62,662 nt of DNA, taken from NCBI GenBank assembly GCA_964374095.1, contig CAYJXJ010000004.1, forward strand, positions 1-62,662, in the 5' to 3' direction. The stretch is from an uncultured Elusimicrobia bacterium (GTDB lineage Bacteria > Elusimicrobiota > Elusimicrobia > UBA1565 > UBA9628). Position 1 is the stretch's first letter, and the number at the start of each line of letters is the position of its first letter. The notes under the pieces were generated by a model, which was not told the DNA's origin, made no database searches, and worked only from the letters and a program-made list of their open reading frames with translations. Positions 1-62,662 of the stretch are shown piece after piece. A program made the translations under genes and the position numbers.

Positions 1-1128
1 AATTTCTTAGGCCTTTTCTGCCTTTCTTTTCTTTCGTCCCATGCCGTCGAACCTCCCCCCATCCCCCCACCTAAAAATTTCCTTGAGAGTCGGCCGCGAA
101 CCGAATTCTTCGCCGCGCTCTCTTCCAAAGAGACCTGGGAGCCCCTCGCCAGCCGCGAGTCGCTGGCGGCCTTCCTCCGGGAGAAGACCGTCCCCGAGGA
201 AGTGATCCCGGCCTTCGAGGCGCTCCAACAAACCCTCGAGAAGGCCGGGGGGCCGTCTAAGGCCGAACTGGGGCACCTCTTGCCCACCGCCGTGCGGTTC
301 CTTAAAGACGGCCACACCCTGGCCTTCGACAAGGAAACGACCTCCTTTCTCGGCTCGACCGAGCATGGTCACTTCGATCTCCCGGACCGCGTCGTGCTCA
401 GCGGCAAGCTCATGGGCATGGACCCGCTTTTGGCGGCCAAGACCTTGGCCCACGAACTGCAGCACGTTTACGATCAGTACGTCCAGCGCACCTGGCCCGC
501 GGAGGTCATGGAGATGCGCGGGCAGAAGGTCTCCATCCTCGTTCTGCGCCTGCTCATGACCGCGGTCCCGGCCAAATTCGAGGACATCCGGCGCGGCAAG
601 GACGACGATCAGCGCCGCATGCTCCGGCAATTCGAGCTTTGCAGCCGGGCCTACGACGCCGGTCCCCACGCCTTCGCGCGCGCGATCGCCTTCGGGCCGT
701 GCGACGCGAAAGTCTCCGTGACGCCCCAGATCGCGAGGTTCTCGCTCAAGAACGCCTTGGACCCCGACTTCGGGGACCCCGCCCACCTCGAGGCCGTCCT
801 GGCGGCGATGGAGTTCGAGCGCGAGTCCATCGCCGCGTTGAACGCCGAGCGCGAGAGGCTGCGCCAAAGCCTGCGCGAGAAGTGGAGCCGTCCCCTCGAC
901 CTGCGGCTGCGGGACGTCGAGGACGACCTCTCCCGCGCCCAGATGGAGTACTACTCCTACGAACGCGAAGCCGTCTTCAAGGAAGTCCTCATCCGGCGGA
1001 TGACGGCCGAACGCGCCTGGCTCAAGCTCAAGGACGGCCCCCAGGCCGAATACGACCTGCGGCTGACGGTGGACGCCGACTACCTCTCCCCCCCCGCCGA
1101 TCCCAAATCCAGGTCCTCAAAGCCCTGA
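1..1128 (+). CDS. HExxH-motif protein, probably 5'-partial (secreted metalloprotease-like?)
   Basis: Frame is open from nt 1 (no stop before the ORF-track GTG at 202). Hydrophobic signal-like stretch FLGLFCLSFLSS at the window edge. AHELQH motif. G/C-rich third codon positions. Confidence 0.5.
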   Translation, partial: NFLGLFCLSFLSSHAVEPPPIPPPKNFLESRPRTEFFAALSSKETWEPLASRESLAAFLREKTVPEEVIPAFEALQQTLEKAGGPSKAELGHLLPTAVRFLKDGHTLAFDKETTSFLGSTEHGHFDLPDRVVLSGKLMGMDPLLAAKTLAHELQHVYDQYVQRTWPAEVMEMRGQKVSILVLRLLMTAVPAKFEDIRRGKDDDQRRMLRQFELCSRAYDAGPHAFARAIAFGPCDAKVSVTPQIARFSLKNALDPDFGDPAHLEAVLAAMEFERESIAALNAERERLRQSLREKWSRPLDLRLRDVEDDLSRAQMEYYSYEREAVFKEVLIRRMTAERAWLKLKDGPQAEYDLRLTVDADYLSPPADPKSRSSKP

Positions 1129-1871
1129 AGAAACGGCGGCTGCGCCTGGACGCGCTCCTGGTCGAACGCGGGCTCATGCCCACCCGCGCCAAGGCCCAGG
1201 CCGCCATACTCGCCGGCTCGGTGACGGTGACCGGCAGGCCCGAGACCAAGGCGGGGGCGCCCGTCCTGGAGGACGCGCGCATCGAATTGGCCGCCGTCTG
1301 TCCCTACGTCTCCCGGGGAGGACTCAAGCTTGAGGCCGCGCTCGACGCCTTCCGGATGGACCCCGGCGGCCGGACCTGCCTCGACGTCGGCGCCTCCACC
1401 GGCGGCTTCACCGACTGCCTGCTTAAGCGCGGAGCCTCGCGCGTCTATGCCGTCGATGTGGGACGCGGGCAGCTAGACCCCAAAATCAGGGACGACCTGC
1501 GGGTGACCTGGCGGGAGAAGACCCACGCCCGGGACCTCCAGCCCGAGTGGTTCGACCCGCGGCCCGAGCTGGCGACCGTGGACGTTTCCTTCATCTCGCT
1601 GACCCAGGTCCTGCCCGCGGTCGTCTCGTGCCTCGCCCGCCCCTTCGAAATCCTCGCGCTCGTCAAACCGCAGTTCGAGGTCGGCCCCAAGCTCGCGCCC
1701 AAGGGCGTGGTCCGCCGGCCGGAGGTCCGGCTTCAGGCCGTTGAGAAGGTCCGCTCCGTACTCCCGGCGCTGGGAGTCCTGGCCTACGGGCTCTTCGAGT
1801 GCCCGGTCAAGGGGCCGAAAGGCAACGTGGAGATCTTCCTGCGGCTGGTCCCGGCGGAGGGGTCGGGTTGA
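1125..1871 (+). CDS. tlyA: TlyA-family rRNA (cytidine-2'-O)-methyltransferase / hemolysin A
   Basis: S4-like N-terminus RLDALLVERGL..RAKAQAAI, FtsJ-type SAM motif CLDVGASTGGFTD, VSFISL. The ORF-track start 639 is a frame run-on across the upstream gene. Start taken as CTG 1125 (CTGA overlap with the upstream stop); ATG 1176 is the alternative. Confidence 0.85.
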   Translation: MKKRRLRLDALLVERGLMPTRAKAQAAILAGSVTVTGRPETKAGAPVLEDARIELAAVCPYVSRGGLKLEAALDAFRMDPGGRTCLDVGASTGGFTDCLLKRGASRVYAVDVGRGQLDPKIRDDLRVTWREKTHARDLQPEWFDPRPELATVDVSFISLTQVLPAVVSCLARPFEILALVKPQFEVGPKLAPKGVVRRPEVRLQAVEKVRSVLPALGVLAYGLFECPVKGPKGNVEIFLRLVPAEGSG

Positions 1872-2011
1872 TGGAACGGATCATCCTCAGCGGCTTCGAT
1901 GCAGCGTGGTCCGGAGGGCGGTTTGGCGCGCTGGAGAAGTCTCTCCAGTTCCTCGGAACCATCGAAGGAGAACCGCGTCCCGGTGCACGGCCCCGGACCT
2001 TAGGAACGTGA
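1871..2011 (+). pseudogene. 46-codon remnant resembling the N-terminus of DUF429-type proteins
   Basis: ATG 1871 overlaps the tlyA stop (TGATG). MERIILSGFDAAWSGGRFGAL resembles the GxDxAW..G..G N-terminal signature, but the frame stops after 46 codons. Confidence 0.25.
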
Positions 2012-2055
2012 GAATCGACGGGAACCTGCGCGCGGCGCCGAAAAGCGCGTGCGCG

Positions 2056-2085
2056 TTGTGGCGCCAGCTCAAGGTCTGCTAGACT
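2056..2085 (+). promoter_or_regulatory. candidate sigma70-type promoter (TTGTGG-18-TAGACT)
   Basis: Hexamers at 2056-2061 and 2080-2085. The -10 lies only 8 nt upstream of ATG 2094. Confidence 0.3.
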
Positions 2086-2093
2086 CTGCCGCG

Positions 2094-2528
2094 ATGCCCA
2101 AGAGGCGGCCCGCGCTCGACTCGCTCCCGGACGACCCGGCCACTTGGCCGAAGGAGGCCCTGGTCGCGCTGGAAAGCGCGCACGCCGACGCCCGGGGCTC
2201 CATCCAGCCTCTCCTGGAGCGGTGGATGCGCTCGGCGATGCTGATCAGTTCGCGCCGGGGCGCGCTGCGCGCCAATCACTATCACAAGACCGACTGGCAC
2301 TACTGCTACGTGCTGTCCGGGACGATGAACTACTATCACCGCCGACGCGGCAGCTCCCAAGCCCCTGAACTCCTGGTGGTCCGGCCGGGGCAGATGGTCT
2401 TTACCCCGCCCCAAGTCGAGCATGCGATGCGCTTCCCGAAGGACACCGTTTTTTTGACGCTCTCGCGCAACCCGCGCGACCAAACGGCCTACGAGGAGGA
2501 TGTCGTGAGGGTGGAGCTCCTCAAGTGA
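2094..2528 (+). CDS. cupin-fold sugar-nucleotide isomerase/epimerase-like protein
   Basis: Cupin strands HYHKTDWHYCYVLSG ... MVFTPPQVEHAM. ATG 2094 preferred over GTG 2049. The stop overlaps the next start (GTGA). Confidence 0.7.
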   Translation: MPKRRPALDSLPDDPATWPKEALVALESAHADARGSIQPLLERWMRSAMLISSRRGALRANHYHKTDWHYCYVLSGTMNYYHRRRGSSQAPELLVVRPGQMVFTPPQVEHAMRFPKDTVFLTLSRNPRDQTAYEEDVVRVELLK

Positions 2529-3796
2529 CCTCCCTGAAACCGGCGGCGGCATCCCCGGCAATGTGCCGCCGCCGGTCGGATTGCCGTCTTTGTTCAAGCA
2601 GCCGGTTGGAGTTGGTCCTCCAGCTCACCCCAACCCCGCCGGCCAATGCTTTCGTCAAGTCCGAGGATCTCGCCCGACCCCAGGAAGTCTTTCCTCTGGA
2701 CGTCCATCTTTGCCTCTCCTGCGGCCACGCGCAACTGCTGGACGTTGTCGACCCCGGGGTCCTGTTCGAGAACTACGTCTACGTCTCCGGAACCTCGCCG
2801 GTGTTCGTGAAGCATTTCCAAGACTACGCCGCCGACGTCCTGCGCCTGACGGGCGCGGGGGCGGGCGCGCTCGCGGTAGATATCGGCTCCAATGACGGGA
2901 CGCTGCTCAAGTTCTTCTCGGCCGCCGGCCTGCGGGCCTTGGGCGTCGATCCCGCGAAGGCCATCGCGGCCCAGGCGACCCGCGACGGGGCTGAGACCAT
3001 CCCGGACTTTTTCACCCAGCGCCTGGCCCAGCAAATCCTCATCGGGCGCGGCCCGGCCGCCGTGGTCACGGCCAACAACGTCTTCGCCCACGCCGACGAT
3101 CTTCGCGGCATCGCCGCGGGAGTCTCGACGCTGCTGGCCCCGGACGGGGTATTCGTCTTCGAGGTCTCCTACCTGGCCGACGTCGTCCAAAAGACCCTCT
3201 TCGATACGATCTATCACGAGCACGTGGCCTACCACTCGGTCAAACCCCTCATCCCCTTCCTGGCCTCCCAGGGGCTCGAACTCGTCGAGGCCCTGCGGGT
3301 CCCCAGCCACGGAGGGTCCTTGCGCGTCGTCGCCCAGCGCGCCGGCGGCCCGCGCCGCCCGGGAGCCTCCGTCGCGGAGCGCCTGGCCGAGGAAGAGACG
3401 GCGGGGCTCGGCAAACCCGAGGCCTTCCGCGCCTTGGGCCGGCGCATCGATGGGCTGCGCCAGAAGCTCCTCGAGACCCTCGAAGGCTTCAAGTCCGCCG
3501 GCAAGAAGATCGCGGGCTTCGGCGCCCCCGCGAAGGCCGCCACGCTCATGCATCACTTTCATTTGGGGCGGGATCTGTTGGAATTCATCGTTGATGACAG
3601 CCCGTGGAAGCAAGGTCTTTTCTCGCCGGGCCTGCATGTGCCCGTCGTGCCCGCGACCGCGATCGCCGAGCGGCGTCCCGACGTCCTGCTGGTGCTGGCC
3701 TGGAACTTCGCCGAATCCATCATCGCCAAGAACGCCGCCTTCACCGCGACCGGGGGACGCTTCGTCGTCCCCGTTCCTGAAGTGACGGTGCGCTGA
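2525..3796 (+). CDS. NDP-hexose C-methyltransferase (TylCIII-type, zinc-ribbon + class I SAM + C-MT domain)
   Basis: N-terminal 4-Cys ribbon CRLC...CLSCGH, SAM motif LAVDIGSNDGTLL, long C-terminal domain typical of sugar C-methyltransferases. Confidence 0.8.
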   Translation: MTSLKPAAASPAMCRRRSDCRLCSSSRLELVLQLTPTPPANAFVKSEDLARPQEVFPLDVHLCLSCGHAQLLDVVDPGVLFENYVYVSGTSPVFVKHFQDYAADVLRLTGAGAGALAVDIGSNDGTLLKFFSAAGLRALGVDPAKAIAAQATRDGAETIPDFFTQRLAQQILIGRGPAAVVTANNVFAHADDLRGIAAGVSTLLAPDGVFVFEVSYLADVVQKTLFDTIYHEHVAYHSVKPLIPFLASQGLELVEALRVPSHGGSLRVVAQRAGGPRRPGASVAERLAEEETAGLGKPEAFRALGRRIDGLRQKLLETLEGFKSAGKKIAGFGAPAKAATLMHHFHLGRDLLEFIVDDSPWKQGLFSPGLHVPVVPATAIAERRPDVLLVLAWNFAESIIAKNAAFTATGGRFVVPVPEVTVR

Positions 3797-4851
3797 TGCT
3801 GCGCTCAGACATCGCCGAAGTCGTCCACGGCCTGGGCGAGACCGTTCAAGCCTTCTCCGGAAAGACCGTCCTGATGACCGGAGGGCGCGGTTTCTTGGGC
3901 CGGTACTTCACCGAGGCATTCCTGCATCTTAACGAGGCCGTCCTCAAGAAGCCCTGCCGCGTCCTGCTGCTCGACAACCTCATCACCGCCGGCGCCGAAG
4001 GCGCGCGCTTCAAGGCCTCGCGCCACGTGCGGTTCCGCCGCCACAACGTCATCAAGCCGCTTGCCTTCCGCGGGCACCTGGACTACATCATCCATGCCGC
4101 CGGCATCGCCAGCCCCTACTACTACCGGGCCTACCCCCTGGAAACCCTCGAGGTCGCGATCCAAGGGACCAAGAACTGCCTGGACCTGGCCCAGGACCGC
4201 GGGGCCCGTATGCTCTTCTTCAGCTCCAGCGAGATCTACGGCGATCCCGATCCCAAGCATGTCCCGACTCCCGAGTCCTACCGCGGCAACGTCTCCTGCC
4301 TGGGGCCGCGCGCCTGCTACGACGAGTCCAAGCGCCTCGGAGAGACGCTGTGCGGGGTCTATCACGTCAAGTTCGGGACCGCGGCCGTGATCGTGCGGCC
4401 GTTCAACGTCTACGGCCCCGGCATGCAGGAAACCGACTACCGCGTCCTCCCCAATTTCGCCGGGCGCATCAAGGCGGGCTTGCCGCTCAAGGTCTACGGA
4501 TCGGGCCGCCAGACCCGGACCTTCTGCTACGTCTCCGACGCCATCTCAGGCTTCCTGCGCGTCCTGCTCAAGGGCGTTCCGGGCGAAGCCTATAACATCG
4601 GCAACCCCGACCCCGAGGTCTCCATGACCGACCTCGTGCGCCACACCGAAGCCGTGCTCGGCCGGCGCGTGAAGGTGGACCTCGTCGAGTATCCGGACAG
4701 CTATCCCGGCGACGAGCCCAACCGCCGCTGTCCCGACATCACCAAGGCCCGGCGGCAGCTGGGCTACGAGCCGCGGGTCCCCCTGCGCGAGGGACTGCGG
4801 CGCTTCTATCACTGGGCGGATTCGGTCTACACGGGCAAAGCCTCGGGCTGA
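3796..4851 (+). CDS. SDR NAD-dependent epimerase/dehydratase, UDP-glucuronate decarboxylase-like
   Basis: GGRGFLGRY Rossmann motif, SSSEIYG, YDESKR catalytic YxxxK. 1-nt overlap with the upstream stop. Confidence 0.85.
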   Translation: MLRSDIAEVVHGLGETVQAFSGKTVLMTGGRGFLGRYFTEAFLHLNEAVLKKPCRVLLLDNLITAGAEGARFKASRHVRFRRHNVIKPLAFRGHLDYIIHAAGIASPYYYRAYPLETLEVAIQGTKNCLDLAQDRGARMLFFSSSEIYGDPDPKHVPTPESYRGNVSCLGPRACYDESKRLGETLCGVYHVKFGTAAVIVRPFNVYGPGMQETDYRVLPNFAGRIKAGLPLKVYGSGRQTRTFCYVSDAISGFLRVLLKGVPGEAYNIGNPDPEVSMTDLVRHTEAVLGRRVKVDLVEYPDSYPGDEPNRRCPDITKARRQLGYEPRVPLREGLRRFYHWADSVYTGKASG

Positions 4852-4852
4852 C

Positions 4853-5821
4853 GTGCGTCCCCGAATCATTCGCTTGGGCCTGATCGGCGCGGGACGCTGG
4901 GGCCGCAACATCATCGCGACCCTCGGCTCGATGCGGGACGCGCGCCTCGCCATGGTCGCCAGCCGAAATCCCGGCACCGCCGGGCTCTGCCCGGCGGATT
5001 GCATTGTCACGCGCGATTGGCGGGAGGTGACTCGCGCGCGCGGCCTCGACGCCGTTGTCATCGCCACGCCGCCCAGCCTGCATGTGCCTATAGCCTCGGA
5101 CGCCATCCGCTCCGGCAAAGCCGTTTTCATCGAAAAGCCGCTGTCTCTCGACCCCCGGCAAGCCCGTTACCTGCTGACGCTGGCCGGAAAGCGCCGCGCC
5201 TTCGTTCTCGTGGACCACATCGACCTCTTTAACCCCGCCTACGAGGTCCTTAAGCGCGCGGCCCGGGGGCTGGGCCCGGCGCGCTCCATCGTCTCGGAGG
5301 GCGGCAACCACGGTCCTTTCCGGCCCGACACGCCCCCCCTCTGGGACTATGTCCCGCACGACCTCTCCCTCTGCATGGACTTGCTGGGATCTCGCCCGTC
5401 GCGCGTCAGCGCCTCCCGCGAGCGCGGCCCCCGCGGCGCGAATTGGAAGATTCGCCTGACCTTCCCCGGAGGTACTACGGCCGACATCCGGGCCGGCAAC
5501 GAGTTCCCGGAGAGAACGCGCCGTTTCGAAGCCTGCTTCGCCTCGGCCGTCCTCATCTTCGATGATGTCGCCAAGACCCTCGCGCGCCGCAGCCTTCGGG
5601 GAGACGCGCTCGGGCCAAGAAGAAACCTCCATTTCCCCGAAACCCCCCCGCTGCGCCGCTCGCTGGAGCTCTTCGCCGCCGCGATCCGCTCGGACTCCCG
5701 AAGCCTCGCGAGCCTCAAGCTCGGCGTGGCCGTGGTCGAGACTCTGGCCCGGATCGAGCGCTCTGGGGTCACATCCCGCCATAAGACAAATTCCTCGAAT
5801 TTGTCTTATGGCGGGATGTGA
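4853..5821 (+). CDS. Gfo/Idh/MocA-family oxidoreductase
   Basis: IRLGLIGAGRWGRN N-terminal Rossmann motif, EKPL motif (VFIEKPLSL). The last ~18 codons are encoded by the 29-bp palindrome at 5765-5825. Confidence 0.8.
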   Translation: MRPRIIRLGLIGAGRWGRNIIATLGSMRDARLAMVASRNPGTAGLCPADCIVTRDWREVTRARGLDAVVIATPPSLHVPIASDAIRSGKAVFIEKPLSLDPRQARYLLTLAGKRRAFVLVDHIDLFNPAYEVLKRAARGLGPARSIVSEGGNHGPFRPDTPPLWDYVPHDLSLCMDLLGSRPSRVSASRERGPRGANWKIRLTFPGGTTADIRAGNEFPERTRRFEACFASAVLIFDDVAKTLARRSLRGDALGPRRNLHFPETPPLRRSLELFAAAIRSDSRSLASLKLGVAVVETLARIERSGVTSRHKTNSSNLSYGGM

Positions 5822-5838
5822 CCCCATTTTCTATTTTC
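5765..5838 (+). terminator. perfect 29-bp-stem / 3-nt-loop hairpin followed by a T-rich tract (candidate intrinsic terminator or palindromic element)
   Basis: 5765-5793 is the exact reverse complement of 5797-5825 (checked base by base). Followed by ATTTTCTATTTTCT. AT-richer than its surroundings. Confidence 0.5.
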
Positions 5839-5850
5839 TATACTGTGGGT

Positions 5851-6885
5851 ATGAAGCTGCTGATGGTCCCAGACCCCACCGCGCCCAAGGGCATCGACGC
5901 CTTCTGCCGCGAGGTGATGAAGCGCGCGACGCGCCGGGGCCACAGCGTCACGGTCCAGGCCGTCCCCAACGGCCCCCTGGAGGCGACGGTCGAACGGCTG
6001 GTCGCCACCGCCTTCGGCGCCGCGGCCGATGCCGTGATCGTCAACAGCCTCCAGCCCGCGGCCCTCCGTGCCGCCCGCTCGGCGGGAAAACCCGTTGCGG
6101 TCCGAATTATCGAATCTTTCTCCGAGGCTTCGCCGCAGGCCCTGGCCCAGATCCGGGCGTTGGCCCTGCAGGCCGACCTGCTCCTGGTGCCCAGCGCCTA
6201 TCTCGAGCGCAGGCTACGCGGCTGTGGCCTCAACGGCTCGATCCGCCAGGTGCCCTACGCCTACGACCGGATCGGCGCCCAGAAGATCACGCTCGTCACC
6301 CTCCGGTCGACGCGCGCCGCGAGCTTTCCCCTCGCGGCCTGCGGGCCCTTCACCGACGCCACCCAGACCGGGACGGAGACGCTGCTCGCGGCCCTCTCCC
6401 GGCTTCGCCTGGATTGGCATCTGACCTTCGCCGGCGAGGGTCCGTGGCTCCCGCGCCTTCGCGATAAGGCCGCCCAGAAAGGCCTCTCGGATCGGATCTC
6501 CTTCGCCGGCCACCTCGACCATGACGCGGTGATAGACCTCTTCCGCGCCTCGAAGGCCTACGTGGACCCCTGCGGCATCGAGGGTTTTCCCATGCTCGCC
6601 CTCCATGCCCAATCCGAGGGATGCCCCGTGGTCGGCGCGCGGGCCGGCGCCATGGAGGAACTGATCACCGACGGTGAAAACGGCCTGCTCGTCCCGCCCG
6701 GGGACCCCAAGGCCCTGGCCGAGGCGATCGTCACGCTCTCCTCGGTGTCGGGCCTCTCGCTCAAGCTCATCGGCGGAGGGATCAAGACCGTGGAGTCGCA
6801 TTCCTGGGACCGCACCGTCCGCGAGACCCTGGAGGCCGTCGAGACATTGGCTTCCCACGCTCCCGCCGGCAAGAGATCGGCCTGA
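5851..6885 (+). CDS. GT4-family (GT-B) glycosyltransferase
   Basis: C-terminal EGFPMLALHAQSEGCPVVGARAGAMEELITDGENGLLVPPGD motif. ATG 5851 (MKLLMVPD) preferred over the ORF-track start 5818, which lies inside the hairpin. Confidence 0.85.
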   Translation: MKLLMVPDPTAPKGIDAFCREVMKRATRRGHSVTVQAVPNGPLEATVERLVATAFGAAADAVIVNSLQPAALRAARSAGKPVAVRIIESFSEASPQALAQIRALALQADLLLVPSAYLERRLRGCGLNGSIRQVPYAYDRIGAQKITLVTLRSTRAASFPLAACGPFTDATQTGTETLLAALSRLRLDWHLTFAGEGPWLPRLRDKAAQKGLSDRISFAGHLDHDAVIDLFRASKAYVDPCGIEGFPMLALHAQSEGCPVVGARAGAMEELITDGENGLLVPPGDPKALAEAIVTLSSVSGLSLKLIGGGIKTVESHSWDRTVRETLEAVETLASHAPAGKRSA

Positions 6886-7628
6886 TGGACTGCGCCCTGA
6901 TGCTCGATCTGGAAGGCGGGCGCACCGTCCCCGCCGACCGGCCGATCCTTGGCCGCGCCCTCGCGGCCTACCCCCTCATGGCGGCCAAGGCCGCACGATC
7001 TCTAAAGCGCATCTACTTAATGAGCGCGACCCAAGAAGTCAAAGCCGTCGGCCTCCAACACGACGCCGTGATCGTCGACCCCCCGCCGGGCCCGGAGACG
7101 CCGGTCGGTTCGGTTTCCCATGGCCTGGCCGCCATAACGGCCGACCTAAAGGGTGAGGAGCCGCTCGAAATACTCGTTATCCTCTCGGCCAACGCGCCGG
7201 CCATCACCGCTTCGGCGATCGAAGAAGGCCTATCGGCCCTGCATTCCCGGCCCGAACTCGACAGCGCGGTCACGGTCTGCGCCGATGATCCGCGCTCCCC
7301 CGGGTTCTCCTTGAAGCGCGGCCCCGATGGGCTCATCGAGCCCGCGGCGCCCGGCGCGCCGTTCGCCGGCGCGCTCTTCCCGGATTGGGGCGCCTTCATC
7401 GCGCGGGCGCGCGCGGTCGCAGCCCTCGAGGGCCCTTCGGGTCTTCCGTGGATCGGACGCAAAGTCCTTCCGATCCTCCAAGAGGGCTCCGGACTCGTCA
7501 TCCACGAATGGCAGATCCCCCGGGCGGAGTGGTGGCTCAAGAACCGTGGGGCGACCGATGCCGCGGCCTTCCTCGAGCCCAAGCCCCAGCCCAAGCCCCA
7601 GCCGGCGTCGCGTCCCGAGCGGTGGTGA
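6885..7628 (+). CDS. cytidylyltransferase-like protein (NeuA/CTP_transf_3-like, degenerate N-terminal motif)
   Basis: Overall pattern ..PILGRALAAYPL.., ILVILSANAPAIT, SAVTV resembles acylneuraminate cytidylyltransferases. The usual basic N-terminal motif is weak. PKPQPKPQP tail. Confidence 0.45.
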   Translation: MDCALMLDLEGGRTVPADRPILGRALAAYPLMAAKAARSLKRIYLMSATQEVKAVGLQHDAVIVDPPPGPETPVGSVSHGLAAITADLKGEEPLEILVILSANAPAITASAIEEGLSALHSRPELDSAVTVCADDPRSPGFSLKRGPDGLIEPAAPGAPFAGALFPDWGAFIARARAVAALEGPSGLPWIGRKVLPILQEGSGLVIHEWQIPRAEWWLKNRGATDAAAFLEPKPQPKPQPASRPERW

Positions 7629-8593
7629 GCGCTCCCGAACTCTCCATCGTCGTCCCGGTCTACAACGAAGAAAGCGGCCTGGAACGCTTTCACGCCGAGT
7701 TGACGCGCGTTCTCCAATCCCTCGGCCAGCCTTACGAGGTCGTCTACGTCGACGACGGCTCGACCGACGCCTCGTTGGCGGTCCTCTCGCGCCTTCGGGA
7801 TGCGGACCCGGCCGTCGGCGGCGTCGCCCTCACGCGCAACTTCGGCCATCAGGTGGCGCTCACCGCGGGCCTGGAACTGGCCTCGGGCCGGGCCGTGGTG
7901 ACTCTGGACGCCGATCTTCAGCACCCCCCCGAGGTGATCGAACGCTTGGTCTCGGAATGGAAACGGGGGGCGCTGGTGGTCACGGCCGTCCGCTCCGAGA
8001 CGGCGGGTTCGGGGCCGCTCAAGACCCTGACCTCGCGGCTGTTTTACGGGGTCATCAACCGCCTCTCGTCCACCCCGGTGCGCCCGGACGCGGCGGATTT
8101 CCGGCTGCTCGACCGCCGCGCGGTCGAGGCCCTGCGCTCCATGCGGGAGCGCCATCGTTTCCTGCGCGGCATGGTCGGGTGGCTCGGCTTTCCGGAGGCC
8201 ACGGTCTCCTTCAAGGCCGGCCGCCGCGCCGCGGGCCGGTCCCAATACACCTGGCGCAAGATGTTCCGGATGGCGGGAGACGGCATCGTCTCTTTCTCCA
8301 CCGCGCCGCTGCGCGCGGCCCTCTGGCTGGGTCTGGCCGCCCTGGGCGTCTGCGGTCTTTACGCCGCCTACGTCGTTTATATGTGGGCCTTCCAGAGCGT
8401 CTTCGTGATCCGCGGCTGGGCCTCGACCGTCCTGCTGAACATGTTCCTGGGGGGCTGCCAGCTCATCCTTCTCGGAGTGGCCGGCGAATACATCGGCCGC
8501 ATTTATGAAGAGGTCAAGGGACGCCCCCTCTACTTGGTGCGCGAACTCCTGCCTCGGCAAAATCCGGCGGCCGCGCCCCGCCCCCTTGATTAG
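7622..8593 (+). CDS. GT2 polyprenyl-phosphate glycosyltransferase (GtrB/ArnC/DPMS-like) with two C-terminal TM helices
   Basis: LSIVVPVYNEE, YVDDGSTD, LDADLQHPP motifs. Hydrophobic helices LWLGLAALGVCGLYAAYVVY and VLLNMFLGGCQLILLGVAG. GTG 7622/7625 overlaps the upstream stop. Confidence 0.85.
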   Translation: MVSAPELSIVVPVYNEESGLERFHAELTRVLQSLGQPYEVVYVDDGSTDASLAVLSRLRDADPAVGGVALTRNFGHQVALTAGLELASGRAVVTLDADLQHPPEVIERLVSEWKRGALVVTAVRSETAGSGPLKTLTSRLFYGVINRLSSTPVRPDAADFRLLDRRAVEALRSMRERHRFLRGMVGWLGFPEATVSFKAGRRAAGRSQYTWRKMFRMAGDGIVSFSTAPLRAALWLGLAALGVCGLYAAYVVYMWAFQSVFVIRGWASTVLLNMFLGGCQLILLGVAGEYIGRIYEEVKGRPLYLVRELLPRQNPAAAPRPLD

Positions 8594-10121
8594 GGCCGTT
8601 TTTCTCATCGCCGCGGCCGAACTCGTCGCCTTCGGCCTCCTCGCCCCCCGGCTGGGATTCTACTCCGACGACTGGACGTTCCTCGAGAAGGGCTTCGGCG
8701 GAGCCCGCGGCCTGGCCGCCGCCGTCTCGGCCTTCGCCGCCGGGGGGTATTGGACCCGGCCGGTCCAGATCCTGCAGTTTCCCTCCGCCATCGCCCTCGG
8801 ACGGCTCGATCCCTTCCCCTATCAAGTCCTGATGGTGCTCGGCGACGCGGCGGCCGCCTTGCTCTTCTTCCGGCTGTTGGACCGCCTGCTCGGATCGCGC
8901 GAGCTCGCGTCGGCCGCCGCGGTGCTGGCCCTGCTCTACCCCAACCGCGCCGCCGCCCATTTTTGGTTCGCCGCTTCCTCCCAAACCGTGGCGATCATGC
9001 TCGCGCTCGCGAGCCTCCTGTTCTTCCTGGGCTTCGTGAACCGCCGATCGCGCGCGGCGCTTCTGGCGGGACTCGCCCTCTATGTCGCGGCGGTCTTGAG
9101 CTATGAATCCGTGGCGTTCCTGCCGCTGCTGGTCGGAGGGGCGCAGGTGATGCGCTCACGCGAGACGGGGAGGGATTGGGGAAAGGCACTGCGGGACGGT
9201 ATGGCGCCTCTGTGGCCCTACCTCGCGGCGCTTTTGGCGGCCATCGCCTTGCAGGCGATGGCCGCCAAAATGCAGGGCTACAACCCCAAATCCGCCGGCC
9301 TGTCGCTGGGCCATGCCTTGAAGGTTTTCGGAGCCGGGTTCGAGTGCCTCACCAACCGGACCCTCCACGTCTGCTGGAAAACCCTTCCGGCGGTGATGCG
9401 GGAATCGGGGCCGTCGTCCTGGGGGATCTGGGTGGGCTTCTCCCTGGGCGGGGCCGCGGCGCTGCGGCTCGGCGGCATTCCCGCGCAGGTCCTGCGTCTC
9501 GCCGCCGGGGCCGCGGCGGGAGGCTTCATCGGCGCCTATCTCCCCTACGCCCTCTCCTCCAGCTACGTGCCCCAGGTGTTCGGCCCTTTGAGCCGCGGCA
9601 ACGGGGTCGGCGCCTTGATCGGCGGTTTGGGATTGGCCGCGGCCCTCGCGGCCGCCGCCCGGAAAGCCCCTCGAGCGGCCATCGGCGCGAGCGCGCTGGC
9701 GGTGTGGGCCTTCACGGGAGCCGACTGGGGACAGGCCCGGGTTTGGGCCCGAGTCTGGGAGGCCGAGCGCGCCATCTTGGCATCCGTGTCGCCTCAAGCG
9801 CGGCATCTGCCGCGGGGTTCGGTGGTCGTGCTGGAAGAGACCCCGCGAACGGACCGGCCGGCGGCCTTCAACGACCATTACGACTTCGCCGCCGCCCTGC
9901 GCCTGTGGGCCATGCGGCCCGACCTGCAAGGCGAGGTCCGCTCCCCGCGTCTGACGATGGAAGCGCGGGGAGTGGTCGTGCGCGGCGAGGACGGCTCCGA
10001 GCGACGGCATGAGTATGCCCGGACCTATCTTTACCGCGAGGAGACCGGTTCCCTGGAATCACTCAGGAAGCCTTCGCCGACTTACCCACCGGATTTGGAA
10101 CGTCCCAAGTCCGGTGGATAA
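8586..10121 (+). CDS. polytopic membrane protein, GT-C-like candidate partner of the GT2
   Basis: About 10 hydrophobic segments followed by a ~130-aa soluble C-terminus. TTG 8586 overlaps the GT2 stop by 8 nt. No specific family motif recognised. Confidence 0.55.
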   Translation: MIRAVFLIAAAELVAFGLLAPRLGFYSDDWTFLEKGFGGARGLAAAVSAFAAGGYWTRPVQILQFPSAIALGRLDPFPYQVLMVLGDAAAALLFFRLLDRLLGSRELASAAAVLALLYPNRAAAHFWFAASSQTVAIMLALASLLFFLGFVNRRSRAALLAGLALYVAAVLSYESVAFLPLLVGGAQVMRSRETGRDWGKALRDGMAPLWPYLAALLAAIALQAMAAKMQGYNPKSAGLSLGHALKVFGAGFECLTNRTLHVCWKTLPAVMRESGPSSWGIWVGFSLGGAAALRLGGIPAQVLRLAAGAAAGGFIGAYLPYALSSSYVPQVFGPLSRGNGVGALIGGLGLAAALAAAARKAPRAAIGASALAVWAFTGADWGQARVWARVWEAERAILASVSPQARHLPRGSVVVLEETPRTDRPAAFNDHYDFAAALRLWAMRPDLQGEVRSPRLTMEARGVVVRGEDGSERRHEYARTYLYREETGSLESLRKPSPTYPPDLERPKSGG

Positions 10122-10132
10122 CCCCGCGTCGA

Positions 10133-11110
10133 TCAAAGCCCGCGCGCGCGCAGGTCGTGGATTTGGAGCATCCCGACCGCCCGGCCGCGGTCGACGACCG
10201 GAAGGACGTTGAAAGGCTTGCCGCGGTTCTTCATGATCTCGACGGCTCGGGAGACGCTCTCCCGGGGGGCGATCGTGATCGGTTTGGGGTTCATGATCCG
10301 CCGGATGCTGGATTTCATGACATCCCCCCCGCGCTCGAGGGCGCGCCGCAGGTCGTAGTCGGTCACCAGGCCCACGAACCGGCCCCTGCCGTCGGTCACC
10401 GAGACCGCCCCGGCATGAAAGCGCGTCAGCGCTACCAACAACTCGCGGATGGCATCATCCCGGCCGACGACCGGGTTGTCCTCGCCCCCGCGCATCACGT
10501 CGGCGACGGTGAGGCTCAGCCTCCGCCCCAAACGCCCCGCCGGGTGATTGCGCGCGAAGTGCTCGGCCCGGAAGTCGCGCAGCTTCATGAGGGCCACGGC
10601 CAGCCCGTCGCCGGCGGCCAAGGCCGCGGTGGTGCTGCACGTCGGCGCGAGGTTCAAGGGACACGCCTCGTCCTCGACGGGAGTCAGAAGGACCAGGCCC
10701 GCCTGGCGGGCGAGGGTGGACTTCGGGTTGGCGGTCAGGGCGATGAGCCGGGCGCCGATCGAAACGATGCCTGGCAAGAGGCGGCTGATCTCGTCGGATT
10801 CCCCCGACTTGCCCACGACCAGCACCACGTCATGACGCGACACCACCCCCAACCCCCCGTGCGCGGCCTCGGCGGGGGAAAGATACAGCGCCGGGGTGCC
10901 CGTGGATGAGAGCGTGGCCGCGATCTTCTGGGCCACCAGCCCGGACTTGCCGACGCCGGTGAGGATCACCTTGCCGCGGCACTCCAGCATCCACCGGGCC
11001 GCCCGGTCGTAGGCGCCGTCCACGGCCTTGGCCACGCGCGCGAGGGCCTGGGCCTCCAAAAGGATGACGCGCCGGACCTCCCGGGAAACTTTGAAATTGG
11101 ACCGCGACAT
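10133..11110 (-). CDS. kpsF: arabinose-5-phosphate isomerase (SIS + tandem CBS), KpsF/GutQ family
   Basis: GVGKSGLVAQKIAATLSSTGTPA SIS motif, two CBS repeats at the C-terminus. Confidence 0.9.
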   Translation of the reverse strand: MSRSNFKVSREVRRVILLEAQALARVAKAVDGAYDRAARWMLECRGKVILTGVGKSGLVAQKIAATLSSTGTPALYLSPAEAAHGGLGVVSRHDVVLVVGKSGESDEISRLLPGIVSIGARLIALTANPKSTLARQAGLVLLTPVEDEACPLNLAPTCSTTAALAAGDGLAVALMKLRDFRAEHFARNHPAGRLGRRLSLTVADVMRGGEDNPVVGRDDAIRELLVALTRFHAGAVSVTDGRGRFVGLVTDYDLRRALERGGDVMKSSIRRIMNPKPITIAPRESVSRAVEIMKNRGKPFNVLPVVDRGRAVGMLQIHDLRARGL

Positions 11111-11146
11111 AGGCCTTAGATTCTATTAAATTTCACACCGGCGAGT

Positions 11147-11175
11147 TTGCTCCCCCGTCGAAAAACTGGTATAAT
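11147..11175 (+). promoter_or_regulatory. sigma70-type promoter with extended -10 (TTGCTC-17-TGgTATAAT)
   Basis: -35 at 11147-11152 and perfect TATAAT at 11170-11175 preceded by TGG, in an AT-rich divergent intergenic region ahead of the 11251 operon. Confidence 0.5.
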
Positions 11176-11250
11176 CCATGTCGCTTTCCCGATGAGAGCG
11201 GCGCGCGCAGCGCCGCCGGCCGAACGCTCCGGGATCGATAAAATCCAGCC

Positions 11251-12252
11251 ATGAGAGTCCTTGTCACCGGCGCGGCCGGCTATGTGGGATGCGTCCTGAC
11301 CCCCCAATTGCTGGAGACGGGCCATGCCGTCGTCGCCTACGACTCCATGCTCTACGGGGCCGAAGGCCTGCCGGTGCACCCCCGACTCGAAGTCCTCCGG
11401 GCCGATATCCGCGACACCGCGCGGCTGGCCGCCGCGATGCGCGGCGCCGAGGCGGTCATCCACCTGGCCTGCATCTCCAACGACCCTTCTTTCGAACTCG
11501 ACCCCGCCATGGGGCGCGGCGTCAACTTCGACTGCTTCGAACCCATGGTCTTGGCGGCCAAGAAGGCGGGGGCGCGGCGCTTCATCTACGCCTCGTCGAG
11601 CTCGGTCTACGGGATCAGCGAGCAGCCCGACGTCGACGAGAGCCATCCCCTGCGCCCCTTGACCGACTACAGCCGCTTCAAGGCCGCCTGCGAGCCGATC
11701 CTCCTGCGCGAGGGCACCGCGGATTTCGCCGTCACCGTGATCCGCCCGGCCACGGTCTGCGGCTATTCCCCCCGCACCCGGCTCGATCTTACCGTGAACA
11801 TCCTCACCAACCTCGCGGTCAACAACGGCCGCATCACGGTCTTCGGCGGATCCCAGAAGCGCCCCAACCTCCACATCGCGGACATGGCCGACCTCTACAG
11901 CCTGCTCCTCGAACTCCCCGCGGCCAGGATCGCGGGCAAGGTCTACAACGCCGGCTACCAGAACCATTCAGTCGCCGACATCGCCGCGATGGTCAAGGGC
12001 GTGGTGGCGCGTGAGTTTCCCGGACGCCCCCCGATCAGCATCCAGACCAGCCCGACCGACGACTTGAGGTCCTATCACATCTCGTCGAAGAAGATCGCCG
12101 CGGAGCTGGGATTCAGCCCGCGCCGCTCGGTCTCGGACGCCGTCGCCGATCTGTGCCGCGCCTTCAAGGCCGGCCGGCTCCCCGACAGCCTCGCCGACGA
12201 ACGCTACTTCAACGTCCGCCGCATGAGATCGCTGGCGGGAACGCCCGCATGA
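11251..12252 (+). CDS. SDR NAD-dependent sugar epimerase/dehydratase
   Basis: MRVLVTGAAGYVG Rossmann motif, SSSSVYG, YSRFKAACE (YxxxK). Confidence 0.85.
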   Translation: MRVLVTGAAGYVGCVLTPQLLETGHAVVAYDSMLYGAEGLPVHPRLEVLRADIRDTARLAAAMRGAEAVIHLACISNDPSFELDPAMGRGVNFDCFEPMVLAAKKAGARRFIYASSSSVYGISEQPDVDESHPLRPLTDYSRFKAACEPILLREGTADFAVTVIRPATVCGYSPRTRLDLTVNILTNLAVNNGRITVFGGSQKRPNLHIADMADLYSLLLELPAARIAGKVYNAGYQNHSVADIAAMVKGVVAREFPGRPPISIQTSPTDDLRSYHISSKKIAAELGFSPRRSVSDAVADLCRAFKAGRLPDSLADERYFNVRRMRSLAGTPA

Positions 12253-13277
12253 GACGAAAGACCCTCCGCGCCGTCGTGACCGGAGGCGCCGGCTTCATCG
12301 GCAGCCACCTCGTGGAGAGGCTGCTCGCCGACGGCCACCGCGTCACCGTGGTCGACAACTTCGCCACGGGCCGACGGTCGAACCTGGCGGAAGCCTCCCG
12401 GCACGGCCGCCTGCGGGTCGTCGAAGCCGACGTGACGGACGCCGGGAAAATGACCGGAGCCCTGCGCGGGACCGACTGGGTCTTCCATCTCGCCGCCCTG
12501 GCCGACATCGTTCCCTCGATCGAGCGGCCGACCGAGTATTTCAGGGCCAACGTGGTCGGGACCCAGACCGTCCTGGAGGCCGCGCGGGCCGCCGGGGTCC
12601 GGAGGTTCCTCTACGCCGCGTCCTCCTCCTGCTACGGCATCCCCGAGGCTTTCCCGACCCCCGAGACCGCCCCCATCCGCCCCCAGTACCCCTACGCCCT
12701 GACCAAATACCTCGGCGAGGAGCTGGTCCGCCACTGGGGGCAGGTCTATCGCATGCCCACGGTGTCCTTGCGTCTGTTCAACGTCTACGGCCCCCGGTCG
12801 AGGACTTCGGGAACGTATGGGGCGGTCTTCGGGATATTTTTGGCCCAGAAACTAAGCGGCCGGCCCTTTACGGTTGTTGGGGACGGACATCAAACACGTG
12901 ACTTTACCTTCGTCACGGATGTTGCCGAAGCCTTTGTGCAAGCGTCGGCCTCGCCGGCGGCCGCCGGCGAGGTGCTTAACGTCGGCTCGGGCTCCACGTA
13001 CAGCGTCAATCGCCTGGTCGAACTCTTGGGCGGGACGAAGGTCCACCTCCCCAAACGACCCGGCGAACCCGATTGCACCTTCGCCGACACCGCTCGAATC
13101 CGCCGGGTCCTGCGCTGGGCCCCGAAAGTCGCCTTCGAGGACGGGGTGGGACGGATGCTGGCGCGCCTCTCGGACTGGCGCGACGCCCCCGTTTGGACGC
13201 CAAAATCGATCGACCAGGCCACCAAGACCTGGTTCCGCCATCTCCAATCCCCCGAGAGGAATCACGCACATGCCTAA
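12249..13277 (+). CDS. SDR NAD-dependent sugar epimerase (GalE/UXS-like)
   Basis: VVTGGAGFIGSHL, SSSCYG, YALTKYLGE (YxxxK). ATG 12249 overlaps the upstream stop (ATGA). The ORF-track start 12153 is a run-on. Confidence 0.85.
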   Translation: MRRKTLRAVVTGGAGFIGSHLVERLLADGHRVTVVDNFATGRRSNLAEASRHGRLRVVEADVTDAGKMTGALRGTDWVFHLAALADIVPSIERPTEYFRANVVGTQTVLEAARAAGVRRFLYAASSSCYGIPEAFPTPETAPIRPQYPYALTKYLGEELVRHWGQVYRMPTVSLRLFNVYGPRSRTSGTYGAVFGIFLAQKLSGRPFTVVGDGHQTRDFTFVTDVAEAFVQASASPAAAGEVLNVGSGSTYSVNRLVELLGGTKVHLPKRPGEPDCTFADTARIRRVLRWAPKVAFEDGVGRMLARLSDWRDAPVWTPKSIDQATKTWFRHLQSPERNHAHA

Positions 13278-14874
13278 GACGCGCGCGAAGTCGCGCCGAA
13301 CTTCCAAGCCGGCCCCCGCCGCATCGGCCCCGTCGCTCAACGGGCATCCATCCCGCACCGCGAATAAGATCAAACCCCTGCGCGAACTGGCCGCCATCGT
13401 CTCGGACCTCAGAAAGAAGGGACGCCAGATCGCCCTTTGCCACGGGGTCTTCGACCTCATCCACCCCGGGCATATCGTGCATTTCAAGGACGCGCGCCGG
13501 CACGGAGACCTCGTCGTCGTGACCGTGACCCCCGACCGCTACGTCAACAAGGGTCCGGGGCGGCCGTTGTTCCACCAGCAGCTGCGCATGGAAACCCTGG
13601 CCGCCCTCGAGCACGTGGACTTCGTCGCGCTCAACGAATGGCCCACCGCTACCGAGACCATCCGCCTGCTCAAGCCCCATGTCTACGTCAAGGGCGGCGA
13701 GTACTCCGACCCCAACTCCGACCTCACGGGGCAGATCGCCAACGAGGAGGCCTCGATCCGCTCCATCGGCGGACGCGTCGTTTTCACCGAGGGCTTCACG
13801 TCCAGTTCGAGCCACCTCATCAACCGCTTCTTCAGCGCCTACCCCGCCCAAACTCAGGAGTACCTCGCGGACCTGCGCACGCGCTTTTCCACGGACCAGA
13901 TTCTCGGCTCGCTCAAGGCCCTTGCGGACCTCGAGGTGCTGGTGGTGGGAGAAGCCATCATCGACCAGTACTCCTACTGCCTGCCCATGGGCAAGTCTCC
14001 AAAAGAGGCGGTGGTGGCCACGCGCTTCGTCTCCGATGAGCTCTTCGCCGGCGGGGCCGTGGCGACGGCCAACCACCTGGCGGGCTTCTGCCGCAACGTC
14101 ACCTACGCGACCGCGCTGGGCCCCAGCGAGGAGGACGCGGCATTCCTGAAGAGCAAGCTCCGCGCCAACGTGCGCCTGGAGGCCATCAGGCTTGACGACC
14201 GCCCCACGGTCCGAAAGACCCGCTTCGTCGACCCCAACTACATCACCAAGATGTTCGAGATTCAGTTTCTCGACGACAGCCCCCTGCCGGAAGCCGCCCA
14301 GACGGGGCTCGCCCGCCTGCTGGAGATGGAAACGAAGCGCCACGACCTCATTGTGGTCAATGACTTCGGGCATGGCCTGCTTCCCGAGGGGTTGCGGGAC
14401 ACTCTCAGCTCCGGCGGCAAATTTCTGGCCCTCAACACCCAGTCCAACGCCGCCAACCACGGCTACAACACCGCCACCAATTACCGGCGGGCCGACTTCG
14501 TCTCCATCGACGAGCCCGAGCTGCGCCTGGCCGCCCGCAACAAGTTCGGCGAGGCCCGGGACTTGGCCGCGAAGCTCCGCGACCACCTCCAGGCCGCGAC
14601 CTTCCTGGTAAGCCTGGGGCGCCACGGCTCGATCGTGCTCACCGGAAACGGTTGGATCCAGGCCCCCGCCCTGGCGACCCGTATCGTCGATCGCACCGGG
14701 GCCGGCGACGCGCTCTTCGCGGTGACCTCTCCCCTGGCGTTTCGCGGCGTCGATCCCGAGATACTCGCCTTTATCGGCAACTGCGTCGGGGCCATGGCCG
14801 TCGAGATCGTCTGCAACCGGGAGCCGATCAACCCCGTGGCGCTCCAAAAATTCATCACCACCCTGTTGAAGTGA
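13270..14874 (+). CDS. bifunctional nucleotidyltransferase (N-terminal, HxGH) / PfkB-family sugar kinase (C-terminal); HldE/RfaE-like with reversed domain order
   Basis: CHGVFDLIHPGHIVHF cytidylyltransferase-superfamily motif at the N-terminus. PfkB signature DRTGAGDALFAV near the C-terminus. ATG 13270 overlaps the upstream gene by 8 nt. Confidence 0.8.
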   Translation: MPKTRAKSRRTSKPAPAASAPSLNGHPSRTANKIKPLRELAAIVSDLRKKGRQIALCHGVFDLIHPGHIVHFKDARRHGDLVVVTVTPDRYVNKGPGRPLFHQQLRMETLAALEHVDFVALNEWPTATETIRLLKPHVYVKGGEYSDPNSDLTGQIANEEASIRSIGGRVVFTEGFTSSSSHLINRFFSAYPAQTQEYLADLRTRFSTDQILGSLKALADLEVLVVGEAIIDQYSYCLPMGKSPKEAVVATRFVSDELFAGGAVATANHLAGFCRNVTYATALGPSEEDAAFLKSKLRANVRLEAIRLDDRPTVRKTRFVDPNYITKMFEIQFLDDSPLPEAAQTGLARLLEMETKRHDLIVVNDFGHGLLPEGLRDTLSSGGKFLALNTQSNAANHGYNTATNYRRADFVSIDEPELRLAARNKFGEARDLAAKLRDHLQAATFLVSLGRHGSIVLTGNGWIQAPALATRIVDRTGAGDALFAVTSPLAFRGVDPEILAFIGNCVGAMAVEIVCNREPINPVALQKFITTLLK

Positions 14875-16991
14875 AGCCAAGCCTGAGAGCCGCTCGCTCC
14901 GCCGGCGCCGTCGTCGTCCAGAAATCCCGGCCCCGCCCGGATATGAAGGGGCTTTTTCGCGCCATGCTGCGAATCCGCATGATCGAGGAGAAAATCGCCG
15001 CGCTCTACCCGGAGCAGGAGATGCGCTGCCCGGTGCATCTCTCCATCGGCCAAGAGGCCACGGCCGTCGGAGTCTGCGCCGCCCTGCGGTCCTCGGATCT
15101 CGTCATGAGCAGCCACCGCTCGCACGGCCACTTCCTGGCCAAGGGCGGCGACTTGAAATCCATGCTGGCCGAGCTCTACGGCAAGCGCACGGGCTGCGCC
15201 GGCGGCAAGGGCGGGTCCATGCATTTCGTCGACCGGCCCGCGGGTTTCCTGGGGGCGACCCCCATCGTCGGGAGCACCATCCCCATCGCGGTCGGCGCGG
15301 CCCTCGCCGCGGCGCGCCGCGGCGAGGATCGGGTCGTCGTGGCCTTCTTCGGCGAGGCCGCGACGGAGGAGGGCGTGTTCCACGAGGCCGTCAATTTCGC
15401 GGCCCTCCACAAGCTTCGGGTGGTCTTTGCCTGCGAGAACAACCTCTACTCCGTCTACTCGCCCCTGTCCGTGCGCCAACCCGGAGGCCGGAGCGTCTCC
15501 GACCTCGCCCGCGGGCACGGACTCAAGACCCTCTCTTGCGAAGGCAACGACGTGATCGCCGTGTCCGAAACCTCCGCCGAGGCCGTCCGGTCGGCCCGGT
15601 CGGGAGCCGGCCCGGTCTTTATCGAGATGTCGACCTATCGCTGGCGCGAGCACTGCGGCGCCAACTACGACAACAATATCGGCTACCGCGAGGAAGCCGA
15701 ATTCCTCGCATGGAAGGAGAAATGCCCCGTCTCGGCGTTCCAAAAGCGGGGGTTCGACGAGGGTTGGCTGACGCCGCCCCAGCTCTCGGCCATGGAACGG
15801 GAGCTTTCCCTGGAGATTTCGGAGGCCGTTCGCTTCGCCAAGGACAGCCCCTTTCCCGGCCCGGAGGAGCTCATGAACCGGGTCTACGCTCCGGCGGACG
15901 CGGCTCCCGCCGCGGCTTCAGGGAGGAAGGGAGCGAAAGGGACGCGGGAACTGCGGTTCTTCGAAGCCCTGCGCGAGGCGACCGAACTGGCCATGGAGGC
16001 GGATCCTTCGGTCTATGTCATGGGGCTCGGGGTGCCCGATCCCAAAGGCGTGTTTGGAACCACGCTGGGGCTGCAGCGAACATTCGGCGCGGACCGGGTC
16101 CTCGACATGCCCACCTCCGAGAACGGCATGACGGGGGTCGCCATCGGGTCGGCCCTCCTGGGCCTGAGGCCCATCCTCGTTCACCAACGCGGGGACTTCG
16201 CCATCCTCTCCATGGAGCAGTTGGTCAATCAAGCGGCCAAGTGGCATTCGATGTTCGACGGCAAGACGCGCGTGCCCCTCGTCGTGCGCATGGTCGTGGG
16301 CCGGGGCTGGGGGCAGGGCGCGCAGCATTCCCAGAGCCTCCAAAGCTGGTTCGCCCACATCCCGGGGCTCAAGGTCGTCATGCCCTCCACCCCCTCCGAC
16401 GCCAAGGGGCTGCTGCTCTCCTCCATCTGGGACGGCAATCCGGTCATCTTCATCGAACACCGCTGGCTGCACGGCGTCCGCGGCCCCGTCCCGGAGGGGC
16501 TCACCCTCGAGCCTCTCGGCAAGGCTCGCGTGCTGCGGCCGGGGCGTGACGTGACGCTCCTGGGGGTTTCCTACATGACGCTGGAATCCCTGCGCGCCGC
16601 CGAGTACCTCGCGGCCGAGGGAGTGGACGCCGAGGTGGTGGATGTTAGGACCGTGCGGCCTCTTGATGAAGCGGCGATACTAATCTCGTTGCGAAAGACA
16701 GGAAGGCTGATCGTGGCCGACACTGGTTGGCTGACGGCAGGTTTCGCGGCCGAGGCTATTGCCGTGGCGGCTGAGAAGGGCTTCGCATCATTGCAGGCGC
16801 CGCCACGGCGGCTAGGGCTGTCGGACTGTCCCGTCCCATCGACGCCGGCCCTGGCCAATCTCTGCTACCCGCACGCCTGGGACATCGCCGTCGCGGCCTT
16901 GGAGACCTTGGGGCGCAAGCCCAAAGCCGCGCCGCCCAAGCCCACGGGCCCGTTGGACGTGCCCGATCCGTCCTTCACGGGGCCCTTCTGA
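14871..16991 (+). CDS. fused TPP-dependent 2-oxoacid dehydrogenase E1 alpha + E1 beta
   Basis: Alpha part: RIRMIEEKIA, HLSIGQEA, GKGGSMH. Beta part: LDMPTSENGMTGVAIGSAL, HSQSLQSWFAHIPGLKVVMPS. One uninterrupted frame. GTG 14871 (GTGA overlap) or ATG 14943 as start. Confidence 0.85.
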   Translation: MKPSLRAARSAGAVVVQKSRPRPDMKGLFRAMLRIRMIEEKIAALYPEQEMRCPVHLSIGQEATAVGVCAALRSSDLVMSSHRSHGHFLAKGGDLKSMLAELYGKRTGCAGGKGGSMHFVDRPAGFLGATPIVGSTIPIAVGAALAAARRGEDRVVVAFFGEAATEEGVFHEAVNFAALHKLRVVFACENNLYSVYSPLSVRQPGGRSVSDLARGHGLKTLSCEGNDVIAVSETSAEAVRSARSGAGPVFIEMSTYRWREHCGANYDNNIGYREEAEFLAWKEKCPVSAFQKRGFDEGWLTPPQLSAMERELSLEISEAVRFAKDSPFPGPEELMNRVYAPADAAPAAASGRKGAKGTRELRFFEALREATELAMEADPSVYVMGLGVPDPKGVFGTTLGLQRTFGADRVLDMPTSENGMTGVAIGSALLGLRPILVHQRGDFAILSMEQLVNQAAKWHSMFDGKTRVPLVVRMVVGRGWGQGAQHSQSLQSWFAHIPGLKVVMPSTPSDAKGLLLSSIWDGNPVIFIEHRWLHGVRGPVPEGLTLEPLGKARVLRPGRDVTLLGVSYMTLESLRAAEYLAAEGVDAEVVDVRTVRPLDEAAILISLRKTGRLIVADTGWLTAGFAAEAIAVAAEKGFASLQAPPRRLGLSDCPVPSTPALANLCYPHAWDIAVAALETLGRKPKAAPPKPTGPLDVPDPSFTGPF

Positions 16992-17094
16992 TGAATCGCG
17001 TATCAGCTCCCTTGCGAGGGATGGCCCCGGCCGGTCACCTCGAACTCCGCCCGGGCGGAGTTCACCAGGCCTGCCCCCGGGTCCGGGTCCCCCG

Positions 17095-18213
17095 ATGAAG
17101 GCTCTCTCGGCCCGCAAGGTTCCTTACGTGGACCTCGCGGCTCAGCACGCCCCGCTGCGAGAGGAGCTCCTGGAAGCCGCGGGGCGGGTGATTTCGCACG
17201 GCCAGTTCATACTCGGCCCGGAGGTCGCGCGGTTCGAGGAGCGATTCGCCAAGCTCTGCCGGACGCGCTACGCCGTGGGCGTGGCCAACGGGACCGACGC
17301 CCTGGGGCTGGCCCTGCGGGCGCTGGGCATCGGGCCGGGAGACGAGGTCATTACCGCGCCCAACTCCTTCGTGGCCTCGGCCTCGGCCGTCGCTCTCGTC
17401 GGGGCGCGGCCGGTATTTTCCGACGTCGGGCCGGACTATAATCTCGATCCCAAGGCGGTCGAACGCGCGGTGACGTCGCGCACAAAGGCCATCCTCCCCG
17501 TCCACCTCACGGGAAGGCCGGCGGACATGGACGCTCTCATGGGGCTCGCCAAGGCCAATGGCCTGCGCGTCGTGGAAGACTGCGCGCAGGCCGTGCTCGC
17601 CGAGTACAAGGGCCGCCGCGTCGGCTCCTTCGGGAGCTTCGGCGCCTTCAGCCTCCACCCTCTCAAAACCTTGAACGCCTGCGGCGACGGCGGCGTTCTC
17701 ACCACCAACGACGAAGGCCTCTACCGAAAAGCCCTGGCCCTGCGCAACATCGGGTTGGAGACGCGGGATCGGTGCGTGGCCTGGTCCGGGAACAGCCGCC
17801 TGGATACGATCCAGGCGGCATTCCTGCTGGTAAAGCTCAAGCACCTCGAAAAATGGACGGAAGCGAGGCAAAAAAACGCGGCCTACTATCAGAAGGCCCT
17901 CGACGGAGTCGAAGGCCTGATCATCCCGACGGACCGACCCCATGAGAAAGCCGTTTTTCATACGTTTGTCGTGATGTCCGAGCGCCGGGACGCCCTCAAA
18001 GCGTTCCTGGCGGAACGCGGCATCGGGACCTCGATCCACTACCCCGTGCCGATCCATCTTCAGCCCGCGGCGGCGGCGTTGGGCTACAAGGCCGGGGATT
18101 TCCCCCAAGCGGAGCGGCAGGCCCGGCGCATACTGAGCCTTCCCGCGCACCACGAACTCTCCGAAGAGGACCTCGCCGCGGTCGCCGCCGCGGTCCGGGA
18201 GTTCCACCGATGA
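17095..18213 (+). CDS. DegT/DnrJ/EryC1/StrS-family sugar aminotransferase
   Basis: [10 protein letters not shown]..., [21 protein letters not shown] (PLP-lysine region). Confidence 0.9.
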
Positions 18214-19406
18214 GCGTCGCGATGGGCAAGGGCCCAGCGTCCCCGAAGGGCGGCCGTTCTCCGATCCCGAAGGGGGCCGCGGCCCGCGGGACAGTGCGCG
18301 TGCCCTTCTCCTACCTCGACCGCCAGTTCGCCGACGTCGAGGCCACCCTCAAGGAACTGGGGGCCTTCGTGCGCACCGGGGACTTCACGCTCGGGCGGCC
18401 GCTCCAAGAGTTCGAAGCGGGCTTCGCCAATCTCCTCGGACACCCCCACGCCGTCGGCGTCGGGACCGGGACCGACGCCCTGGCCCTCTCCCTCAAGGCC
18501 GTCGGCATCAAGGCGGGCGACGAGGTCATCACCACACCCATGACCTTCGTCGCCACCGTGGGCGCGATCGTCCAGGCCGGGGCCCGCCCGGTCTTCGTCG
18601 ACAGCGAGGAGGGCTTCGTCATCGACCCCGGCAAGGTCGAGGCGGCGATCACCCCCCGCACCCGCGCGCTCCTTCCCGTCCATTACACCGGAAACGTGGC
18701 GGACATGCCCGCCCTCGCCGAGATCGCGCGTCGGCGGGGACTCGCCATCGTCGAGGACGCCTGCCAATCCATCATGGGCGCCATCGACGGCAAGACCGTC
18801 GGCTCCTGGGGAGCGGCCGCGGGCTTCTCCCTGCATCCCTTGAAAAACCTCAATGTCTGGGGAGACGGGGGCGTGATCGTCACCCGCTCCAAGGAGCTCG
18901 CCGACTCCCTGAGGCTCCTGCGCAATCACGGCCTCACGGGCCGCGACGAGGTGGCGGTCTTCGGCGTCAACTCCCGCCTCGACACCCTCCAGGCCGTGAT
19001 CGGCAACCGCCTCCTGCCCCAGACCCCCTGGATCACCGAGCGCCGCATCCAGGTGGCCAAGCGCTACGACCAGGCCTTCGCGGGGCTGGCCGGCGAGGTC
19101 GACGTCCCGCCCCGCCGCCGCGGGGTCCGGCATGTCTTTCACCTGTACCTACTGCGAGCCAGGCGCCGGGACGCCTTGCTCGCCTTCCTGCAGGACCAGG
19201 GCATCGAAGCCAAGGTGCACTACCCCATTCCCATGCACCTGCAGAAAGCCAGCCGTCACCTGGGCTACGGCCCGGGTGACTTCCCCGTGTGCGAAGCCGA
19301 TTGCAAACGAATCCTTACCCTTCCAGCCCACCAGCATCTTACAGACGACGAAATCTCCTACGTGATCGACACGGTCAAGACCTTCTGCAAAAAGGGCGGC
19401 CGATGA
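18210..19406 (+). CDS. DegT/DnrJ/EryC1/StrS-family sugar aminotransferase (second copy)
   Basis: [39 protein letters not shown] overlap with the upstream gene. Confidence 0.9.
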
Positions 19407-19415
19407 GGCGCCAGG

Positions 19416-19442
19416 CTTGTAGGACTCGGTCCAGGACCGAGT
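19416..19442. repeat. palindromic intergenic element, copy 1 (CTTGTAGgACTCGGTCCAGGACCGAGT)
   Basis: Contains a 9-bp inverted repeat ACTCGGTCC/GGACCGAGT. A near-identical copy lies at 24134-24160. Confidence 0.6.
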
Positions 19443-19458
19443 CGGCGCCAAGACTGCC

Positions 19459-20487
19459 ATGAGCCCCCGGAATCGATACCTGGTCATCGGCTCCAACTGC
19501 TTCACCGGAAGCCACATCGTCGACGCCCTCCGCGGCCAACCCGGGGCCCAGGTCGTCGGGGTCAGCCGCGCCCCTGAATACAAGCCGCTCTACCTGCCTT
19601 ATGCCGCCCGCCGGCGGGAGGGCTGGGAGTTCCGTCAAATCGACTTCGTGCGCGAACCCGAACGGCTGTTATCCCTGCTCGACGAAGTCCGCCCCCAGGT
19701 CGTCATCCACGTCGCGGCCTTGAGCGAGGTGGCCCTGAGCCACGAGCTCCCGCTCGAGTATTTCGAGACCAACACCGTGGGCACCGTGCGCCTCTGCGAT
19801 CACCTGCGGCGGCGGGACTATCTCGAGCGCTACGTCCACATCTCCTCGGCGGAGATATTCGGCTCCACGCTCAAGCCCGTCGACGAGAGCGCCCGCTTCG
19901 ACCCCACGACCCCCTACGCGGTCTCCAAGGCCGCGGCCGACATGTACCTGCACAGCCTCATGCGCAACTTCAATTTTCCAGCTATCCTCATCCGCTCGAC
20001 CAACGTCTACGGCCGCCACCAGAAGCTCTACAAGATCATCCCGCGGACGGCGATCTATCTGAAGATGGGAAAGACGATCGAGCTGCACGGCGGGGGAACG
20101 GCCAAAAAATCCTTCATCCATGTCCGAGACGTCGTCGCGGGGCTGATGCTCGCTCTCGAGAAAGGCGCGCCCGGGACCTATCACTTCAGCGTGCCCAGTT
20201 CGCGCACGGTCGCAGACGTGGTACGGCTCGTCTGCGACTGCTTAGGCCGGGACTTCTCCGGGGCGGTCCAGGCCGTGGGCGAGCGCCTCGGGCAGGACTC
20301 GCGCTACGAACTCGACTGCGGCAAGGCCGCCCGCGAGCTCGGCTGGTCGCCCCGGATATCGCTTGAGGACGGAGTCAAGGAGACCATCGCCTGGATCGAG
20401 GCGAATTGGGAAGAGGTGCGGCGCGAGCCGCTCACCTACATCCACAGCAGCTCGCGGCTCGCGCCCGAGGGAGCCTTGCGTGGCTGA
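19459..20487 (+). CDS. SDR NDP-sugar 4,6-dehydratase-like enzyme
   Basis: VIGSNCFTGSHIV, SSAEIFG, YAVSKAAADMY (YxxxK). Confidence 0.85.
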   Translation: MSPRNRYLVIGSNCFTGSHIVDALRGQPGAQVVGVSRAPEYKPLYLPYAARRREGWEFRQIDFVREPERLLSLLDEVRPQVVIHVAALSEVALSHELPLEYFETNTVGTVRLCDHLRRRDYLERYVHISSAEIFGSTLKPVDESARFDPTTPYAVSKAAADMYLHSLMRNFNFPAILIRSTNVYGRHQKLYKIIPRTAIYLKMGKTIELHGGGTAKKSFIHVRDVVAGLMLALEKGAPGTYHFSVPSSRTVADVVRLVCDCLGRDFSGAVQAVGERLGQDSRYELDCGKAARELGWSPRISLEDGVKETIAWIEANWEEVRREPLTYIHSSSRLAPEGALRG

Positions 20488-22306
20488 AGCCGCGACGGCC
20501 GTCGCAACCGATGCCTTTGGAGAGTTCCTTGGAAGCCTGAAAATCCGGGTTCCCAAGGAGTTGGTGCTGATAAATCCCCCCCTGGTCCCCGAGGACGCCT
20601 TCGACGTGGCCATCGCCCGCAACCGCGGCTACTACGCCTTCCCCCCCAACGGCCTGCTTTACCTATGCGCGGTCGCGCGCAAGGTCCTGCCCGACATCCG
20701 CCTCAAGGTCATCGACCTCAACTACGAGCTCCTCCGCCGGGCGCGGTCCGACGATTTCACCTACGGCGTCTGGCGGGACATCCTGCGCCGGGAGCTTTCG
20801 GACTGCGACGCCCCGCACGTCGGCGTCACGTGCATGTTCGGAGCCACCAAGGTGGGCTTCCTCGAGGTCACCAAATGGCTTCGCGCCGAGTATCCGGAGG
20901 TCCCCATACTCTGCGGCGGAGTCCAGGCCACCTACGACTTCAAGGAGCTTCTGGGGGCCGGGGCCTGCGACATCGTGGTCCGCCGCGAGGGAGAACTGCA
21001 ATTCGAAGCTTTCCTTGAGCGCTGCAAGGACCCCAACTCCGCCGCCCTGCCGACGGGCGCGGCCTTCCGGCACGAGAGGCGCATATTCGAGCTTGGGGAA
21101 GCCGCGGGCGAGGCCTCCGCGGACTGGGATATCCGGCCCTACTACGAGCTCATCGACGTGTCGCGCTATCACGAGGTGGGCTCGCTGGCCGCCTTCTCGC
21201 GCTTCAACGGGGCCGACAAGCCCTTCGCCACGGTTCTCACCCGGCGCGGGTGCCGCGCCCGCTGCACCTTCTGCACGGTCCGCGATTTCAACGGTTTCGG
21301 CGTGCGGGAACGGCCGGTCCAGAGCGTGGTCGATGAAATCACGTATCTCGTGCGGGAGCGCGGCATCCGCCAGATCGACTGGCTCGACGACGACCTGCTC
21401 TGGAACGCTTCCGGGGCCCTGGAGCTCTTCAACCGCCTGGCTACGGAGGTCCCGGAGCTCGAATGGATCTGCAATAACGGCCTCATCGCGGCCGCGATCT
21501 CCGACGACATCATGGACGGCATGGTCCGATCCGGCATGAAGGCCTTTAAAATAGGCATCGAGACCGGCAACGACGAGATGCTCCACGCCGTCAAGAAGCC
21601 CACCACCAAGGTCAAGCTTCGTATCCGCCGGCATCTCTTTCGCAAGTATCCCGAGGTCTTCGTCAGCGCCAACTTCATTTTGGGATTTCCCCGCGAGACC
21701 TTCGCCCAGATGCTCGACACCTACCGCTTCGCCAATGAGCTGCAGTGGGACTGGTCGAGCTTCTACATCTGCCAACCCCTGAAGGGCACCGAGATGTTCT
21801 CGGTCTGGCAGTCGATGGGCGACGAACGCTGTGACGTGGAAAGCTACGACAAGACCCTCAATCCCGGCCGGGCGGCGGCCCGGGGCGAGTTCGGCTACAA
21901 ATTCAAAGCCGGCGAGGAACACCCCATCCTCTCCGGGCGCGACGTGTTCAAGATATCCCCCGAGACGGCTCCCGACTCCGAGCAGCTCAAGGAGATTTGG
22001 TTCACGTTCAACCTCGTGGCCAATTTCCTCAACAACCCGAATTTCCTGCCCGGCGGCAACCCCGCCAAAATCGTCCGCTGGTTCGAGTCCATCGCCCACG
22101 CCTACCCCTACGACGCCTCCATGGCCGCGGCCCTGGCGCGCGGCTACCGGATGCTGGGCGACGAGGGGCGTTTCGCGGCCAACCACGAGAAGTTCCACGC
22201 CATCGTGCGGGAATCGTCATATTGGCGCCGCCGCCTGCAGGAATTCCCCGAGCTTGAGCGTTTGGCCTCGGGAGAAGAAGGGAGGTCCCCATGGGAGAAT
22301 TCGTAA
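20480..22306 (+). CDS. B12-binding-domain radical SAM enzyme (class B type)
   Basis: CRARCTFC (CxxxCxxC) cluster motif preceded by a Rossmann-like cobalamin-binding region (VGVTCMFGATK..ILCGGVQATY). GTG 20480 overlaps the upstream gene by 8 nt. The ORF-track start 20363 is a run-on. Confidence 0.85.
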   Translation: MAEAATAVATDAFGEFLGSLKIRVPKELVLINPPLVPEDAFDVAIARNRGYYAFPPNGLLYLCAVARKVLPDIRLKVIDLNYELLRRARSDDFTYGVWRDILRRELSDCDAPHVGVTCMFGATKVGFLEVTKWLRAEYPEVPILCGGVQATYDFKELLGAGACDIVVRREGELQFEAFLERCKDPNSAALPTGAAFRHERRIFELGEAAGEASADWDIRPYYELIDVSRYHEVGSLAAFSRFNGADKPFATVLTRRGCRARCTFCTVRDFNGFGVRERPVQSVVDEITYLVRERGIRQIDWLDDDLLWNASGALELFNRLATEVPELEWICNNGLIAAAISDDIMDGMVRSGMKAFKIGIETGNDEMLHAVKKPTTKVKLRIRRHLFRKYPEVFVSANFILGFPRETFAQMLDTYRFANELQWDWSSFYICQPLKGTEMFSVWQSMGDERCDVESYDKTLNPGRAAARGEFGYKFKAGEEHPILSGRDVFKISPETAPDSEQLKEIWFTFNLVANFLNNPNFLPGGNPAKIVRWFESIAHAYPYDASMAAALARGYRMLGDEGRFAANHEKFHAIVRESSYWRRRLQEFPELERLASGEEGRSPWENS

Positions 22307-22959
22307 ACCTGATCAAGGCGACGGTCAAATACTACGACGGCGCGCCCCGCAACATGGATCCCACCTTCGGGCACGGCTATTTCGACAACACCCGCGACAC
22401 CGGCTACGGCGGCTACCGCTACGACGGACGATGGTCCGCCGTAGCGGCCGCCGTTGTCGGCCGCTACAAACTCACTGCCGAGGCCTCGGTCCTGGACTTA
22501 GGCTGCGCGAAAGGCTTCTTCGTCGTCGATCTTTTAAAATCCGTCCCCGGCATCAAGGTCGTTGGTACGGACATCTCCGAATACGCCGTCGCCAACGCCC
22601 ATCCCGACGCCAAGCCCCACCTCAAGGTCGAGAGCGCCGACGACCTCGCCGGCTACGCGGACCGCCGATTCGACCTGATCTGCGCCATGAACACGATCCA
22701 CTTCCTCACGCCCGAGCGCGCCGAGCACGCCTTGCGCGAGATCGGCCGCATCGGCAAGGGCCGGGCCTTCGTGCAGGTGGACGCCTTCACCAACGAGACC
22801 GAGCGCGAACGGTTGCTGGCCTGGGCGCCCATCATCAAAACCGTCTACTCGGTCGACCAGTGGCTGGCCCTGTTCAAGAAGACCGGCTACCAGGGCGACT
22901 ACTGGTGGACCTTCGTTCGCCCCACCTCGGCCCAGCCCGCGCCCGTCCCCGCGACTTGA
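22291..22959 (+). CDS. class I SAM-dependent methyltransferase
   Basis: VLDLGCAKGFFV motif I, FDLICAMNTIHFL. Confidence 0.8.
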   Translation: MGEFVNLIKATVKYYDGAPRNMDPTFGHGYFDNTRDTGYGGYRYDGRWSAVAAAVVGRYKLTAEASVLDLGCAKGFFVVDLLKSVPGIKVVGTDISEYAVANAHPDAKPHLKVESADDLAGYADRRFDLICAMNTIHFLTPERAEHALREIGRIGKGRAFVQVDAFTNETERERLLAWAPIIKTVYSVDQWLALFKKTGYQGDYWWTFVRPTSAQPAPVPAT

Positions 22960-24008
22960 CCCTTCCCGACACGACCGAAGCCGCGGTCCTATTCGAGACC
23001 GGCCAGCCCCTGCGCATCGTCTCCTTGGGGCTTCCGCCCCTGCGGGAAGGACAGGTTTTGGTGGAGCTCGCCTTCAGCGGGGTCTGCCACACCCAAGTCC
23101 TGGAGGCCGACGGCAAGCGCGGCCCGGACCGCTTCCTGCCGCACACTCTGGGCCATGAAGGCTCCGGAACGGTCCTCGGGACCGGGCCCGGGGTCTCCAA
23201 GGTCAAACTCGGCGAGCGGGTGGTGCTCTCGTGGATCAGAGGCTCGGGCGCCAACGCCGCCCCCGCCGCCTACGCGGGCCCCGACGGCAAGGTCAACTCG
23301 GGCCAAATATCAACTTTCATGCGCCATGCCGTGGTCTCCGAGAACCGCCTCACGCCCATCCCCGAAGGGATGCCCCTGCGGGAAGGGGCGCTGCTCGGCT
23401 GCGCGCTGCTTACCGGAGCCGGCATCGCCTTCAACGCGGCCGAAGTCCAGGCCGGGCAGAGCGTGGGAGTCTTTGGCTGCGGCGGCATCGGGCTTTCCGC
23501 GATCCTAGGGGCCAAGCTCCGCGGGGCGGGCATGATCGTGGCGGTGGACGTCATTGAAGAAAAGCTGAGGATGGCACGCGACGCCGGGGCTACGCACATC
23601 ATTAACGCCCGGACCGCTGATCCTGTAGAGGCGGTCCTGGCCCTGCTGAGCCGGGGACTCGATTGCGCGATTGAAGCGGCCGGCCGCAGCGAGACAATGG
23701 AGGCGGCATTCCGCTCCGTGCGCGAGGGCGGGGGCCTATGCGTCTTGGCCGGCAACCTCCCGCACGGCGGGCGCATCTCCATCGACCCCATGGACCTTAT
23801 CAAGGGCAAGCGCATCGTCGGCACCTGGGGAGGGGAAAGCCGTCCGGACCGAGACATCCCCTTCTTCGCCGAAGAGTTCATCGCGGGCCGCCTCAAGCTC
23901 TGGCCCCTGGCCCTGCGCGACTACGCCCTTAAGGACGTCAACCAGGCCATGTCCGACCTCAAAGCCGGCCAAGTCGGCCGGGCCCTGATCAGCCTGGCCG
24001 CGGCGTAG
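22956..24008 (+). CDS. zinc-dependent medium-chain alcohol dehydrogenase-family oxidoreductase
   Basis: GVCHTQV and GHEGSGTV zinc-ligand motifs, GCGGIGLSA NAD motif. TTG 22956 overlaps the upstream stop (TTGA). The ORF-track start 21831 is a run-on. Confidence 0.85.
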   Translation: MTLPDTTEAAVLFETGQPLRIVSLGLPPLREGQVLVELAFSGVCHTQVLEADGKRGPDRFLPHTLGHEGSGTVLGTGPGVSKVKLGERVVLSWIRGSGANAAPAAYAGPDGKVNSGQISTFMRHAVVSENRLTPIPEGMPLREGALLGCALLTGAGIAFNAAEVQAGQSVGVFGCGGIGLSAILGAKLRGAGMIVAVDVIEEKLRMARDAGATHIINARTADPVEAVLALLSRGLDCAIEAAGRSETMEAAFRSVREGGGLCVLAGNLPHGGRISIDPMDLIKGKRIVGTWGGESRPDRDIPFFAEEFIAGRLKLWPLALRDYALKDVNQAMSDLKAGQVGRALISLAAA

Positions 24009-24133
24009 CAGGCTGCTGGGAACCCCGCGCGCCGGGCTTGATGCGGCCACTGTCGGGGACAGCCGCTGCTCAACGTGAAGAGTTTGGCGGGCCCGCAGAC
24101 CGCGGCGACGGCATGAAGAATGCCGGTTCCAGA

Positions 24134-24160
24134 CTTGTAGAACTCGGTCCAGGACCGAGT
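24134..24160. repeat. palindromic intergenic element, copy 2 (CTTGTAGaACTCGGTCCAGGACCGAGT)
   Basis: 26 of 27 nt identical to 19416-19442. Lies in the convergent gap between the ADH and the RmlD-like gene. Confidence 0.6.
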
Positions 24161-24190
24161 GGCCTAAGGATAACCCGGGGAGGCGCGATT

Positions 24191-25054
24191 TTATCTTACC
24201 GGGTTTATCCCGGATCCGGCCGCCATCCGGCGGAAGGCCTCGCCCAGATCGGTCAGCGCCAGGCCGGTGGCGGCGCGCAGCTTCTCGGTGCTGGCGGCGT
24301 GCCAGGCGTGGCGAGGCTCGGAGGCGGGGATGTCCTTGATGGAGCAGCGCGCGATGAGCCCGGCGTCCAAGCCCAGCGCCGCCGCCAGCCTCGCGGCCAA
24401 CTCGTAGCGGCTCAGGGCCTCGGCACCGCAGAGGTTGTAGACGCCGGAAAGGCCCTTGTCCCAGACCGCGCGCACGGCACGGCCCACGTCGTCAATATGC
24501 ACCGGCGCCAGTCGCTGGTCATGCGCGCAGCGGATACTCTCGTCCCGCTGGAGCGCCTCGGCCCAGGCCGTGAAAAGGCTGCCGTCGCCGCGCTCGGTCC
24601 CGTAAACTTTTCCCAGGCGAAGGATGATCCACCGGCCGGACCGAGACATCAGGAAGTCCTCGACCTCCTTGCGTTGGCGGCCGTAGGTCGTGATGGGGCG
24701 GCGCTCGTCCTCCTCCCGGAAATCCCCGCGCGAGCCGTCATAGACTGAATCGCTCGACAGGTAGACAGGGACGACCCCGAGGGCCGAAAGCCTCTCGACG
24801 AGCCCGCGGACGCCAGACACGTTGACGCGCGCCGTGCCATCAGGGTCCTTGGCGCAAGCCTCAAAACCCGCCACGCCCGCGCAGATCACGCCGGCCTTGG
24901 CCCCTCGGCAGGCCCGCTCCAAGGCGGGCCAGTCGGGATCGAGAAGATCAAAGCGCTCCGGCCCAGGACGCCGGCTCAACCCCAGGGTGCCGGAGCCCAG
25001 GCAAGACCCCAGCCGGGACCCGATAAAGCCCGTCGCACCGACCACGAGAAACAT
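24191..25054 (-). CDS. SDR sugar reductase, dTDP-4-dehydrorhamnose reductase (RmlD)-like
   Basis: MFLVVGATGFIGS start at ATG 25054, YLSSDSVYDG, YGRQKKEVE (YxxxK). The ORF-track start 25291 overlaps the next gene. Confidence 0.75.
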   Translation of the reverse strand: MFLVVGATGFIGSRLGSCLGSGTLGLSRRPGPERFDLLDPDWPALERACRGAKAGVICAGVAGFEACAKDPDGTARVNVSGVRGLVERLSALGVVPVYLSSDSVYDGSRGDFREEDERRPITTYGRQRKEVEDFLMSRSGRWIILRLGKVYGTERGDGSLFTAWAEALQRDESIRCAHDQRLAPVHIDDVGRAVRAVWDKGLSGVYNLCGAEALSRYELAARLAAALGLDAGLIARCSIKDIPASEPRHAWHAASTEKLRAATGLALTDLGEAFRRMAAGSGINPVR

Positions 25055-25076
25055 GTCAGCGAGTCGGCATGGGCGT

Positions 25077-25835
25077 CTAGCGGGGCTTGCGGAAAACTCC
25101 CGTGATGAACCCGCTCCAGAGGGGCGAGTCGAGGGAGTCGGCCGCGGGAAGCCGCCGCAATATCCGGAGGGCCTTGAGCACCGCGCGGCGCAGAAGCGCG
25201 GCGCGCGGCGGGCCGACGAGGTCGGGCTCGAAGCCCCCGTGATAGCCCGCCCAAAGCGTGGCAAGCCCGCAGTCGCGCGCCAAGCCCTCAAGCGCCGTTA
25301 GGCGCATGGTCCGGGCATTGTGGGCCGCCAGGAACTCGGGCTTGGAGAGCCAGGCGTTGAAGCCCACCAGGTTGGGCACCGACAGCACGAAGAGGCCCCC
25401 GGGTCTGAGGAGTTCGACGGTGCGCCGCGTGACGGGCGTGGGATCCTCGAAGTGCTCGATAAAGTGCATGGAGAGGATCACGTCGAAGGGCTCCTGAGGT
25501 CGGTAGTCGAACAGGTCCTGCTCGGCCAACTCCCCGGGAATGCCGAGCCTGCGGAAGTTCTCGCGCGTGAGCGCCACACCCTTGGGCGAGGTGTCGCAGC
25601 CAAAGACCCGGTAGCCGAAGCGTTTGTGGAGGTAGGCCAGCCACATCCCGGGGGCGCCGCCGACCTCGAAGGCCCGCCAGGCCGGGTTGGGCTCCAGGAA
25701 GCGGTCGAAGATGTCCATGAAGGTCCGCTCGTATGACTTCGCGGCGTCGGGATAGACCGGCAGTTCGACCTTCTTCCAGAAATCATCCCAGAAATCCGGA
25801 ACGGTCAGGGGGGCGGCGTCGGAGTCCATGGGCAC
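25077..25835 (-). CDS. class I SAM-dependent methyltransferase
   Basis: AFEVGGAPGMW motif I, FDVILSMHFIEHFEDP. Confidence 0.8.
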   Translation of the reverse strand: MPMDSDAAPLTVPDFWDDFWKKVELPVYPDAAKSYERTFMDIFDRFLEPNPAWRAFEVGGAPGMWLAYLHKRFGYRVFGCDTSPKGVALTRENFRRLGIPGELAEQDLFDYRPQEPFDVILSMHFIEHFEDPTPVTRRTVELLRPGGLFVLSVPNLVGFNAWLSKPEFLAAHNARTMRLTALEGLARDCGLATLWAGYHGGFEPDLVGPPRAALLRRAVLKALRILRRLPAADSLDSPLWSGFITGVFRKPR

Positions 25836-25875
25836 GGGGTCGCGATTATATCATTGCCGGAAGACCGCCGGCTCG

Positions 25876-25905
25876 TGGACAAGGCCGTTTGAAACCGGAT
25901 AGAAT
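25876..25905 (+). promoter_or_regulatory. candidate promoter (TGGACA-18-TAGAAT)
   Basis: Hexamers at 25876-25881 and 25900-25905, 15 nt upstream of ATG 25921, in a divergent intergenic region. Confidence 0.3.
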
Positions 25906-25920
25906 TAACGCCACCCCTCG

Positions 25921-26907
25921 ATGCCGACTCAGAGCCGCTCCCGACCCCTGGTCTGCGCCACCCCGCTGCACTTCCTACCCGACGTCCACGGCAAGCTCCG
26001 CCGGGATTTTGCGCTGACCGTGGCGTTCGGCTGGAGCGCCGCCCGGCTTTCCAGAGCCCTGCGGCCGGCCCGGGCCTTCATCCCCAACCCCGGAACGCCC
26101 TTCCGCCTGGGATCCGAGGTCCTTGGTTCAGCCGAGAGGCTCGAGATTCTGGTGACCCCATCGACGGGAACCGACCACATCGACCTCGCGTTCTGCCGCA
26201 AACGGGGAATCGTCGTGCGCTCCCTGCGCGACCGAATGGACATCACCGAGTCGATCCACGCTTCGGCCGAATTCAGCCTAACGCTGCTCCTGGGTTTGAT
26301 CCGCCGCTTGCCGGCCGCGGCCGAGGCGGCACGGCGCGGAGTCTGGCGCGAAGCCGAGGATCGGTTCCGCGGCATCGAACTGGCCGGCAAGACCGTCGCC
26401 TTGATCGGCTACGGACGGATCGGCCGCAAGATGGCGGGCTACCTGAGGGCCCTCGGGGCCAAGCTTGTCGTCTACGATCCCCACGTCAAGGTCCGAGACC
26501 CCTGGGCGTGCCAAGTCCGCAGCCTGGAGCTGGCCCTCGCGGCGGCGGACATCGTCAGCCTTCATCTGCACTTGGACGACTCGACCCGCGGCCTCTTCGG
26601 AGCGAAGGCCTTCTCCAGACTGCGCCGCGGGGCGTACCTGGTCAACACCTCGCGGGGAGGCCTCGTGGATGAGCCGGCCCTCCTGCGGGCCCTGCGCTCC
26701 GGACGCCTGGCCGGCGCGGCCGTGGACGTGGTGCAGGGCGAGCAGGGCGGGAACCTAGCCGACCGCCCCCTGATGCGCTACGCGCGGATCCATCCCGCGC
26801 TGGTCGTCACACCCCACATCGCAGGGCTCACCGTGGACTCCCAGAGGAAGGCCGCGCTCTTCGCGGTCTCGGAACTGAGGAGACACTTCGGGCTGAAGGA
26901 TGACTGA
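25921..26907 (+). CDS. D-isomer-specific 2-hydroxyacid dehydrogenase-family oxidoreductase
   Basis: GKTVALIGYGRIGRKMA NAD motif, VNTSRGGLVDE, AAVDVV. Confidence 0.85.
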   Translation: MPTQSRSRPLVCATPLHFLPDVHGKLRRDFALTVAFGWSAARLSRALRPARAFIPNPGTPFRLGSEVLGSAERLEILVTPSTGTDHIDLAFCRKRGIVVRSLRDRMDITESIHASAEFSLTLLLGLIRRLPAAAEAARRGVWREAEDRFRGIELAGKTVALIGYGRIGRKMAGYLRALGAKLVVYDPHVKVRDPWACQVRSLELALAAADIVSLHLHLDDSTRGLFGAKAFSRLRRGAYLVNTSRGGLVDEPALLRALRSGRLAGAAVDVVQGEQGGNLADRPLMRYARIHPALVVTPHIAGLTVDSQRKAALFAVSELRRHFGLKDD

Positions 26908-28729
26908 AGGCGGGGGCCGCCTCCTGGCGGCCGGGATCCATCCGGCGTGGGAGCCCTCGGACATGGAGCCGCTGTTCCCGGACGAGGTTCGCCCCGGTGT
27001 GTCGCTGAGCCAAGAGCGGATCAAGTCGCTTTCCGGAATTTATTCGCGCCTATACCCCCCCGTGATCGCCGCCTGCGGCGGAGTCCTGGGCGATCGTTTC
27101 GGGCTATCCCCCCGCGCGCGGGAAACGCTGGCGCGCGAAACCATCGTCCCGCTGACCCACGCCTTCCTCGATCGGCTCTTGAGACTCTCCCTGCGGGCGG
27201 CGCGCGGACCGGCTCCCCCCCTGGCCCGCGGGCGCGAGGAGCGCGCCGCCGACATGGCCGCTTTCCGGACGCTGGCCCAGTCGTCCTATGCCTACAACCA
27301 GGCGCTGCTGTGCCGGCTGGCGCCCCTGCTCGACCTGAAGTTGTCGGATTCGGAGCTTCCCGCGATCCCCGCCCCCGCGATGGCGCGCCCCTTCTTCAAC
27401 CACAACTTCACCGTCGCCTCCCCGGGGCGCCGAATCCTCCGCAAGATCGCGGCCGCCGGACGCCGCCTCCTGCGCCGTAGCGCCTTGCGCGGCCGCCTGC
27501 CGTCTCTCTCCATGGGCTACTCGACCCAGCCCTTGAAGGACGCCGGGTTCTACGACGGGCTACTCGTCAACATCCAAAGGCAGGCCTCTCTGGGCGGCGC
27601 GGCCGACGACCCCGGCCTGCGCCGCATGCTCGCGCAGGCCCTCAAGCTCTGCGGGCCCGCTCTTGAGGCCTTCTTGAGGGAAGCCGGCGGCATCCCCAGC
27701 GTCCCAACCGGCGTGACGGAGGCCTGGGCCGAATTCGCCAGTTCGGCCGCGCCCGCCTCGATGCTCGAGGCCGTTCCCGCCAACATGGCCGCCTGCCGGG
27801 CGGTCCTCGCGCCCTACGGGACCCCGTTGCTGATCGGCGAGACCAACACTCTCGAACCCACCTTCATGATGGCCGCGGCCCAGGAGCTGGGCCTGAAGGT
27901 GATCGGCTTCCAACACGGGGGCCATTACGGCTTCATGGACGACCACACCCATTCCCTGGAAACCGAATACGGCGCCTACGACCGCTTCGTCACCTGGGGC
28001 TGGGAACCGATGCCCGATCATCCGAACTGCCGCGGGACGCAAGCCGTCGCGCTGCCTGTTCCTTGGCTGAGCGAACGGCGCCGCTATTGGACCCGCGCCC
28101 GGTCCGAGCCGGCGGCGGACGCCGCGGATTTCCTGCTCATGCCCAACCAGATTTACCGCTTCCCCCCGGCCCCCAGCGGCGCGGCGGTCTCGCGCAGCGA
28201 CCGCCTCGCCGACCACTGCCGCGTTCTCGAGGGCTTAATTGCCGCGGCGGCTCGCCGCGGGCTGACCACCGCGATCAAACCGTTTGACCGCCGGATGGTC
28301 GAGTTCATGCCGCGCACCTTCGACACCTTGAGGACGGCCGGGGGCGCGGCCTATCGGCGCCTGGATATCTTGGATAAGGGGCTTCACCCCGCACTCCTGC
28401 GGCTCGGACGCGTCTTGGTCTGGGATCAGGCGGGAGACGGCCTATTGGAATGTCTGGCCTGCGGCATCCCCACGCTCGTCCTCTGGCCGCGCCATTACTG
28501 CCGCGAGGACGACCGGGCCGCCCCGCTGGTCGCAGGCTTGGAACGAACCGGAATCATCCACCGCGAACCGCAATCCCTCCTGGACGCCTATCAGCGCTAC
28601 CGGTCGGACCCCCGAGCCTGGCTCGATGATTCGGCGCGCGCCGAGGCCGTGGGCCGCTTCCTGCGCCGCTACGCCTGGATCGACGACCGCTGGGAGCGAC
28701 CCTGGCGGGACTTCCTTGAGAGCCTCTAG
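26900..28729 (+). CDS. hypothetical 609-aa protein, possible GT-B-like transferase
   Basis: No firm family. FQHGGHYG and a C-terminal GLLECLACGIPTLVLWP pattern resemble Rossmann-pair sugar transferases. 8-nt overlap with the upstream gene. Confidence 0.6.
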   Translation: MTEGGGRLLAAGIHPAWEPSDMEPLFPDEVRPGVSLSQERIKSLSGIYSRLYPPVIAACGGVLGDRFGLSPRARETLARETIVPLTHAFLDRLLRLSLRAARGPAPPLARGREERAADMAAFRTLAQSSYAYNQALLCRLAPLLDLKLSDSELPAIPAPAMARPFFNHNFTVASPGRRILRKIAAAGRRLLRRSALRGRLPSLSMGYSTQPLKDAGFYDGLLVNIQRQASLGGAADDPGLRRMLAQALKLCGPALEAFLREAGGIPSVPTGVTEAWAEFASSAAPASMLEAVPANMAACRAVLAPYGTPLLIGETNTLEPTFMMAAAQELGLKVIGFQHGGHYGFMDDHTHSLETEYGAYDRFVTWGWEPMPDHPNCRGTQAVALPVPWLSERRRYWTRARSEPAADAADFLLMPNQIYRFPPAPSGAAVSRSDRLADHCRVLEGLIAAAARRGLTTAIKPFDRRMVEFMPRTFDTLRTAGGAAYRRLDILDKGLHPALLRLGRVLVWDQAGDGLLECLACGIPTLVLWPRHYCREDDRAAPLVAGLERTGIIHREPQSLLDAYQRYRSDPRAWLDDSARAEAVGRFLRRYAWIDDRWERPWRDFLESL

Positions 28730-28749
28730 CGGGCGGCAGGGCGCCGGGG

Positions 28750-30480
28750 CTAGGCGAGCAGTCCGAGAACCCCGTCCACGGTCCTGGCGACATTGCATCC
28801 GTCAAGCCGCCCGGCGTAGGCCTCCAGGAGCCGGGAATGGTCCACACGCTCGGGTATGCGATCGGGCAGAAGTTCCCGCAGGGCGGCGGCCAGGGACTCG
28901 GTCGTCTGGTGGCAGGGCAGGCCCGCGCTCCCATCGAATGGAGCTGTCGCATCGCTGGCCTGAAGGTTGACCAGAACAACCGGCAGGCCCATGGCCATGG
29001 CCTCGATCATGGACGTGGATAGTCCGCCGATCACCAGCGAGCTTTCCCGCAGCACTTCCGCCAAGAGGCGCCTCTCCTCGAGGACGCAGCGCGCGTCGAG
29101 CCGCTGCCCCAGGATCTCCCGGTAGAGCGCCCCGGGTTCGCCGGGATGGGTCTTGACCACGATCCGGACCCTCTCATGGCGCCTGACGAGCTCCACGACG
29201 GGCAGGATATTCTCTCGGACCGGCGCGCAATAGCCGACGACTACGACCTGCGGGACGACCGGCCGGCGGCGCAGGGCTCCGCTATAGCGGTCCAGCAGCG
29301 GAAACCCTGTCACATGAATGCGCTCCCGCGCGACTCCCAGGGAAAGATAGGCCCCAACCGCGACCGTACCGCCGATGAAGAGGTGATCGGCCTGCGTATC
29401 CACGAGCCGCGGGCGGCAGTGGGTCGGTAGGCCGTGCTGGACCAGGGCGGAGGGGATGCCTCGGCGGCGGGCCTCGTAGAGGAGCATCCGCTCCGGGGGG
29501 TTTCCATCGTACGGGACTACCACGAGCTCGGGAGCCCAGGAATCAAGCGCGCGTTGGATCTTGGCGAGCTGGGAGGCCATGAAAGCGAATTCCTCCATCA
29601 CGACCTCGTCGAGAAGGGCGCGCATGGCCTCCCAGGCGGGCAGACCCCCTGGCTCGAAGCGGCGCGCGTAGTCCGCGCTCGAGGAGAGCTCCCTCCACCT
29701 GCGCCCGATCGCCTCCAGCGCATCCACATCCGCGGCACGGAGCGGATCCTCAAAGGACGGATCGGTCAGGAAAGACCAGCGAGTCCATCCTCGCATCGAA
29801 GGAAGCCGCCGGGAGGGCCAGTCGAAGAAGGCCGGCCGGACGCCCTGGCGGCGGCCCAGTTCCTCCAACAGCCCTTCGAGCGTGTAGTAGTAGGAGGCCA
29901 GGACTCGCCGCCCGGACCGCGGCCGCAAGAACCCCAGTCCCCAGTTGAGCAGGCGCCGCTTGAGCGCGTGCGCGCTGAGGGGCCAGGACGAATAGCGGGT
30001 CGCGATCCGAACCTTGTCGCCGACCGCCGGCGCGCCGCGCCATTCCAGGGGGATGGCGCGGCCTCCGCAGAGCCTCTCGATGAGGTTGCGGCGATCCTTC
30101 GACACCTCTCGCTCGGCGATCACCCGGGCCGGCTTCTCCCGCTCCAAGAGCCTGTTGAACTCCCAGGCGAACTTGTAAACCGGTCCGAAAAACGCGCCGT
30201 AGACGAGGCCCTCCAGGCATTTGCCGAGGGAAATCCCGCGAAAGACGGTAAAGTCGCTCCCCGTGACGTCCCGGAACCATGCCTCGGCAAGGTCCTCGCC
30301 CCAGTTCCTCACCGGAGCATCGGGACCAAGGGTCCAGAGGTTAGGGTCGAGAAGAGCGGCCGGAGCGCCGCGGCGCAGGTAGGCTTCGCGGGTCCACTCG
30401 TCCAAGCAGACGACCAGCGCGCCGGGTGGGACCGGCCCGGCGGGCTGGGGGGAGGCTGCGATGTAGAGATCGGCGCTCAA
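28750..30480 (-). CDS. hypothetical 576-aa protein with a GT-B-like C-terminal half
   Basis: VQHGLPTH and GGLSTSMIEAMAMGLPVVLVNL patterns. TTG start at 30480 with TATAAT (30495-30490) 9 nt upstream. Confidence 0.6.
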   Translation of the reverse strand: MSADLYIAASPQPAGPVPPGALVVCLDEWTREAYLRRGAPAALLDPNLWTLGPDAPVRNWGEDLAEAWFRDVTGSDFTVFRGISLGKCLEGLVYGAFFGPVYKFAWEFNRLLEREKPARVIAEREVSKDRRNLIERLCGGRAIPLEWRGAPAVGDKVRIATRYSSWPLSAHALKRRLLNWGLGFLRPRSGRRVLASYYYTLEGLLEELGRRQGVRPAFFDWPSRRLPSMRGWTRWSFLTDPSFEDPLRAADVDALEAIGRRWRELSSSADYARRFEPGGLPAWEAMRALLDEVVMEEFAFMASQLAKIQRALDSWAPELVVVPYDGNPPERMLLYEARRRGIPSALVQHGLPTHCRPRLVDTQADHLFIGGTVAVGAYLSLGVARERIHVTGFPLLDRYSGALRRRPVVPQVVVVGYCAPVRENILPVVELVRRHERVRIVVKTHPGEPGALYREILGQRLDARCVLEERRLLAEVLRESSLVIGGLSTSMIEAMAMGLPVVLVNLQASDATAPFDGSAGLPCHQTTESLAAALRELLPDRIPERVDHSRLLEAYAGRLDGCNVARTVDGVLGLLA

Positions 30481-30511
30481 GTCCGTGGGATTATATTAAA
30501 CCCGGCGCCCG

Positions 30512-30540
30512 TTGACCCCTCTCCGACGGAAAAGCTATTC
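30512..30540 (+). promoter_or_regulatory. promoter copy attached to the truncated ligase fragment (TTGACC-17/18-(C)TATTCT)
   Basis: Aligns with the promoter at 32905-32933 (TTGACC, then ..CGACGGAAA..). Confidence 0.3.
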
Positions 30541-30547
30541 TGCGCGG

Positions 30548-30700
30548 ATGTGCCCGTTGGACCTTCTCAAGATCGCCGAGCAGAACCAGGACCGGCCCTT
30601 CCTCATCGCCCCGGACCGCCCGGTGACCTTGACCTACGCCGAATTCCACGGGGCGGCCCTGGGTCTGGCTGCCCGCCTCCAGGAAGAGGGGCCGCGCGTA
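30548..30700 (+). pseudogene. 5' fragment (~50 codons) of an AMP-dependent ligase paralogue
   Basis: MCPLDLLKIAEQNQDRPFLIAPDRPVTLTYAEFHGAALGLAARLQEEG aligns with residues 1-50 of the intact ligase at 32960. Similarity stops near 30690. Confidence 0.6.
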
Positions 30701-30713
30701 ACGCGCCGCCATT

Positions 30714-30884
30714 TCAAGACCCGCGGCCATAAAGGCCTGCGTCGGCGTAGTGGCGATAGAGCTAGTCGCCCTTGGTCTTGAAGTAGCGCTCGATGCCTTC
30801 CTTCTGGACCTGGATCGAGTGGCCTTCCTCGGCCCGCACCTCGGTCGAGACGCGCTTATACGCCACCCATATCATCGCGCTCAT
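30714..30884 (-). pseudogene. serine recombinase (resolvase/invertase-type) N-terminal remnant with an in-frame stop
   Basis: Hand translation gives MSAMIWVAYKRVSTEVRAEEGHSIQVQKEGIERYFKTKGD*LYRHYADAGLYGRGS*. It has the Y.RVST catalytic-serine motif and a Y.D.G..G block, and is truncated after ~55 codons. Confidence 0.6.
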
Positions 30885-30986
30885 GTCACCCCCACAGGCA
30901 ACTCAGTAATAGCTTGATACAACTTGCTACAGCCATGAATTAAGCCTCTGCCGTCGATCTTGTTACAAAGCTTGTTAGCCCATCTA

Positions 30987-32708
30987 TCAAGCAGCTCGCT
31001 TTCTAATCCGGTAAGTCTGCTTTGGACTGTGCTTGTTCTTCTCGGTTCCTTCCAGAACCCCCATTTTAAGAAGCTCCCGCACGGTGACCCTGGCATATGG
31101 CGTGGACAGCTTGCAGCCCTCGACAATCTGCTTGATGCTGACCGTGCCCTCCTTCTGAACGAAACCAAAAACCATCCGGTGCCTCGCCTTCCAAGCCGCC
31201 ACCTTCGGCGGGAGCGTGGCCTCTGTGAAGGCCGCAGCAAGCTCGTAGACGGCCCAGCGCCGCGAACCGAGCTGGTTGAGAAGGCCCAGCTCGCGCAACC
31301 CCGCAAGTTCCGCGGTCGCCATGCGCGAGTCGCACTGATTCAGCCGACTATAGTCCAGGTTCCGGATCGTGTGGTGTTTTCTCACCAGAGCCAGGGCCAG
31401 CCTCTGGCCGTCGTTGAGAGGGAAACCCGCAAGCTGATTGAGCCAGGTTACGGTCCCTTCATCGAGAAGAGACTCGTTGGAGAACGTGACGCGGAAGTAG
31501 GTCCTGCCGTCCTCGAACTCGGGGGGAGGCAAGTGCGCTTTGGCGAGTTGGGCGCTGACCGTGCGTATTCCCGATCCGCGATTTTCAGCGAGCCCTATCT
31601 CTTCAAGCATCCGCATCAAGTAGACGTTACGGGACGCCTGAACGCCCGCCTCGCCCAATGTCTCCTCCGTCACGGGACCGAAAAGCCCGCCGGGGCTTTG
31701 GACCACCAATCCGTCGGAGAACATCTTGACCTGCACCTGGCTTCCCAACGCGCCCGGGCCGTAGTCCCTATGGCCGACGGCGTTGACCAGTACCTCTCTG
31801 ACGGCCAGTTCGGGATACTCCGCGATCTCTTCCGACATGAGGCCGGTCTTGAGCGTCCTCCGTTGCATGTTCCGGCGAATAACATCCAACGCCCCCTCCA
31901 GCATGTCCGGCATGGTGCCCTCGATTTTCTGATTCTCGATGATTTGCGAGGCGTCGCGGGACCCTTCCTTAGCAGTACCCGCGTATCTCACCACAGTGAT
32001 GCAAAGATTAGGAAACTCCCCCTGGGGATACTTGCCAAACATCAGCCAGCCGGCCATGCTGGGCACAACCGCCGGCTCCGACCCTCTCCGGCTGGAAATC
32101 TTGTAAGTCTGCGAGAGGACCTCCTCCGATTGGCTCAAATGCTTCGCGTGGGGACGCCGCTCCCGTAAAGTGGCGAAGAACTTCTTGATTCGCTCTTGAT
32201 CCACGGCGTCCCACTCGACGCGCGCGGGGGGCCTGATATCTTCCTCCGGCTGCCCCCTAGCCGCAATGTAGCTCTGCACCTCGTAGTCGGTCATGACGCG
32301 GTCGCTGTCGCCGACCCGAATGAAAGCGCCCGCTGGCAAGCCCTTGGGCCGGTAAAAGCAGGGCTTATGGTGACGCGGGCACTCGGGAATGGAAACGACC
32401 AGCACCCGCTTTCCTCTTTCCACCGTGAACGTGTCGAAGGCTGGCCGGATCGGCGGCTCCATCTCCGCGCAGGCGTTTCCAATGTCCCTTTGGAGAGCGT
32501 CGAGCTGCTTCAAGCCGGTAGGCTGGAAAAGGTCGGGTGACAGGCCAAGGATCAAGGTCCCGCCGCCGGAGCGATTCGCGAGGGCGGACAATGACTGCCA
32601 CAACCGGGTCGGGGTTCCGCCGGCGGCGTCCTTGACCTCGATATCATCCAGCTCAGAGCCCCTTTCTCTGAGACTCTTGAGCAGTTCATCAAAATCTACC
32701 TTGAGCAT
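30987..32708 (-). CDS. AlbA_2 (Schlafen-like) + HATPase_c_4 (GHKL-like) + tandem wHTH protein
   Basis: DIEVKDAAGG...LSALANRSGGGTLILGL (AlbA_2 signature). REVLVNAVGHRDY...SPGGL...ENRGSGI (RecG-C/HATPase_c_4 signature). Start taken as ATG 32708, preceded by GGAGG 4 nt upstream. Confidence 0.85.
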   Translation of the reverse strand: MLKVDFDELLKSLRERGSELDDIEVKDAAGGTPTRLWQSLSALANRSGGGTLILGLSPDLFQPTGLKQLDALQRDIGNACAEMEPPIRPAFDTFTVERGKRVLVVSIPECPRHHKPCFYRPKGLPAGAFIRVGDSDRVMTDYEVQSYIAARGQPEEDIRPPARVEWDAVDQERIKKFFATLRERRPHAKHLSQSEEVLSQTYKISSRRGSEPAVVPSMAGWLMFGKYPQGEFPNLCITVVRYAGTAKEGSRDASQIIENQKIEGTMPDMLEGALDVIRRNMQRRTLKTGLMSEEIAEYPELAVREVLVNAVGHRDYGPGALGSQVQVKMFSDGLVVQSPGGLFGPVTEETLGEAGVQASRNVYLMRMLEEIGLAENRGSGIRTVSAQLAKAHLPPPEFEDGRTYFRVTFSNESLLDEGTVTWLNQLAGFPLNDGQRLALALVRKHHTIRNLDYSRLNQCDSRMATAELAGLRELGLLNQLGSRRWAVYELAAAFTEATLPPKVAAWKARHRMVFGFVQKEGTVSIKQIVEGCKLSTPYARVTVRELLKMGVLEGTEKNKHSPKQTYRIRKRAA

Positions 32709-32733
32709 TGGCCCTCCGCTACTTGATACATAC

Positions 32734-32762
32734 ATGATAATATATTATTAAGTTATTATCAA
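32734..32762 (-). promoter_or_regulatory. sigma70 promoter of the AlbA_2 gene (TTGATA-17-TATCAT)
   Basis: Read on the minus strand: -35 at 32762-32757, -10 at 32739-32734. Very AT-rich context. The -10 covers the first in-frame ATG (32735), which favours ATG 32708 as the start. Confidence 0.5.
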
Positions 32763-32904
32763 GTGCCTATCCGGACCCGCCTTTCGAGGCGGTTGCCGTT
32801 GGTTATCCACGATACTTGAACGTTCCACGTGCGGTGGAAAACTCGGCTTCCCACCACCCGCACGCGATGCTTTCAAAACCCCGTGAACATGGACGGGCAT
32901 CCGA

Positions 32905-32933
32905 TTGACCCTTATCGACGGAAAGGTTAGACT
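32905..32933 (+). promoter_or_regulatory. candidate promoter of the acyl-loading operon (TTGACC-17-TAGACT)
   Basis: Hexamers at 32905-32910 and 32928-32933, 26 nt upstream of ATG 32960. A diverged copy lies at 30512. Confidence 0.4.
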
Positions 32934-32959
32934 CTTGGCGTCGTGAAAACCCTTCCCGC

Positions 32960-34507
32960 ATGACTCCCCAAGACGTCATCCGCCGGGCCGAGGAGAGCCG
33001 GGACCATCCGTTTCTCATCGTGCCGGACCGCCGCCTCGCCCTGAGCTATGGGGAATTCCACGAGGCGGCGCTGGGCCTCGCCTGCCGGCTGCAAGAGGAA
33101 GGACTGGGCCGCGGAGACCGTCTCGTGGCCCTCCTGCCCAACTCCCCGGAATACGCGATCCTCTTCTTCGCCGCCCTCTACATGGGCGCGACCGTCGCCA
33201 CCGCCAACCCCGCGTTGAGCCCCGCGGTCATCTCGCGCGTGATCCGCGGCTCCCGGGGAAAGCTCCTCGTCTACGCCGAGGAAACGAAGCGCTTCCTGCT
33301 GGGCGCCAACAAGCCCGCCGACCCGATCCCGGCCTGGCTCCTGCCGCGCCTCAACGAACCCCTCTTCAATATCCCCTGGCGCAACCCCCCGTACGCGCCC
33401 TTGGAAGGGGTCTCCGGGCAGGATCTCTGGACCATCGTCTTCACCTCCGGAACCACGGCTTTCCCCAAGGCCGTGGCCCACACCATCGCCAACCTTTTGG
33501 GCAATGCCACGGCTTTCAACCGGGAAATGGGGATCGGCCGCGACAACCGCTTTCTCCACCTGCTGCCCATGGCCACCAGCGCCGGATTCTTCAACGTCCT
33601 GATCTCGCCCTTTCTCGCGGGCGCCAGCGTGGTCCTCACCCCGGGATTCGGGCCCCGCACCGCGCTGGAGTTCTGGCGCCTGCCCAGCGAGAACGGGGTC
33701 GACACCCTCTGGCTGACGCCCTCCATCGCCGGGGCCTTGCTGAAGGTGGACCGCGACGCCGCGGGCAAGGCCTGGTGCCGCCGAAGCATCAGGAGAATAT
33801 TCATCGGGACGGCTCCCCTCGCCCCCAAGGTCAAGCGCGACTTCGAAGCGGATTATGGAGTCCCCCTGTGGGAAAGCTACGGCCTCTCCGAGACCCTGTT
33901 GGTCTCAGGCAACGGCCCGACGACCGGCGCCGTCGAGGGCGCGGTCGGACGCGTCCTCCCCGGAATTTCGGCGGCGATTCGAGACGACCAAGGCCGTGAC
34001 GTCGCGGCCGGGACTGAAGGCGAGATCTTCATCAAGACCCCGCATATGATGGCCGGCTACCTCGATGACGCGACCGGACAGGCGGCGCGTCCCGATGACG
34101 AATGGTTCCCATCCGGCGACCTCGGCACCCTCGCGGCGGACGGCCTCCTGCGCATCACGGGCCGCAAGAAAGACCTCATCATACGGGGCAGCCTCAACAT
34201 CAGCCCCGCGGCGCTCGAGAACGTCCTTCTCCAGCACGAAGCCGTGGCCCAAGCCGCGGTCGTCGGCGTGCCCGACGCGGTGGCCGGCGAGGAGGTCGTG
34301 GCCGTCCTCAAACTCAAGGCCGGCAGGGTCTGGATCCAGGAGCGCGCCGGGCTCGAGGCTTACTGCAGGAACAGCTTCCCCGCCCCCAACCGCCCGACCC
34401 GCCTCCTGGAGATCGACGATTTCCCCTCGGGCCCGACCGGGAAGGTCTTGAAGCGCGAAATCCGCGCCTGGGCCGTCAAGGCTCTGGCCGCCGAGGTTCA
34501 ACCATGA
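32960..34507 (+). CDS. AMP-dependent synthetase/ligase (adenylate-forming enzyme)
   Basis: FTSGTTAFPKAV (A3 core), YGLSET, GDLG..DG.L.I.GRKKDLI motifs. Confidence 0.9.
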   Translation: MTPQDVIRRAEESRDHPFLIVPDRRLALSYGEFHEAALGLACRLQEEGLGRGDRLVALLPNSPEYAILFFAALYMGATVATANPALSPAVISRVIRGSRGKLLVYAEETKRFLLGANKPADPIPAWLLPRLNEPLFNIPWRNPPYAPLEGVSGQDLWTIVFTSGTTAFPKAVAHTIANLLGNATAFNREMGIGRDNRFLHLLPMATSAGFFNVLISPFLAGASVVLTPGFGPRTALEFWRLPSENGVDTLWLTPSIAGALLKVDRDAAGKAWCRRSIRRIFIGTAPLAPKVKRDFEADYGVPLWESYGLSETLLVSGNGPTTGAVEGAVGRVLPGISAAIRDDQGRDVAAGTEGEIFIKTPHMMAGYLDDATGQAARPDDEWFPSGDLGTLAADGLLRITGRKKDLIIRGSLNISPAALENVLLQHEAVAQAAVVGVPDAVAGEEVVAVLKLKAGRVWIQERAGLEAYCRNSFPAPNRPTRLLEIDDFPSGPTGKVLKREIRAWAVKALAAEVQP

Positions 34508-35166
34508 CCAAGCTCTGGGACCTTTCATTTCCGATCCACGAGGGAATGACGACCTTTCCCAGCCATTGGCACCCTCTGGTCGAGGTGACCCAACTCGGCC
34601 GCCATGGCATCGAGGACCGCGAGAGCCGCAAGTTGGTCCTGGGCACGCACACCGGAACGCACGTGGACGCGCCGCTGCACTTCGTGAAAGGAGGAAAGAC
34701 GATAGACCGGCTGCCCCTGGACTTGATGGTGGGGACGGCGGATGTCGTCGATCTTCCCGCCAAGCCCAAAGGGCGCGTGGACCTATCGCAGTTGAAGACC
34801 GCCCTCGGCGGCCGCGCCGTCCCGGAGCGGCTGCTGCTGCGCTGGGGCTGGTCGCGCCATTGGGGCCACATCCGCTACTACACCGAGGCGCCTTACCTCT
34901 CCGTCGAGTCCTGCCAATGGCTGGCGGAGCAAGGCGTCAAACTCCTCGGAATGGACACGCCGTCGGTGGACTGCCACGACCACGGCTGGCGCACGGCCAA
35001 CGACTGCCCCAACCATAAGGCCCTTTTGGGCGCCGGCGTCTTTCTCGTGGAGTACCTGAACAACTTGGACAAACTCCGCAAGCGCCGGGTGGACTTCATG
35101 GTCATGCCCCTCAACGTCCTCGGCGGCGATGGCGCGCCCGCCCGGGCCCTGGCCCGGGATGCCTAG
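34504..35166 (+). CDS. cyclase-family protein (kynurenine formamidase-like metallohydrolase fold)
   Basis: LGTHTGTHVDAPLHF motif. ATG 34504 overlaps the ligase stop (ATGA). The ORF-track start 34102 is a run-on. Confidence 0.85.
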   Translation: MTKLWDLSFPIHEGMTTFPSHWHPLVEVTQLGRHGIEDRESRKLVLGTHTGTHVDAPLHFVKGGKTIDRLPLDLMVGTADVVDLPAKPKGRVDLSQLKTALGGRAVPERLLLRWGWSRHWGHIRYYTEAPYLSVESCQWLAEQGVKLLGMDTPSVDCHDHGWRTANDCPNHKALLGAGVFLVEYLNNLDKLRKRRVDFMVMPLNVLGGDGAPARALARDA

Positions 35167-35432
35167 TGGACCCGGGCGTCATCCGCCGAACGATCCTGTC
35201 CTGGTTCCAGGCCAAGGGAAACATTCCCGGCGCCACCGACGCCGAGACGCTGGCGGCGAACTATTTCGACGCCGGCCTCCTCGACTCGCTGGGGGTCGTG
35301 GCCCTCATCTCGGAGTTGGAAAGCCGCTTCGCGATCCGCTTCGAGCAGGACCATTTCCGGCAGAGCCGCTTCTCCACGATCGGCGGACTCTGCGAGATCG
35401 TCGGCGAGCTCGCGGGCCGCAAGGGGCCATGA
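35166..35432 (+). CDS. acyl/peptidyl carrier protein
   Basis: 88 aa, LLDSLGVVALISELE phosphopantetheine-attachment motif. GTG overlaps the upstream stop by 1 nt. Confidence 0.8.
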   Translation: MDPGVIRRTILSWFQAKGNIPGATDAETLAANYFDAGLLDSLGVVALISELESRFAIRFEQDHFRQSRFSTIGGLCEIVGELAGRKGP

Positions 35433-35439
35433 CCGTCCG

Positions 35440-35592
35440 ATGAACCTCCAAGACCCGGCCCGCGGGCTGGCCCGTCTGCGGGAGCCCTACGCCCGCATCG
35501 CCTCCGAATTCCTGGGGCCGCTGGATGGAACCGCCGTCGAGCGCACGATCGACGAACTCCTGCGCGTGGCGCGGCGCCCCGAGAAGGCCTGA
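35440..35592 (+). CDS. 50-aa hypothetical protein
   Basis: Not in the ORF track (<60 aa). ATG 35440, stop overlapping the next start (TGATG). Roughly 90% G/C at third positions by hand count. Sequence MNLQDPARGLARLREPYARIASEFLGPLDGTAVERTIDELLRVARRPEKA. Confidence 0.4.
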   Translation: MNLQDPARGLARLREPYARIASEFLGPLDGTAVERTIDELLRVARRPEKA

Positions 35593-37874
35593 TGCCATCC
35601 GGCCCGCGCCAGGTTCACTACGCCCACTCGGCGCCGGGTTCCGGGGGGGACTGGGCCGAGACCCCCTTTCAGGTCGCTCTGGGCGAGACGCGCGTTCCCA
35701 ACTGCCCGGATGCCATGCGCCACGCGCTGTTCACCATGCGGCTGGCCGTCGAGTTGGGGATCAAGCCCCCCGCCGCCCCCGCGCCGCACCCCCGGCCCTA
35801 CTCCGACGACGCCGACACCCTGCTCTTCGGCGCCCCCCTCATCAGCCTGGTGTGCGGACAGCGCGTCAAGCTCCTGCGCGGCTGGAAGCAGTTCGGCGGC
35901 TGCGTGAAGGGCTTCAACGCGCTGGGGCTTCTGGCGGAGCACGCGTGGGTGGAACTCGAAGGGCTCAAGAGGCTACCCCCCGATGCCCAACGACGGGGAC
36001 GGATTGATTTTCTCCGGTCTCGACGCAGGGACGGAAAGTCGGTTTTTACGGAACAGGAGCTTGCGGCATACCGCGAAACCGATCTAGCTTCGGTGGATTT
36101 GCTGGCGGTTTCGCTGTGGCGTTCGTTCGCTCGCCGAATGATCGTATGCTCCACCTCCTCGAACCTGGGCATTTCCCTCCACCAAGCCTTGCGCCTGATG
36201 CAGTCCAAGAGGCTTGAGGCCGGCGGCAAGACCTTCGGCATGCTCAATGCCGACGAAGGCGAGCTTCTGATATGGGTCCCCGATGAGGCCGCCGACTTCA
36301 TGAACCCGCAGAAAACCGCCGCCCTGCGGGCCCTGGAGGCCGAGAGGCCCAAGCTCACGACCCTGCGCACCTACATCAACCGCAGGCAGCGCGACCCGGG
36401 AGCGCTCAAGGACGCCCTCAACGCCGGCGGCTACTTCTTCCCCACCAACCCCCAGTCTCCCGAGGAGATGCAGAACCTGCTGGCCATGTCCCTGGCCGGC
36501 GCGGCCCGGGAGCGCAGCGCCGCTTTCGAGGAAGTCCTGCTCGATCCCAACGTCCGGCAAACGCTCGCCGGCCTGGGAGCGGCCATCGTCGGCGACAGGG
36601 TGGAGGTGCGCTGCGGCGTCGAGGGCGGGCTCTACGGCCTGGCCGTGCCCTACCTCATCATGCTCGAGGAGTCCCTGCTCTCCGGAGACACGACGGCCGT
36701 CTCCACCTGGAGCCAGACCTCCATCGGAGCGGCCCTGGCCGCCGGCGTGCTCTGCGATTCCCGCCTGAGCGGCGGCCCCGAAGCGGCGACGGATATTCAA
36801 GCCGAACTCTCACGGTTCTTCCCCCGCCTCATGTCGTTTCTCAAGCGCTCCCGCTTAGGCCGCGATCTCCGCACCCGCATCCACGGGGTCTTTGACACCG
36901 CCAACCTCCAATCCCTGGCCCAGCTCTTCGGCGTGGCCGCGACGCGTCACCTCTCGGGCCGCGGGACGGCCTTCGTGGGGCTGGGGTCGAGCTCCTACGC
37001 CAACGGCAACCTGTGCTTCGACCTCCTGCGCGCGAGCGCCGAAAGCAGCGGGGCCTTCCCGGGACCCGGCGGCCTTCATCCCGCGACCCACGCCGTCAAT
37101 CCCCTGGCCCAAGCCCTGATCTACGCCGAGGACTTGGCGCGGGCGGCGTCGGCCCCCCAGTTTTCCGGCCTGGCCGAATCCGAGCGGATCGCCTTCGTCC
37201 GACGCCACGCCGTCAAGCCCGAGCCCGCGGGGGCCGCGGCCGCGGCCGGGTACCTCCTGGCCCGTCTCGACGGGGGGACGCTGTCCTTCTTCGAGATCGC
37301 CTACGCCCTGCGTTTGGCCGGATTTACCCGGGAGACGTTTCTCGAATTCGGAGACTACGGCCGCGACGAGCTTGCCGAAAGCCGATTCGTCCAGGAGGCC
37401 ATCGAGGAGGGCGAATACATGGAGTCCTTGGCCCGCAGCCTGATGCGGTCGCTCGCCCTTGACCTCGCCGCCCTGGAAGGACGGGCCCGGGAGGAACGCG
37501 CCCGCAGCCGCCTGGCCTACCGCTGGAACTCCCTGCACGACGACGCCTTCGAACGACGCGCCCCCGTGATCAATATCTGCCTGACCGGAGACAATTGCGG
37601 CCAGCCTTCGGCGGACCTGGTCGGCAGGCTCCTCGTCGGCCTGGAGGCCAACCGGGACCGGCTGCGGCGGGCCCTGGAAGGCGACGCCGCCGCCCGTTCC
37701 CGTCAGCCGGGATTCGACGCCGTGTGGGCGGCCAAGACCGCAGCGGGTATTCTCTGCGGCGCGCTCTCGCGGGCCCACCGGGGCATCCGGCGCCTCATGC
37801 GCGGCGCCATCGAGCCGGCCATTAATCGTATGATGGTCGAACGCAACTCGCATCCGCCCCGGGAGAAATCATGA
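35592..37874 (+). CDS. 760-aa hypothetical protein, no recognisable domain
   Basis: Long frame with G/C-rich third positions, translationally coupled to the upstream genes. No TM segments or catalytic motifs recognised by eye. Confidence 0.75.
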   Translation: MPSGPRQVHYAHSAPGSGGDWAETPFQVALGETRVPNCPDAMRHALFTMRLAVELGIKPPAAPAPHPRPYSDDADTLLFGAPLISLVCGQRVKLLRGWKQFGGCVKGFNALGLLAEHAWVELEGLKRLPPDAQRRGRIDFLRSRRRDGKSVFTEQELAAYRETDLASVDLLAVSLWRSFARRMIVCSTSSNLGISLHQALRLMQSKRLEAGGKTFGMLNADEGELLIWVPDEAADFMNPQKTAALRALEAERPKLTTLRTYINRRQRDPGALKDALNAGGYFFPTNPQSPEEMQNLLAMSLAGAARERSAAFEEVLLDPNVRQTLAGLGAAIVGDRVEVRCGVEGGLYGLAVPYLIMLEESLLSGDTTAVSTWSQTSIGAALAAGVLCDSRLSGGPEAATDIQAELSRFFPRLMSFLKRSRLGRDLRTRIHGVFDTANLQSLAQLFGVAATRHLSGRGTAFVGLGSSSYANGNLCFDLLRASAESSGAFPGPGGLHPATHAVNPLAQALIYAEDLARAASAPQFSGLAESERIAFVRRHAVKPEPAGAAAAAGYLLARLDGGTLSFFEIAYALRLAGFTRETFLEFGDYGRDELAESRFVQEAIEEGEYMESLARSLMRSLALDLAALEGRAREERARSRLAYRWNSLHDDAFERRAPVINICLTGDNCGQPSADLVGRLLVGLEANRDRLRRALEGDAAARSRQPGFDAVWAAKTAAGILCGALSRAHRGIRRLMRGAIEPAINRMMVERNSHPPREKS

Positions 37875-37876
37875 GG

Positions 37877-39730
37877 TTACGATCTCGGAACCGGCGCCGT
37901 AGCCAGCGACCGCAGCCACAGCTCCAGGTTCAGGAGCTGCCAGAAAAACATCATGTGGTTGTCTTCAACCGCCCCCGAGGACACGATGCGCTCGTGTTCC
38001 GCGGCCAGGCGCCGCACCTCGTCCACGTCGTAGATGCCCCGCTCGCGAAACTCCCGCGAACCGACGAGGTCCAAGACGAGCTCCCGCCCCTTGCCCGCGA
38101 ACCACAGATGCGCCGGGGCGTTCCAGCCGGTCTTCTTGACCCGCGTCCGGGTCTCCTCCGGAAGCAGGCCCCGCATGGCCAGGCGCAGGAGGTGTTTGGT
38201 GACGCCGTCCCGGATCTTGAGGCCCGCCGGCGCCCGGAACATGAATTCCGCGAGGCGGTGGTCGAGGAAGGGGTTCACGTGCGAGAGGCCCAGGGCCTCC
38301 CCGTGCCGGTCCTGGGCGCGGAGGCAGCAGGGGAGGGTTTCCCGAAAGAGATCGTGGCAGGCTCTGTTCTTGAGGTAGCTCGAGAATGGCCGGTCCATGA
38401 CGGGCTTGAAACTCTCCAGGACGAAGTACTCGGGATGCAGGGCGGCCGCGTAGCGGCGGACCCGCCGCCAGTCCGGCAGGCAGCGGCCCGGAGAGGCCAG
38501 GTCCACCAGATCTTTAAGTCCCGCATCGCGGACCGCCGCCGACTTGCGAAAGACCGGGTGGTCGTGGCGGCGCGCCCAAGCCTCGGTCTCCGGCCCGAGC
38601 GAGGCGTCCCGCCGCGCGGCGAGGTCGGCGAAGAAGTAGAAGAAGTGCTCATACTCCCCGGCGTTGAGCTCGTCACCCCCGAGGCCGCCGAAGAGCCGTG
38701 AAAATCCGTCGCGGCGCACGTCCTCGCAGACGCGGTAGTGCGACAGCCACGTCGCCGTCGCGACGGGCTCATCATGGGCCGCGATCATGCGGCCGACCAG
38801 GGCCGCGACATCCGGCGCGCCGATGCGCACCGGGTGCCACGTCTCGACCGTCGACGCGAGCATGCTCTTGATCTCGGGCGATTCGTCGTAAGTCGCGTCC
38901 TCGTAGACGGAGGAGTAACAGTCCTGGCGGCGCCCCGAGACCTTGACCGCGCACGCCAGGACCGACGAGGAGTCCATGCCTCCCGAGAGAGTGAATGCCT
39001 GCCCCGCATCCGCCGCCAGGCGGATGCGGACCGAATCGAGCAAGAGCTCGCGGTACTGCCGCGCCAAGCCCTCCTCCGTTTCCGCGGCCTCCGGACCCTC
39101 TTCCAGGTTCCAATACCGTCCGGTCTCCACCCGTCCCTTTTTCCACCGCAGCCAGGCCCCGCCCGGCAGCTGGCCGATGTCCTCATAAGGCGAAGCCTCG
39201 GGATCGTTGTCGAAAGTCCGGTAATGGGACGCGGCGAAGAGCGCGACGAACTCCCGCCGCGGACGAGGGGTCAGCCCGGGCGCAACGAACAATCCCCTCG
39301 GCCGCGACGCAAAGCACAGGCCGCCTCGCCTTTCCGTCCAGTAGAGAGGACGCACCCCAAACCGATCCCTTCCCAGCCACAGTTCTCCGGAAGAGCCGTC
39401 GTATAAGGCGATCGCGAAATCGCCGTTGAGGGCCGCGAGCGTTCTCTCAAATCCCCGTTCGCGGTACAGGCGGGCGACCCACTCGGCGTCACCCCCGGCG
39501 CCGCCGAAATCCGTCCGATTGTAGATCGAACCGTCCATGACGACCCGGATCTCGCCCGAGCTTGCCCAGCCGGAGCCCCCGCTCCCCAGCTCGCCGACCG
39601 TCGCGCCCGCGGCCTCCAAGACCTGCGTCCGGCGCGCATCGGGCCCCGCGCTTCCGGCGCGCTGGGCTTCCAGCATGGACCCCGCGAGCGCGGCGTCCCG
39701 CTCCCCGGCGAGACCAGCGATCCTAGCCAT
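37877..39730 (-). CDS. asparagine synthetase B-family ATP-dependent amide synthetase lacking the N-terminal Cys nucleophile
   Basis: Starts MARIAG (Ala where AsnB has Cys2) with a shortened glutaminase-like region. PP-loop SGGMDSS is intact. Confidence 0.85.
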   Translation of the reverse strand: MARIAGLAGERDAALAGSMLEAQRAGSAGPDARRTQVLEAAGATVGELGSGGSGWASSGEIRVVMDGSIYNRTDFGGAGGDAEWVARLYRERGFERTLAALNGDFAIALYDGSSGELWLGRDRFGVRPLYWTERRGGLCFASRPRGLFVAPGLTPRPRREFVALFAASHYRTFDNDPEASPYEDIGQLPGGAWLRWKKGRVETGRYWNLEEGPEAAETEEGLARQYRELLLDSVRIRLAADAGQAFTLSGGMDSSSVLACAVKVSGRRQDCYSSVYEDATYDESPEIKSMLASTVETWHPVRIGAPDVAALVGRMIAAHDEPVATATWLSHYRVCEDVRRDGFSRLFGGLGGDELNAGEYEHFFYFFADLAARRDASLGPETEAWARRHDHPVFRKSAAVRDAGLKDLVDLASPGRCLPDWRRVRRYAAALHPEYFVLESFKPVMDRPFSSYLKNRACHDLFRETLPCCLRAQDRHGEALGLSHVNPFLDHRLAEFMFRAPAGLKIRDGVTKHLLRLAMRGLLPEETRTRVKKTGWNAPAHLWFAGKGRELVLDLVGSREFRERGIYDVDEVRRLAAEHERIVSSGAVEDNHMMFFWQLLNLELWLRSLATAPVPRS

Positions 39731-39736
39731 CCATCC

Positions 39737-39856
39737 TCACGATGACAGCCGAAACGGTTGGGGAGAAGAGACCTTCAGGCGCCCGAAATCGGCATGGAGC
39801 GGATTGAGCAGATAGTTGCGCTCCGTTTCAATGACCACCGAGGGGAACGCGGGCAT
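39737..39856 (-). CDS. 39-aa ORF wedged between the methyltransferase and the AsnB-like gene
   Basis: Hand translation gives MPAFPSVVIETERNYLLNPLHADFGRLKVSSPQPFRLSS. Its ATG directly follows the upstream TAG and its stop is 6 nt before the AsnB-like ATG. About 74% G/C at third positions by hand count. Confidence 0.3.
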   Translation of the reverse strand: MPAFPSVVIETERNYLLNPLHADFGRLKVSSPQPFRLSS

Positions 39857-40612
39857 CTACTTCACCGCGTGGACGATCCACATGCTTTGCATGTACTCGT
39901 CATAGCCGCGTTTTCGCGCCTCGGCCTTGGGTATCCAGTAGGTGGCCCGGCAGGGATCCACCACCGAAAAGCCCCGGAAGTGCTCCCGATACTCCTCTTT
40001 GGAGAAGAAGTGGCTCAGGCCGATGTCGGTGAGATGGAGCTTCGACGTGCCGTCCTGGAGCATCAGGGTTCCCGGGTCGGACGGGAGTTGTCCGGAGCGC
40101 CGCTTCCGATAGACCGTGTGCCCGCGGTCGAGCATGTAGCCCACGAATAGGCCTCCGGGCTTGAGCAGGCGGCGGACCTCGGCGAACGCGGCGGCTCGAT
40201 CCTCCCTGTTGAGGTGCTGGAAAACGCAGGACTCGATCACGCCGTCGAAGCTGCCGTCCTTGAAGGGCACGCGCGTCACGCTGCCCGGCACCAGGCTCCC
40301 GACGCGCCCGGAGAGGCCCGCCGCCCGGAGGTTGCGCCGGGCCAGCCCCAGCGCCGCCGCGGCGATGTCGATGCCGCTGACCTGGATTCCCTTGCGCGCG
40401 AGCCAGACGAGGTTGGGCCCGGCGCCGCAGCCCATCTCCAAGTAAGCCATGCGGCGCAGCGCCGCGGGCTTGCGGCCGCGGATATGATAGGCCACGTGCC
40501 GGATCACCGCCTCGACGGCCGAGGTATTGTAGGCCGAGGCCGCGATCTGCTCCCGGAACGACCGGTCCCAAGTCTCCTGCATCCGGCGCTGTGAGGGGGC
40601 GGGTCTATTCAT
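39857..40612 (-). CDS. class I SAM-dependent methyltransferase
   Basis: YLEMGCGAGPNL motif I, FDGVIESCVFQHL. Confidence 0.8.
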   Translation of the reverse strand: MNRPAPSQRRMQETWDRSFREQIAASAYNTSAVEAVIRHVAYHIRGRKPAALRRMAYLEMGCGAGPNLVWLARKGIQVSGIDIAAAALGLARRNLRAAGLSGRVGSLVPGSVTRVPFKDGSFDGVIESCVFQHLNREDRAAAFAEVRRLLKPGGLFVGYMLDRGHTVYRKRRSGQLPSDPGTLMLQDGTSKLHLTDIGLSHFFSKEEYREHFRGFSVVDPCRATYWIPKAEARKRGYDEYMQSMWIVHAVK

Positions 40613-41784
40613 GGAGCCATGAAGCCTCTGAGGGTGAATTTCCCGCTGGGCTCCCTCAAGCGCTCGAACTCCAGAACCCGCAGACCCGCGCGGGCGGCGA
40701 GTATGCCGTAGGACGCCGCCGAAAAGACGTGTTGGTGATCGATGAAGAACTCCTCGCGTCCCGGCCCCCCGGCCGCGGCCCCCTCGCCGTCCGGGAGCTC
40801 CACGTAGACGAAGCCCCCCCTCTTCAGATGTCCCGCGGCCTTGCCCAGCATGGGGACGGGGTTTCGGACGTGCTCGAGGACCTTGTTGAAGCTGATCGCG
40901 TCGAACCGGCCGAGATTTTTAACGCGCATAAAGTCGCCGCGCACGGCCTTGACCCCGACGGCCTCCCGCGCGTGCCGCGCCTGGCGGGGGTCGGGATCGA
41001 GCGCCGTGCCCTTCCAGCCCGCGGCCTTCATGCGGGCGAGAAAGACGCATAAGCCCGAGCCGACATCTAAGACGCTCCGCCCAGGACGCGCGCCAAGATG
41101 TCGGCGACTAAATCCGTCGACGTAGCGCACCCTGCCGACGTTATCCGACTTTCCGGCGGGCAAGGCCATGATCCGTTTGTAGCCCTTCAGGAGTCCGTCC
41201 CTTCCGTAGGTCGAGGTTACGTACTCCTCCCCATACATGTCCTCCATTTTCATGCCGTGGACCGAGATGAAATGGCCGCAGGCGTCGCATCTCAAGACTT
41301 GCCGCTTGTAATCGCCGGCCGCGGATTTAAAACGAATCTCTCCGGCCGGCGGGGAATCATACGTGAAGATCGTCTTCAAGGATTCCCCGCCACAAATGCA
41401 TCGCCGCCCTTGCCGCGGGCTGCCCATCCGTTCCAATCCTGCTAGGGCCTCGGCGTCATCCAGCCACATCAGCACGCGTTGTCCGGTCTTTCCAACGTAG
41501 TCGTCAAAAGCGTCCTCCCTCCCTTTGAGAACCGCCATTAGGAAATAGGCGCCGTTGAGGCCGCTTTTGACGAGGCAGGGACGCAAGCCCTTGCGCCCCA
41601 GCCTCGAGTTGAGCGACGGGCTTGCGTAGTAGCCCCAGGCCTTGCGGCAGAAATCGTACTCCGAGCCCTCGGCCGCGAAGGTGACCTGTTCGTCCGGCGA
41701 AAGCTCCACCCGGGCGCAGTCCTTGAGGACGATCCCCGCGAAGACTTTGAACTCTCGGGGCGGCCGCACCGGGACGAACCTCAT
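40609..41784 (-). CDS. methyltransferase with an N-terminal unknown domain and a Cys4 zinc ribbon
   Basis: CICGG...CDACGH ribbon, VLDVGSGLCVF motif I, FDAISFNKVLEHV. ATG 41784 overlaps the upstream stop (ATGA). Confidence 0.75.
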   Translation of the reverse strand: MRFVPVRPPREFKVFAGIVLKDCARVELSPDEQVTFAAEGSEYDFCRKAWGYYASPSLNSRLGRKGLRPCLVKSGLNGAYFLMAVLKGREDAFDDYVGKTGQRVLMWLDDAEALAGLERMGSPRQGRRCICGGESLKTIFTYDSPPAGEIRFKSAAGDYKRQVLRCDACGHFISVHGMKMEDMYGEEYVTSTYGRDGLLKGYKRIMALPAGKSDNVGRVRYVDGFSRRHLGARPGRSVLDVGSGLCVFLARMKAAGWKGTALDPDPRQARHAREAVGVKAVRGDFMRVKNLGRFDAISFNKVLEHVRNPVPMLGKAAGHLKRGGFVYVELPDGEGAAAGGPGREEFFIDHQHVFSAASYGILAARAGLRVLEFERLREPSGKFTLRGFMAP

Positions 41785-42959
41785 GTCCAGTTCCAGTCCG
41801 GAACGATGAAGCCGGGGATCTCCCAGTGCCCGTCGCGGCGGGCCCAAACCTTACGGCTGCGGAAGCGCTCCGCGATCCGGAAGAACTCCCGGCGCGATAT
41901 CCCCGCGAAGCCGCAGAACTTCCGGATATCGGCGTGCGGGGTCTCATCCCCGCGTTCCCGGATCGAGTCCACGGCCTTGCGGCGGGACACGCGGCCGTTT
42001 CGGATCTCCAAGGAGAGGTTGTCGAAGGTCCGCGTAAAGCCGAACTTGTACCACTTGAGCCAATGGTGGATGGAGATGAAATCGTCATCGATGTCGGCGT
42101 AGTCGTAGGCCCCGGTCTTGGGCCCCTCCGCCCGGACCTGGAAGCCGCGCGCCCGCGCGACCTTGAGGCTGGCCTTCGGGTCCCAGGGGAAGTAATGGCC
42201 CAAAAAGACCGCGGCGACCCCCGCGCGGCGCAGTTCGGCGGCGGAGGGTCCGAAGTACGGCGTCAGGTCCCGGCGCGAGAGGGCCGGCCCGACCCAGTCC
42301 TCGGCGGTCGTGCCGTGCATGACCCCGTAAGTCCGGAGCCAGCGCTCATCCAGGATGTGGCCGCGCCTCTCATCGCAGCGGCCCGCGTACTCGACCGCCG
42401 AGTTTTCCCCCCACACCACCAGGGGGATGCCCCAGCGAACCGCCAGGGTCAAGGGGATGTTGAAGAGCGCCATATGCATCGGGATGGCGGTGCTGCCGAA
42501 ACGGCGGAAGGCCTCGAGCATGAAGCGGGCCTCCACCCTCGGGTTGACCTGGAAATCGATATGGTCCACCCCGAGCCGAACGAGGTTCTCGAGGTTGCGC
42601 CGGCCGAGCTCGGTGCGCGCCGGGGTCTTCCACGTCACGGCCAGGGGATGCAGGCCGTATTCCAGGCAGCGCGCCACCTGCCACGTGCTGTCCTTGCCGC
42701 CGCTCACCGGGACAAGGGCGTCATAGCGGCGCCCCAAACCCTTGGCGCGGGCCGTCAACTGTCCAAACGCTTTTTCCCGCGCCCTCCAATCGACGCGCGG
42801 TCGGGCCGCGTGCGCATGGCAGGCGCCGCATGTCCCCTCCGCTCCCAACTTGAGCCCCGGCCTCGTGTCCGGCAGCACGCACCGGTTGCAATATTTGAAA
42901 GTCACGCCGAAACCCCGAAATCCCATCCCGCGCCTCCGCCCCCGGGGCGAGAAGGGCAA
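41781..42959 (-). CDS. N-acetyl sugar amidotransferase (WbpG/PseA-type PP-loop enzyme)
   Basis: N-terminal CNRCVLPDTRPG...CGAC zinc motif followed by the PP-loop VPVSGGKDS. ATG 42926 is an alternative start. Confidence 0.85.
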   Translation of the reverse strand: MPFSPRGRRRGMGFRGFGVTFKYCNRCVLPDTRPGLKLGAEGTCGACHAHAARPRVDWRAREKAFGQLTARAKGLGRRYDALVPVSGGKDSTWQVARCLEYGLHPLAVTWKTPARTELGRRNLENLVRLGVDHIDFQVNPRVEARFMLEAFRRFGSTAIPMHMALFNIPLTLAVRWGIPLVVWGENSAVEYAGRCDERRGHILDERWLRTYGVMHGTTAEDWVGPALSRRDLTPYFGPSAAELRRAGVAAVFLGHYFPWDPKASLKVARARGFQVRAEGPKTGAYDYADIDDDFISIHHWLKWYKFGFTRTFDNLSLEIRNGRVSRRKAVDSIRERGDETPHADIRKFCGFAGISRREFFRIAERFRSRKVWARRDGHWEIPGFIVPDWNWT

Positions 42960-42987
42960 CGGTACGCGCGTACAGTCGGAGAATGGG

Positions 42988-44817
42988 TCACGCGAACTCC
43001 TCCAAGAATAATTTGCTCGTCAGAAAATAAAACAAGAACTTGCTCTCGCTGTTGGGCAGGGCTTCCTTGTCGATCAACGCCTCGATCTTCTCCTTGCGGA
43101 GAAGATCGAATACAGGACCGTCCCGGAAGAGCTCCCGGCGCACCGCCGGGTCCTTCACGTCGAGAAAGGAGAAGATCGGGGCGTTGAACCCCACCTTGCG
43201 CCGGCTCTCAAGAACGGCATCGGGGACCAAGCCTTTCATGGCGTCGCGCAGCACGGCCTTGGCGCGCCCGTCCTGGATGAGGTGCCGCGAGGGGATGGAA
43301 TAGCAGAAGTCGAAGAGCCGGCGATCGAGGAAGGGCGACCGGTTTTCTATCGAGAAATACATCGCGTTCAGATCGTCCTCATGCAGGACCACCGGGGTGG
43401 CCTCGTGGAAGAGCTCGTTCATCATGCGGTTGCGCAGAAGGCTCGTCGTGTAGCGCTCCTCGGTGAAGGCCTCCGACCACGGCCGGGTCAGGCAGGCGGC
43501 GAACTCCGCGGCGTTGAGGTAGATGTGCTCCCGGAAGTCGCGGTTCTGGATGAAGGCGTCGGGATTTCCCAGAAAAGGGTTTCTCACGATCGGCTTGATG
43601 TGGCGCTCCCAGGCCCGGCGCGAGGCGGCGTGGAGAACCGGCTCCTCCCGGACCTCGTAGAGATAGGCCAGGTGGTGGTCGTAGTAGCCGGTGAAGAGTT
43701 CATCGGCCGCCGAGCCGCTGACCGAGATCCGGTAGCCCCCCGCGGCGACGGCCTCCATGAGCAGCCAATGGGCGTAGTAGGTGATGGTGTAGACCGGGGC
43801 GTCGTGCTGCCGGACCAGCTCCCTGAGGCGCGGGAGGAAGCCCCGGGTGTTGACCGGCACCGAGGTGTGCCGCAACCCGAGCTCCTTGACCGCGGCGTCG
43901 ACGATCCCGGACTCGCTGTAGCGCGGGTCGGTGTTGGCGATCGTAAACCCATGCACGTCGTAGCGAAACTCGCGCTTGGCGATCGAGATGAGCGCGTTGG
44001 AGTCCACCCCGCCGCTCATGCAGAAGGCCAGGGGGACGTCGGCCCGCAGCCGCAGGCGGACCGAGTCGATGATCCGCTCGCGGGCTCCGGCCACGGCCGC
44101 CTCGTAGGTCATGGACTCGTCGGGACGGAAAGCCGGGGTCCAATACCGGCGCCGGGTCTGGCGTCCCTCGGCGTCGAGCCTCAACCAGGTCGCGCCCGGC
44201 AGTTCCGTCAGGCCCCGGAAGAAGGCGTGCTCGCCCTTGTAGAGAGCCTTGTAGCCGTTGACCAGGAAGCGGCAAAGGTGGTCGAGGCTCACCTTCAGGC
44301 GGCGGCCGAGCAGCGCGGCGATGAACTTCACCTCCGAACCGAAGTAGAGCCCGGTGTCGTCGCGCAATAGCGTGAGAGGCTTTTCCCCGAAGCGGTCCCT
44401 AGAGAGAATCAGCGATCCATCGGCCTCATCGTAGAGGGCGAAGGCCCACATCCCTTCGCAGCGGTCCAAGGCCTCCAAGCCCCCGCGGGCCAAGGTCTTG
44501 ATCAGGACCTCGGTGTCGGAGGTCGTTAGGAATTTCTCGCCGCGCCCTTCCAAGTCTTGCTTGAGTTCAAGATAATTGTAGAGTTCCCCGTTATACGCCA
44601 GCCACCTCGACCCGTCACGAAAGGGCTGGTTCGATCGAGGGTCGAGGTCTAGGATGTTGAGCCGTGAATGCAGCAAATAGACGTTGCGCCCCGCGCCATT
44701 GACCCAATGACGCGCCGACTGGGTGTCAGGTCCCCTGCGGCGCATCAACCCCAGACAGGACTTTACAGCCTCCTCGCTGAGGTCTCGCGTGCCGATGTAA
44801 CCCGCTATCCCGCACAT
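42988..44817 (-). CDS. asnB: asparagine synthase (glutamine-hydrolysing) family amidotransferase
   Basis: MCGIAGY N-terminal nucleophile, NGELYN, PP-loop SGGVDSN. Confidence 0.9.
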   Translation of the reverse strand: MCGIAGYIGTRDLSEEAVKSCLGLMRRRGPDTQSARHWVNGAGRNVYLLHSRLNILDLDPRSNQPFRDGSRWLAYNGELYNYLELKQDLEGRGEKFLTTSDTEVLIKTLARGGLEALDRCEGMWAFALYDEADGSLILSRDRFGEKPLTLLRDDTGLYFGSEVKFIAALLGRRLKVSLDHLCRFLVNGYKALYKGEHAFFRGLTELPGATWLRLDAEGRQTRRRYWTPAFRPDESMTYEAAVAGARERIIDSVRLRLRADVPLAFCMSGGVDSNALISIAKREFRYDVHGFTIANTDPRYSESGIVDAAVKELGLRHTSVPVNTRGFLPRLRELVRQHDAPVYTITYYAHWLLMEAVAAGGYRISVSGSAADELFTGYYDHHLAYLYEVREEPVLHAASRRAWERHIKPIVRNPFLGNPDAFIQNRDFREHIYLNAAEFAACLTRPWSEAFTEERYTTSLLRNRMMNELFHEATPVVLHEDDLNAMYFSIENRSPFLDRRLFDFCYSIPSRHLIQDGRAKAVLRDAMKGLVPDAVLESRRKVGFNAPIFSFLDVKDPAVRRELFRDGPVFDLLRKEKIEALIDKEALPNSESKFLFYFLTSKLFLEEFA

Positions 44818-44820
44818 CGG

Positions 44821-45501
44821 CTAGCGCCCTCCCGCGGCCAGCGCGTGCTTATGGAGCACGATGGCGGTCCGGACCGCGCGGAAGCCGCAGGACTCGTAGA
44901 GCCTAAGTGAGGGAATGTTGGCGGCCTGGGTGCCCACCAGGAGTTCGTCGCACGATCCCCGGTAGGCGTTGACGAAGAACCGGACCAGGTCCCGGCCCAG
45001 GCCGCGGCCCTGATGGGCCTTGCCGACCCCGATCAAGTCGATGACCGCCTGGCGCCGCCCGCCCTCCGAAGCCCTCAGCACCGCCAGAAACCCGGCGGGC
45101 CGCCGCCCCCTCAAGACCGCGTGGAGCGCCGCGCCCCGGCGGCCCTCCACGTAGGAGCGGATCCACTCGCGCTTGATGCGGTGCGCCAAGGCGCCGGGAA
45201 CCTCGGGGTCGAGGTGGAACCGCGAAAACTTAAAGCACGAGCCCGCGATGTCAAGGACCGCCGCCGCCGTGCGCGCGGTCACGGCCTCCACCGGGGAGGT
45301 TGGCTCCGGAAGGGCGGGGGCGGCGGCGGCCCTGGAGAATGTCACGCTCACGTCCACGACGCGAAACCCCGCCGCTTCGAATCGTCCCACGGCCGCGGCG
45401 TGCTCGGGCGGGACCTTGGCGTAGGCGAAGGAGGGCGCCGGCAGCCCGCGCAGGCTGGCCGCGGGCGCGCCGGGCTCCACACACCGCACGGGCCGCCCCA
45501 T
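44821..45501 (-). CDS. GNAT N-acetyltransferase, WecD (dTDP-4-amino-4,6-dideoxyhexose acetyltransferase)-like
   Basis: Two-domain layout. FSRFHLDP..., acetyl-CoA motif HQGRGLGRDLV, VGTQAANIPSLRLYESCGF. ATG 45501 chosen (227 aa); the ORF-track start 45588 overlaps the upstream gene by 52 nt. Confidence 0.7.
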   Translation of the reverse strand: MGRPVRCVEPGAPAASLRGLPAPSFAYAKVPPEHAAAVGRFEAAGFRVVDVSVTFSRAAAAPALPEPTSPVEAVTARTAAAVLDIAGSCFKFSRFHLDPEVPGALAHRIKREWIRSYVEGRRGAALHAVLRGRRPAGFLAVLRASEGGRRQAVIDLIGVGKAHQGRGLGRDLVRFFVNAYRGSCDELLVGTQAANIPSLRLYESCGFRAVRTAIVLHKHALAAGGR

Positions 45502-45536
45502 GATCCCTTCCAGCCAAGGGTCCTCGCGGACCCCTT

Positions 45537-46583
45537 TCAAGGCCGGGTGGAAGCGGGTTCCGGAAGCTTGAAAAGCTCGCGGTACCATGCGATGTATTTG
45601 GGGAGGCCGACTTCGATGGGGTGGGCGGGGGAATAACCAAGCATGCGCCGGGCCTTCTCCACGCTGAGAGTCCCGCGGAAAGGCATGAGCTCGTCTCGGG
45701 CGCCGCTCTCGACGCCGATGCCGGGGAAATGCGCCTGCACGACCTCGGCCAGGTCCCGGATCGAGCGCGAACTCCCGTAAGTCAGGTTGAAGATCTGGTT
45801 GAGGGCCTCGGGATGCTGGATGCAGAGGGTGATCCCCTGCACCAGATCGTCGATGTAGGTGAAGTCCACCCGGTCCGAGCCGTCGCCGTCCATCTTGAGG
45901 CGCCCTCCCTTGAGGGCGGACTCAATGAAGACCTGGCTGACGCGGCGGCTGACGCACCGGGGACCGTAGAGCGCCGACGGCCGGATGATGGTGTAGGGCA
46001 GCTTGAAGACCTGCTGGTAGGCGATCACGATCTTTTCCCCGGCCACCTTGAGGGCCCCGTAGATGCCGATGGGATCCAGGGGATGGTCCTCGGTCACCTC
46101 GGGGATCTGGAAGTTCCCGTAGGCCATGCTCGAGGACAAGTAGATGAACTGGTCGATGCGGTCCCCCCGCGAGAAGTCCAGCGCGTTCTCCAAGGTCCGC
46201 AGGCTGTGGTCGAAGGTGTTGAAGGGGTCCTTGTTGGAGCGCCCGGCGTGAGACACCGCGGCCAGATGGACGATCACCCGGGGCCGGATTTGGGCGAGTA
46301 TGCGCGACAGGGCATGGTAGTCCCGGGCGTCGACCGGATGCAGGGGGATTCCCCCCGTCCGCAGGAGGTCGAGGCGCTGGTTGAGCATGCGCAAGTAGAG
46401 GTCCCGGTCCGTCCCGATCCCGTTGTCCGAGGCGAAGGAGAGGAGGTTGTTGACCTGCAGGCTGTCAACGATCTCGACCAAAGCCCCCTGCTTGGAAAGG
46501 GACAGGGCCAGGTTGTGGCCGATGAAGCCCCCGCCGCCGATGAGCGCGATCTTTCGTCCCCGCAGGTCCTGAAGCTGAGTCAT
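45537..46583 (-). CDS. SDR NAD-dependent sugar epimerase/dehydratase
   Basis: KIALIGGGGFIGHNL, YLSSSMAYG, YGALKVAGE (YxxxK). ATG 46583 overlaps the upstream stop (ATGA). Confidence 0.85.
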   Translation of the reverse strand: MTQLQDLRGRKIALIGGGGFIGHNLALSLSKQGALVEIVDSLQVNNLLSFASDNGIGTDRDLYLRMLNQRLDLLRTGGIPLHPVDARDYHALSRILAQIRPRVIVHLAAVSHAGRSNKDPFNTFDHSLRTLENALDFSRGDRIDQFIYLSSSMAYGNFQIPEVTEDHPLDPIGIYGALKVAGEKIVIAYQQVFKLPYTIIRPSALYGPRCVSRRVSQVFIESALKGGRLKMDGDGSDRVDFTYIDDLVQGITLCIQHPEALNQIFNLTYGSSRSIRDLAEVVQAHFPGIGVESGARDELMPFRGTLSVEKARRMLGYSPAHPIEVGLPKYIAWYRELFKLPEPASTRP

Positions 46584-47746
46584 GACGATGTCTCCGCGGC
46601 GGACGCACGCGCCGCCCGAGCGACCGCGCGCATATCCTCCGTCTCCAAATGCGTGCCGCAGGGAAGGGCCACGCCGCAATCGCTGATCCCGACGGCGGCC
46701 GGGAAAGCGCCCGCATCATAGCCGTACTTCAAGCGATAGTAGGACAGGCGCGGCACGGGTTGGGGGTAGTAGATGCTGGTGCCGACGCCGAGGGCGTTCA
46801 AGCGCGCGATGAAATCATTGCGGCGTGAGGCCAACGGGCCCTCCAGGACAATACAAAGACAATAGGGGCTATTCTCGTGGCCCGGCACGGCCGAATCCAA
46901 CACCCGGACGCTGGGAAAGTCGGCGAGCGCTTGTTTAAGCGTCAGGAAGTTCGCCCGCCGACGGCTTAAATTCTCCCCAATACGCGCCAACTGGGAACGG
47001 CCGAGCGCCGCCGACATCTCGCTCATGCGGTAATTGAGGCCCAGCGTGGGGACATCGTAGAAGCCCGGGACCGAGCGCTCCGCGTAGCTGCGGTCCACGC
47101 CGAAGGCCCGCAGGCGCGCCACGGCCTCGGCCACGGGTTTGTGCCGGGAGACGAACATGCCGCCTTCTCCGGTCGTGATGTGCTTGGCGGGATAGAACGA
47201 GAAGCACCCGGCGTCGCCCCAAAGGCCCACGTGGCGGCCGTCGATGCGGGCCCCCAGGGCGATGGCGCAATCTTCTATGACCCTCAGTCCACGCCGCTCG
47301 GCAACCTTCATGATTCGGGGCATGTCGCAGGGAAATCCCACGAAGTGGACGACGGCGATGGCCTTGGTTTTGGGGGTAACGGCTGTTTCAACGGTTTCGG
47401 CCGAAACGTTTCCAGTCGCGGGGTCGCAGTCGACGAAGACGGGACGGGCGCCGGCCCACTCAACGGCGTGGGCCGTCGCGGCGTGGGTCTGCGCCGGGAC
47501 GATCACCTCGTCGCCGGGGCCGATCCCGAAGTGCAGGGTGGCCGCGTGCAGGGCGCCCATGCAGGAGCTCATGGTCACGGAGTTGGCCCCCTCGCCGAGG
47601 AAGGCCGAAAACTCGGCTTCGAAGGCCTGGCACTCCGGTCCGTGCGTGAGGACGTGCCCCGAGAGCACGCGCTGCACCGCGGCGCGATCAGCGTCGGTGA
47701 TCCACGGCCGCGCGAAGGGGATGTCACGTGTCTTGGCGTCGGTCAT
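46580..47746 (-). CDS. DegT/DnrJ/EryC1/StrS-family sugar aminotransferase (third copy)
   Basis: IPFARPWITDAD, FSFYPAKHITTGEGG (PLP-lysine region). Confidence 0.9.
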   Translation of the reverse strand: MTDAKTRDIPFARPWITDADRAAVQRVLSGHVLTHGPECQAFEAEFSAFLGEGANSVTMSSCMGALHAATLHFGIGPGDEVIVPAQTHAATAHAVEWAGARPVFVDCDPATGNVSAETVETAVTPKTKAIAVVHFVGFPCDMPRIMKVAERRGLRVIEDCAIALGARIDGRHVGLWGDAGCFSFYPAKHITTGEGGMFVSRHKPVAEAVARLRAFGVDRSYAERSVPGFYDVPTLGLNYRMSEMSAALGRSQLARIGENLSRRRANFLTLKQALADFPSVRVLDSAVPGHENSPYCLCIVLEGPLASRRNDFIARLNALGVGTSIYYPQPVPRLSYYRLKYGYDAGAFPAAVGISDCGVALPCGTHLETEDMRAVARAARASAAETSS

Positions 47747-48753
47747 GGATACTCCACCGGAACCCAGGCGCCGCCCTCACGGGCGGCGTCGGCGGCCAAG
47801 CATACGGCGACCGCCTCGAATTCCCGACGCGCCTGCGGCTCGGGGTCCCGCCCCTCGAGTATTCCGCGGACGAAGTCCGGTATGAGGACCCCTTTGTCCG
47901 CGGGTTGGGCCGCAATGTTTAGCGTCTCGACGCGGGGAGAACCGTCGCGGCCCCAGTGCAGCCGCGCGTCGCGGTCATCGAGGATGAAGGAGCCTTTGGT
48001 CCCGAAGACCCGGACGACATGCTGGTGGGGGTGCACGCAGCCGAAGTTGGCCGTGACGCGCCCGACCAGACCGGACTTGAAGCGGAAGGTCGCCGCGGCG
48101 AAGTCGTCGTAGCGGAAGGCCGTTCCCCGGGTGGAAATGCGGCCTCCCGCGGCCATGACGGCCTCGGGCTTCTGACCGGAGAGCCCCAGCATCAAGTCCA
48201 CGAGGTGAATCCCGCCTCCCTGCATCACCGAGTAGTCCGTCACGTCTTTGCGCCAGCCCCCCACGATCTTCTCCAGCCGGCCGTAGAGGTAGTCGCCGTC
48301 GAACGCGTAAAGCTCGCCGAGCCGGCCCGAACTAATCGCCTCGTCGAGCCACCGGAACAGCGGCGCGCCCCGCAGCGCCAGGTTCGAAGCCAGGTGCCGC
48401 CCGCTCTTGCGCCGGGCCGCGTGCAGGGTCTTGAGTTCCAGGCGGCTGCGGCAGAGGGGCTTCTCAACGAAAACGTGCTTGCCCGCCTTCAGGGCGGCCA
48501 GGGCCTGTCCGAAGTGCGCGTCGTCATAGGAAGCGATCGAGACGATCGAGACCTCCGGGTCATCGAGGATGGCGTCAAAATCGCGGGCCGCGCGCGCCCC
48601 ATCGAGTGAGCCGGAGAGGCCCTTGGCCTTCTGGGGGGCGAGATCGTAAAGCCACAGCACCCGGCAGCCGCTCGCGGCGAAGGCCCGGGCGTGGGCCTCG
48701 CCCACGCCCAGCCCCGCGACGGCCACGCCCAAGGTGCGGCTCTTGGTCCTCAT
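47743..48753 (-). CDS. Gfo/Idh/MocA-family oxidoreductase (WbpB-like position next to the aminotransferase)
   Basis: LGVAVAGLGVGEAHA Rossmann motif, FVEKPL. ATG 48753 overlaps the upstream stop (ATGA). The ORF-track start 49143 is a run-on. Confidence 0.85.
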   Translation of the reverse strand: MRTKSRTLGVAVAGLGVGEAHARAFAASGCRVLWLYDLAPQKAKGLSGSLDGARAARDFDAILDDPEVSIVSIASYDDAHFGQALAALKAGKHVFVEKPLCRSRLELKTLHAARRKSGRHLASNLALRGAPLFRWLDEAISSGRLGELYAFDGDYLYGRLEKIVGGWRKDVTDYSVMQGGGIHLVDLMLGLSGQKPEAVMAAGGRISTRGTAFRYDDFAAATFRFKSGLVGRVTANFGCVHPHQHVVRVFGTKGSFILDDRDARLHWGRDGSPRVETLNIAAQPADKGVLIPDFVRGILEGRDPEPQARREFEAVAVCLAADAAREGGAWVPVEYP

Positions 48754-49439
48754 GGCCGCACCGGGGCCGGGGCCGGGAACCTCGGCAGTTTGGAATCGTC
48801 CGGATACTCCGCCTCCAGCCGCGCGAGATCTCCCGGCGCGGCAATGTCCAGGTGACGGCGCGCCAGGGCGGGATTCCCCGAAGCCACGTTGGCGATCCGG
48901 AAGCGCTTGGGGTTGTTGTAGTAGAACAAGGTCACGTGCTCGCGCTCCGAAGCCGTGAGGCTCTCGGAGGCGAGCGCGCGGAATGTCCCGGACTCCAGCA
49001 ATTCCGCGCTCTGGCCCTTGGGAAAAGTCCGCGGAAACACGTTGGTGACGATATCGACGTCCCGGCGGCCGGCGTAGCCGAGCATCGCCGTGACGACCCC
49101 GGGGTCGAGGAGGGGGCTGTCGGCGCAGATGCGCAGCAGCCACCCGCAGGGATGCGCCTTGAGACAGGCTTGGAACCGGGCGAAGACGTCGTCGCGCTCG
49201 CCCCGAAAAACCGCCAGCCCGAGCTCGGCGGCATAGGCGGCCAGGGGATCATCGGAGGCGTCCGAACTCGTGGCCAGGACGATGTCCCGGCGCGGGACGG
49301 CGCCGGCCACCCGGTCGACCATGTGCCAGAGCACGGGCCGGCCGCGGAAGGGCGCCAGGACCTTGCCCGGAAAGCGCTTGGAGCTCATGCGGGCCTGGAT
49401 GAAGGCGCGGATCGTCGGGGAGGACGGCTGTTTGTTCAA
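48750..49439 (-). CDS. cytidylyltransferase (SpsF/PseF-type, CTP_transf_3)
   Basis: IRAFIQARMSSKRFPGKVL N-terminal motif, ICADSPLLDP. Start taken as TTG 49439, because the first ATG would cut the conserved N-terminal motif. Confidence 0.75.
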   Translation of the reverse strand: MNKQPSSPTIRAFIQARMSSKRFPGKVLAPFRGRPVLWHMVDRVAGAVPRRDIVLATSSDASDDPLAAYAAELGLAVFRGERDDVFARFQACLKAHPCGWLLRICADSPLLDPGVVTAMLGYAGRRDVDIVTNVFPRTFPKGQSAELLESGTFRALASESLTASEREHVTLFYYNNPKRFRIANVASGNPALARRHLDIAAPGDLARLEAEYPDDSKLPRFPAPAPVRP

Positions 49440-49500
49440 AGTTTGAACATTATAGGAAGGCTGCCGCCGTAGCGTCAATCTGATCCGGCGCCCGGGCAGG

Positions 49501-50214
49501 TCACGGCGCGGTGGAAAGGCACGCCAGATTGGTGCGCAGCCCCGGCAGGCCCAGGCGCAAAAGGCGGTTGCGGCGTCCCGGCGGGAACAGCGCCAGAAAT
49601 TCCCCTGCGTAGAGGGGATTGAGGTTCTCCTCTCGGGAGAGGGAGTCGAAGCCCAGGCCGCGGATCGCGCGCCTCCAGGCCGGCGGCGGCAGCCAGTGCA
49701 GAAACGGCAGGAAAGTGTGCAGCTCGACCGGAAAGGCGCGGTTGGGCGTCGTGAACAGCACACCCCGGCAGACGCGGCACACCTCGCGGACCAGATCGGC
49801 CTGCTGGGCCCGCGTTCCCGCGTGCTCGACCACCGCGTTGCACAGCCCGAAATCGAAGTGGCGGTCCGGGAGGGGGATGTTCCTCAGGTCGCACTCGAGG
49901 AATGTCATCCCGGGGAAGGTCTGCGGATACCAGTCCGCTGCCTCCGCCGCACGGCCCAGAACCGTGAGACGCTCGCGGTGCGGGTAGCGGGCCTCAAAGA
50001 AGTAATGGACCGGATGGTCGCGGTGCCCGGTCACCCCGAAATCGGCGACGCGGGACTCGGGCCCCGGATGGAACTCAAGCATGAAGAGTTCGAAGACTCT
50101 CCGCCGCACGGCCAGGCCCAGGGCGTCGCGCGCCCGCGAGAGGATGCCGAGAGGCGCCGAATAATCAAGCGCCACCGACCCTCCCGCGGTACGGGGGCGC
50201 GTAGCGAAAAACAA
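49501..50214 (-). CDS. class I SAM-dependent methyltransferase-like protein
   Basis: VADFGVTG (degenerate motif I), FDFGLCNAVVEHA, TTPNRAFPVELHT. Start uncertain: TTG 50214, GTG 50175 or ATG 50082. Confidence 0.6.
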   Translation of the reverse strand: MFFATRPRTAGGSVALDYSAPLGILSRARDALGLAVRRRVFELFMLEFHPGPESRVADFGVTGHRDHPVHYFFEARYPHRERLTVLGRAAEAADWYPQTFPGMTFLECDLRNIPLPDRHFDFGLCNAVVEHAGTRAQQADLVREVCRVCRGVLFTTPNRAFPVELHTFLPFLHWLPPPAWRRAIRGLGFDSLSREENLNPLYAGEFLALFPPGRRNRLLRLGLPGLRTNLACLSTAP

Positions 50215-52204
50215 TGCGGCGCGCCGGGCGGTCCAGGAATACCCCCCAGAACACCCCGTAGGCCGGGACGATGCGGACCTCGCGGCCGTCCGCGCGGCAG
50301 GTCCAGTACGGGCTGTAGGAGTTCGTGACCACGAGCAGGCCCGGGCCCTTCATGGACGCCGCGAACTCGATGCGGTCGGGCTCGTAATTCTCCAGGCGGA
50401 CCTCGCCCTCAGCCAGGGCTGCGGCCCCGGCAATCCCCCCCTCCACCCAGACGGTGCGGCGCAGCTCGGCGACCGACGCCTCGGCGGCACGCTGGAGGGC
50501 CGCCTCCGGGCCGGGCGCCGGCTCCAGCCTCCGGGCGAAGTAGGCGCGCGGCAGCGCCGCCTGGTTCTCATAGAGGTAGAGATAGGTCTTGCCGGTGAAA
50601 TTCTCGCGCAGGCGCAGGCGCGCGCGCTCCCACCGGTCCATCTCCCGCCAGGGCCTCTGGACCAGGAGCGGCCGGAGGTCGGGATGGAGGAGCGGATGCC
50701 GGGAGACCAGGTAGCGCGTGTTGGCCAAGGAGAGCAGGTTCATCCGGTAGTAGCGTTCCAGGGGGACCCCGCCCGGGAAGGGGTCCACGGTCTCGAAGAA
50801 GAGATAGATCCGGCTCCCCCACCTATTGAAGTACTCGTCGTACTTGGGCTCCCGGCGGGTCAACGGCTCGATGACCTTGGACCAGAAGCGGTGGTATCGG
50901 AGCGGATAAACCTGAATGTAGCCGTCCACGGATTCCAGGCCGTAGACGTTGGCGTAAGCCGGATGGAGCCCGTGGGTGAAGGTGGCGACCCGGAACGTTC
51001 CCGGCGGGTGGCGGGCGGCCAAGTCCCTGAGGACGGGGCTGGCATAGTTGGCGTGATAACCTCCCTGGAAGAACCAATCCTCGGCGCTGGAGACCTTTTC
51101 GCGGAGCGTCCCCCAGGCCAACACCGCGGCCCAGAGCGCCGCGGCAACGCGCGGCCGCGGCAGGGCGTCCACGGCGCAGCCTCCGAGAAGCGCGGCAAAG
51201 AACGGCGCGGTCTTCTCCAGCCGAGTCACCTGCAGCCCGCGCAAGAAGCCGATGTGCGCGGATGCCGCGGCCCGCCCCGCGTCCAGGAGCCAGGCCCCGA
51301 CCAGGCAAAACAACAGCCCCGCCCACAACGCGCCCCGAGCCCGGCCTCGGAGGAGGCCCGGGAGGGCCAAGGCGAGGACCGGCCAGTAGTCCATGAGGGA
51401 CGCGAGCGACTTACCGAGCGCCTCCCACCCAACCGGGTTCGACGCCGGCCACATGGTCCGCTGCGACAAGGGCGCCTGGAGCATCTGGGCGAGCACGGTA
51501 GTACGGTGCGGCAGGATGGAGCCGGCGCAGAAGACGAGGAATACCGCCGCCGTCCGCCACGAGACCGCCCGGCGCGCCGCTGCGAGCCAGAAGGCGAGGG
51601 CGATGAGCTGGAAGGGCAGGGTCTGGGCCGCGGTCGACGCGACCGAGTTGCAAAGACCCAGGCCCAGGGCCAGGGCCAAGGCTCCCGTGCCGCGCCTGCG
51701 GCCGAGCTCCTCGAGGTACCAGGCATAGACCGGCAGGAGCAAGAAGGAGCCCTGATTGCCGGAGGCGCCGTCGGCCGTAACCGCGAAGGCGGCCCCGGCG
51801 AGCGCGGCGGCCAGCGGGGACAGCCCGAGCCTCTCCCGGGCGATTCGCATCACGAACAGGCAGCCGAGAAAGGCCTGGCCGAGACGCAGAGTCCCCAGCG
51901 CCAGCCAGGCCGGGAAGAGGAAATTCAGGATCGAGGTGAGGTGGCGCTCGGCGAGGCCCGTGCCGAGCCGGTCGATCCCGCAGGCGATATGGGGGAGCCA
52001 GTCGTGGCTGCGGGCCTGGTAGGCCGCCGACACCAGCAGGATGTCGCGGGGAGCCATGTGGTCTCCCGTGTCGTGGTTGCGGACGTGCGAGAACGGGCCC
52101 AGAGCCACCCATTCCAGCGAGAGCCAAAGGGCCACGGCCGCGCTGAACCGGGCGTCGCCGCCAAGCCGCCACCCCCGCCCGGGCCGGACGCCCGGCGCCG
52201 TCAT
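50165..52204 (-). CDS. YfhO-like GT-C membrane glycosyltransferase, paralogue 1
   Basis: About 12 hydrophobic segments, then a soluble C-terminal domain ending NSYSPYWTCRADGREVRIVPAYGVFWGVFLDRPARRIVFRYAPPY, the C-terminal pattern of YfhO-type proteins. Confidence 0.8.
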   Translation of the reverse strand: MTAPGVRPGRGWRLGGDARFSAAVALWLSLEWVALGPFSHVRNHDTGDHMAPRDILLVSAAYQARSHDWLPHIACGIDRLGTGLAERHLTSILNFLFPAWLALGTLRLGQAFLGCLFVMRIARERLGLSPLAAALAGAAFAVTADGASGNQGSFLLLPVYAWYLEELGRRRGTGALALALGLGLCNSVASTAAQTLPFQLIALAFWLAAARRAVSWRTAAVFLVFCAGSILPHRTTVLAQMLQAPLSQRTMWPASNPVGWEALGKSLASLMDYWPVLALALPGLLRGRARGALWAGLLFCLVGAWLLDAGRAAASAHIGFLRGLQVTRLEKTAPFFAALLGGCAVDALPRPRVAAALWAAVLAWGTLREKVSSAEDWFFQGGYHANYASPVLRDLAARHPPGTFRVATFTHGLHPAYANVYGLESVDGYIQVYPLRYHRFWSKVIEPLTRREPKYDEYFNRWGSRIYLFFETVDPFPGGVPLERYYRMNLLSLANTRYLVSRHPLLHPDLRPLLVQRPWREMDRWERARLRLRENFTGKTYLYLYENQAALPRAYFARRLEPAPGPEAALQRAAEASVAELRRTVWVEGGIAGAAALAEGEVRLENYEPDRIEFAASMKGPGLLVVTNSYSPYWTCRADGREVRIVPAYGVFWGVFLDRPARRIVFRYAPPYRGRVGGA

Positions 52205-52713
52205 TCCGGCAGGCCTAGGAACCGGCGGTGCCAGCGCACCAGGACGAGGGGCGCCCGCAAGCTCTCCCGCGCCAGGAGGTAGCGGGCGCCGTCGAAGGTC
52301 AGGTGCCCGGAGGCGACGAGTTTCTCAAGCCTCCTGTCCAGAATGAGGGAGGCGTTGTAGCGGTCCAGCACCTCGGCCACCGTGGCCGCCCCGCCGCGGT
52401 CCTCAACCTCGTAGAGCAGGCGCACGCGCAACGCCGCCTCGCCCATGCCGAAGATCCAGGTGCCGTAGTTGAACACGAGCAGGCCGTAGAGGAGGCAGGC
52501 CGCGGCGATCAGGAGCCAGGCGTCCCGGGGATCGGCCGGCCGGACGGCCGGGCGCGCGGAACAAATGACGCAGACCGCCAGGCCCAGCAGAATCGACGCC
52601 GCCAGCGACGCCGTCATGTGGCGGGCGCGGTCCAGTCTAAAGAAGGCCACGTGCAGGGCCAGGAACACGGCGAAGGCGGAGAAGACCGCTCTTAGGAGGC
52701 CGGCGTCCCACAC
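52201..52713 (-). CDS. 170-aa membrane protein: three hydrophobic helices + wHTH-like tail
   Basis: GTG 52713. The stop overlaps the YfhO-like start (ATGA). Paralogue of the 52718-53212 product. Confidence 0.65.
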   Translation of the reverse strand: MWDAGLLRAVFSAFAVFLALHVAFFRLDRARHMTASLAASILLGLAVCVICSARPAVRPADPRDAWLLIAAACLLYGLLVFNYGTWIFGMGEAALRVRLLYEVEDRGGAATVAEVLDRYNASLILDRRLEKLVASGHLTFDGARYLLARESLRAPLVLVRWHRRFLGLPE

Positions 52714-52717
52714 GTCT

Positions 52718-53212
52718 TTAGCCGCCCACTCCCAGGCCGAGCACAGCCCGGTAGGCGAGTATGCCGCGAACCACCAGGCGGCCCCGGGGAGTGATCACCA
52801 GGCGCTCCCCGTCGCGCCGCAGGTGGCCTCCATCGACGAGCTCCTGGATTCGGGGCAGGAGAAACTCCGCGTCGGAGAACGCGGCGGCCAGCTCCGCGCT
52901 CGCGGCCCGCCGGTCAGGACGGTCGAGCAGGAGCCTCACGATGATCAAAGACGGGCTCTGGTAACGGAGCACATTGCAGGTGGAGACGTACCAGAGCGCG
53001 AGCATGAGGTAGAGCAGGCCCGCGGTGACGGGCAAGGAGACCTCATGGCGCCCGCCCGGGCGGGCCAGCCAGACGGCCAGCGGAGCCAGCCACAGCAGGC
53101 CCAGGCCGATCACGGGCTTGAGCTCCACGCCGCGCGGACCCCGGCGCATCCAGGCCGCGTGGGAGAGGGCCATGGCGGCGAAGGCGGCCAGGGCCGCGCC
53201 CAGCTCACTCAT
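52718..53212 (-). CDS. 164-aa membrane protein: three hydrophobic helices + wHTH-like tail
   Basis: ATG 53212 overlaps the GT2 stop (ATGA). The ORF-track start 53449 is a run-on inside the GT2 gene. Confidence 0.65.
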   Translation of the reverse strand: MSELGAALAAFAAMALSHAAWMRRGPRGVELKPVIGLGLLWLAPLAVWLARPGGRHEVSLPVTAGLLYLMLALWYVSTCNVLRYQSPSLIIVRLLLDRPDRRAASAELAAAFSDAEFLLPRIQELVDGGHLRRDGERLVITPRGRLVVRGILAYRAVLGLGVGG

Positions 53213-53961
53213 CGCCGCGGGGGAGGGAGTTCCGGCGTCATGCGGAAGGCGATCTTCTCCAGCCTCCTCAGGAGGATGTGGAAGAGGGTGTTGGCGACCG
53301 CCAGGAGGTTGCCCACGACCAGGGCCTTGGAGACCCCCTGGGTGCGCTCGCCGTTGTGGATGGGAACTTCGATCACCCGGATCCCCTCGTCGAGCAGGCG
53401 GCAGAGGAGCTCGGCCTGGTAGCCGAAGCCCCGGGTCTCCGCGAACCACATGCGCACGTTCTCGGTGCGGTGCAGGACCGGACCGTTGTAGTAGCGCAGC
53501 CGGTGGCCGCTGAATATGTTGACCATGAGGGTGAACAGGCGCGAGAGTAGCCGGCGCCCTCGGCTCCGGGAGTCCGTGGCCGCGTACGGGACGACGGCGT
53601 CTGCCTCGCCGAGGCGCGACACGATCGCCGCGATCGACTCCGCGGGCTCGACCGCGTCGCCGTTGACCAGCATGAAGTGCTCGCCCCTGGCGCGATGAGA
53701 CGCGATGAAGTAGTTCCGCCCCAGCCCGCGGCGGAAGGGGTTTCGGACCACGGACACCGGCACATCGCGATACCGCGCCGCGCGGCCCTCCACCTCGGCC
53801 ACGGAGCCGTCGGTGGAACCGTCATCCACCACCAGAATCTCATAGCGGCGGCCGCGGCCGGCCATCACGGAAACGACCGTGTCGATGGCCCGCCCCACGT
53901 TCCCCTCCTCGTTGAGGCAGGGGATGAAGAAGGTGATCGAGACCGCGCTCAACTCTGCCAT
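53209..53961 (-). CDS. GT2 glycosyltransferase, DPM1/GtrB-like catalytic domain without clear TM anchor
   Basis: FFIPCLNEE, VVDDGSTDGS, VNGDAVEP motifs. 250 aa. Only a weakly hydrophobic C-terminal helix. Confidence 0.85.
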   Translation of the reverse strand: MAELSAVSITFFIPCLNEEGNVGRAIDTVVSVMAGRGRRYEILVVDDGSTDGSVAEVEGRAARYRDVPVSVVRNPFRRGLGRNYFIASHRARGEHFMLVNGDAVEPAESIAAIVSRLGEADAVVPYAATDSRSRGRRLLSRLFTLMVNIFSGHRLRYYNGPVLHRTENVRMWFAETRGFGYQAELLCRLLDEGIRVIEVPIHNGERTQGVSKALVVGNLLAVANTLFHILLRRLEKIAFRMTPELPPPRR

Positions 53962-54000
53962 GGGATGCGGCGGAGATTATAGTATCGTGACCGACCCCGC

Positions 54001-54043
54001 CGCTACCAGCGCCAGGCCGCGCTGAAGGCGTGCCGGTCGCCGA
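54001..54043. repeat. left arm of a perfect 43-bp inverted repeat
   Basis: Exact reverse complement of 58369-58411. On the minus strand it encodes ..GDRHAFSAAWRW-stop. Confidence 0.9.
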
Positions 54044-54116
54044 GGTTCACGGAGGGGACGAAAAGGAAGGTCATTGTCCGGCTTCATCCAGCAAAGACAG
54101 GAGCGCCTGGATGGTC

Positions 54117-54467
54117 TCAAAGACGTCGCGGCAGCGAACGGCCCGCGGCGTTTTTGACCCGGCGGACGTAGCTGTGGGCAATGGGATTGCCCTTTGCGTC
54201 AATGCGATGCCTGAACCCTCGCTTCTCCAGAATTTTCTCGATGCGGGCGTACGCCTCGTCCGAGATGCCGGCGGCGTTCAAGGCAAGGTCTACATCCAAC
54301 GATCCGACATGCGGCTCATCCTTCGCGACGCCTTGCGTCAATAGAAATGGCACCCAGCCGCCGATGACGACAATGTCTTCGCGATAGGGGCCCAGGTAGG
54401 TCAACAGCTCGGCCAGGACCGAGAGAGCCGCCTGGGTTTCGTCCGTGGGGTATTCGCTCTTGTTCAT
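54117..54467 (-). CDS. nucleotidyltransferase-fold protein (AbiEii/MNT-like), short or truncated
   Basis: IVVIGGWVPFLL...GSLDVDLAL NTase motif. ATG 54467 overlaps the upstream stop (ATGA). Only 116 aa. Confidence 0.6.
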   Translation of the reverse strand: MNKSEYPTDETQAALSVLAELLTYLGPYREDIVVIGGWVPFLLTQGVAKDEPHVGSLDVDLALNAAGISDEAYARIEKILEKRGFRHRIDAKGNPIAHSYVRRVKNAAGRSLPRRL

Positions 54468-56041
54468 GAGGCCAGCCACTCGTGGACTTCTTCGGCTTTG
54501 AGTTTGATCTCATTGAAGCTTTCCGTGTAGGGGCTTGTCACGATTCCGAAAAGATCCTGGAACCGCTTGTTGGCCTCGTATCTTTGAGCCCGGTCCTCGG
54601 ACCACTTGGCCTCCAAGGCCGCCTTGAGCATTAAACCGTACTTAATCCAACCGTTATTGAACCACGTCCGCGTCCGCAGCTCCTCGACATCATGATCTAC
54701 CGGGAAGATGGAAATTGCTCCTTGAAGAAGGGTGCGATTCTGAGCGCGGAAAGCCGCTTCGAGCCTGGCCAGCCATAACTTGATGCGCAAGAAGTCCAGC
54801 TCCCGGTCCCTGTCCGCCGGGGACAAGGCGCCCGTCATTTCCATGGCCCTCCCTAGGGCATCCGCCGCAGCGGCCGCGTCATTGGATCGAAACAGGCGGG
54901 CGTCACCCTGATCGCGCAGGCGCAGGAACTCGTGGAGCTTCGCCTCCTGCTCGATGGTTCGCTCCCCCTGGACGGGCTGGATATTCTCTCGCAGGATGGG
55001 CTGGAGGCAGCGCTCCGCCAGCGCCTCCGCCTGCTCCTCGCCGCGGCCATGTGCGTTCTTCAAATCCACGTATAGTTGTACGTCCGAGACGATGTTCCGA
55101 TTCTGAACCCGCTGCCGCCTGAAGAAAACACCTTCGTCTTGGGCTGGAAAGATCAAGCAGTTCCCCCCGGAGGGAACTGCTTTAAGGTCAAGTTCCGAAG
55201 CGATGGATTCGAGCCCTCCCCGAACATACGCATGGAGCCTATTGGCCCGGACGAACGGCGCCCGGTATCGGGCGCCGGCGAATAGGGTCAAGGCGTACTG
55301 GAATCCTTTCTTGACGCTCAGCTCATCAAGACGCTGCTCGAACTGTTGCAACGGCTCGGAAGTATAGTACTCGGCGTGAGGCTTATCTCGCAAAGTTTCA
55401 GCCTTGACCCATTCAGCAAGGAGGGCCTGCCGATCCTTCAAGTAGCTGCGCCCAGCAATGAGCGTGACATAGGCGCCCCCCTGGAGACGCCGGACCACCC
55501 GGTTGACCAGGCCCAGGCTGGTCCCCGTTTCCTTGCTGAGCGCGAGCTGCCGCCAATCTTTGAGGGGCTGGCACAGCAGAGCGCGCACGATGCGCAATGA
55601 TTTGGGCGCGAACAAGCGCCGGCTTTCGCGGCGCGGCGCCGGGGGCTTGCCTTCCACTGACTTGGAAATCAGGATGGTCCGATAGCTGATCCAGCAGTTA
55701 CCGATCTCATCGAAGCAGCCGATGCCCGCTTGGCGACACAGTTGGGAGGCGCGCTGGCTTATGTAGGGGGCGAATAGGAGCGGGTAGACCTTCTTTTCCT
55801 CATCCCCCAACAGCTGAAGCTGTCCGATCAGTTCATAGACCCGGCGAGGTTCGGCGTTGGGCTTGGCATAGAGCCCAAGCTCCAACGGCAGTCCCTTGAG
55901 TTCGGTGCGGTAGATGATACTCCAGGTAGGGGCCTTCCCCCGCCCCGAAGCGGTACGGCGGCCGGTAGCGGAACGAGACCGTCCGGGCGGGCCTGTCCAG
56001 AGACACCCCCCAGCCGGACCGCTCATCATGACCGAGGGCAT
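54464..56041 (-). CDS. wHTH-containing hypothetical protein coupled to the NTase gene (AbiEi-like partner?)
   Basis: Central wHTH-like LALSKETGTSLGLVNRVVRRLQGG and VQLYVDLKNAHGRGEEQAEAL. Start set at ATG 56041 (56029/56026 are alternatives), because upstream codons of the ORF-track frame read through unrelated gene fragments. Confidence 0.5.
   Translation of the reverse strand: MPSVMMSGPAGGCLWTGPPGRSRSATGRRTASGRGKAPTWSIIYRTELKGLPLELGLYAKPNAEPRRVYELIGQLQLLGDEEKKVYPLLFAPYISQRASQLCRQAGIGCFDEIGNCWISYRTILISKSVEGKPPAPRRESRRLFAPKSLRIVRALLCQPLKDWRQLALSKETGTSLGLVNRVVRRLQGGAYVTLIAGRSYLKDRQALLAEWVKAETLRDKPHAEYYTSEPLQQFEQRLDELSVKKGFQYALTLFAGARYRAPFVRANRLHAYVRGGLESIASELDLKAVPSGGNCLIFPAQDEGVFFRRQRVQNRNIVSDVQLYVDLKNAHGRGEEQAEALAERCLQPILRENIQPVQGERTIEQEAKLHEFLRLRDQGDARLFRSNDAAAAADALGRAMEMTGALSPADRDRELDFLRIKLWLARLEAAFRAQNRTLLQGAISIFPVDHDVEELRTRTWFNNGWIKYGLMLKAALEAKWSEDRAQRYEANKRFQDLFGIVTSPYTESFNEIKLKAEEVHEWLAS
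55944..56013 (-). pseudogene. 3'-terminal fragment of a further YfhO-like gene
   Basis: 70 nt with 4 mismatches to 58438-58507. Encodes WGVSLDRPARTVSFRYRPPY. Confidence 0.6.
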
Positions 56042-56436
56042 GTGGCCGTCCCGTTTCTCGATGGCGAGCTTCTGGGTCTCGACCCGGCGGAGCTGGATGA
56101 GCTGGGGCGTGATGGCTTCCTTCTGCATGCGCAGGCCCTCGGCCTTGATCTTGATACGTTCCAGGTCGCGCTTGGCCTTCAGGGCATGCTGCTCGGCGAT
56201 CTGCCATTCAGCCCTTTGGGGTGATCGACCAGGGGCCTGCAGCGGCGGATTGCGGGAACAAAAGGGGTGGCCAGATCGTACCTGCGAGAGGGAGTACGCC
56301 TTGCTCGCAGGTATGAAGCATGCGTGCCTCTCTCGACCGCAGGTCCCCCCACGCGTCTCTACGCGCTCCGGCGCGCCTGGACCCGGCCCCCGCACCGCGA
56401 CCTGCGCTGAAGATTCTCTCCGGTCTTTCCTTTCTT

Positions 56437-56565
56437 GAGTGCGGCATTCCACGTTTCGGTGTCGTGCGATGCCTCTGCCGCCAGCGCGGCAACGATCTCT
56501 TCGTGCCCTACAACTGCAAGCGGCGCCTGGCATGTCCGAGTTGTGATTCAAAGCGCGCGGTAGTT
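56437..56565 (+). mobile_element. fragment of an IS91-family (Y2 transposase) zinc-binding domain
   Basis: ..RCLCRQRGNDLFVPYNCKRRLACPSCDSKRAV matches the C..C...SCK.R.CPSC..KR pattern. No transposase body follows. Confidence 0.4.
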
Positions 56566-56736
56566 GAGATTGAAGGAGCGGCTTTTAAGTCTGGCCGTGA
56601 AAGTTTAAATATACTTCCTATTGACAATCCAGAATTGTCGAGTTAAGCTATATTTAAACCGAATGGATTGGATGGTTTATATAAGACACTATTTGACAAT
56701 CCTCGATTTATATCTAGAGCTATAAATAAACCAGCT

Positions 56737-57534
56737 ATGGCCGACTCCACTCAGCACCAAGGTAAGCTTTCTGAACTCCTCGGCAAATGGCCGAAGGGAG
56801 CGGTTGTCGTTCAAGGTTGGCTCGACAAGCAAGGCATATCTCGCCAGCTTGCGGACCGCTATTGCCGCTTCCATTGGATGCGCCGCATAGGACGCGGGGC
56901 CTATACGCGGCTCAAGGAAAGCGTGGAGTGGATGGGCGGACTCTACGCGATGCAGCAGCAGCTCGGCCTTCCGATTCACGCTGGAGCCAAGACGGCGCTT
57001 GAGCTTCAGGGCTATGCCCACTACATACCCATGCGCAAAGGCGGGACACAGTGGCTGTTCGGCCCTCCGAAGGTGAAGCCGCCGGCGTGGTTCTTGAAGC
57101 ACGATTGGGAAGATCGGCTGCGCTATGTGGCGACCAATCTCTTCCAGACGAGCCCGGAACTGGGTCTGACCAAGAAGCGGATAGAGGACTACTCGATAAG
57201 GCTCTCGGCTCCCGAGCGCGCGATGCTGGAGTTGCTTGACCAACTGCCGAAGAGCCAATCCTTCGAGGAGGCCCGACAGCTGATGGAAGGCCTCGCCACC
57301 CTGCGGCCCGAGCTCGTGCAGCAGCTTCTGGAGAACTGCCGCTCGATAAAGGCTAAGCGGCTCTTTTTGCTTCTCGCCGAGATATGCGGACATCGGTGGC
57401 TTTCCGGGGTAAACTTGAAGAGCGTGGACCTCGGCAAAGGGAAACGCCTCATGGTCAAGGGCGGGCACTTCGATCAAAAGTTTCAGATAAGCACCCCATA
57501 CGAGCGGCCCGACAAGGAACAGATACCGGCATGA
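56737..57534 (+). CDS. AbiEi-family type IV toxin-antitoxin antitoxin / transcriptional regulator
   Basis: LLGKWPKGAVVVQGWLDKQGISRQLADRYCRFHWMRRIGRGAYT N-terminal wHTH pattern. ERAMLELL. The stop overlaps the toxin start (ATGA). Confidence 0.8.
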   Translation: MADSTQHQGKLSELLGKWPKGAVVVQGWLDKQGISRQLADRYCRFHWMRRIGRGAYTRLKESVEWMGGLYAMQQQLGLPIHAGAKTALELQGYAHYIPMRKGGTQWLFGPPKVKPPAWFLKHDWEDRLRYVATNLFQTSPELGLTKKRIEDYSIRLSAPERAMLELLDQLPKSQSFEEARQLMEGLATLRPELVQQLLENCRSIKAKRLFLLLAEICGHRWLSGVNLKSVDLGKGKRLMVKGGHFDQKFQISTPYERPDKEQIPA

Positions 57535-58409
57535 ACCCGGCCTATGTCGAGCAGACGCGGCTCATGCTCCGCGTCTTGCCATTCGTGGCCAAAGAGGATT
57601 GTTTCGCGCTGAAGGGCGGCACGGCGATCAACTTCTTCGTGCGCGACCTGCCGAGACTCTCCGTGGATATCGACCTGGTTTATTTGCCGATCAACTCCAG
57701 GCAAGAAGCTCTCTCGGGGATCAGCGCGGCGCTCAAGAGGATCAAGGCGGACGCGCTCCGCGGCCTGGGGCAAGGGTTCACCATCCAAGAGGGCGTCGCC
57801 GGAGGCATGACCTCCAAGCTGTTCGTCAAAGGGCCGGGTGGAACGGTGAAAGTCGAGCCGAACTTCGTCCTTCGTGGGACGGTGAGCGCTCCGGCAAAGC
57901 GCGCCGCATCGAAGAAGGTCGTCGCGACATTCGACCTGTCCGTCTCCATCATGACGGCCGCCAACACCGACCTGTACGGCGGCAAGATATGCGCCGCATT
58001 AGATCGACAACACCCGCGCGATCTCTTCGACATCGAGCCGCTCATCTGGCGGCAAGTCCTCGTGCCGAGTTCCATCACCTTCGCCAAGCTCATCCGGGAG
58101 GAGATCGGCGGAGCCGAGGCCGCTACCGGGGCGGTGGACGCGGGAGTGATGGCCGACCTCGGTGAGCCGCTGGGAGCGCCGGTCACCCTCGGCGCCGGCC
58201 TCCAGAACCTGGGAGGCAGGCTGCGGTACCAGTCCTCCAGCGAGGAACTGCCCCTGGCCTGGCGGCTGGGAGCGGCCTGGAAACCCTTCGACGGCGCCGC
58301 CCTGGCCGCGGACATAAGCCGGTTCAATAGAGACGAGCTCCCGGCGCACGCCGGTCTCGAATACGTCTTCGGCGACCGGCACGCCTTCAGCGCGGCCTGG
58401 CGCTGGTAG
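57531..58409 (+). CDS. AbiEii/AbiGii-family nucleotidyltransferase toxin, C-terminally replaced by an OMP-like beta-barrel fragment (chimeric, possibly inactive)
   Basis: FALKGGTAINFF...LSVDIDLVY...GGKICAALDRQHPRDLFDI NTase signature up to ~58040. From ~58140 the sequence reads LGAGLQNLGG..LPLAWRLGAAW..GLEYVFGDRHAFSAAWRW, with a terminal aromatic residue. Confidence 0.7.
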   Translation: MNPAYVEQTRLMLRVLPFVAKEDCFALKGGTAINFFVRDLPRLSVDIDLVYLPINSRQEALSGISAALKRIKADALRGLGQGFTIQEGVAGGMTSKLFVKGPGGTVKVEPNFVLRGTVSAPAKRAASKKVVATFDLSVSIMTAANTDLYGGKICAALDRQHPRDLFDIEPLIWRQVLVPSSITFAKLIREEIGGAEAATGAVDAGVMADLGEPLGAPVTLGAGLQNLGGRLRYQSSSEELPLAWRLGAAWKPFDGAALAADISRFNRDELPAHAGLEYVFGDRHAFSAAWRW

Positions 58410-58411
58410 CG
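58369..58411. repeat. right arm of the perfect 43-bp inverted repeat
   Basis: Exact reverse complement of 54001-54043. Confidence 0.9.
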
Positions 58412-60484
58412 TCAGGGGCCCTCCGGGCCTTGACTCGACCCGAGGCGGTACGGCGGCCGGTAGCGGAAGGCGACCGTCCGCGCGGGCCTGTCCAGAGACA
58501 CCCCCCAGAAGGTCCCGTAGGCGGGCACGATCTCGACCTCCCGCCCGTCCGCCCAGCACCGCCAGAACGGGCTGTAGCTGTTGCTCACGACCAGAAACCC
58601 CGGACCCTCCATGCGCGTCGCCAGGTCCAGGCGGTCCGGCTCGTAGCGGGTGAACTCGGCCGCGCCCGCGGCCAAGCTCCGGCCGACGCCGCCGGAGGAC
58701 GCCTTCTCGAGATAGGCCGCCTCCCGCAGCGCCCCCGGACCGGCCCCGGCCATGGCCTCCAGCAGGCTCCCGCGGTCTGCGAAGACCTGGATCGCTCGAA
58801 CGAAGTACGCGCGGGGCAGGACCGTCTTGTTCTCGTACAGGTAGAAGTAGGTCTTGCCGGTGAAATTCTCACGGACCCGGAGCCGGACCCGCTCCCACCG
58901 CGTCATGGACTCCCAGGGCCGCTGGCCCAGGATCTCGAGTGCGTCCGGATGGATGAGGGGATGGCGCGAGATCAAGTACCGCACGTTGGCCAAGGACAGC
59001 AGGTTCATCCGGGCGAAGGCGTCGATGGGGACGCCCCCCGGCAGGGAGCGGACGTCCCCGGGCCAGAAGAGATAGAGACGGTTCCCAATCGGGACGAAGG
59101 CCTCGGATCGTTGTTCCGGATCCAGCCGGGCCTGGGACCGGGCGTTATAATCGATGACCCTGTCCCAAAAGCGTTCATAGGCGGCTGGAAACAGATTCAG
59201 GATGCCGTCGGCCGCTTCGAGCCCATGGGCCATGGCGTAGGCCGGAACTAAGCCGTGCGTGAAGCTGGCCACCCGGAAGGGCGGCAGCGGCGTTCGCGCG
59301 GCCAGCTCCTTGAGGACGGGGCTCGAGTAGTTGGCGCGAAAGCCCCCTTGGAAGAACCAGTCCCGCAGGTTGTCGGCCTTGCGGACGAGGGATTGCCCCA
59401 GGAGGAGGAGCGCCCACAAGGCCAGGACCAGCCCTCGCCGCGGGAGCTGGTCGAGGCCCGAGGCCGTCAGCAGAAGCGCGAAGAGGATGCCCATGAAGGA
59501 CAGCCGCTGGAGGATCATGAAGCCGCCCACCCCCGGAACAGCCCCGGACAGGGCGATCCGCGCCCCTTCCAAGGCCGCTCCTCCCAGGGCGCACACGAGG
59601 AGCGCCCACAAGAGCTCCCACCGGACGCGGCCGTAGCGAGCGCCCAGCGCCGCGAACACGAGCGGGAGCCCGACGACGCGGTGCGGGAAAAAGACCCATG
59701 AGAGATGCTCGGCGAGGGACCGGCTCAGCGGCGGGGTCCCATGGCTCGTCCGGTTGGACCAACTCGCGTGCAGCGCCATGGCCCACGCCGTCTGCAGGTG
59801 CGGGAGCAGCGACACGGCCGCGAAAGCGGCGAACACCCAGGCCATCTTCCACGTCCAAAGACCGCGGACCGCGGCCAGCCACAGCGCCGCGCCGAGAAGT
59901 CCGAAAGGCAATGACATCGCCACGGAGGAGGTCATGGCGTTAACCAGCCCCAAACCCGCGGCCCAGACCAGGGGCTGGGACCGGCGCCCGCGGGCGATCT
60001 CCTCGAGCTGCCACGCCATGAACGGCAGCAAGAGCCAGCCGCCCCGGAAGCCGGGATCATTTGGAACGGACAGGCAGAAAGCGGCCCCCGCGGCCAGGGA
60101 GCACCAGGGCGAAAGCCGGAGCCGCTCGCGCGCCAGGAGATAGGCGTAGTAGGCGCCCAGGAAGTACTGGAGCAGGTGGAACACGGCGTAGGCGGCCCAG
60201 ATCGGGAGCGCCAGGCCGAGCAGGGAGGTGCTGTGGAGGTGCGAGATGTCATTGGCCAGGCGATCCACGCCGCAGGCCATGTGGGGGAGCCAGTGATGGG
60301 AGCTTGCCCGGTAGCCCGCGGAGGCCAGGAGGATGTCCCGAGGGACGGTGTGGTCCGCGGTGTCGTAGTGCCTGATCATCGAGGCGGGGCCCAGGAGGAG
60401 CCCCTCGAGGCTCAGCCACAGGGCGATGGCGCCGCAGAGGCGCAGGGCACGGGGGTCGCCGTTGGAGAGCCGGAGGACACTCAT
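58412..60484 (-). CDS. YfhO-like GT-C membrane glycosyltransferase, paralogue 2
   Basis: Same architecture as 50165-52204. The C-terminal ~200 codons are identical to paralogue 3. Confidence 0.85.
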   Translation of the reverse strand: MSVLRLSNGDPRALRLCGAIALWLSLEGLLLGPASMIRHYDTADHTVPRDILLASAGYRASSHHWLPHMACGVDRLANDISHLHSTSLLGLALPIWAAYAVFHLLQYFLGAYYAYLLARERLRLSPWCSLAAGAAFCLSVPNDPGFRGGWLLLPFMAWQLEEIARGRRSQPLVWAAGLGLVNAMTSSVAMSLPFGLLGAALWLAAVRGLWTWKMAWVFAAFAAVSLLPHLQTAWAMALHASWSNRTSHGTPPLSRSLAEHLSWVFFPHRVVGLPLVFAALGARYGRVRWELLWALLVCALGGAALEGARIALSGAVPGVGGFMILQRLSFMGILFALLLTASGLDQLPRRGLVLALWALLLLGQSLVRKADNLRDWFFQGGFRANYSSPVLKELAARTPLPPFRVASFTHGLVPAYAMAHGLEAADGILNLFPAAYERFWDRVIDYNARSQARLDPEQRSEAFVPIGNRLYLFWPGDVRSLPGGVPIDAFARMNLLSLANVRYLISRHPLIHPDALEILGQRPWESMTRWERVRLRVRENFTGKTYFYLYENKTVLPRAYFVRAIQVFADRGSLLEAMAGAGPGALREAAYLEKASSGGVGRSLAAGAAEFTRYEPDRLDLATRMEGPGFLVVSNSYSPFWRCWADGREVEIVPAYGTFWGVSLDRPARTVAFRYRPPYRLGSSQGPEGP
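58452..59056. repeat. 605-bp perfect direct repeat, copy 1
   Basis: Compared line by line with 60532-61136; no mismatch seen. Offset exactly 2080 bp. Confidence 0.9.
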
Positions 60485-60500
60485 CGGGGGCGCCGCTCCC

Positions 60501-62564
60501 TCACGGGCCTCGATCCGAGTCGCGGGCGTATGGCGGCCGGTAGCGGAAGGCGACCGTCCGCGCGGGCCTGTCCAGAGACACCCCCCAGAAGGTCCCGTAG
60601 GCGGGCACGATCTCGACCTCCCGCCCGTCCGCCCAGCACCGCCAGAACGGGCTGTAGCTGTTGCTCACGACCAGAAACCCCGGACCCTCCATGCGCGTCG
60701 CCAGGTCCAGGCGGTCCGGCTCGTAGCGGGTGAACTCGGCCGCGCCCGCGGCCAAGCTCCGGCCGACGCCGCCGGAGGACGCCTTCTCGAGATAGGCCGC
60801 CTCCCGCAGCGCCCCCGGACCGGCCCCGGCCATGGCCTCCAGCAGGCTCCCGCGGTCTGCGAAGACCTGGATCGCTCGAACGAAGTACGCGCGGGGCAGG
60901 ACCGTCTTGTTCTCGTACAGGTAGAAGTAGGTCTTGCCGGTGAAATTCTCACGGACCCGGAGCCGGACCCGCTCCCACCGCGTCATGGACTCCCAGGGCC
61001 GCTGGCCCAGGATCTCGAGTGCGTCCGGATGGATGAGGGGATGGCGCGAGATCAAGTACCGCACGTTGGCCAAGGACAGCAGGTTCATCCGGGCGAAGGC
61101 GTCGATGGGGACGCCCCCCGGCAGGGAGCGGACGTCTTTCACCGAAGGGAAATAGATTTGGTTTCCGAAGGCCTTGAAGCCCTCCGCTTGTCTTTCATCC
61201 AGACGAGCCTCCGGGTCGATGACCTTGCCCCAGAAGAGCTGGTAGGACTCCGGGTAAAGATTGAGGTAGCCGTCAACCGCCTCGAGCCCATGGGCCATGG
61301 CATAGGCCGGATGAAAACCGTGCGGCAAGCTCGCCACCCGGAAGGGCTGCAGCGGCGTGCGCGCCGCCAACTCCTTGAGGACGGGGCTTGAGAAGTTGGC
61401 GCGGTAGCCCCCTTGGAAGAACCAGTCCCGCAGGTTCCCGGCCTTGCGACTCGTCGACACCCCACACAGGATCAGAGCCCACAGGGCCAGCACCAACCCG
61501 CGGCGCGGGAGTCGGTCCGCTCCGGAGGCCGTCATGAAGATCGCGTAGGGGACCGACAGGGCGAGGAAGCGGGCATGACTCAACGCGCCGAGCGCCGGCA
61601 CGGCGCCGGAGTAATTCGATTGCGCCCAATCGAGCGTCTCCCCGCCCAGTACGAGCAGAAGAAACGCCGCCCAAAGTTTCCAGCGCACGCGGCCGTACCA
61701 CGCGCCCGCGACCGCGATGAGCAGCGGAACGCCCACGGCGTGACCCCGCCCGAAGAGCCAGGGCATGAGGCCGGCGAAACCCTCTCCGACGGCCGTCGGA
61801 GGGCGCGCCCAATCCGCCCGATGCGACCAGTCCAGGTGAGTCGTGATGGCCAGAGCCGTCTGCACGTGCGGTGTCAGCGACACGGCCGCGAAGATGGCGA
61901 ACACCCACGCCGTCCTCCAAGTCCAAAGGCTTCGGATGAAGACCAGCCAGAATGCCGCTCCCAGAAGTCCGTAAGGCAAAGACATCGCGACGGAGGAGGC
62001 CAGACCGTTGAGCAGTCCCAACCCGGCGGCCCAGACCACGGGGCGAGACCGCCGCCCGCAAACGACCTCCTCGAGGTGCCAGGCCATGAACGGGACCAGG
62101 AGCCAGCAGCCCTGCATCCCCGGGGCGCCTTCCACGGCGACGCAGAAGGCGCCCCCGGCGGTCAGGGCGGACCATGGCGAGAGTTCGAGCCTCTCCCGGG
62201 CCAATAGGCAGGCGTAGTACGACCCCAGGAAAAATTGGAGCAAGTGGAAGACGGCGTATGCGCCCCAGACTGGGAGGAACCGGCAGAGCAAGGCCGTGAT
62301 GTGGAGGTGCGACATGTCGTTGGCCAGCCGGTCGACGCCGCAGGCCATGTGGGGCACCCAGCCGTGGGAGGTCGCGCGGTAATCCGAGGACGCCAGCAGG
62401 ATATCCCTGGGGACGGTGTGGTTGCCGACATCATGGACGCGAACCATGGAGGCGGGGCCCAGGATAAGCCCGCCCAGGCTCAGCCATAAGGCGATGACGC
62501 AACACGCAGGCCCGGCCCAGGAGCGGCCATCGGCGGACTCTAGACCTTGCCGCAGGGAGGACAC
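60501..62564 (-). CDS. YfhO-like GT-C membrane glycosyltransferase, paralogue 3
   Basis: GTG 62564. The N-terminus MSSLR.. parallels MSVLR.. of paralogue 2. The TM region is diverged and the C-terminal domain identical. Confidence 0.85.
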   Translation of the reverse strand: MSSLRQGLESADGRSWAGPACCVIALWLSLGGLILGPASMVRVHDVGNHTVPRDILLASSDYRATSHGWVPHMACGVDRLANDMSHLHITALLCRFLPVWGAYAVFHLLQFFLGSYYACLLARERLELSPWSALTAGGAFCVAVEGAPGMQGCWLLVPFMAWHLEEVVCGRRSRPVVWAAGLGLLNGLASSVAMSLPYGLLGAAFWLVFIRSLWTWRTAWVFAIFAAVSLTPHVQTALAITTHLDWSHRADWARPPTAVGEGFAGLMPWLFGRGHAVGVPLLIAVAGAWYGRVRWKLWAAFLLLVLGGETLDWAQSNYSGAVPALGALSHARFLALSVPYAIFMTASGADRLPRRGLVLALWALILCGVSTSRKAGNLRDWFFQGGYRANFSSPVLKELAARTPLQPFRVASLPHGFHPAYAMAHGLEAVDGYLNLYPESYQLFWGKVIDPEARLDERQAEGFKAFGNQIYFPSVKDVRSLPGGVPIDAFARMNLLSLANVRYLISRHPLIHPDALEILGQRPWESMTRWERVRLRVRENFTGKTYFYLYENKTVLPRAYFVRAIQVFADRGSLLEAMAGAGPGALREAAYLEKASSGGVGRSLAAGAAEFTRYEPDRLDLATRMEGPGFLVVSNSYSPFWRCWADGREVEIVPAYGTFWGVSLDRPARTVAFRYRPPYARDSDRGP
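60532..61136. repeat. 605-bp perfect direct repeat, copy 2
   Basis: Identical to 58452-59056. Confidence 0.9.
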
Positions 62565-62587
62565 TAGTGTAGTGGCCCATAACTAAC

Positions 62588-62617
62588 TTGATAGTAGCCA
62601 TCGACGCAGGCTATGCT
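62588..62617 (+). promoter_or_regulatory. candidate promoter (TTGATA-18-TATGCT)
   Basis: Hexamers at 62588-62593 and 62612-62617, 7 nt upstream of ATGATG at 62625. Confidence 0.3.
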
Positions 62618-62624
62618 ATGCAGC

Positions 62625-62662
62625 ATGATGACCGCCCCGCCCATCCTCTTGTCCGCCGAAGA
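62625..62662 (+). CDS. start of an unidentified gene running out of the window
   Basis: ATG ATG ACC GCC CCG CCC ATC CTC TTG TCC GCC GAA .. Only 12 codons are visible. Confidence 0.2.
   Translation, partial: MMTAPPILLSAE

Follow-up and report, generated by a model that had tools for sequence, protein, structure and literature searches.

The minus-strand run at positions 50165-53961 of a 62,662-nt stretch of DNA from an uncultured Elusimicrobia bacterium (hereafter the window) encodes a GT2 glycosyltransferase without transmembrane (TM) helices, two small membrane proteins and a large polytopic protein. It raises the question of whether the small proteins and the GT2 together make up a split polyprenyl-phosphate sugar synthase, as proposed in a first-pass annotation. 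As a whole, this interpretation is partly supported by the analysis reported here. The four ORFs, coding for the 250-aa GT2 (53209..53961), the 164-aa S1 (52718..53212), the 170-aa S2 (52201..52713) and a 679-aa DUF6044 protein (50165..52204), were found on the minus strand at the coordinates given earlier, and gene calls made independently on public contigs of identical sequence agree on their boundaries. The junctions could be read in the sequence as they had been described. The GT2 stop overlaps the S1 start in an ATGA, the S1 stop TAA is followed by AGAC (4 nt) and the GTG start of S2, and a further ATGA contains the S2 stop and the start of the DUF6044 gene.

The GT2 matches PF00535 in a Pfam search (E=5e-21), and the NCBIfam ranking places ArnC first, followed mostly by polyprenyl-phosphate enzymes such as PgfS, AglJ and PpgS. 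The nearest solved structures by sequence are ArnC (3e-9), the P. furiosus DPMS (1e-7) and GtrB (6e-4), and the alignments to these structures extend to the HxxERxxGxSK motif. The operon thus has a GT2/GT-A enzyme like GtrB, ArnC and DPMS, the type of polyprenyl-phosphate sugar synthase that characterizes three-component glycosylation systems. Its canonical relatives go on with two TM helices (the TM hairpin), whereas the operon protein ends after one amphipathic helix; it is cut off exactly before the hairpin, which counts in favor of a split synthase. The sole hydrophobic stretch, residues 213-231 (Kyte-Doolittle 1.94), lines up with clearly amphipathic helices of the relatives. This agrees with the single, weakly hydrophobic C-terminal helix at most that had been noted, and the enzyme is predicted not to anchor itself in the membrane. 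A second GT2 at 7622-8593 does carry two C-terminal TM segments, as had been stated, but with 29% identity to the operon GT2 over 155 aa it can be called a paralogue only at the level of the broad family.

Sequence comparison indicates that S1 and S2 are homologous, far beyond chance. BLASTP aligns them with 29% identity (E=2e-5), and hhalign joins the profiles of their subfamilies with a probability of 99.9% (E=7.6e-31), in agreement with the paralogy seen at first reading. An exhaustive search yielded a family of 569 cluster representatives composed of two homologous subfamilies, S1-type and S2-type. No Pfam or NCBIfam model covers this family. The sole family match of S1 is a weak one to HemN_C, located on the tail, and members repeatedly match winged-helix families weakly (HemN_C, HTH_45, EutK_C). 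The AlphaFold2 (AF2) model of S2 (pLDDT 88.5) comprises three TM helices (2-28, 33-53 and 62-105), a helix-turn-helix with a beta-hairpin wing (138-147) and a C-terminal helix (150-166). No linker separates the third TM helix from the first helix of the winged-helix domain, both being part of helix 62-105. A Foldseek search with this model gave no significant PDB fold match, the best non-significant ones being MntR, ArsR, IclR and MarR-type regulators; the secondary structure of S2 nevertheless fits a winged helix-turn-helix fold. The model and the repeated weak Pfam matches are in line with the earlier description of three helices followed by a winged-helix-like tail, and the tail patterns quoted for the two proteins were both found as written.

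The S proteins are predicted to have their N-terminus outside, to cross the membrane with three TM helices and to end in the cytoplasm with a winged helix and a basic C-terminal helix. Loop 1 contains about 3 Lys+Arg as compared to less than 1 in the N-terminus and in loop 2, which according to the positive-inside rule places the winged helix in the cytoplasm, on the side of the GT2. The C-terminal fusions found in the family agree with this orientation: S2-type domains occur with a GtrA domain attached and, in P0166, with an NAD-dependent sugar epimerase/dehydratase, the latter being the only such fusion among 150 representatives inspected. Conserved motifs lie on the same side: TM1 has a His-x4-Arg and TM3 a Tyr at their inner ends, and GMGE-x3-R-x-R (S2) and SPS (S1) are likewise located at the inner membrane interface. 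Alignment of the S1 subfamily shows conservation of H18, R23, Y75, the SPS motif, R121, L125 and the terminal Gly-Gly, while the invariant residues of S2 are F17, H21, G89, E92, A94, R96, Y119 and R128.

The large protein had been called a YfhO-like GT-C. It matches DUF6044 (PF19510; E=2e-23, 83 bits), and YfhO proper was rejected: a full-length match above the gathering cut-off is absent, the YfhO model (PF09586) aligning only with the C-terminal residues 596-672 (E=0.0024, 16.7 bits versus a cut-off of 28.5). The YfhO label is thus loose, and some DUF6044 relatives match both the PF19510 and YfhO models. The GT-C part of the description is supported by the AF2 model (pLDDT 78.8, pTM 0.83), for which the top PDB matches in Foldseek are AftD (5e-6), AftA, PglB, ArnT and Emb proteins, with a probability of 1.00 for the first six. 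The protein is predicted to be a periplasmic transferase using a lipid-linked sugar, and by its fold represents the polytopic GT-C glycosyltransferase of a three-component system.

The S pair next to a TM-less GT2 gene is conserved across Omnitrophota, Lindowbacteria and further uncultured lineages. Each of the 15 loci tabulated has an S1-type gene with another member of the family right behind it; this second gene is S2-type in 14 loci, and in L027 both copies score as S1-type. A TM-less GT2 is encoded near the S pair in 14 of the 15 loci. It lies directly upstream in 10 (window included), is divergent in 2, hence adjacent or divergent in 12, and is found a few genes away in the other 2. These GT2s belong to one clade with 25-43% identity to the window copy, and none of the 12 same-clade enzymes tabulated beside S pairs has a predicted TM segment, save for the amphipathic stretch of the window copy. 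Tight coupling of the genes like that of the window is also seen in L011 and L021. None of the three observations that the first-pass annotation had named as fatal to its proposal was made: Pfam and NCBIfam assign the small proteins to no family with an unrelated role, the pair is conserved beside TM-less GT2 genes, and the GT2 has no anchor of its own by prediction. Concomitantly, the polytopic partner varies (DUF6044, PMT_2, YfhO or unannotated proteins with 13-15 TM helices), and therefore GT2, S1 and S2 behave as a constant donor-making module, like gtrA/gtrB with a variable gtr(type). The TM-less GT2 is, however, not strictly dependent on S proteins, since some DUF6044 loci (L003, L005, L007) encode a TM-less GT2 but no S pair.

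Two bacterial pairs, GacI/GacJ of Streptococcus pyogenes and PpgS/Rv3632 of M. tuberculosis, consist of a TM-less polyprenyl-phosphate GT2 and a small 3-TM activating membrane protein (10.1101/180810). The gene for the 3-TM GacJ lies just downstream of that of the TM-less GacI; the two proteins form a stable complex, in which the Km of GacI for Und-P drops from 18.7 to 1.1 uM and Vmax rises about 340-fold, and Rv3632 acts on PpgS in the same way (10.1101/180810; PMC8035078). In a 2021 review, a TM-less GT2 with a small activator is listed among the standard forms that multi-component glycosylation systems take (PMC8035078). A bacterial equivalent is thus not undescribed, as had been supposed; the S protein family is new, though the split-synthase concept is not. 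As in both pairs, the operon has a TM-less GT2 gene followed by the gene for a small 3-TM protein with a cytoplasmic C-terminal tail (AF2 model and charge counts), and the system ends in a GT-C enzyme. The topology of Rv3632 (3 TM, basic loop 1, C-terminal helix; PMC6487176) matches the one predicted for the S proteins. However, GacJ and Rv3632 are single proteins while the window has two paralogues, and the S proteins are longer (160-185 aa versus about 113 aa for DUF2304 activators) owing to the winged-helix domain. No match to DUF2304 (PF10066) was obtained by hmmscan at E<=1 in 29 S2-type and 36 S1-type members, and hhalign gave residues 21-114 of Rv3632 a probability of only 0.2% against the S-family profile. 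As a control, the same residues, rebuilt from PMC6487176, match PF10066 at 3.6e-23.

The TM-less GT2 with two small membrane proteins also resembles DPM1/DPM2/DPM3, the dolichol-phosphate-mannose synthase of eukaryotes. DPM1 is a catalytic GT2 without TM helices that depends on small membrane subunits; DPM2 and DPM3 measure about 85-90 aa, have two TM helices each and are mutually unrelated, and DPM3 tethers DPM1 via a coiled coil. S1 and S2, in contrast, are paralogous to each other, each combining three TM helices with a winged helix, and none of the 65 S1- and S2-type members matches DPM2 or DPM3 in Pfam at E<=1. The gtrA-gtrB-gtr(type) and CsbB-GtcA-YfhO systems likewise combine a polyprenyl-phosphate GT2, a variable GT-C and a small membrane protein gene (PMC8035078, PMC11127046). 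Their canonical GT2 brings along two TM helices, which the GT2 at 7622-8593 has too but the operon enzyme lacks; their small protein belongs to the GtrA family and has four TM helices; and the GT-C here is a DUF6044 protein, its C-terminus weakly YfhO-like.

Most likely, the small proteins act as the detached membrane half of the GT2. We assign a probability of roughly 0.55 to the reading in which the polyprenyl-phosphate sugar synthase is split and S1 and S2 would pair up as a heterodimer to form its membrane subunit, in the manner of GacJ/Rv3632 or DPM2/DPM3. This reading builds on directly supported features, namely the gene structure, the families to which the GT2 and the GT-C belong, the S1/S2 homology, the predicted topology and the conserved synteny.

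Two paralogous small membrane proteins encoded between a synthase and a GT-C might instead be a heterodimeric flippase for the polyprenyl-phosphate sugar, with or without docking of the GT2, in the role of GtrA or of ArnE/ArnF, a paralogous inner-membrane pair whose operon also encodes an ArnC-type GT2 and the GT-C ArnT. ArnE and ArnF have four TM helices each, are of the EmrE-like small drug-transporter type and lack a soluble domain, unlike the S proteins with their three TM helices, winged helix and no Pfam match to such families. ArnE, similar to EmrE, is yet named a MATE-family transporter (PMC11127046). A recognisable flippase (GtrA, Wzx, SMR or MATE), the remaining part of a three-component system, was not found in the 62-kb window: a hydropathy screen for ORFs of at least 90 aa with at least three TM segments returned no others besides large polytopic proteins, and tblastn with the GtrA domain gave no match. 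In L016-L018, no such candidate is present within 7 kb of the trio. Furthermore, the slot between the TM-less GT2 and DUF6044 is occupied in L008 by an LPG_synthase_TM protein (the MprF flippase-type domain), and with no flippase in the window this makes a transport role of the S slot conceivable. The absence of a GtrA-type gene, correctly noted in the first-pass annotation, is nevertheless weak evidence since multi-component glycosylation systems often rely on a shared flippase whose gene lies elsewhere (PMC8035078). The S proteins have three TM helices and not the four of the GtrA family (PF04138), the same 29 S2-type and 36 S1-type members show no Pfam match to GtrA, EamA or SMR, hhalign gave 4% with the GtrA domain of P0085, and the conserved polar residues gather at the cytoplasmic interface, not in mid-membrane. 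The fusion of an S2-type domain to GtrA, a presumed flippase or DPMS membrane domain, would be redundant if S itself flipped, and argues that S does something else. A flippase role is thus possible but unlikely.

Winged-helix domains frequently mediate protein-protein contacts. The epimerase/dehydratase fusion in P0166 and the location of the trio in clusters rich in sugar-nucleotide modifying enzymes (radical SAM, transketolase halves, aminotransferases, methyltransferases) would fit a general membrane scaffold gathering several cytoplasmic sugar-pathway enzymes and not the GT2 specifically; this is improbable because the GT2 is the immediate, near-constant neighbor of the S pair while the other enzymes differ by locus, and because that fusion occurs only once among the 150 representatives inspected. 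The ArsR/MarR-like helix-turn-helix plus wing predicted for the tail, with its regulator-type fold matches and its Pfam hints, could also belong to membrane-tethered transcription regulators or sensors of the glycan operon. Yet the S genes sit among enzyme genes, are translationally coupled to them and always form an ordered pair; the linkerless TM3 would press the winged helix against the membrane, the S1-type winged helix bears a net negative charge, and the C-terminal fusions are to GtrA and an epimerase. A regulatory function appears very improbable.

If S1 and S2 are the membrane subunit of the split synthase, the GT2 would be the cytoplasmic catalytic half of an enzyme of the GtrB/ArnC/DPMS kind. 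S1 and S2 would most likely form a heterodimer with six TM helices, its N-termini outside and its winged-helix domains and basic C-terminal helices on the cytoplasmic face, and provide in trans what full-length enzymes have in cis. Through a putative contact, the heterodimer would keep the GT2 on the membrane, activate it and help to present the polyprenyl-phosphate acceptor; "anchor" may be too strong a word for this role, since GacI is active and membrane-bound without GacJ. The lipid-linked sugar would then be flipped by an unlinked flippase or by the S1/S2 pair itself, and the DUF6044 GT-C, perhaps with its two nearby paralogues, would transfer it to an acceptor outside the cytoplasm, the nature of both sugar and acceptor being putative.

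Downstream of the operon and on the same strand, a run of genes for sugar-nucleotide modification (39857..50175; Pfam and gene calls) codes for a methyltransferase, a CTP_transf_3 cytidylyltransferase, a GFO/IDH/MocA oxidoreductase, a DegT aminotransferase, an NAD epimerase/dehydratase, a GNAT protein, an AsnB-like amidotransferase, a 392-aa unknown protein and two further methyltransferases. The gene order suggests that they probably supply the modified sugar donor. The second DUF6044 paralogue (58412..60484, minus strand, 690 aa; PF19510 E=7e-9), with 48% identity to the operon GT-C, may draw on the same lipid-linked donor as well. The third (60501..62564, minus strand, 687 aa; PF19510 E=4e-17) is 47% identical to the operon GT-C.

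The operon comprises, on the minus strand, the genes of GT2 (53961-53209, 250 aa), of the two small proteins S1 (53212-52718, 164 aa) and S2 (52713-52201, 170 aa), and of a large DUF6044 protein (52204-50165, 679 aa). The coordinates are exactly those proposed by the first-pass annotation, and two public contigs with identical proteins had the same ORF boundaries in independent gene calling. Reading of the sequence also confirmed the compact junctions: the stop of GT2 and the start of S1 have an ATGA in common, the TAA of S1 is separated by four nucleotides (AGAC) from the GTG start of S2, and a further ATGA is common to the S2 stop and the start codon of the large gene. The DUF6044 gene shares its last 11 nt with a methyltransferase gene, past which sugar-nucleotide genes extend the same-strand run to about 39.9 kb. 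Upstream, a perfect TATAAT hexamer is found 14 nt before the GT2 ATG (53976-53981, minus strand); no Shine-Dalgarno-like sequence lies between the two, and a consensus promoter scan gave no minus-strand promoter at this position.

GT2 matched PF00535 in Pfam. Its nearest NCBIfam model was ArnC, and most of the next ones were also for polyprenyl-phosphate enzymes (PgfS, AglJ, dolichyl-phosphate hexose transferase, PpgS, among others). The solved structures closest to it in sequence were ArnC (3e-9), Pyrococcus DPMS (1e-7) and GtrB (6e-4), with alignments that reach the HxxERxxGxSK motif. We aligned the operon enzyme with ten TM-less relatives (the clade GT2s) and with two canonical TM-bearing GT2s, one from the window (7622-8593) and one from locus L010. 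The clade proteins consist of the catalytic domain, the HxxERxxGxSK motif and one helix, after which they end; the canonical enzymes go on with two TM helices and their customary C-terminal motif. In all clade members, the helices aligned with the hydrophobic stretch 213-231 of GT2 (Kyte-Doolittle 1.94) are plainly amphipathic and not hydrophobic. The stretch was therefore read as an interface helix, and a true TM anchor was judged unlikely. The canonical GT2 of the window is followed, with an overlap, by the gene of a 538-aa polytopic protein with only a weak match to the PTPS_related membrane family, and the two (7622-10121, plus strand) look like a conventional, unsplit pair of synthase and membrane transferase.

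The two small proteins are paralogues, as had been proposed: they matched each other in BLASTP (E=2e-5), and the profile-profile comparison of their two subfamilies, S1-type and S2-type, gave a probability of 99.9%. Searched against Pfam and NCBIfam, S1 and S2 matched no family, and their tail matched winged-helix models only weakly. An exhaustive HMMER search with an alignment of S1/S2 family proteins yielded 569 cluster representatives at a threshold of E<=1e-3 and 61 at the stricter E<=1e-10; almost all have a length of 160-190 aa and match from end to end. A word-indexed homologue search returned nothing but S2 itself when S2 was the query and, with a 142-sequence profile, only 15 proteins, all unnamed or labeled 'hypothetical'; tblastn of S2 against the PLSDB plasmids gave no match. 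Directly after TM3, the S2 type carries FGMGEAAIRIRLL where the S1 type has SPS. The S1 type ends with a nearly invariant Gly-Gly, usually LGG (alignment A6; window 52718-52726).

AF2 modeled S2 with confidence (pLDDT 88.5), as a protein with three TM helices, in agreement with the three hydrophobic helices of the first-pass annotation. TM3 runs continuously into a helix-turn-helix with a beta-hairpin wing, and a C-terminal helix follows. A Foldseek search of this model against the PDB gave nothing significant (best E-value about 2), leaving the whole protein without a solved lookalike. Judged by charge counts in both subfamilies, the N-terminus is external, and loop 1 and the tail are cytoplasmic. 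The winged helix of the S1 type has a negative net charge, and both types end with a strongly basic helix. A conserved His and Arg of TM1, a Tyr of TM3 and the post-TM3 motifs are located at the cytoplasmic membrane interface.

Genome and metagenome collections, together with look-ups of exact proteins, supplied the loci for comparison, which were scored by HMMs of S1 and S2 as well as by the proteins of the window. The sample is small, because each S2-profile scan, one of genomes and one of metagenomes, gave only 5 loci. At all 15 loci tabulated (at least 12 distinct, with a few near-duplicates), an S1-type gene is directly followed by a second member of the family. This second member is of the S2 type in 14 of the 15; at L027 both copies score as S1-type. 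The clade GT2s located near the S pairs have no predicted TM segment and are 25-43% identical to the window GT2. They lie directly upstream of the pair at 10 loci (window included), divergently adjacent at two and within a few genes at two more; at the remaining tabulated loci the contig was too short to tell or the GT2 was not seen. The source organisms are Omnitrophota, Lindowbacteria and unclassified MAGs. A TM-less GT2 does not always imply an S pair, since at L003, L005 and L007 DUF6044 genes adjoin TM-less GT2s with no S genes.

In the search for synteny that the first-pass annotation proposed, the TM-less GT2 and the small pair recurred together, with a large partner that varied. The polytopic partner is DUF6044 in the window, PMT_2 at L011 and L021, an unannotated protein of 13-15 TM segments at L016 and L017, and another polytopic protein at L013, L014 and L025; a YfhO gene stands beside the S pair at L019. 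Because the partner differs between loci, we consider GT2, S1 and S2 as the constant unit and the GT-C-like proteins as its variable companions, a pattern expected of a donor-making module. Two natural fusions were found: at L019 an S2-type domain is joined to a GtrA/DPMS TM domain beside an S1-type gene and the YfhO gene, and elsewhere an S2-type domain is joined to an NAD-dependent epimerase in the company of an S1-type gene and, close by, a clade GT2. In the flanks of L013, L015-L018 and L025/L026, B12-binding and SPASM radical SAM enzymes recur, as do split transketolase or E1 halves and HldE-like, SIS and C-methyltransferase genes. These flanks point to unusual, heavily modified sugars as cargo.

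The best-supported reading of the sequences and models is that S1 and S2 are the detached membrane half of a polyprenyl-phosphate sugar synthase. They would keep GT2 on the cytoplasmic side of the membrane and contribute to binding polyprenyl phosphate, and the lipid-linked sugar would serve the DUF6044 GT-C enzymes. We favor this reading because GT2 is precisely truncated, the gene linkage is tight and conserved, the tails are predicted to be cytoplasmic and the experimental precedent is strong. The split synthase put forward in the first-pass annotation fits, but the claim that no bacterial equivalent had been described was overstated. GacJ, a 113-aa DUF2304 protein with three TM helices, is encoded just after the TM-less GT2 GacI and forms a stable complex with it; in the presence of GacJ, GacI has a Km for Und-P of 1.1 uM instead of 18.7 uM and a Vmax of 18.5 nmol/min/mg instead of 54 pmol/min/mg (10.1101/180810). 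PpgS is likewise stimulated by Rv3632, GacI-GacJ fusions occur naturally, and the mechanism of activation by GacJ was still open at the time of that work (10.1101/180810).

What is new is the protein family, not the concept of a split synthase in bacteria. Unlike GacJ, S1 and S2 are two paralogues encoded in a fixed order, each with a winged-helix domain, and they show no detectable DUF2304 similarity, in contrast to GacJ and Rv3632: an hmmscan of 65 members detected none, nor did hhalign of the family against residues 21-114 of Rv3632, a comparison of low sensitivity because the query was a single partial sequence. This query was rebuilt from peptide sequences (PMC6487176), and as a control it matched DUF2304 at 3.6e-23. 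An assignment to GtrA, DPM2, DPM3 or SMR-like proteins was rejected by the Pfam scans and, for GtrA, by a negative hhalign comparison. The engagement of the lipid acceptor by such synthases and the crossing of the membrane by their product are still poorly understood. A second, unrelated and strongly conserved family in the position of GacJ, with a folded cytoplasmic domain and an ordered pair, would offer an independent handle on what a detached membrane half contributes. S1 and S2 are well conserved as a pair and lack annotation, and the role proposed for them is clear and can be tested. A likely function would also be assigned to a family of 569 cluster representatives now labeled 'hypothetical protein', and the glycan gene clusters of Omnitrophota, Elusimicrobiota-like bacteria and other uncultured lineages would be read better.

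It is possible that the pair acts as the flippase of the lipid-linked sugar. A hydropathy screen of the window's ORFs (90 aa or longer) and a tblastn with a GtrA domain found no flippase gene, and at L008 (5746-9617) the equivalent slot, between a TM-less 244-aa GT2 and DUF6044, is occupied by an LPG_synthase_TM (PF03706) protein; this domain is also fused to a DUF6044 relative (P0013). Such arrangements suggest that accessory membrane modules are interchangeable at the slot between GT2 and DUF6044. However, the S proteins have only three TM helices and lack conserved polar residues in mid-membrane, the fusion with GtrA would be redundant for a flippase, and known systems often have unlinked flippases (PMC8035078). 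A role of the pair as membrane-bound regulators is unlikely. A bolder proposal joins both activities, the pair being a novel heterodimeric winged-helix family that is at once the obligatory membrane half of the synthase and the device passing the lipid-linked sugar across the membrane. We consider it improbable as a whole, at roughly one chance in five; if true, one module would combine synthase docking and flipping in several candidate phyla, replacing both the TM domain of GtrB and GtrA.

Returning to the operon with S1 and S2 as the putative membrane half, the large protein, initially called YfhO-like, belongs to DUF6044 (PF19510, E=2e-23); its YfhO match was sub-threshold and restricted to the C-terminus. 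Its AlphaFold2 model (pLDDT 78.8, pTM 0.83) gave as best PDB matches AftD, AftA, PglB, ArnT and Emb proteins, GT-C enzymes using lipid-linked donors. A literature search for 'DUF6044' found no paper, and a scan of the genome collection with a single GT-C sequence confirmed nothing; the closest relatives in DUF6044 come from Elusimicrobiota MAGs. Two paralogues (58412-60484 and 60501-62564, both minus strand) share 47-48% identity with the operon copy. With three copies in the window, a single donor-making module may therefore feed three transferases.

Downstream of the operon (39857-49388, minus strand) are genes for a CTP_transf_3 cytidylyltransferase, a GFO/IDH/MocA oxidoreductase, a DegT aminotransferase, a GNAT protein and an AsnB-like amidotransferase, a set reminiscent of the routes to diamino or amidated sugars. 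Loci of relatives carry NeuB, but the ORFs annotated in the window included no NeuB-type synthase. On the other side, between the operon and its two DUF6044 paralogues, lies an island of low GC (54000-58100; 0.46-0.64, whereas the flanks have about 0.70). The island harbors a type IV toxin-antitoxin pair, AbiEi (56668-57534) and AbiEii (57384-58409) on the plus strand, and a 695-aa minus-strand ORF with no Pfam match (54464-56551), and looks like an insertion into the DUF6044 gene array. Within it, a stretch of 21 residues (55950-56012, minus strand) shares 76% identity with the very C-terminal end of the operon DUF6044 protein and is probably what is left of a fourth DUF6044 gene disrupted by the island.

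Follow-up and report, generated by a model that had tools for sequence, protein, structure and literature searches.

A 43-bp inverted repeat in an Elusimicrobiota polysaccharide cluster is probably the passive scar of a destroyed PorV/PorQ-family gene

Results

Both arms are the 3' end of one beta-barrel gene

A perfect 43-bp inverted repeat brackets a segment of about 4.4 kb within the stretch of DNA analysed here (62.7 kb, hereafter the window), and we consider it likely that this repeat is a passive scar, in which the very 3' end of a destroyed resident PorV/PorQ-family gene (the OMP gene) occurs twice. The 62-kb window is one large sugar/polysaccharide cluster from an Elusimicrobiota-like genome of 70% GC. 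Positions 54001-54043 are the exact reverse complement of 58369-58411 (43/43), and an inexact extension reaches 49 nt at 96% identity (53995-54043 / 58369-58417). Taking about 0.29 as the chance of a match per base at 70% GC, we estimate that some 1e-14 pairs of 43 bp would arise by chance in 62.7 kb, so the perfect repeat reported in an earlier note on this DNA stands far above chance. The arm pair is one of four exact repeats of at least 30 nt found by an exact-repeat scan of the whole window, in which no third copy of any arm 14-mer occurs. The arms, the pieces that adjoin them and the flanking genes are as follows.

53209-53961, minus strand: GT2 glycosyltransferase gene, left flank (Pfam Glycos_transf_2; gene calls); first gene of the GT2/164-aa/170-aa/DUF6044 operon
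54001-54043, minus strand: left arm; 3' end of a PorV/PorQ-family gene (last 12 codons, stop, 2 nt), reading (L)GDRHAFSAAWRW*; scores 19.8 bits in the register of the family C-termini
54044-54074, minus strand: about 10 native C-terminal codons (MTFLFVPSVN), contiguous with the left arm, where the OMP homology stops; GC3 0.96
58083-58368, plus strand: internal PorV/PorQ-family fragment, family HMM positions ~151-243; GC3 0.85
58369-58411, plus strand: right arm; the same 43 bp, with a non-native junction at its inner edge that skips ~43 residues
58412-60484, minus strand: DUF6044 paralogue YfhO-2, right flank (Pfam DUF6044)

Each arm comprises two nucleotides of a Leu/Phe codon, 12 full codons, a stop and two further nucleotides, rather than the 13 last codons first counted. 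Both encode the true C-terminus of a PorV/PorQ-family beta-barrel protein: the arm peptide scores 19.8 bits in the C-terminal register and ends, on an aromatic residue, at the last model position. The earlier reading of both arms as the 3' end of one OMP-like gene is thereby confirmed and given a family. By their sequence, the arms read as coding sequence of a known family and not as a recombination site.

The two copies differ in what lies upstream of them. The codons preceding the left arm match, without gaps, the last stretch of the family HMM, positions 280-299 (PSSM test against every 9-mer in the window, P=0.0023), while the nine residues preceding the right arm score -22 bits in the C-terminal register, under the null mean of -18. 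What precedes the right arm is instead an internal fragment that scores 101.5 bits with the HMM of 44 full-length relatives and matches positions 130-207 of the NCBIfam PorV_fam profile. The corresponding stretch in relatives 307-309 residues long reaches residue ~251-253, and at the non-native junction with the right arm ~43 residues are missing. This fragment, previously put at ~75 codons, spans ~95-100 codons (58083-58368) and continues the reading frame of a truncated AbiEii toxin. As had been noted, the right arm closes this chimeric ORF 2 nt from the stop of YfhO-2 (TAG at 58407-58409; YfhO-2 stop at 58412-58414, minus strand). The asymmetry of the copies, the left on native codons and the right on an illegitimate junction, is what a scar is expected to show.

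In all, ~100 internal and ~23 terminal codons of the OMP gene survive as two pieces in opposite orientation, one at each segment end, and the window holds no further pieces. The gene is dead, left as host-like GC-rich pieces. The locus agrees with the PorV/PorQ family (NCBIfam NF033709) in its internal fragment and in a C-terminal signature that closes on an aromatic residue; it differs in retaining only these two inverted pieces and in lacking the giant neighbour. The nearest relatives of the fragment are Elusimicrobia proteins of ~300-310 residues; in relatives the OMP gene is single, lies downstream of a giant surface-protein gene (>3000 residues, absent here) and is not paired in sugar clusters. 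A word search of protein collections returned no close paralogue, and the next-best match of an exhaustive search was 51% identical.

We also considered whether the arms are the ends of two PorV/PorQ paralogues that once lay in opposite orientation, the first ahead of GT2 and the second converging on YfhO-2, and that eroded separately, with gene conversion preserving or creating the identity of their last 43 bp. The locus does contain paralogue arrays and a 605-bp perfect conversion tract (below), and identity would naturally stop at the deletion junction of the right copy and just past the stop codon, where the flanks differ. We nevertheless judge this origin unlikely, given the single gene behind a giant surface-protein gene that is usual in relatives, and a 2-nt gap between convergent stops that resembles a rearrangement junction rather than a native gene end. 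Since family C-termini vary at almost every position, identity over 43 nt, including 2 nt past the stop, would still demand a very recent copy event.

The segment holds degenerate foreign DNA and host relics

The features between the OMP pieces are listed below.

54117-54467, minus strand: truncated nucleotidyltransferase-like toxin of 116 aa, partner of AbiEi_2 (PADLOC PDC-M21B, profile positions 10-83 of 234; weak Pfam NTP_transf_8 match); GC 0.60
54464-55924, minus strand: AbiEi_2-domain antitoxin-like gene (Pfam AbiEi_2, 5.4e-10; gene calls); GC3 0.74
55929-56012, minus strand: relic, final 28 codons left from a fourth DUF6044 (YfhO-like) paralogue; same strand as the intact paralogues; GC3 0.93
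56431-56562, plus strand: IS91-family transposase fragment, 44 residues from the zinc-binding domain at the N-terminus (Pfam Zn_Tnp_IS91, 2.2e-06, covering positions 26-68 of the 90 in the profile)
56737-57534, plus strand: AbiEi_3 antitoxin gene (Pfam AbiEi_3_N and AbiEi_3; PADLOC AbiEi, 7.5e-69)
57531-58061, plus strand: AbiEii toxin gene, cut off at ~56% of its length, its frame continuing into the OMP fragment

The toxin-antitoxin (TA) modules and gene fragments described earlier are thus two AbiE-type modules, an IS91 piece and a DUF6044 relic. The modules resemble AbiE (type IV, AbiEi/AbiEii) in being two adjacent antitoxin-toxin pairs, with AbiEi_3/AbiEii and AbiEi_2/nucleotidyltransferase domains, the former pair overlapping by ATGA. 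They differ from it in that both toxins are truncated (163/290 and ~83/234 profile positions) and one is fused to the OMP fragment; they are probably non-functional relics. The AbiEii match covers Pfam AbiEii positions 1-166 of 238 and PADLOC AbiEii positions 2-163 of 290. For AbiEi_3 the annotated start is 56878, and the domain match favours an earlier start near 56737. Public annotation stretches the AbiEi_2 gene to 56128, over unrelated DNA. The DUF6044 relic matches YfhO-2 residues 660-687 (tblastn, 82%), lies in a direct repeat (D1) with 58425-58515 and differs from YfhO-2 at 5/27 positions outside the conversion tract. With 43/90 profile positions covered in the IS91 piece, everything inside the segment is degenerate.

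The interior has a GC content of 0.48-0.65 against ~0.70 outside, in agreement with the lower GC seen at first, but the low GC does not reach the arms, which together with their adjoining OMP pieces are host-like (GC3 0.85-0.96). Composition separates host relics (OMP, and DUF6044 at GC3 0.93) from foreign DNA (TA modules and IS91 fragment, 0.66-0.81).

A transposon-like element of 4.4 kb bounded by terminal inverted repeats might be suspected from the repeated ends, the lower GC between them and the piece of transposase inside. We regard this as highly improbable: no target-site duplication is present (flanks CCCCGC and TCAGGG), and the arms and adjoining pieces are beta-barrel coding sequence of host composition. 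Moreover, the sole transposase trace is the 44-residue piece of the IS91 family, a family known to lack terminal inverted repeats. No second copy was found in the window or in plasmids, and genome and metagenome collections yielded no relatives of the OMP fragment or arm-peptide matches as copies.

The repeat is unlikely to be an active switch

A perfect inverted repeat directly precedes the leading gene of a surface-glycan operon, and the two TA operons diverge towards the arms with no terminator-like site before the flanks. An active invertible segment (phase variation), in which the 4.3-kb interior flips at useful frequency through a recombinase outside the window or through homologous recombination, would swap a TA-module promoter between the GT2/DUF6044 polysaccharide operon and an antisense position into YfhO-2. 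Polysaccharide loci of other bacteria are known to carry invertible promoters with an unlinked recombinase (Bacteroides Mpi), and the identity of the arms beside the diverged DUF6044 relic would also fit. We find such switching improbable on several grounds.

No recombinase gene is present anywhere in the 62.7-kb window; within the segment, the absence of an intact one was correctly noted, the IS91 zinc-domain fragment being the only trace. The arms belong to the coding sequence of a pseudogene, one of them is joined illegitimately at its inner edge, and the window has no extra arm copy. Homologous recombination also acts poorly on a 43-bp repeat, a length close to the minimum for RecA-dependent exchange. 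Because the arms are identical, a flip leaves both junctions and all ORFs as they are and restores no gene; moving the OMP fragment to the left arm, the consequence first proposed, would thus reconstitute nothing. Nor would any protein be altered, as neither arm is crossed from end to end by an annotated or family-supported gene. The left arm does end 42 nt upstream of the GT2 ATG (53961, minus strand) as described, but the TATAAT between them is a lone hexamer: a promoter scan found no -35/-10 pair there on the minus strand, and no convincing promoter lies at the arm.

Orientation is the same in two assemblies, the window and a contig of GCA_947085715.1. The two differ by one SNP (at 52900), which identifies the window as a separate assembly. 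The GCA_947085715.1 contig runs unbroken through both arms and ends 141 nt into the 605-bp repeat, implying a build with k well above 43; an unbroken contig of this k=141 type also counts against flipping. The source is evidently a metagenome-assembled genome, and the Logan unitigs, built at k=31, stop exactly 30 nt inside the left arm whichever side they come from, as could follow if a mis-join through the short repeat had produced the layout or orientation. Such breaks are, however, expected from a real 43-bp repeat, and all four junctions must occur in reads, as assemblers invent no k-mers. With the same layout in an independent contig, an assembly artefact is very doubtful.

Discussion

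A probable rearrangement scar in a recombination-prone locus

The opposite orientation of the OMP pieces at the two ends implies at least one inversion-type or inverted-duplication event. Of the inversion, past or ongoing, proposed in the earlier note, the past event of this type holds; an ongoing inversion has no support, given the lack of a recombinase in 62 kb and the single orientation in two assemblies. A gene simply split by inversion was ruled out, the left arm sitting on ~10 native codons and the right arm on positions ~151-243. The locus is recombination-prone: in an exact-repeat scan and an identity profile, the 3' part of YfhO-2 (58452-59056) matches 60532-61136 in YfhO-3 perfectly over 605 bp. 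This gene-conversion tract lies 41 bp from the right arm, in paralogues otherwise 55-80% identical.

For the passive scar that we favour, the setting is a surface-polysaccharide cluster subject to repeated uptake of foreign DNA and to self-recombination. Two AbiE-type modules and an IS91-family element have been taken up, and insertions with attendant deletions brought about the losses now visible, namely most of the OMP gene, the body of the fourth DUF6044 paralogue and parts of both toxins. A recent duplicative rearrangement would then have placed the last 43 bp of the OMP gene at two sites in inverted orientation, one copy keeping its native upstream codons and the other joined to the internal piece beside the YfhO-2 stop, which is the structure seen today. 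This step may have been an inversion whose staggered break spanned the 43 bp, or an inverted duplication that was at first longer and that deletion then shortened. The resulting repeat would have no dedicated machinery and would undergo, at most, very rare RecA-type inversion of the ~4.3-kb segment. As no close relative or empty site without the island was found in the genome and metagenome collections searched, we infer in which order the events took place and which way the OMP gene originally pointed.

Several points weigh against a scar. Each route that we could draw from one intact gene to today's layout involves no fewer than two or three illegitimate events. Between the arms there are 0/43 differences, beside a diverged DUF6044 relic, a contrast which regular recombination between the arms would equally maintain. 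The layout, in which two TA modules diverge and each truncated toxin runs into an OMP piece ended by an arm, has a symmetry that chance alone does not explain.

The closest parallel is the staggered-break model of inversion breakpoints, which leaves inverted duplications of a formerly single-copy stretch (Ranz et al. 2007, PLoS Biol, PMC1885836). Here too a short stretch stands at both segment ends, inverted and perfectly identical, with one copy keeping its native neighbour and the other gaining a new one, and no prior repeat or recombinase is required. The model was described for Drosophila chromosomes and not for bacteria, and a single such step leaves the OMP pieces opposed here, with further events needed to start from an intact gene. 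Hin/Gin/Cin invertase systems, fimS, Bacteroides polysaccharide promoter invertons and shufflons share inverted repeats of tens of bp beside surface-structure genes and a geometry that permits a promoter swap. They differ in that here no invertase lies in 62 kb, the arms are a pseudogene, one orientation is seen, and a flip yields neither an alternative protein nor a clear ON/OFF state. In integrative islands (attL/attR) the repeats are direct rather than inverted, an integrase is present and the target gene is restored rather than destroyed; what they have in common with this locus is a duplicated 3' gene end, here to 2 nt past the stop, around foreign lower-GC TA DNA.

A perfect inverted repeat at the ends of an AT-richer island

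The two arms, 54001-54043 on the left and 58369-58411 on the right, are exact reverse complements of each other (43/43), as the earlier note had claimed, with a spacer of 4325 nt between them; the pair extends to 49 nt if two mismatches are allowed. By our own estimate, at 70% GC, about 1e-14 such pairs would be expected by chance in 62.7 kb. Exact repeats of at least 30 nt number only four in the window, two of the other three lying within the adjacent DUF6044 paralogues YfhO-2 and YfhO-3, and no third copy of any arm 14-mer occurs there. The described placement of the arms was likewise borne out. The right arm ends the chimeric AbiEii open reading frame (ORF), whose TAG (58407-58409) is separated from the YfhO-2 stop by 2 nt, and the left arm lies upstream of the glycosyltransferase gene GT2, ending on the minus strand 42 nt before its ATG. 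The interior is indeed AT-richer, with a GC of 0.48-0.65 against about 0.70. Each arm contains an 18-nt dyad, CAGCGC-N6-GCGCTG (54009-54026 and 58386-58403), which might form a small hairpin or act as a core of recombinase type. Elsewhere in the window, a 30-nt exact repeat at a 33-nt offset (5764-5793 = 5797-5826) was seen at the junction of a GT2 gene (4853-5821) and a GT1 gene (5818-6885).

An NCBI MAG contig, CAMTXP010000031.1 (GCA_947085715.1), has the identical layout and orientation over window positions 47531-58592. The sole difference over 11 kb is at 52900, with T in the window and G both in GCA_947085715.1 and in the Logan data of run ERR3478686, so the window is a separate assembly. 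The MAG contig terminates 141 nt into a 605-bp repeat, which points to a k of about 141 in its construction; its k-mers would then have spanned each arm, with no branching there. That the repeat is an artefact of assembly is extremely improbable, since an independent contig shows the same layout and the k-mer graph logic contradicts it. In at least one sample the assembled orientation is the majority form, beside which a minority form may exist. In ERR3478686 the Logan k=31 unitigs halt exactly 30 nt into the left arm on either side, L001 (to 54030) coming from outside and L012 (from 54014) from inside; a k of 31 cannot span 43 bp and a true 43-bp repeat requires these breaks, so they are uninformative on orientation. 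The inside unitig (54014-56120, k=31) stops at 56120, within the island, at a point of the window free of repeats of at least 30 nt, and the AbiEi_3 gene is absent from the Logan contigs of this run. In that sample the island's right half may have a heterogeneous sequence or thin coverage. A literature search found no paper naming ERR3478686.

The arms are unequal copies of the 3' end of a PorV/PorQ-type gene

The 98 residues that precede the right-arm stop served as the query of an exhaustive profile search, which returned about 90 relatives of 300-320 residues. Pfam and NCBIfam assign these to PorV/PorQ-family or UPF0164 beta-barrels, and the members that are named come mostly from Elusimicrobia MAGs; the relatives share the C-terminal pattern …DYAFVPFGDLGxxHRFSLxxxF/W. 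The arm peptide, (L/F)GDRHAFSAAWRW followed by the stop, scores 19.8 bits in the C-terminal register of the family (position-specific scoring matrix, PSSM), and its last residue is the family's terminal aromatic. The arms thus hold the true 3' end of a PorV/PorQ-type outer-membrane protein (OMP) gene, plus 2 nt.

The two copies are not equivalent. Against a hidden Markov model (HMM) built from 44 full-length relatives, the right copy (window 58083-58368) aligns at 101.5 bits with positions 151 to about 243, and the next residues already belong to the final 13 positions. Where relatives are 307-309 residues long, the stretch matching this copy stops at residue 251-253 or so, which leaves about 43 residues absent precisely at the inner boundary of the right arm. 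The left copy, on the minus strand, reads MTFLFVPSVN-LGDRHAFSAAWRW and then stops, and aligns without a gap to positions 280-299. LFVPSVNLGDRHAFSAAWRW is the stretch that fits HMM positions 280-299 without a gap, and the family's C-terminal strand, with its terminal aromatic residue, is present. When every 9-mer of the window was scored with the PSSM, the nine residues that precede the left arm ranked among the best 0.23%, and the nine that precede the right arm came out under the null mean. Together, the HMM alignments and the PSSM test show that the left copy is natively contiguous and that the right copy stands on an illegitimate junction. The OMP fragment matches NF033709 at 34.4 bits (cut-off 90) over profile positions 130-207 of 326 and does not reach a full-length match, while a relative, P0104, scores 166 bits over positions 2-324; given this partial match under the cut-off, the window carries a pseudogene fragment of the family rather than a member protein.

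Foreign debris between host-derived ends

Features of the segment between the arms
54117-54467, minus strand: nucleotidyltransferase-like toxin, 116 aa, profile positions 10-83 of 234
54464-55924, minus strand: AbiEi_2-domain gene
55929-56012, minus strand: relic, last 28 codons of a fourth DUF6044 paralogue
56013-56430: unassigned stretch; no plasmid match, weak coiled-coil PHROG match only
56431-56562, plus strand: fragment of an IS91-family transposase zinc-binding domain, Zn_Tnp profile positions 26-68 of 90
56603-56659: AT-rich palindrome, imperfect, 26-nt arms, 5-nt gap
to 57534, plus strand: AbiEi_3
57531 to about 58061, plus strand: AbiEii, broken off at profile position 163 of 290, with the OMP fragment following as an in-frame fusion

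An AbiE unit comprises an antitoxin followed by a complete AbiEii toxin. No such unit is found here: antitoxins are present, and the toxins end at 163 of 290 and 83 of 234 profile positions. At the DNA level the DUF6044 relic and the 3' end of YfhO-2 are 90% identical; the relic's stop codon is lost exactly where the AbiEi_2 module joins. The IS91 zinc-domain fragment ends just ahead of the AT-rich AbiEi_3 promoter region. The palindrome contains TTGACA and lies immediately upstream of AbiEi_3; it is probably the operator/promoter of an autoregulated AbiEi_3 antitoxin. Public gene calls should be read with care in this region, as the 292-aa 'AbiEii' protein is a toxin-OMP chimera and the 554-aa 'AbiEi_2' crosses the DUF6044 relic in another frame. 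No Rfam match was obtained for 53000-59500, and plasmid relatives of the island matched only over a conserved AbiEii stretch of 120-190 nt.

Codon composition separates these pieces. The OMP pieces (GC3 0.85-0.96) and the DUF6044 relic (0.93) resemble host genes (0.86-0.91), and the toxin-antitoxin (TA) modules and the IS91 piece are of foreign type (0.66-0.81). The repeat is thus host sequence that encloses foreign debris, and not the end of a foreign element. The possibility that the arms are transposon ends is accordingly highly improbable: the flanks (...CCCCGC and TCAGGG...) show no target-site duplication, the IS91 Zn_Tnp fragment is the only trace of a transposase between the arms, with no intact gene, and no other copy was found in the window, among plasmids, or in genome and metagenome collections searched with the OMP fragment and the arm peptide. 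The arrangement also differs from an integrative island with att sites, in which the repeats of the target 3' end are direct rather than inverted and an integrase gene lies at one end, where none was found here.

A switch through the arms is unlikely

An active switch, in which the 4.3-kb segment flips through the arms, would be in keeping with their perfect identity and with their position upstream of a glycan operon. We nevertheless regard it as quite unlikely. Known invertons have flanking inverted repeats, as found here (43/43), but also a serine or tyrosine recombinase in or beside the segment, whereas neither gene calls nor Pfam scans revealed a recombinase across the 62.7-kb window. The arms are of pseudogene nature, a single orientation is seen in two assemblies, and the scan of the arms found no promoter pair (and no terminator). 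A flip would be without coding effect, since no annotated or real ORF spans an arm and the same junctions and ORFs would be recreated; TA-operon read-through into GT2 could conceivably be swapped. RecA-dependent exchange has a minimal length to which 43 bp is close, so spontaneous flipping should be very rare.

A more specific version, to which we attach very little weight, is a new type of large Elusimicrobiota inverton, worked by an unlinked recombinase or by host recombination, in which a flip would decide which of the two divergent, autoregulated AbiE antitoxin promoters drives the GT2/DUF6044 surface-glycan operon, and exchange would keep the arms identical. Such a device would imply phase-variable glycan modification, and the locus would be of regulatory interest only if both orientations were found in reads.

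A probable scar of duplicative rearrangement

In our assessment this variable polysaccharide locus probably carries an ordinary, though neat, scar of rearrangement. The arms stem from a recent duplication of the 3' end of a gene, the copies are unequal, with an inner side that is native in one and non-native in the other, and all genes involved are broken. The earlier proposal of an inversion stands in part: the arms are the 3' end of a gene, as it held, but a single inversion splitting one gene is rejected, because the right junction lacks about 43 residues and neither orientation yields a contiguous gene.

The last event would have been a duplicative rearrangement, for which two routes may be considered. 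In the first, the segment would have inverted through a break staggered by 43 bp at the OMP stop, leaving inverted copies at both ends, as in the model in which staggered-break inversions leave inverted duplications at both ends (Ranz et al. 2007, PMC1885836). The state before such an inversion would still have OMP pieces in opposite orientation, so earlier events would be needed. Under that model each copy keeps one native neighbour; the left copy here retains its inner one, and for the right copy it would be the outer one, the YfhO-2 stop, 2 nt off. A variant in which the stagger lies at the left was rejected, as it would part the left arm from its native upstream codons. In the second route, more of the OMP 3' region would first have been duplicated in inverted orientation, and TA insertions and a deletion would later have trimmed the copy.

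YfhO-2 and YfhO-3 are 55-80% identical apart from a perfect 605-bp direct repeat in their 3' parts (58452-59056 = 60532-61136), which begins 41 bp from the right arm; 605 perfect base pairs within genes of such divergence mark a recent gene-conversion tract. The locus does recombine. Conversion could also have homogenised the ends of two independent OMP paralogues into the present arms, a reading that we consider unlikely. No intact OMP paralogue or other piece of the gene was found in the window, no close paralogue in protein collections, and a word-based homologue search with the fragment was empty. That one tandem duplication produced the DUF6044 relic as well as the second arm is also unlikely, since outside the conversion tract 5 of 27 positions separate the relic from YfhO-2, against 0 of 43 between the arms.

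If the repeat is such a scar, its significance is local. It would show the decay and remodelling of a surface-polysaccharide cluster from an Elusimicrobiota lineage that has hardly been sampled: TA cassettes and an element of IS91 type were taken up, a PorV/PorQ barrel and a DUF6044 paralogue were lost, and paralogues underwent gene conversion.

The surrounding cluster and its relatives

The whole window is a single sugar-nucleotide and glycosyltransferase cluster. Searches of the genome-contig collection were empty for the OMP fragment and for the DUF6044 alignment, as were those of the metagenome-contig collection for the OMP fragment and for a degenerate arm-peptide pattern. The nearest DUF6044 relatives, 46% identical, are Elusimicrobia MAG proteins in clusters of different gene order. 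The nearest OMP relatives are about 52% identical, and their genes immediately follow one that encodes a surface protein with Big, PKD and NHL domains and a length above 3000 residues (loci L005, 1-8924, and L007, 1-8834), which suggests a dedicated cargo-barrel pairing in Elusimicrobia. With the nearest loci this distant and non-syntenic, the empty site is not reconstructable from them. A gene with SLFN_AlbA_2 and HATPase_c_4 domains lies inside the sugar cluster (30987-32735, minus strand), and a gene of the same kind occurs in the polysaccharide cluster of the Elusimicrobia MAG that carries a 46%-identical DUF6044 protein (locus L010, 6420-7814).
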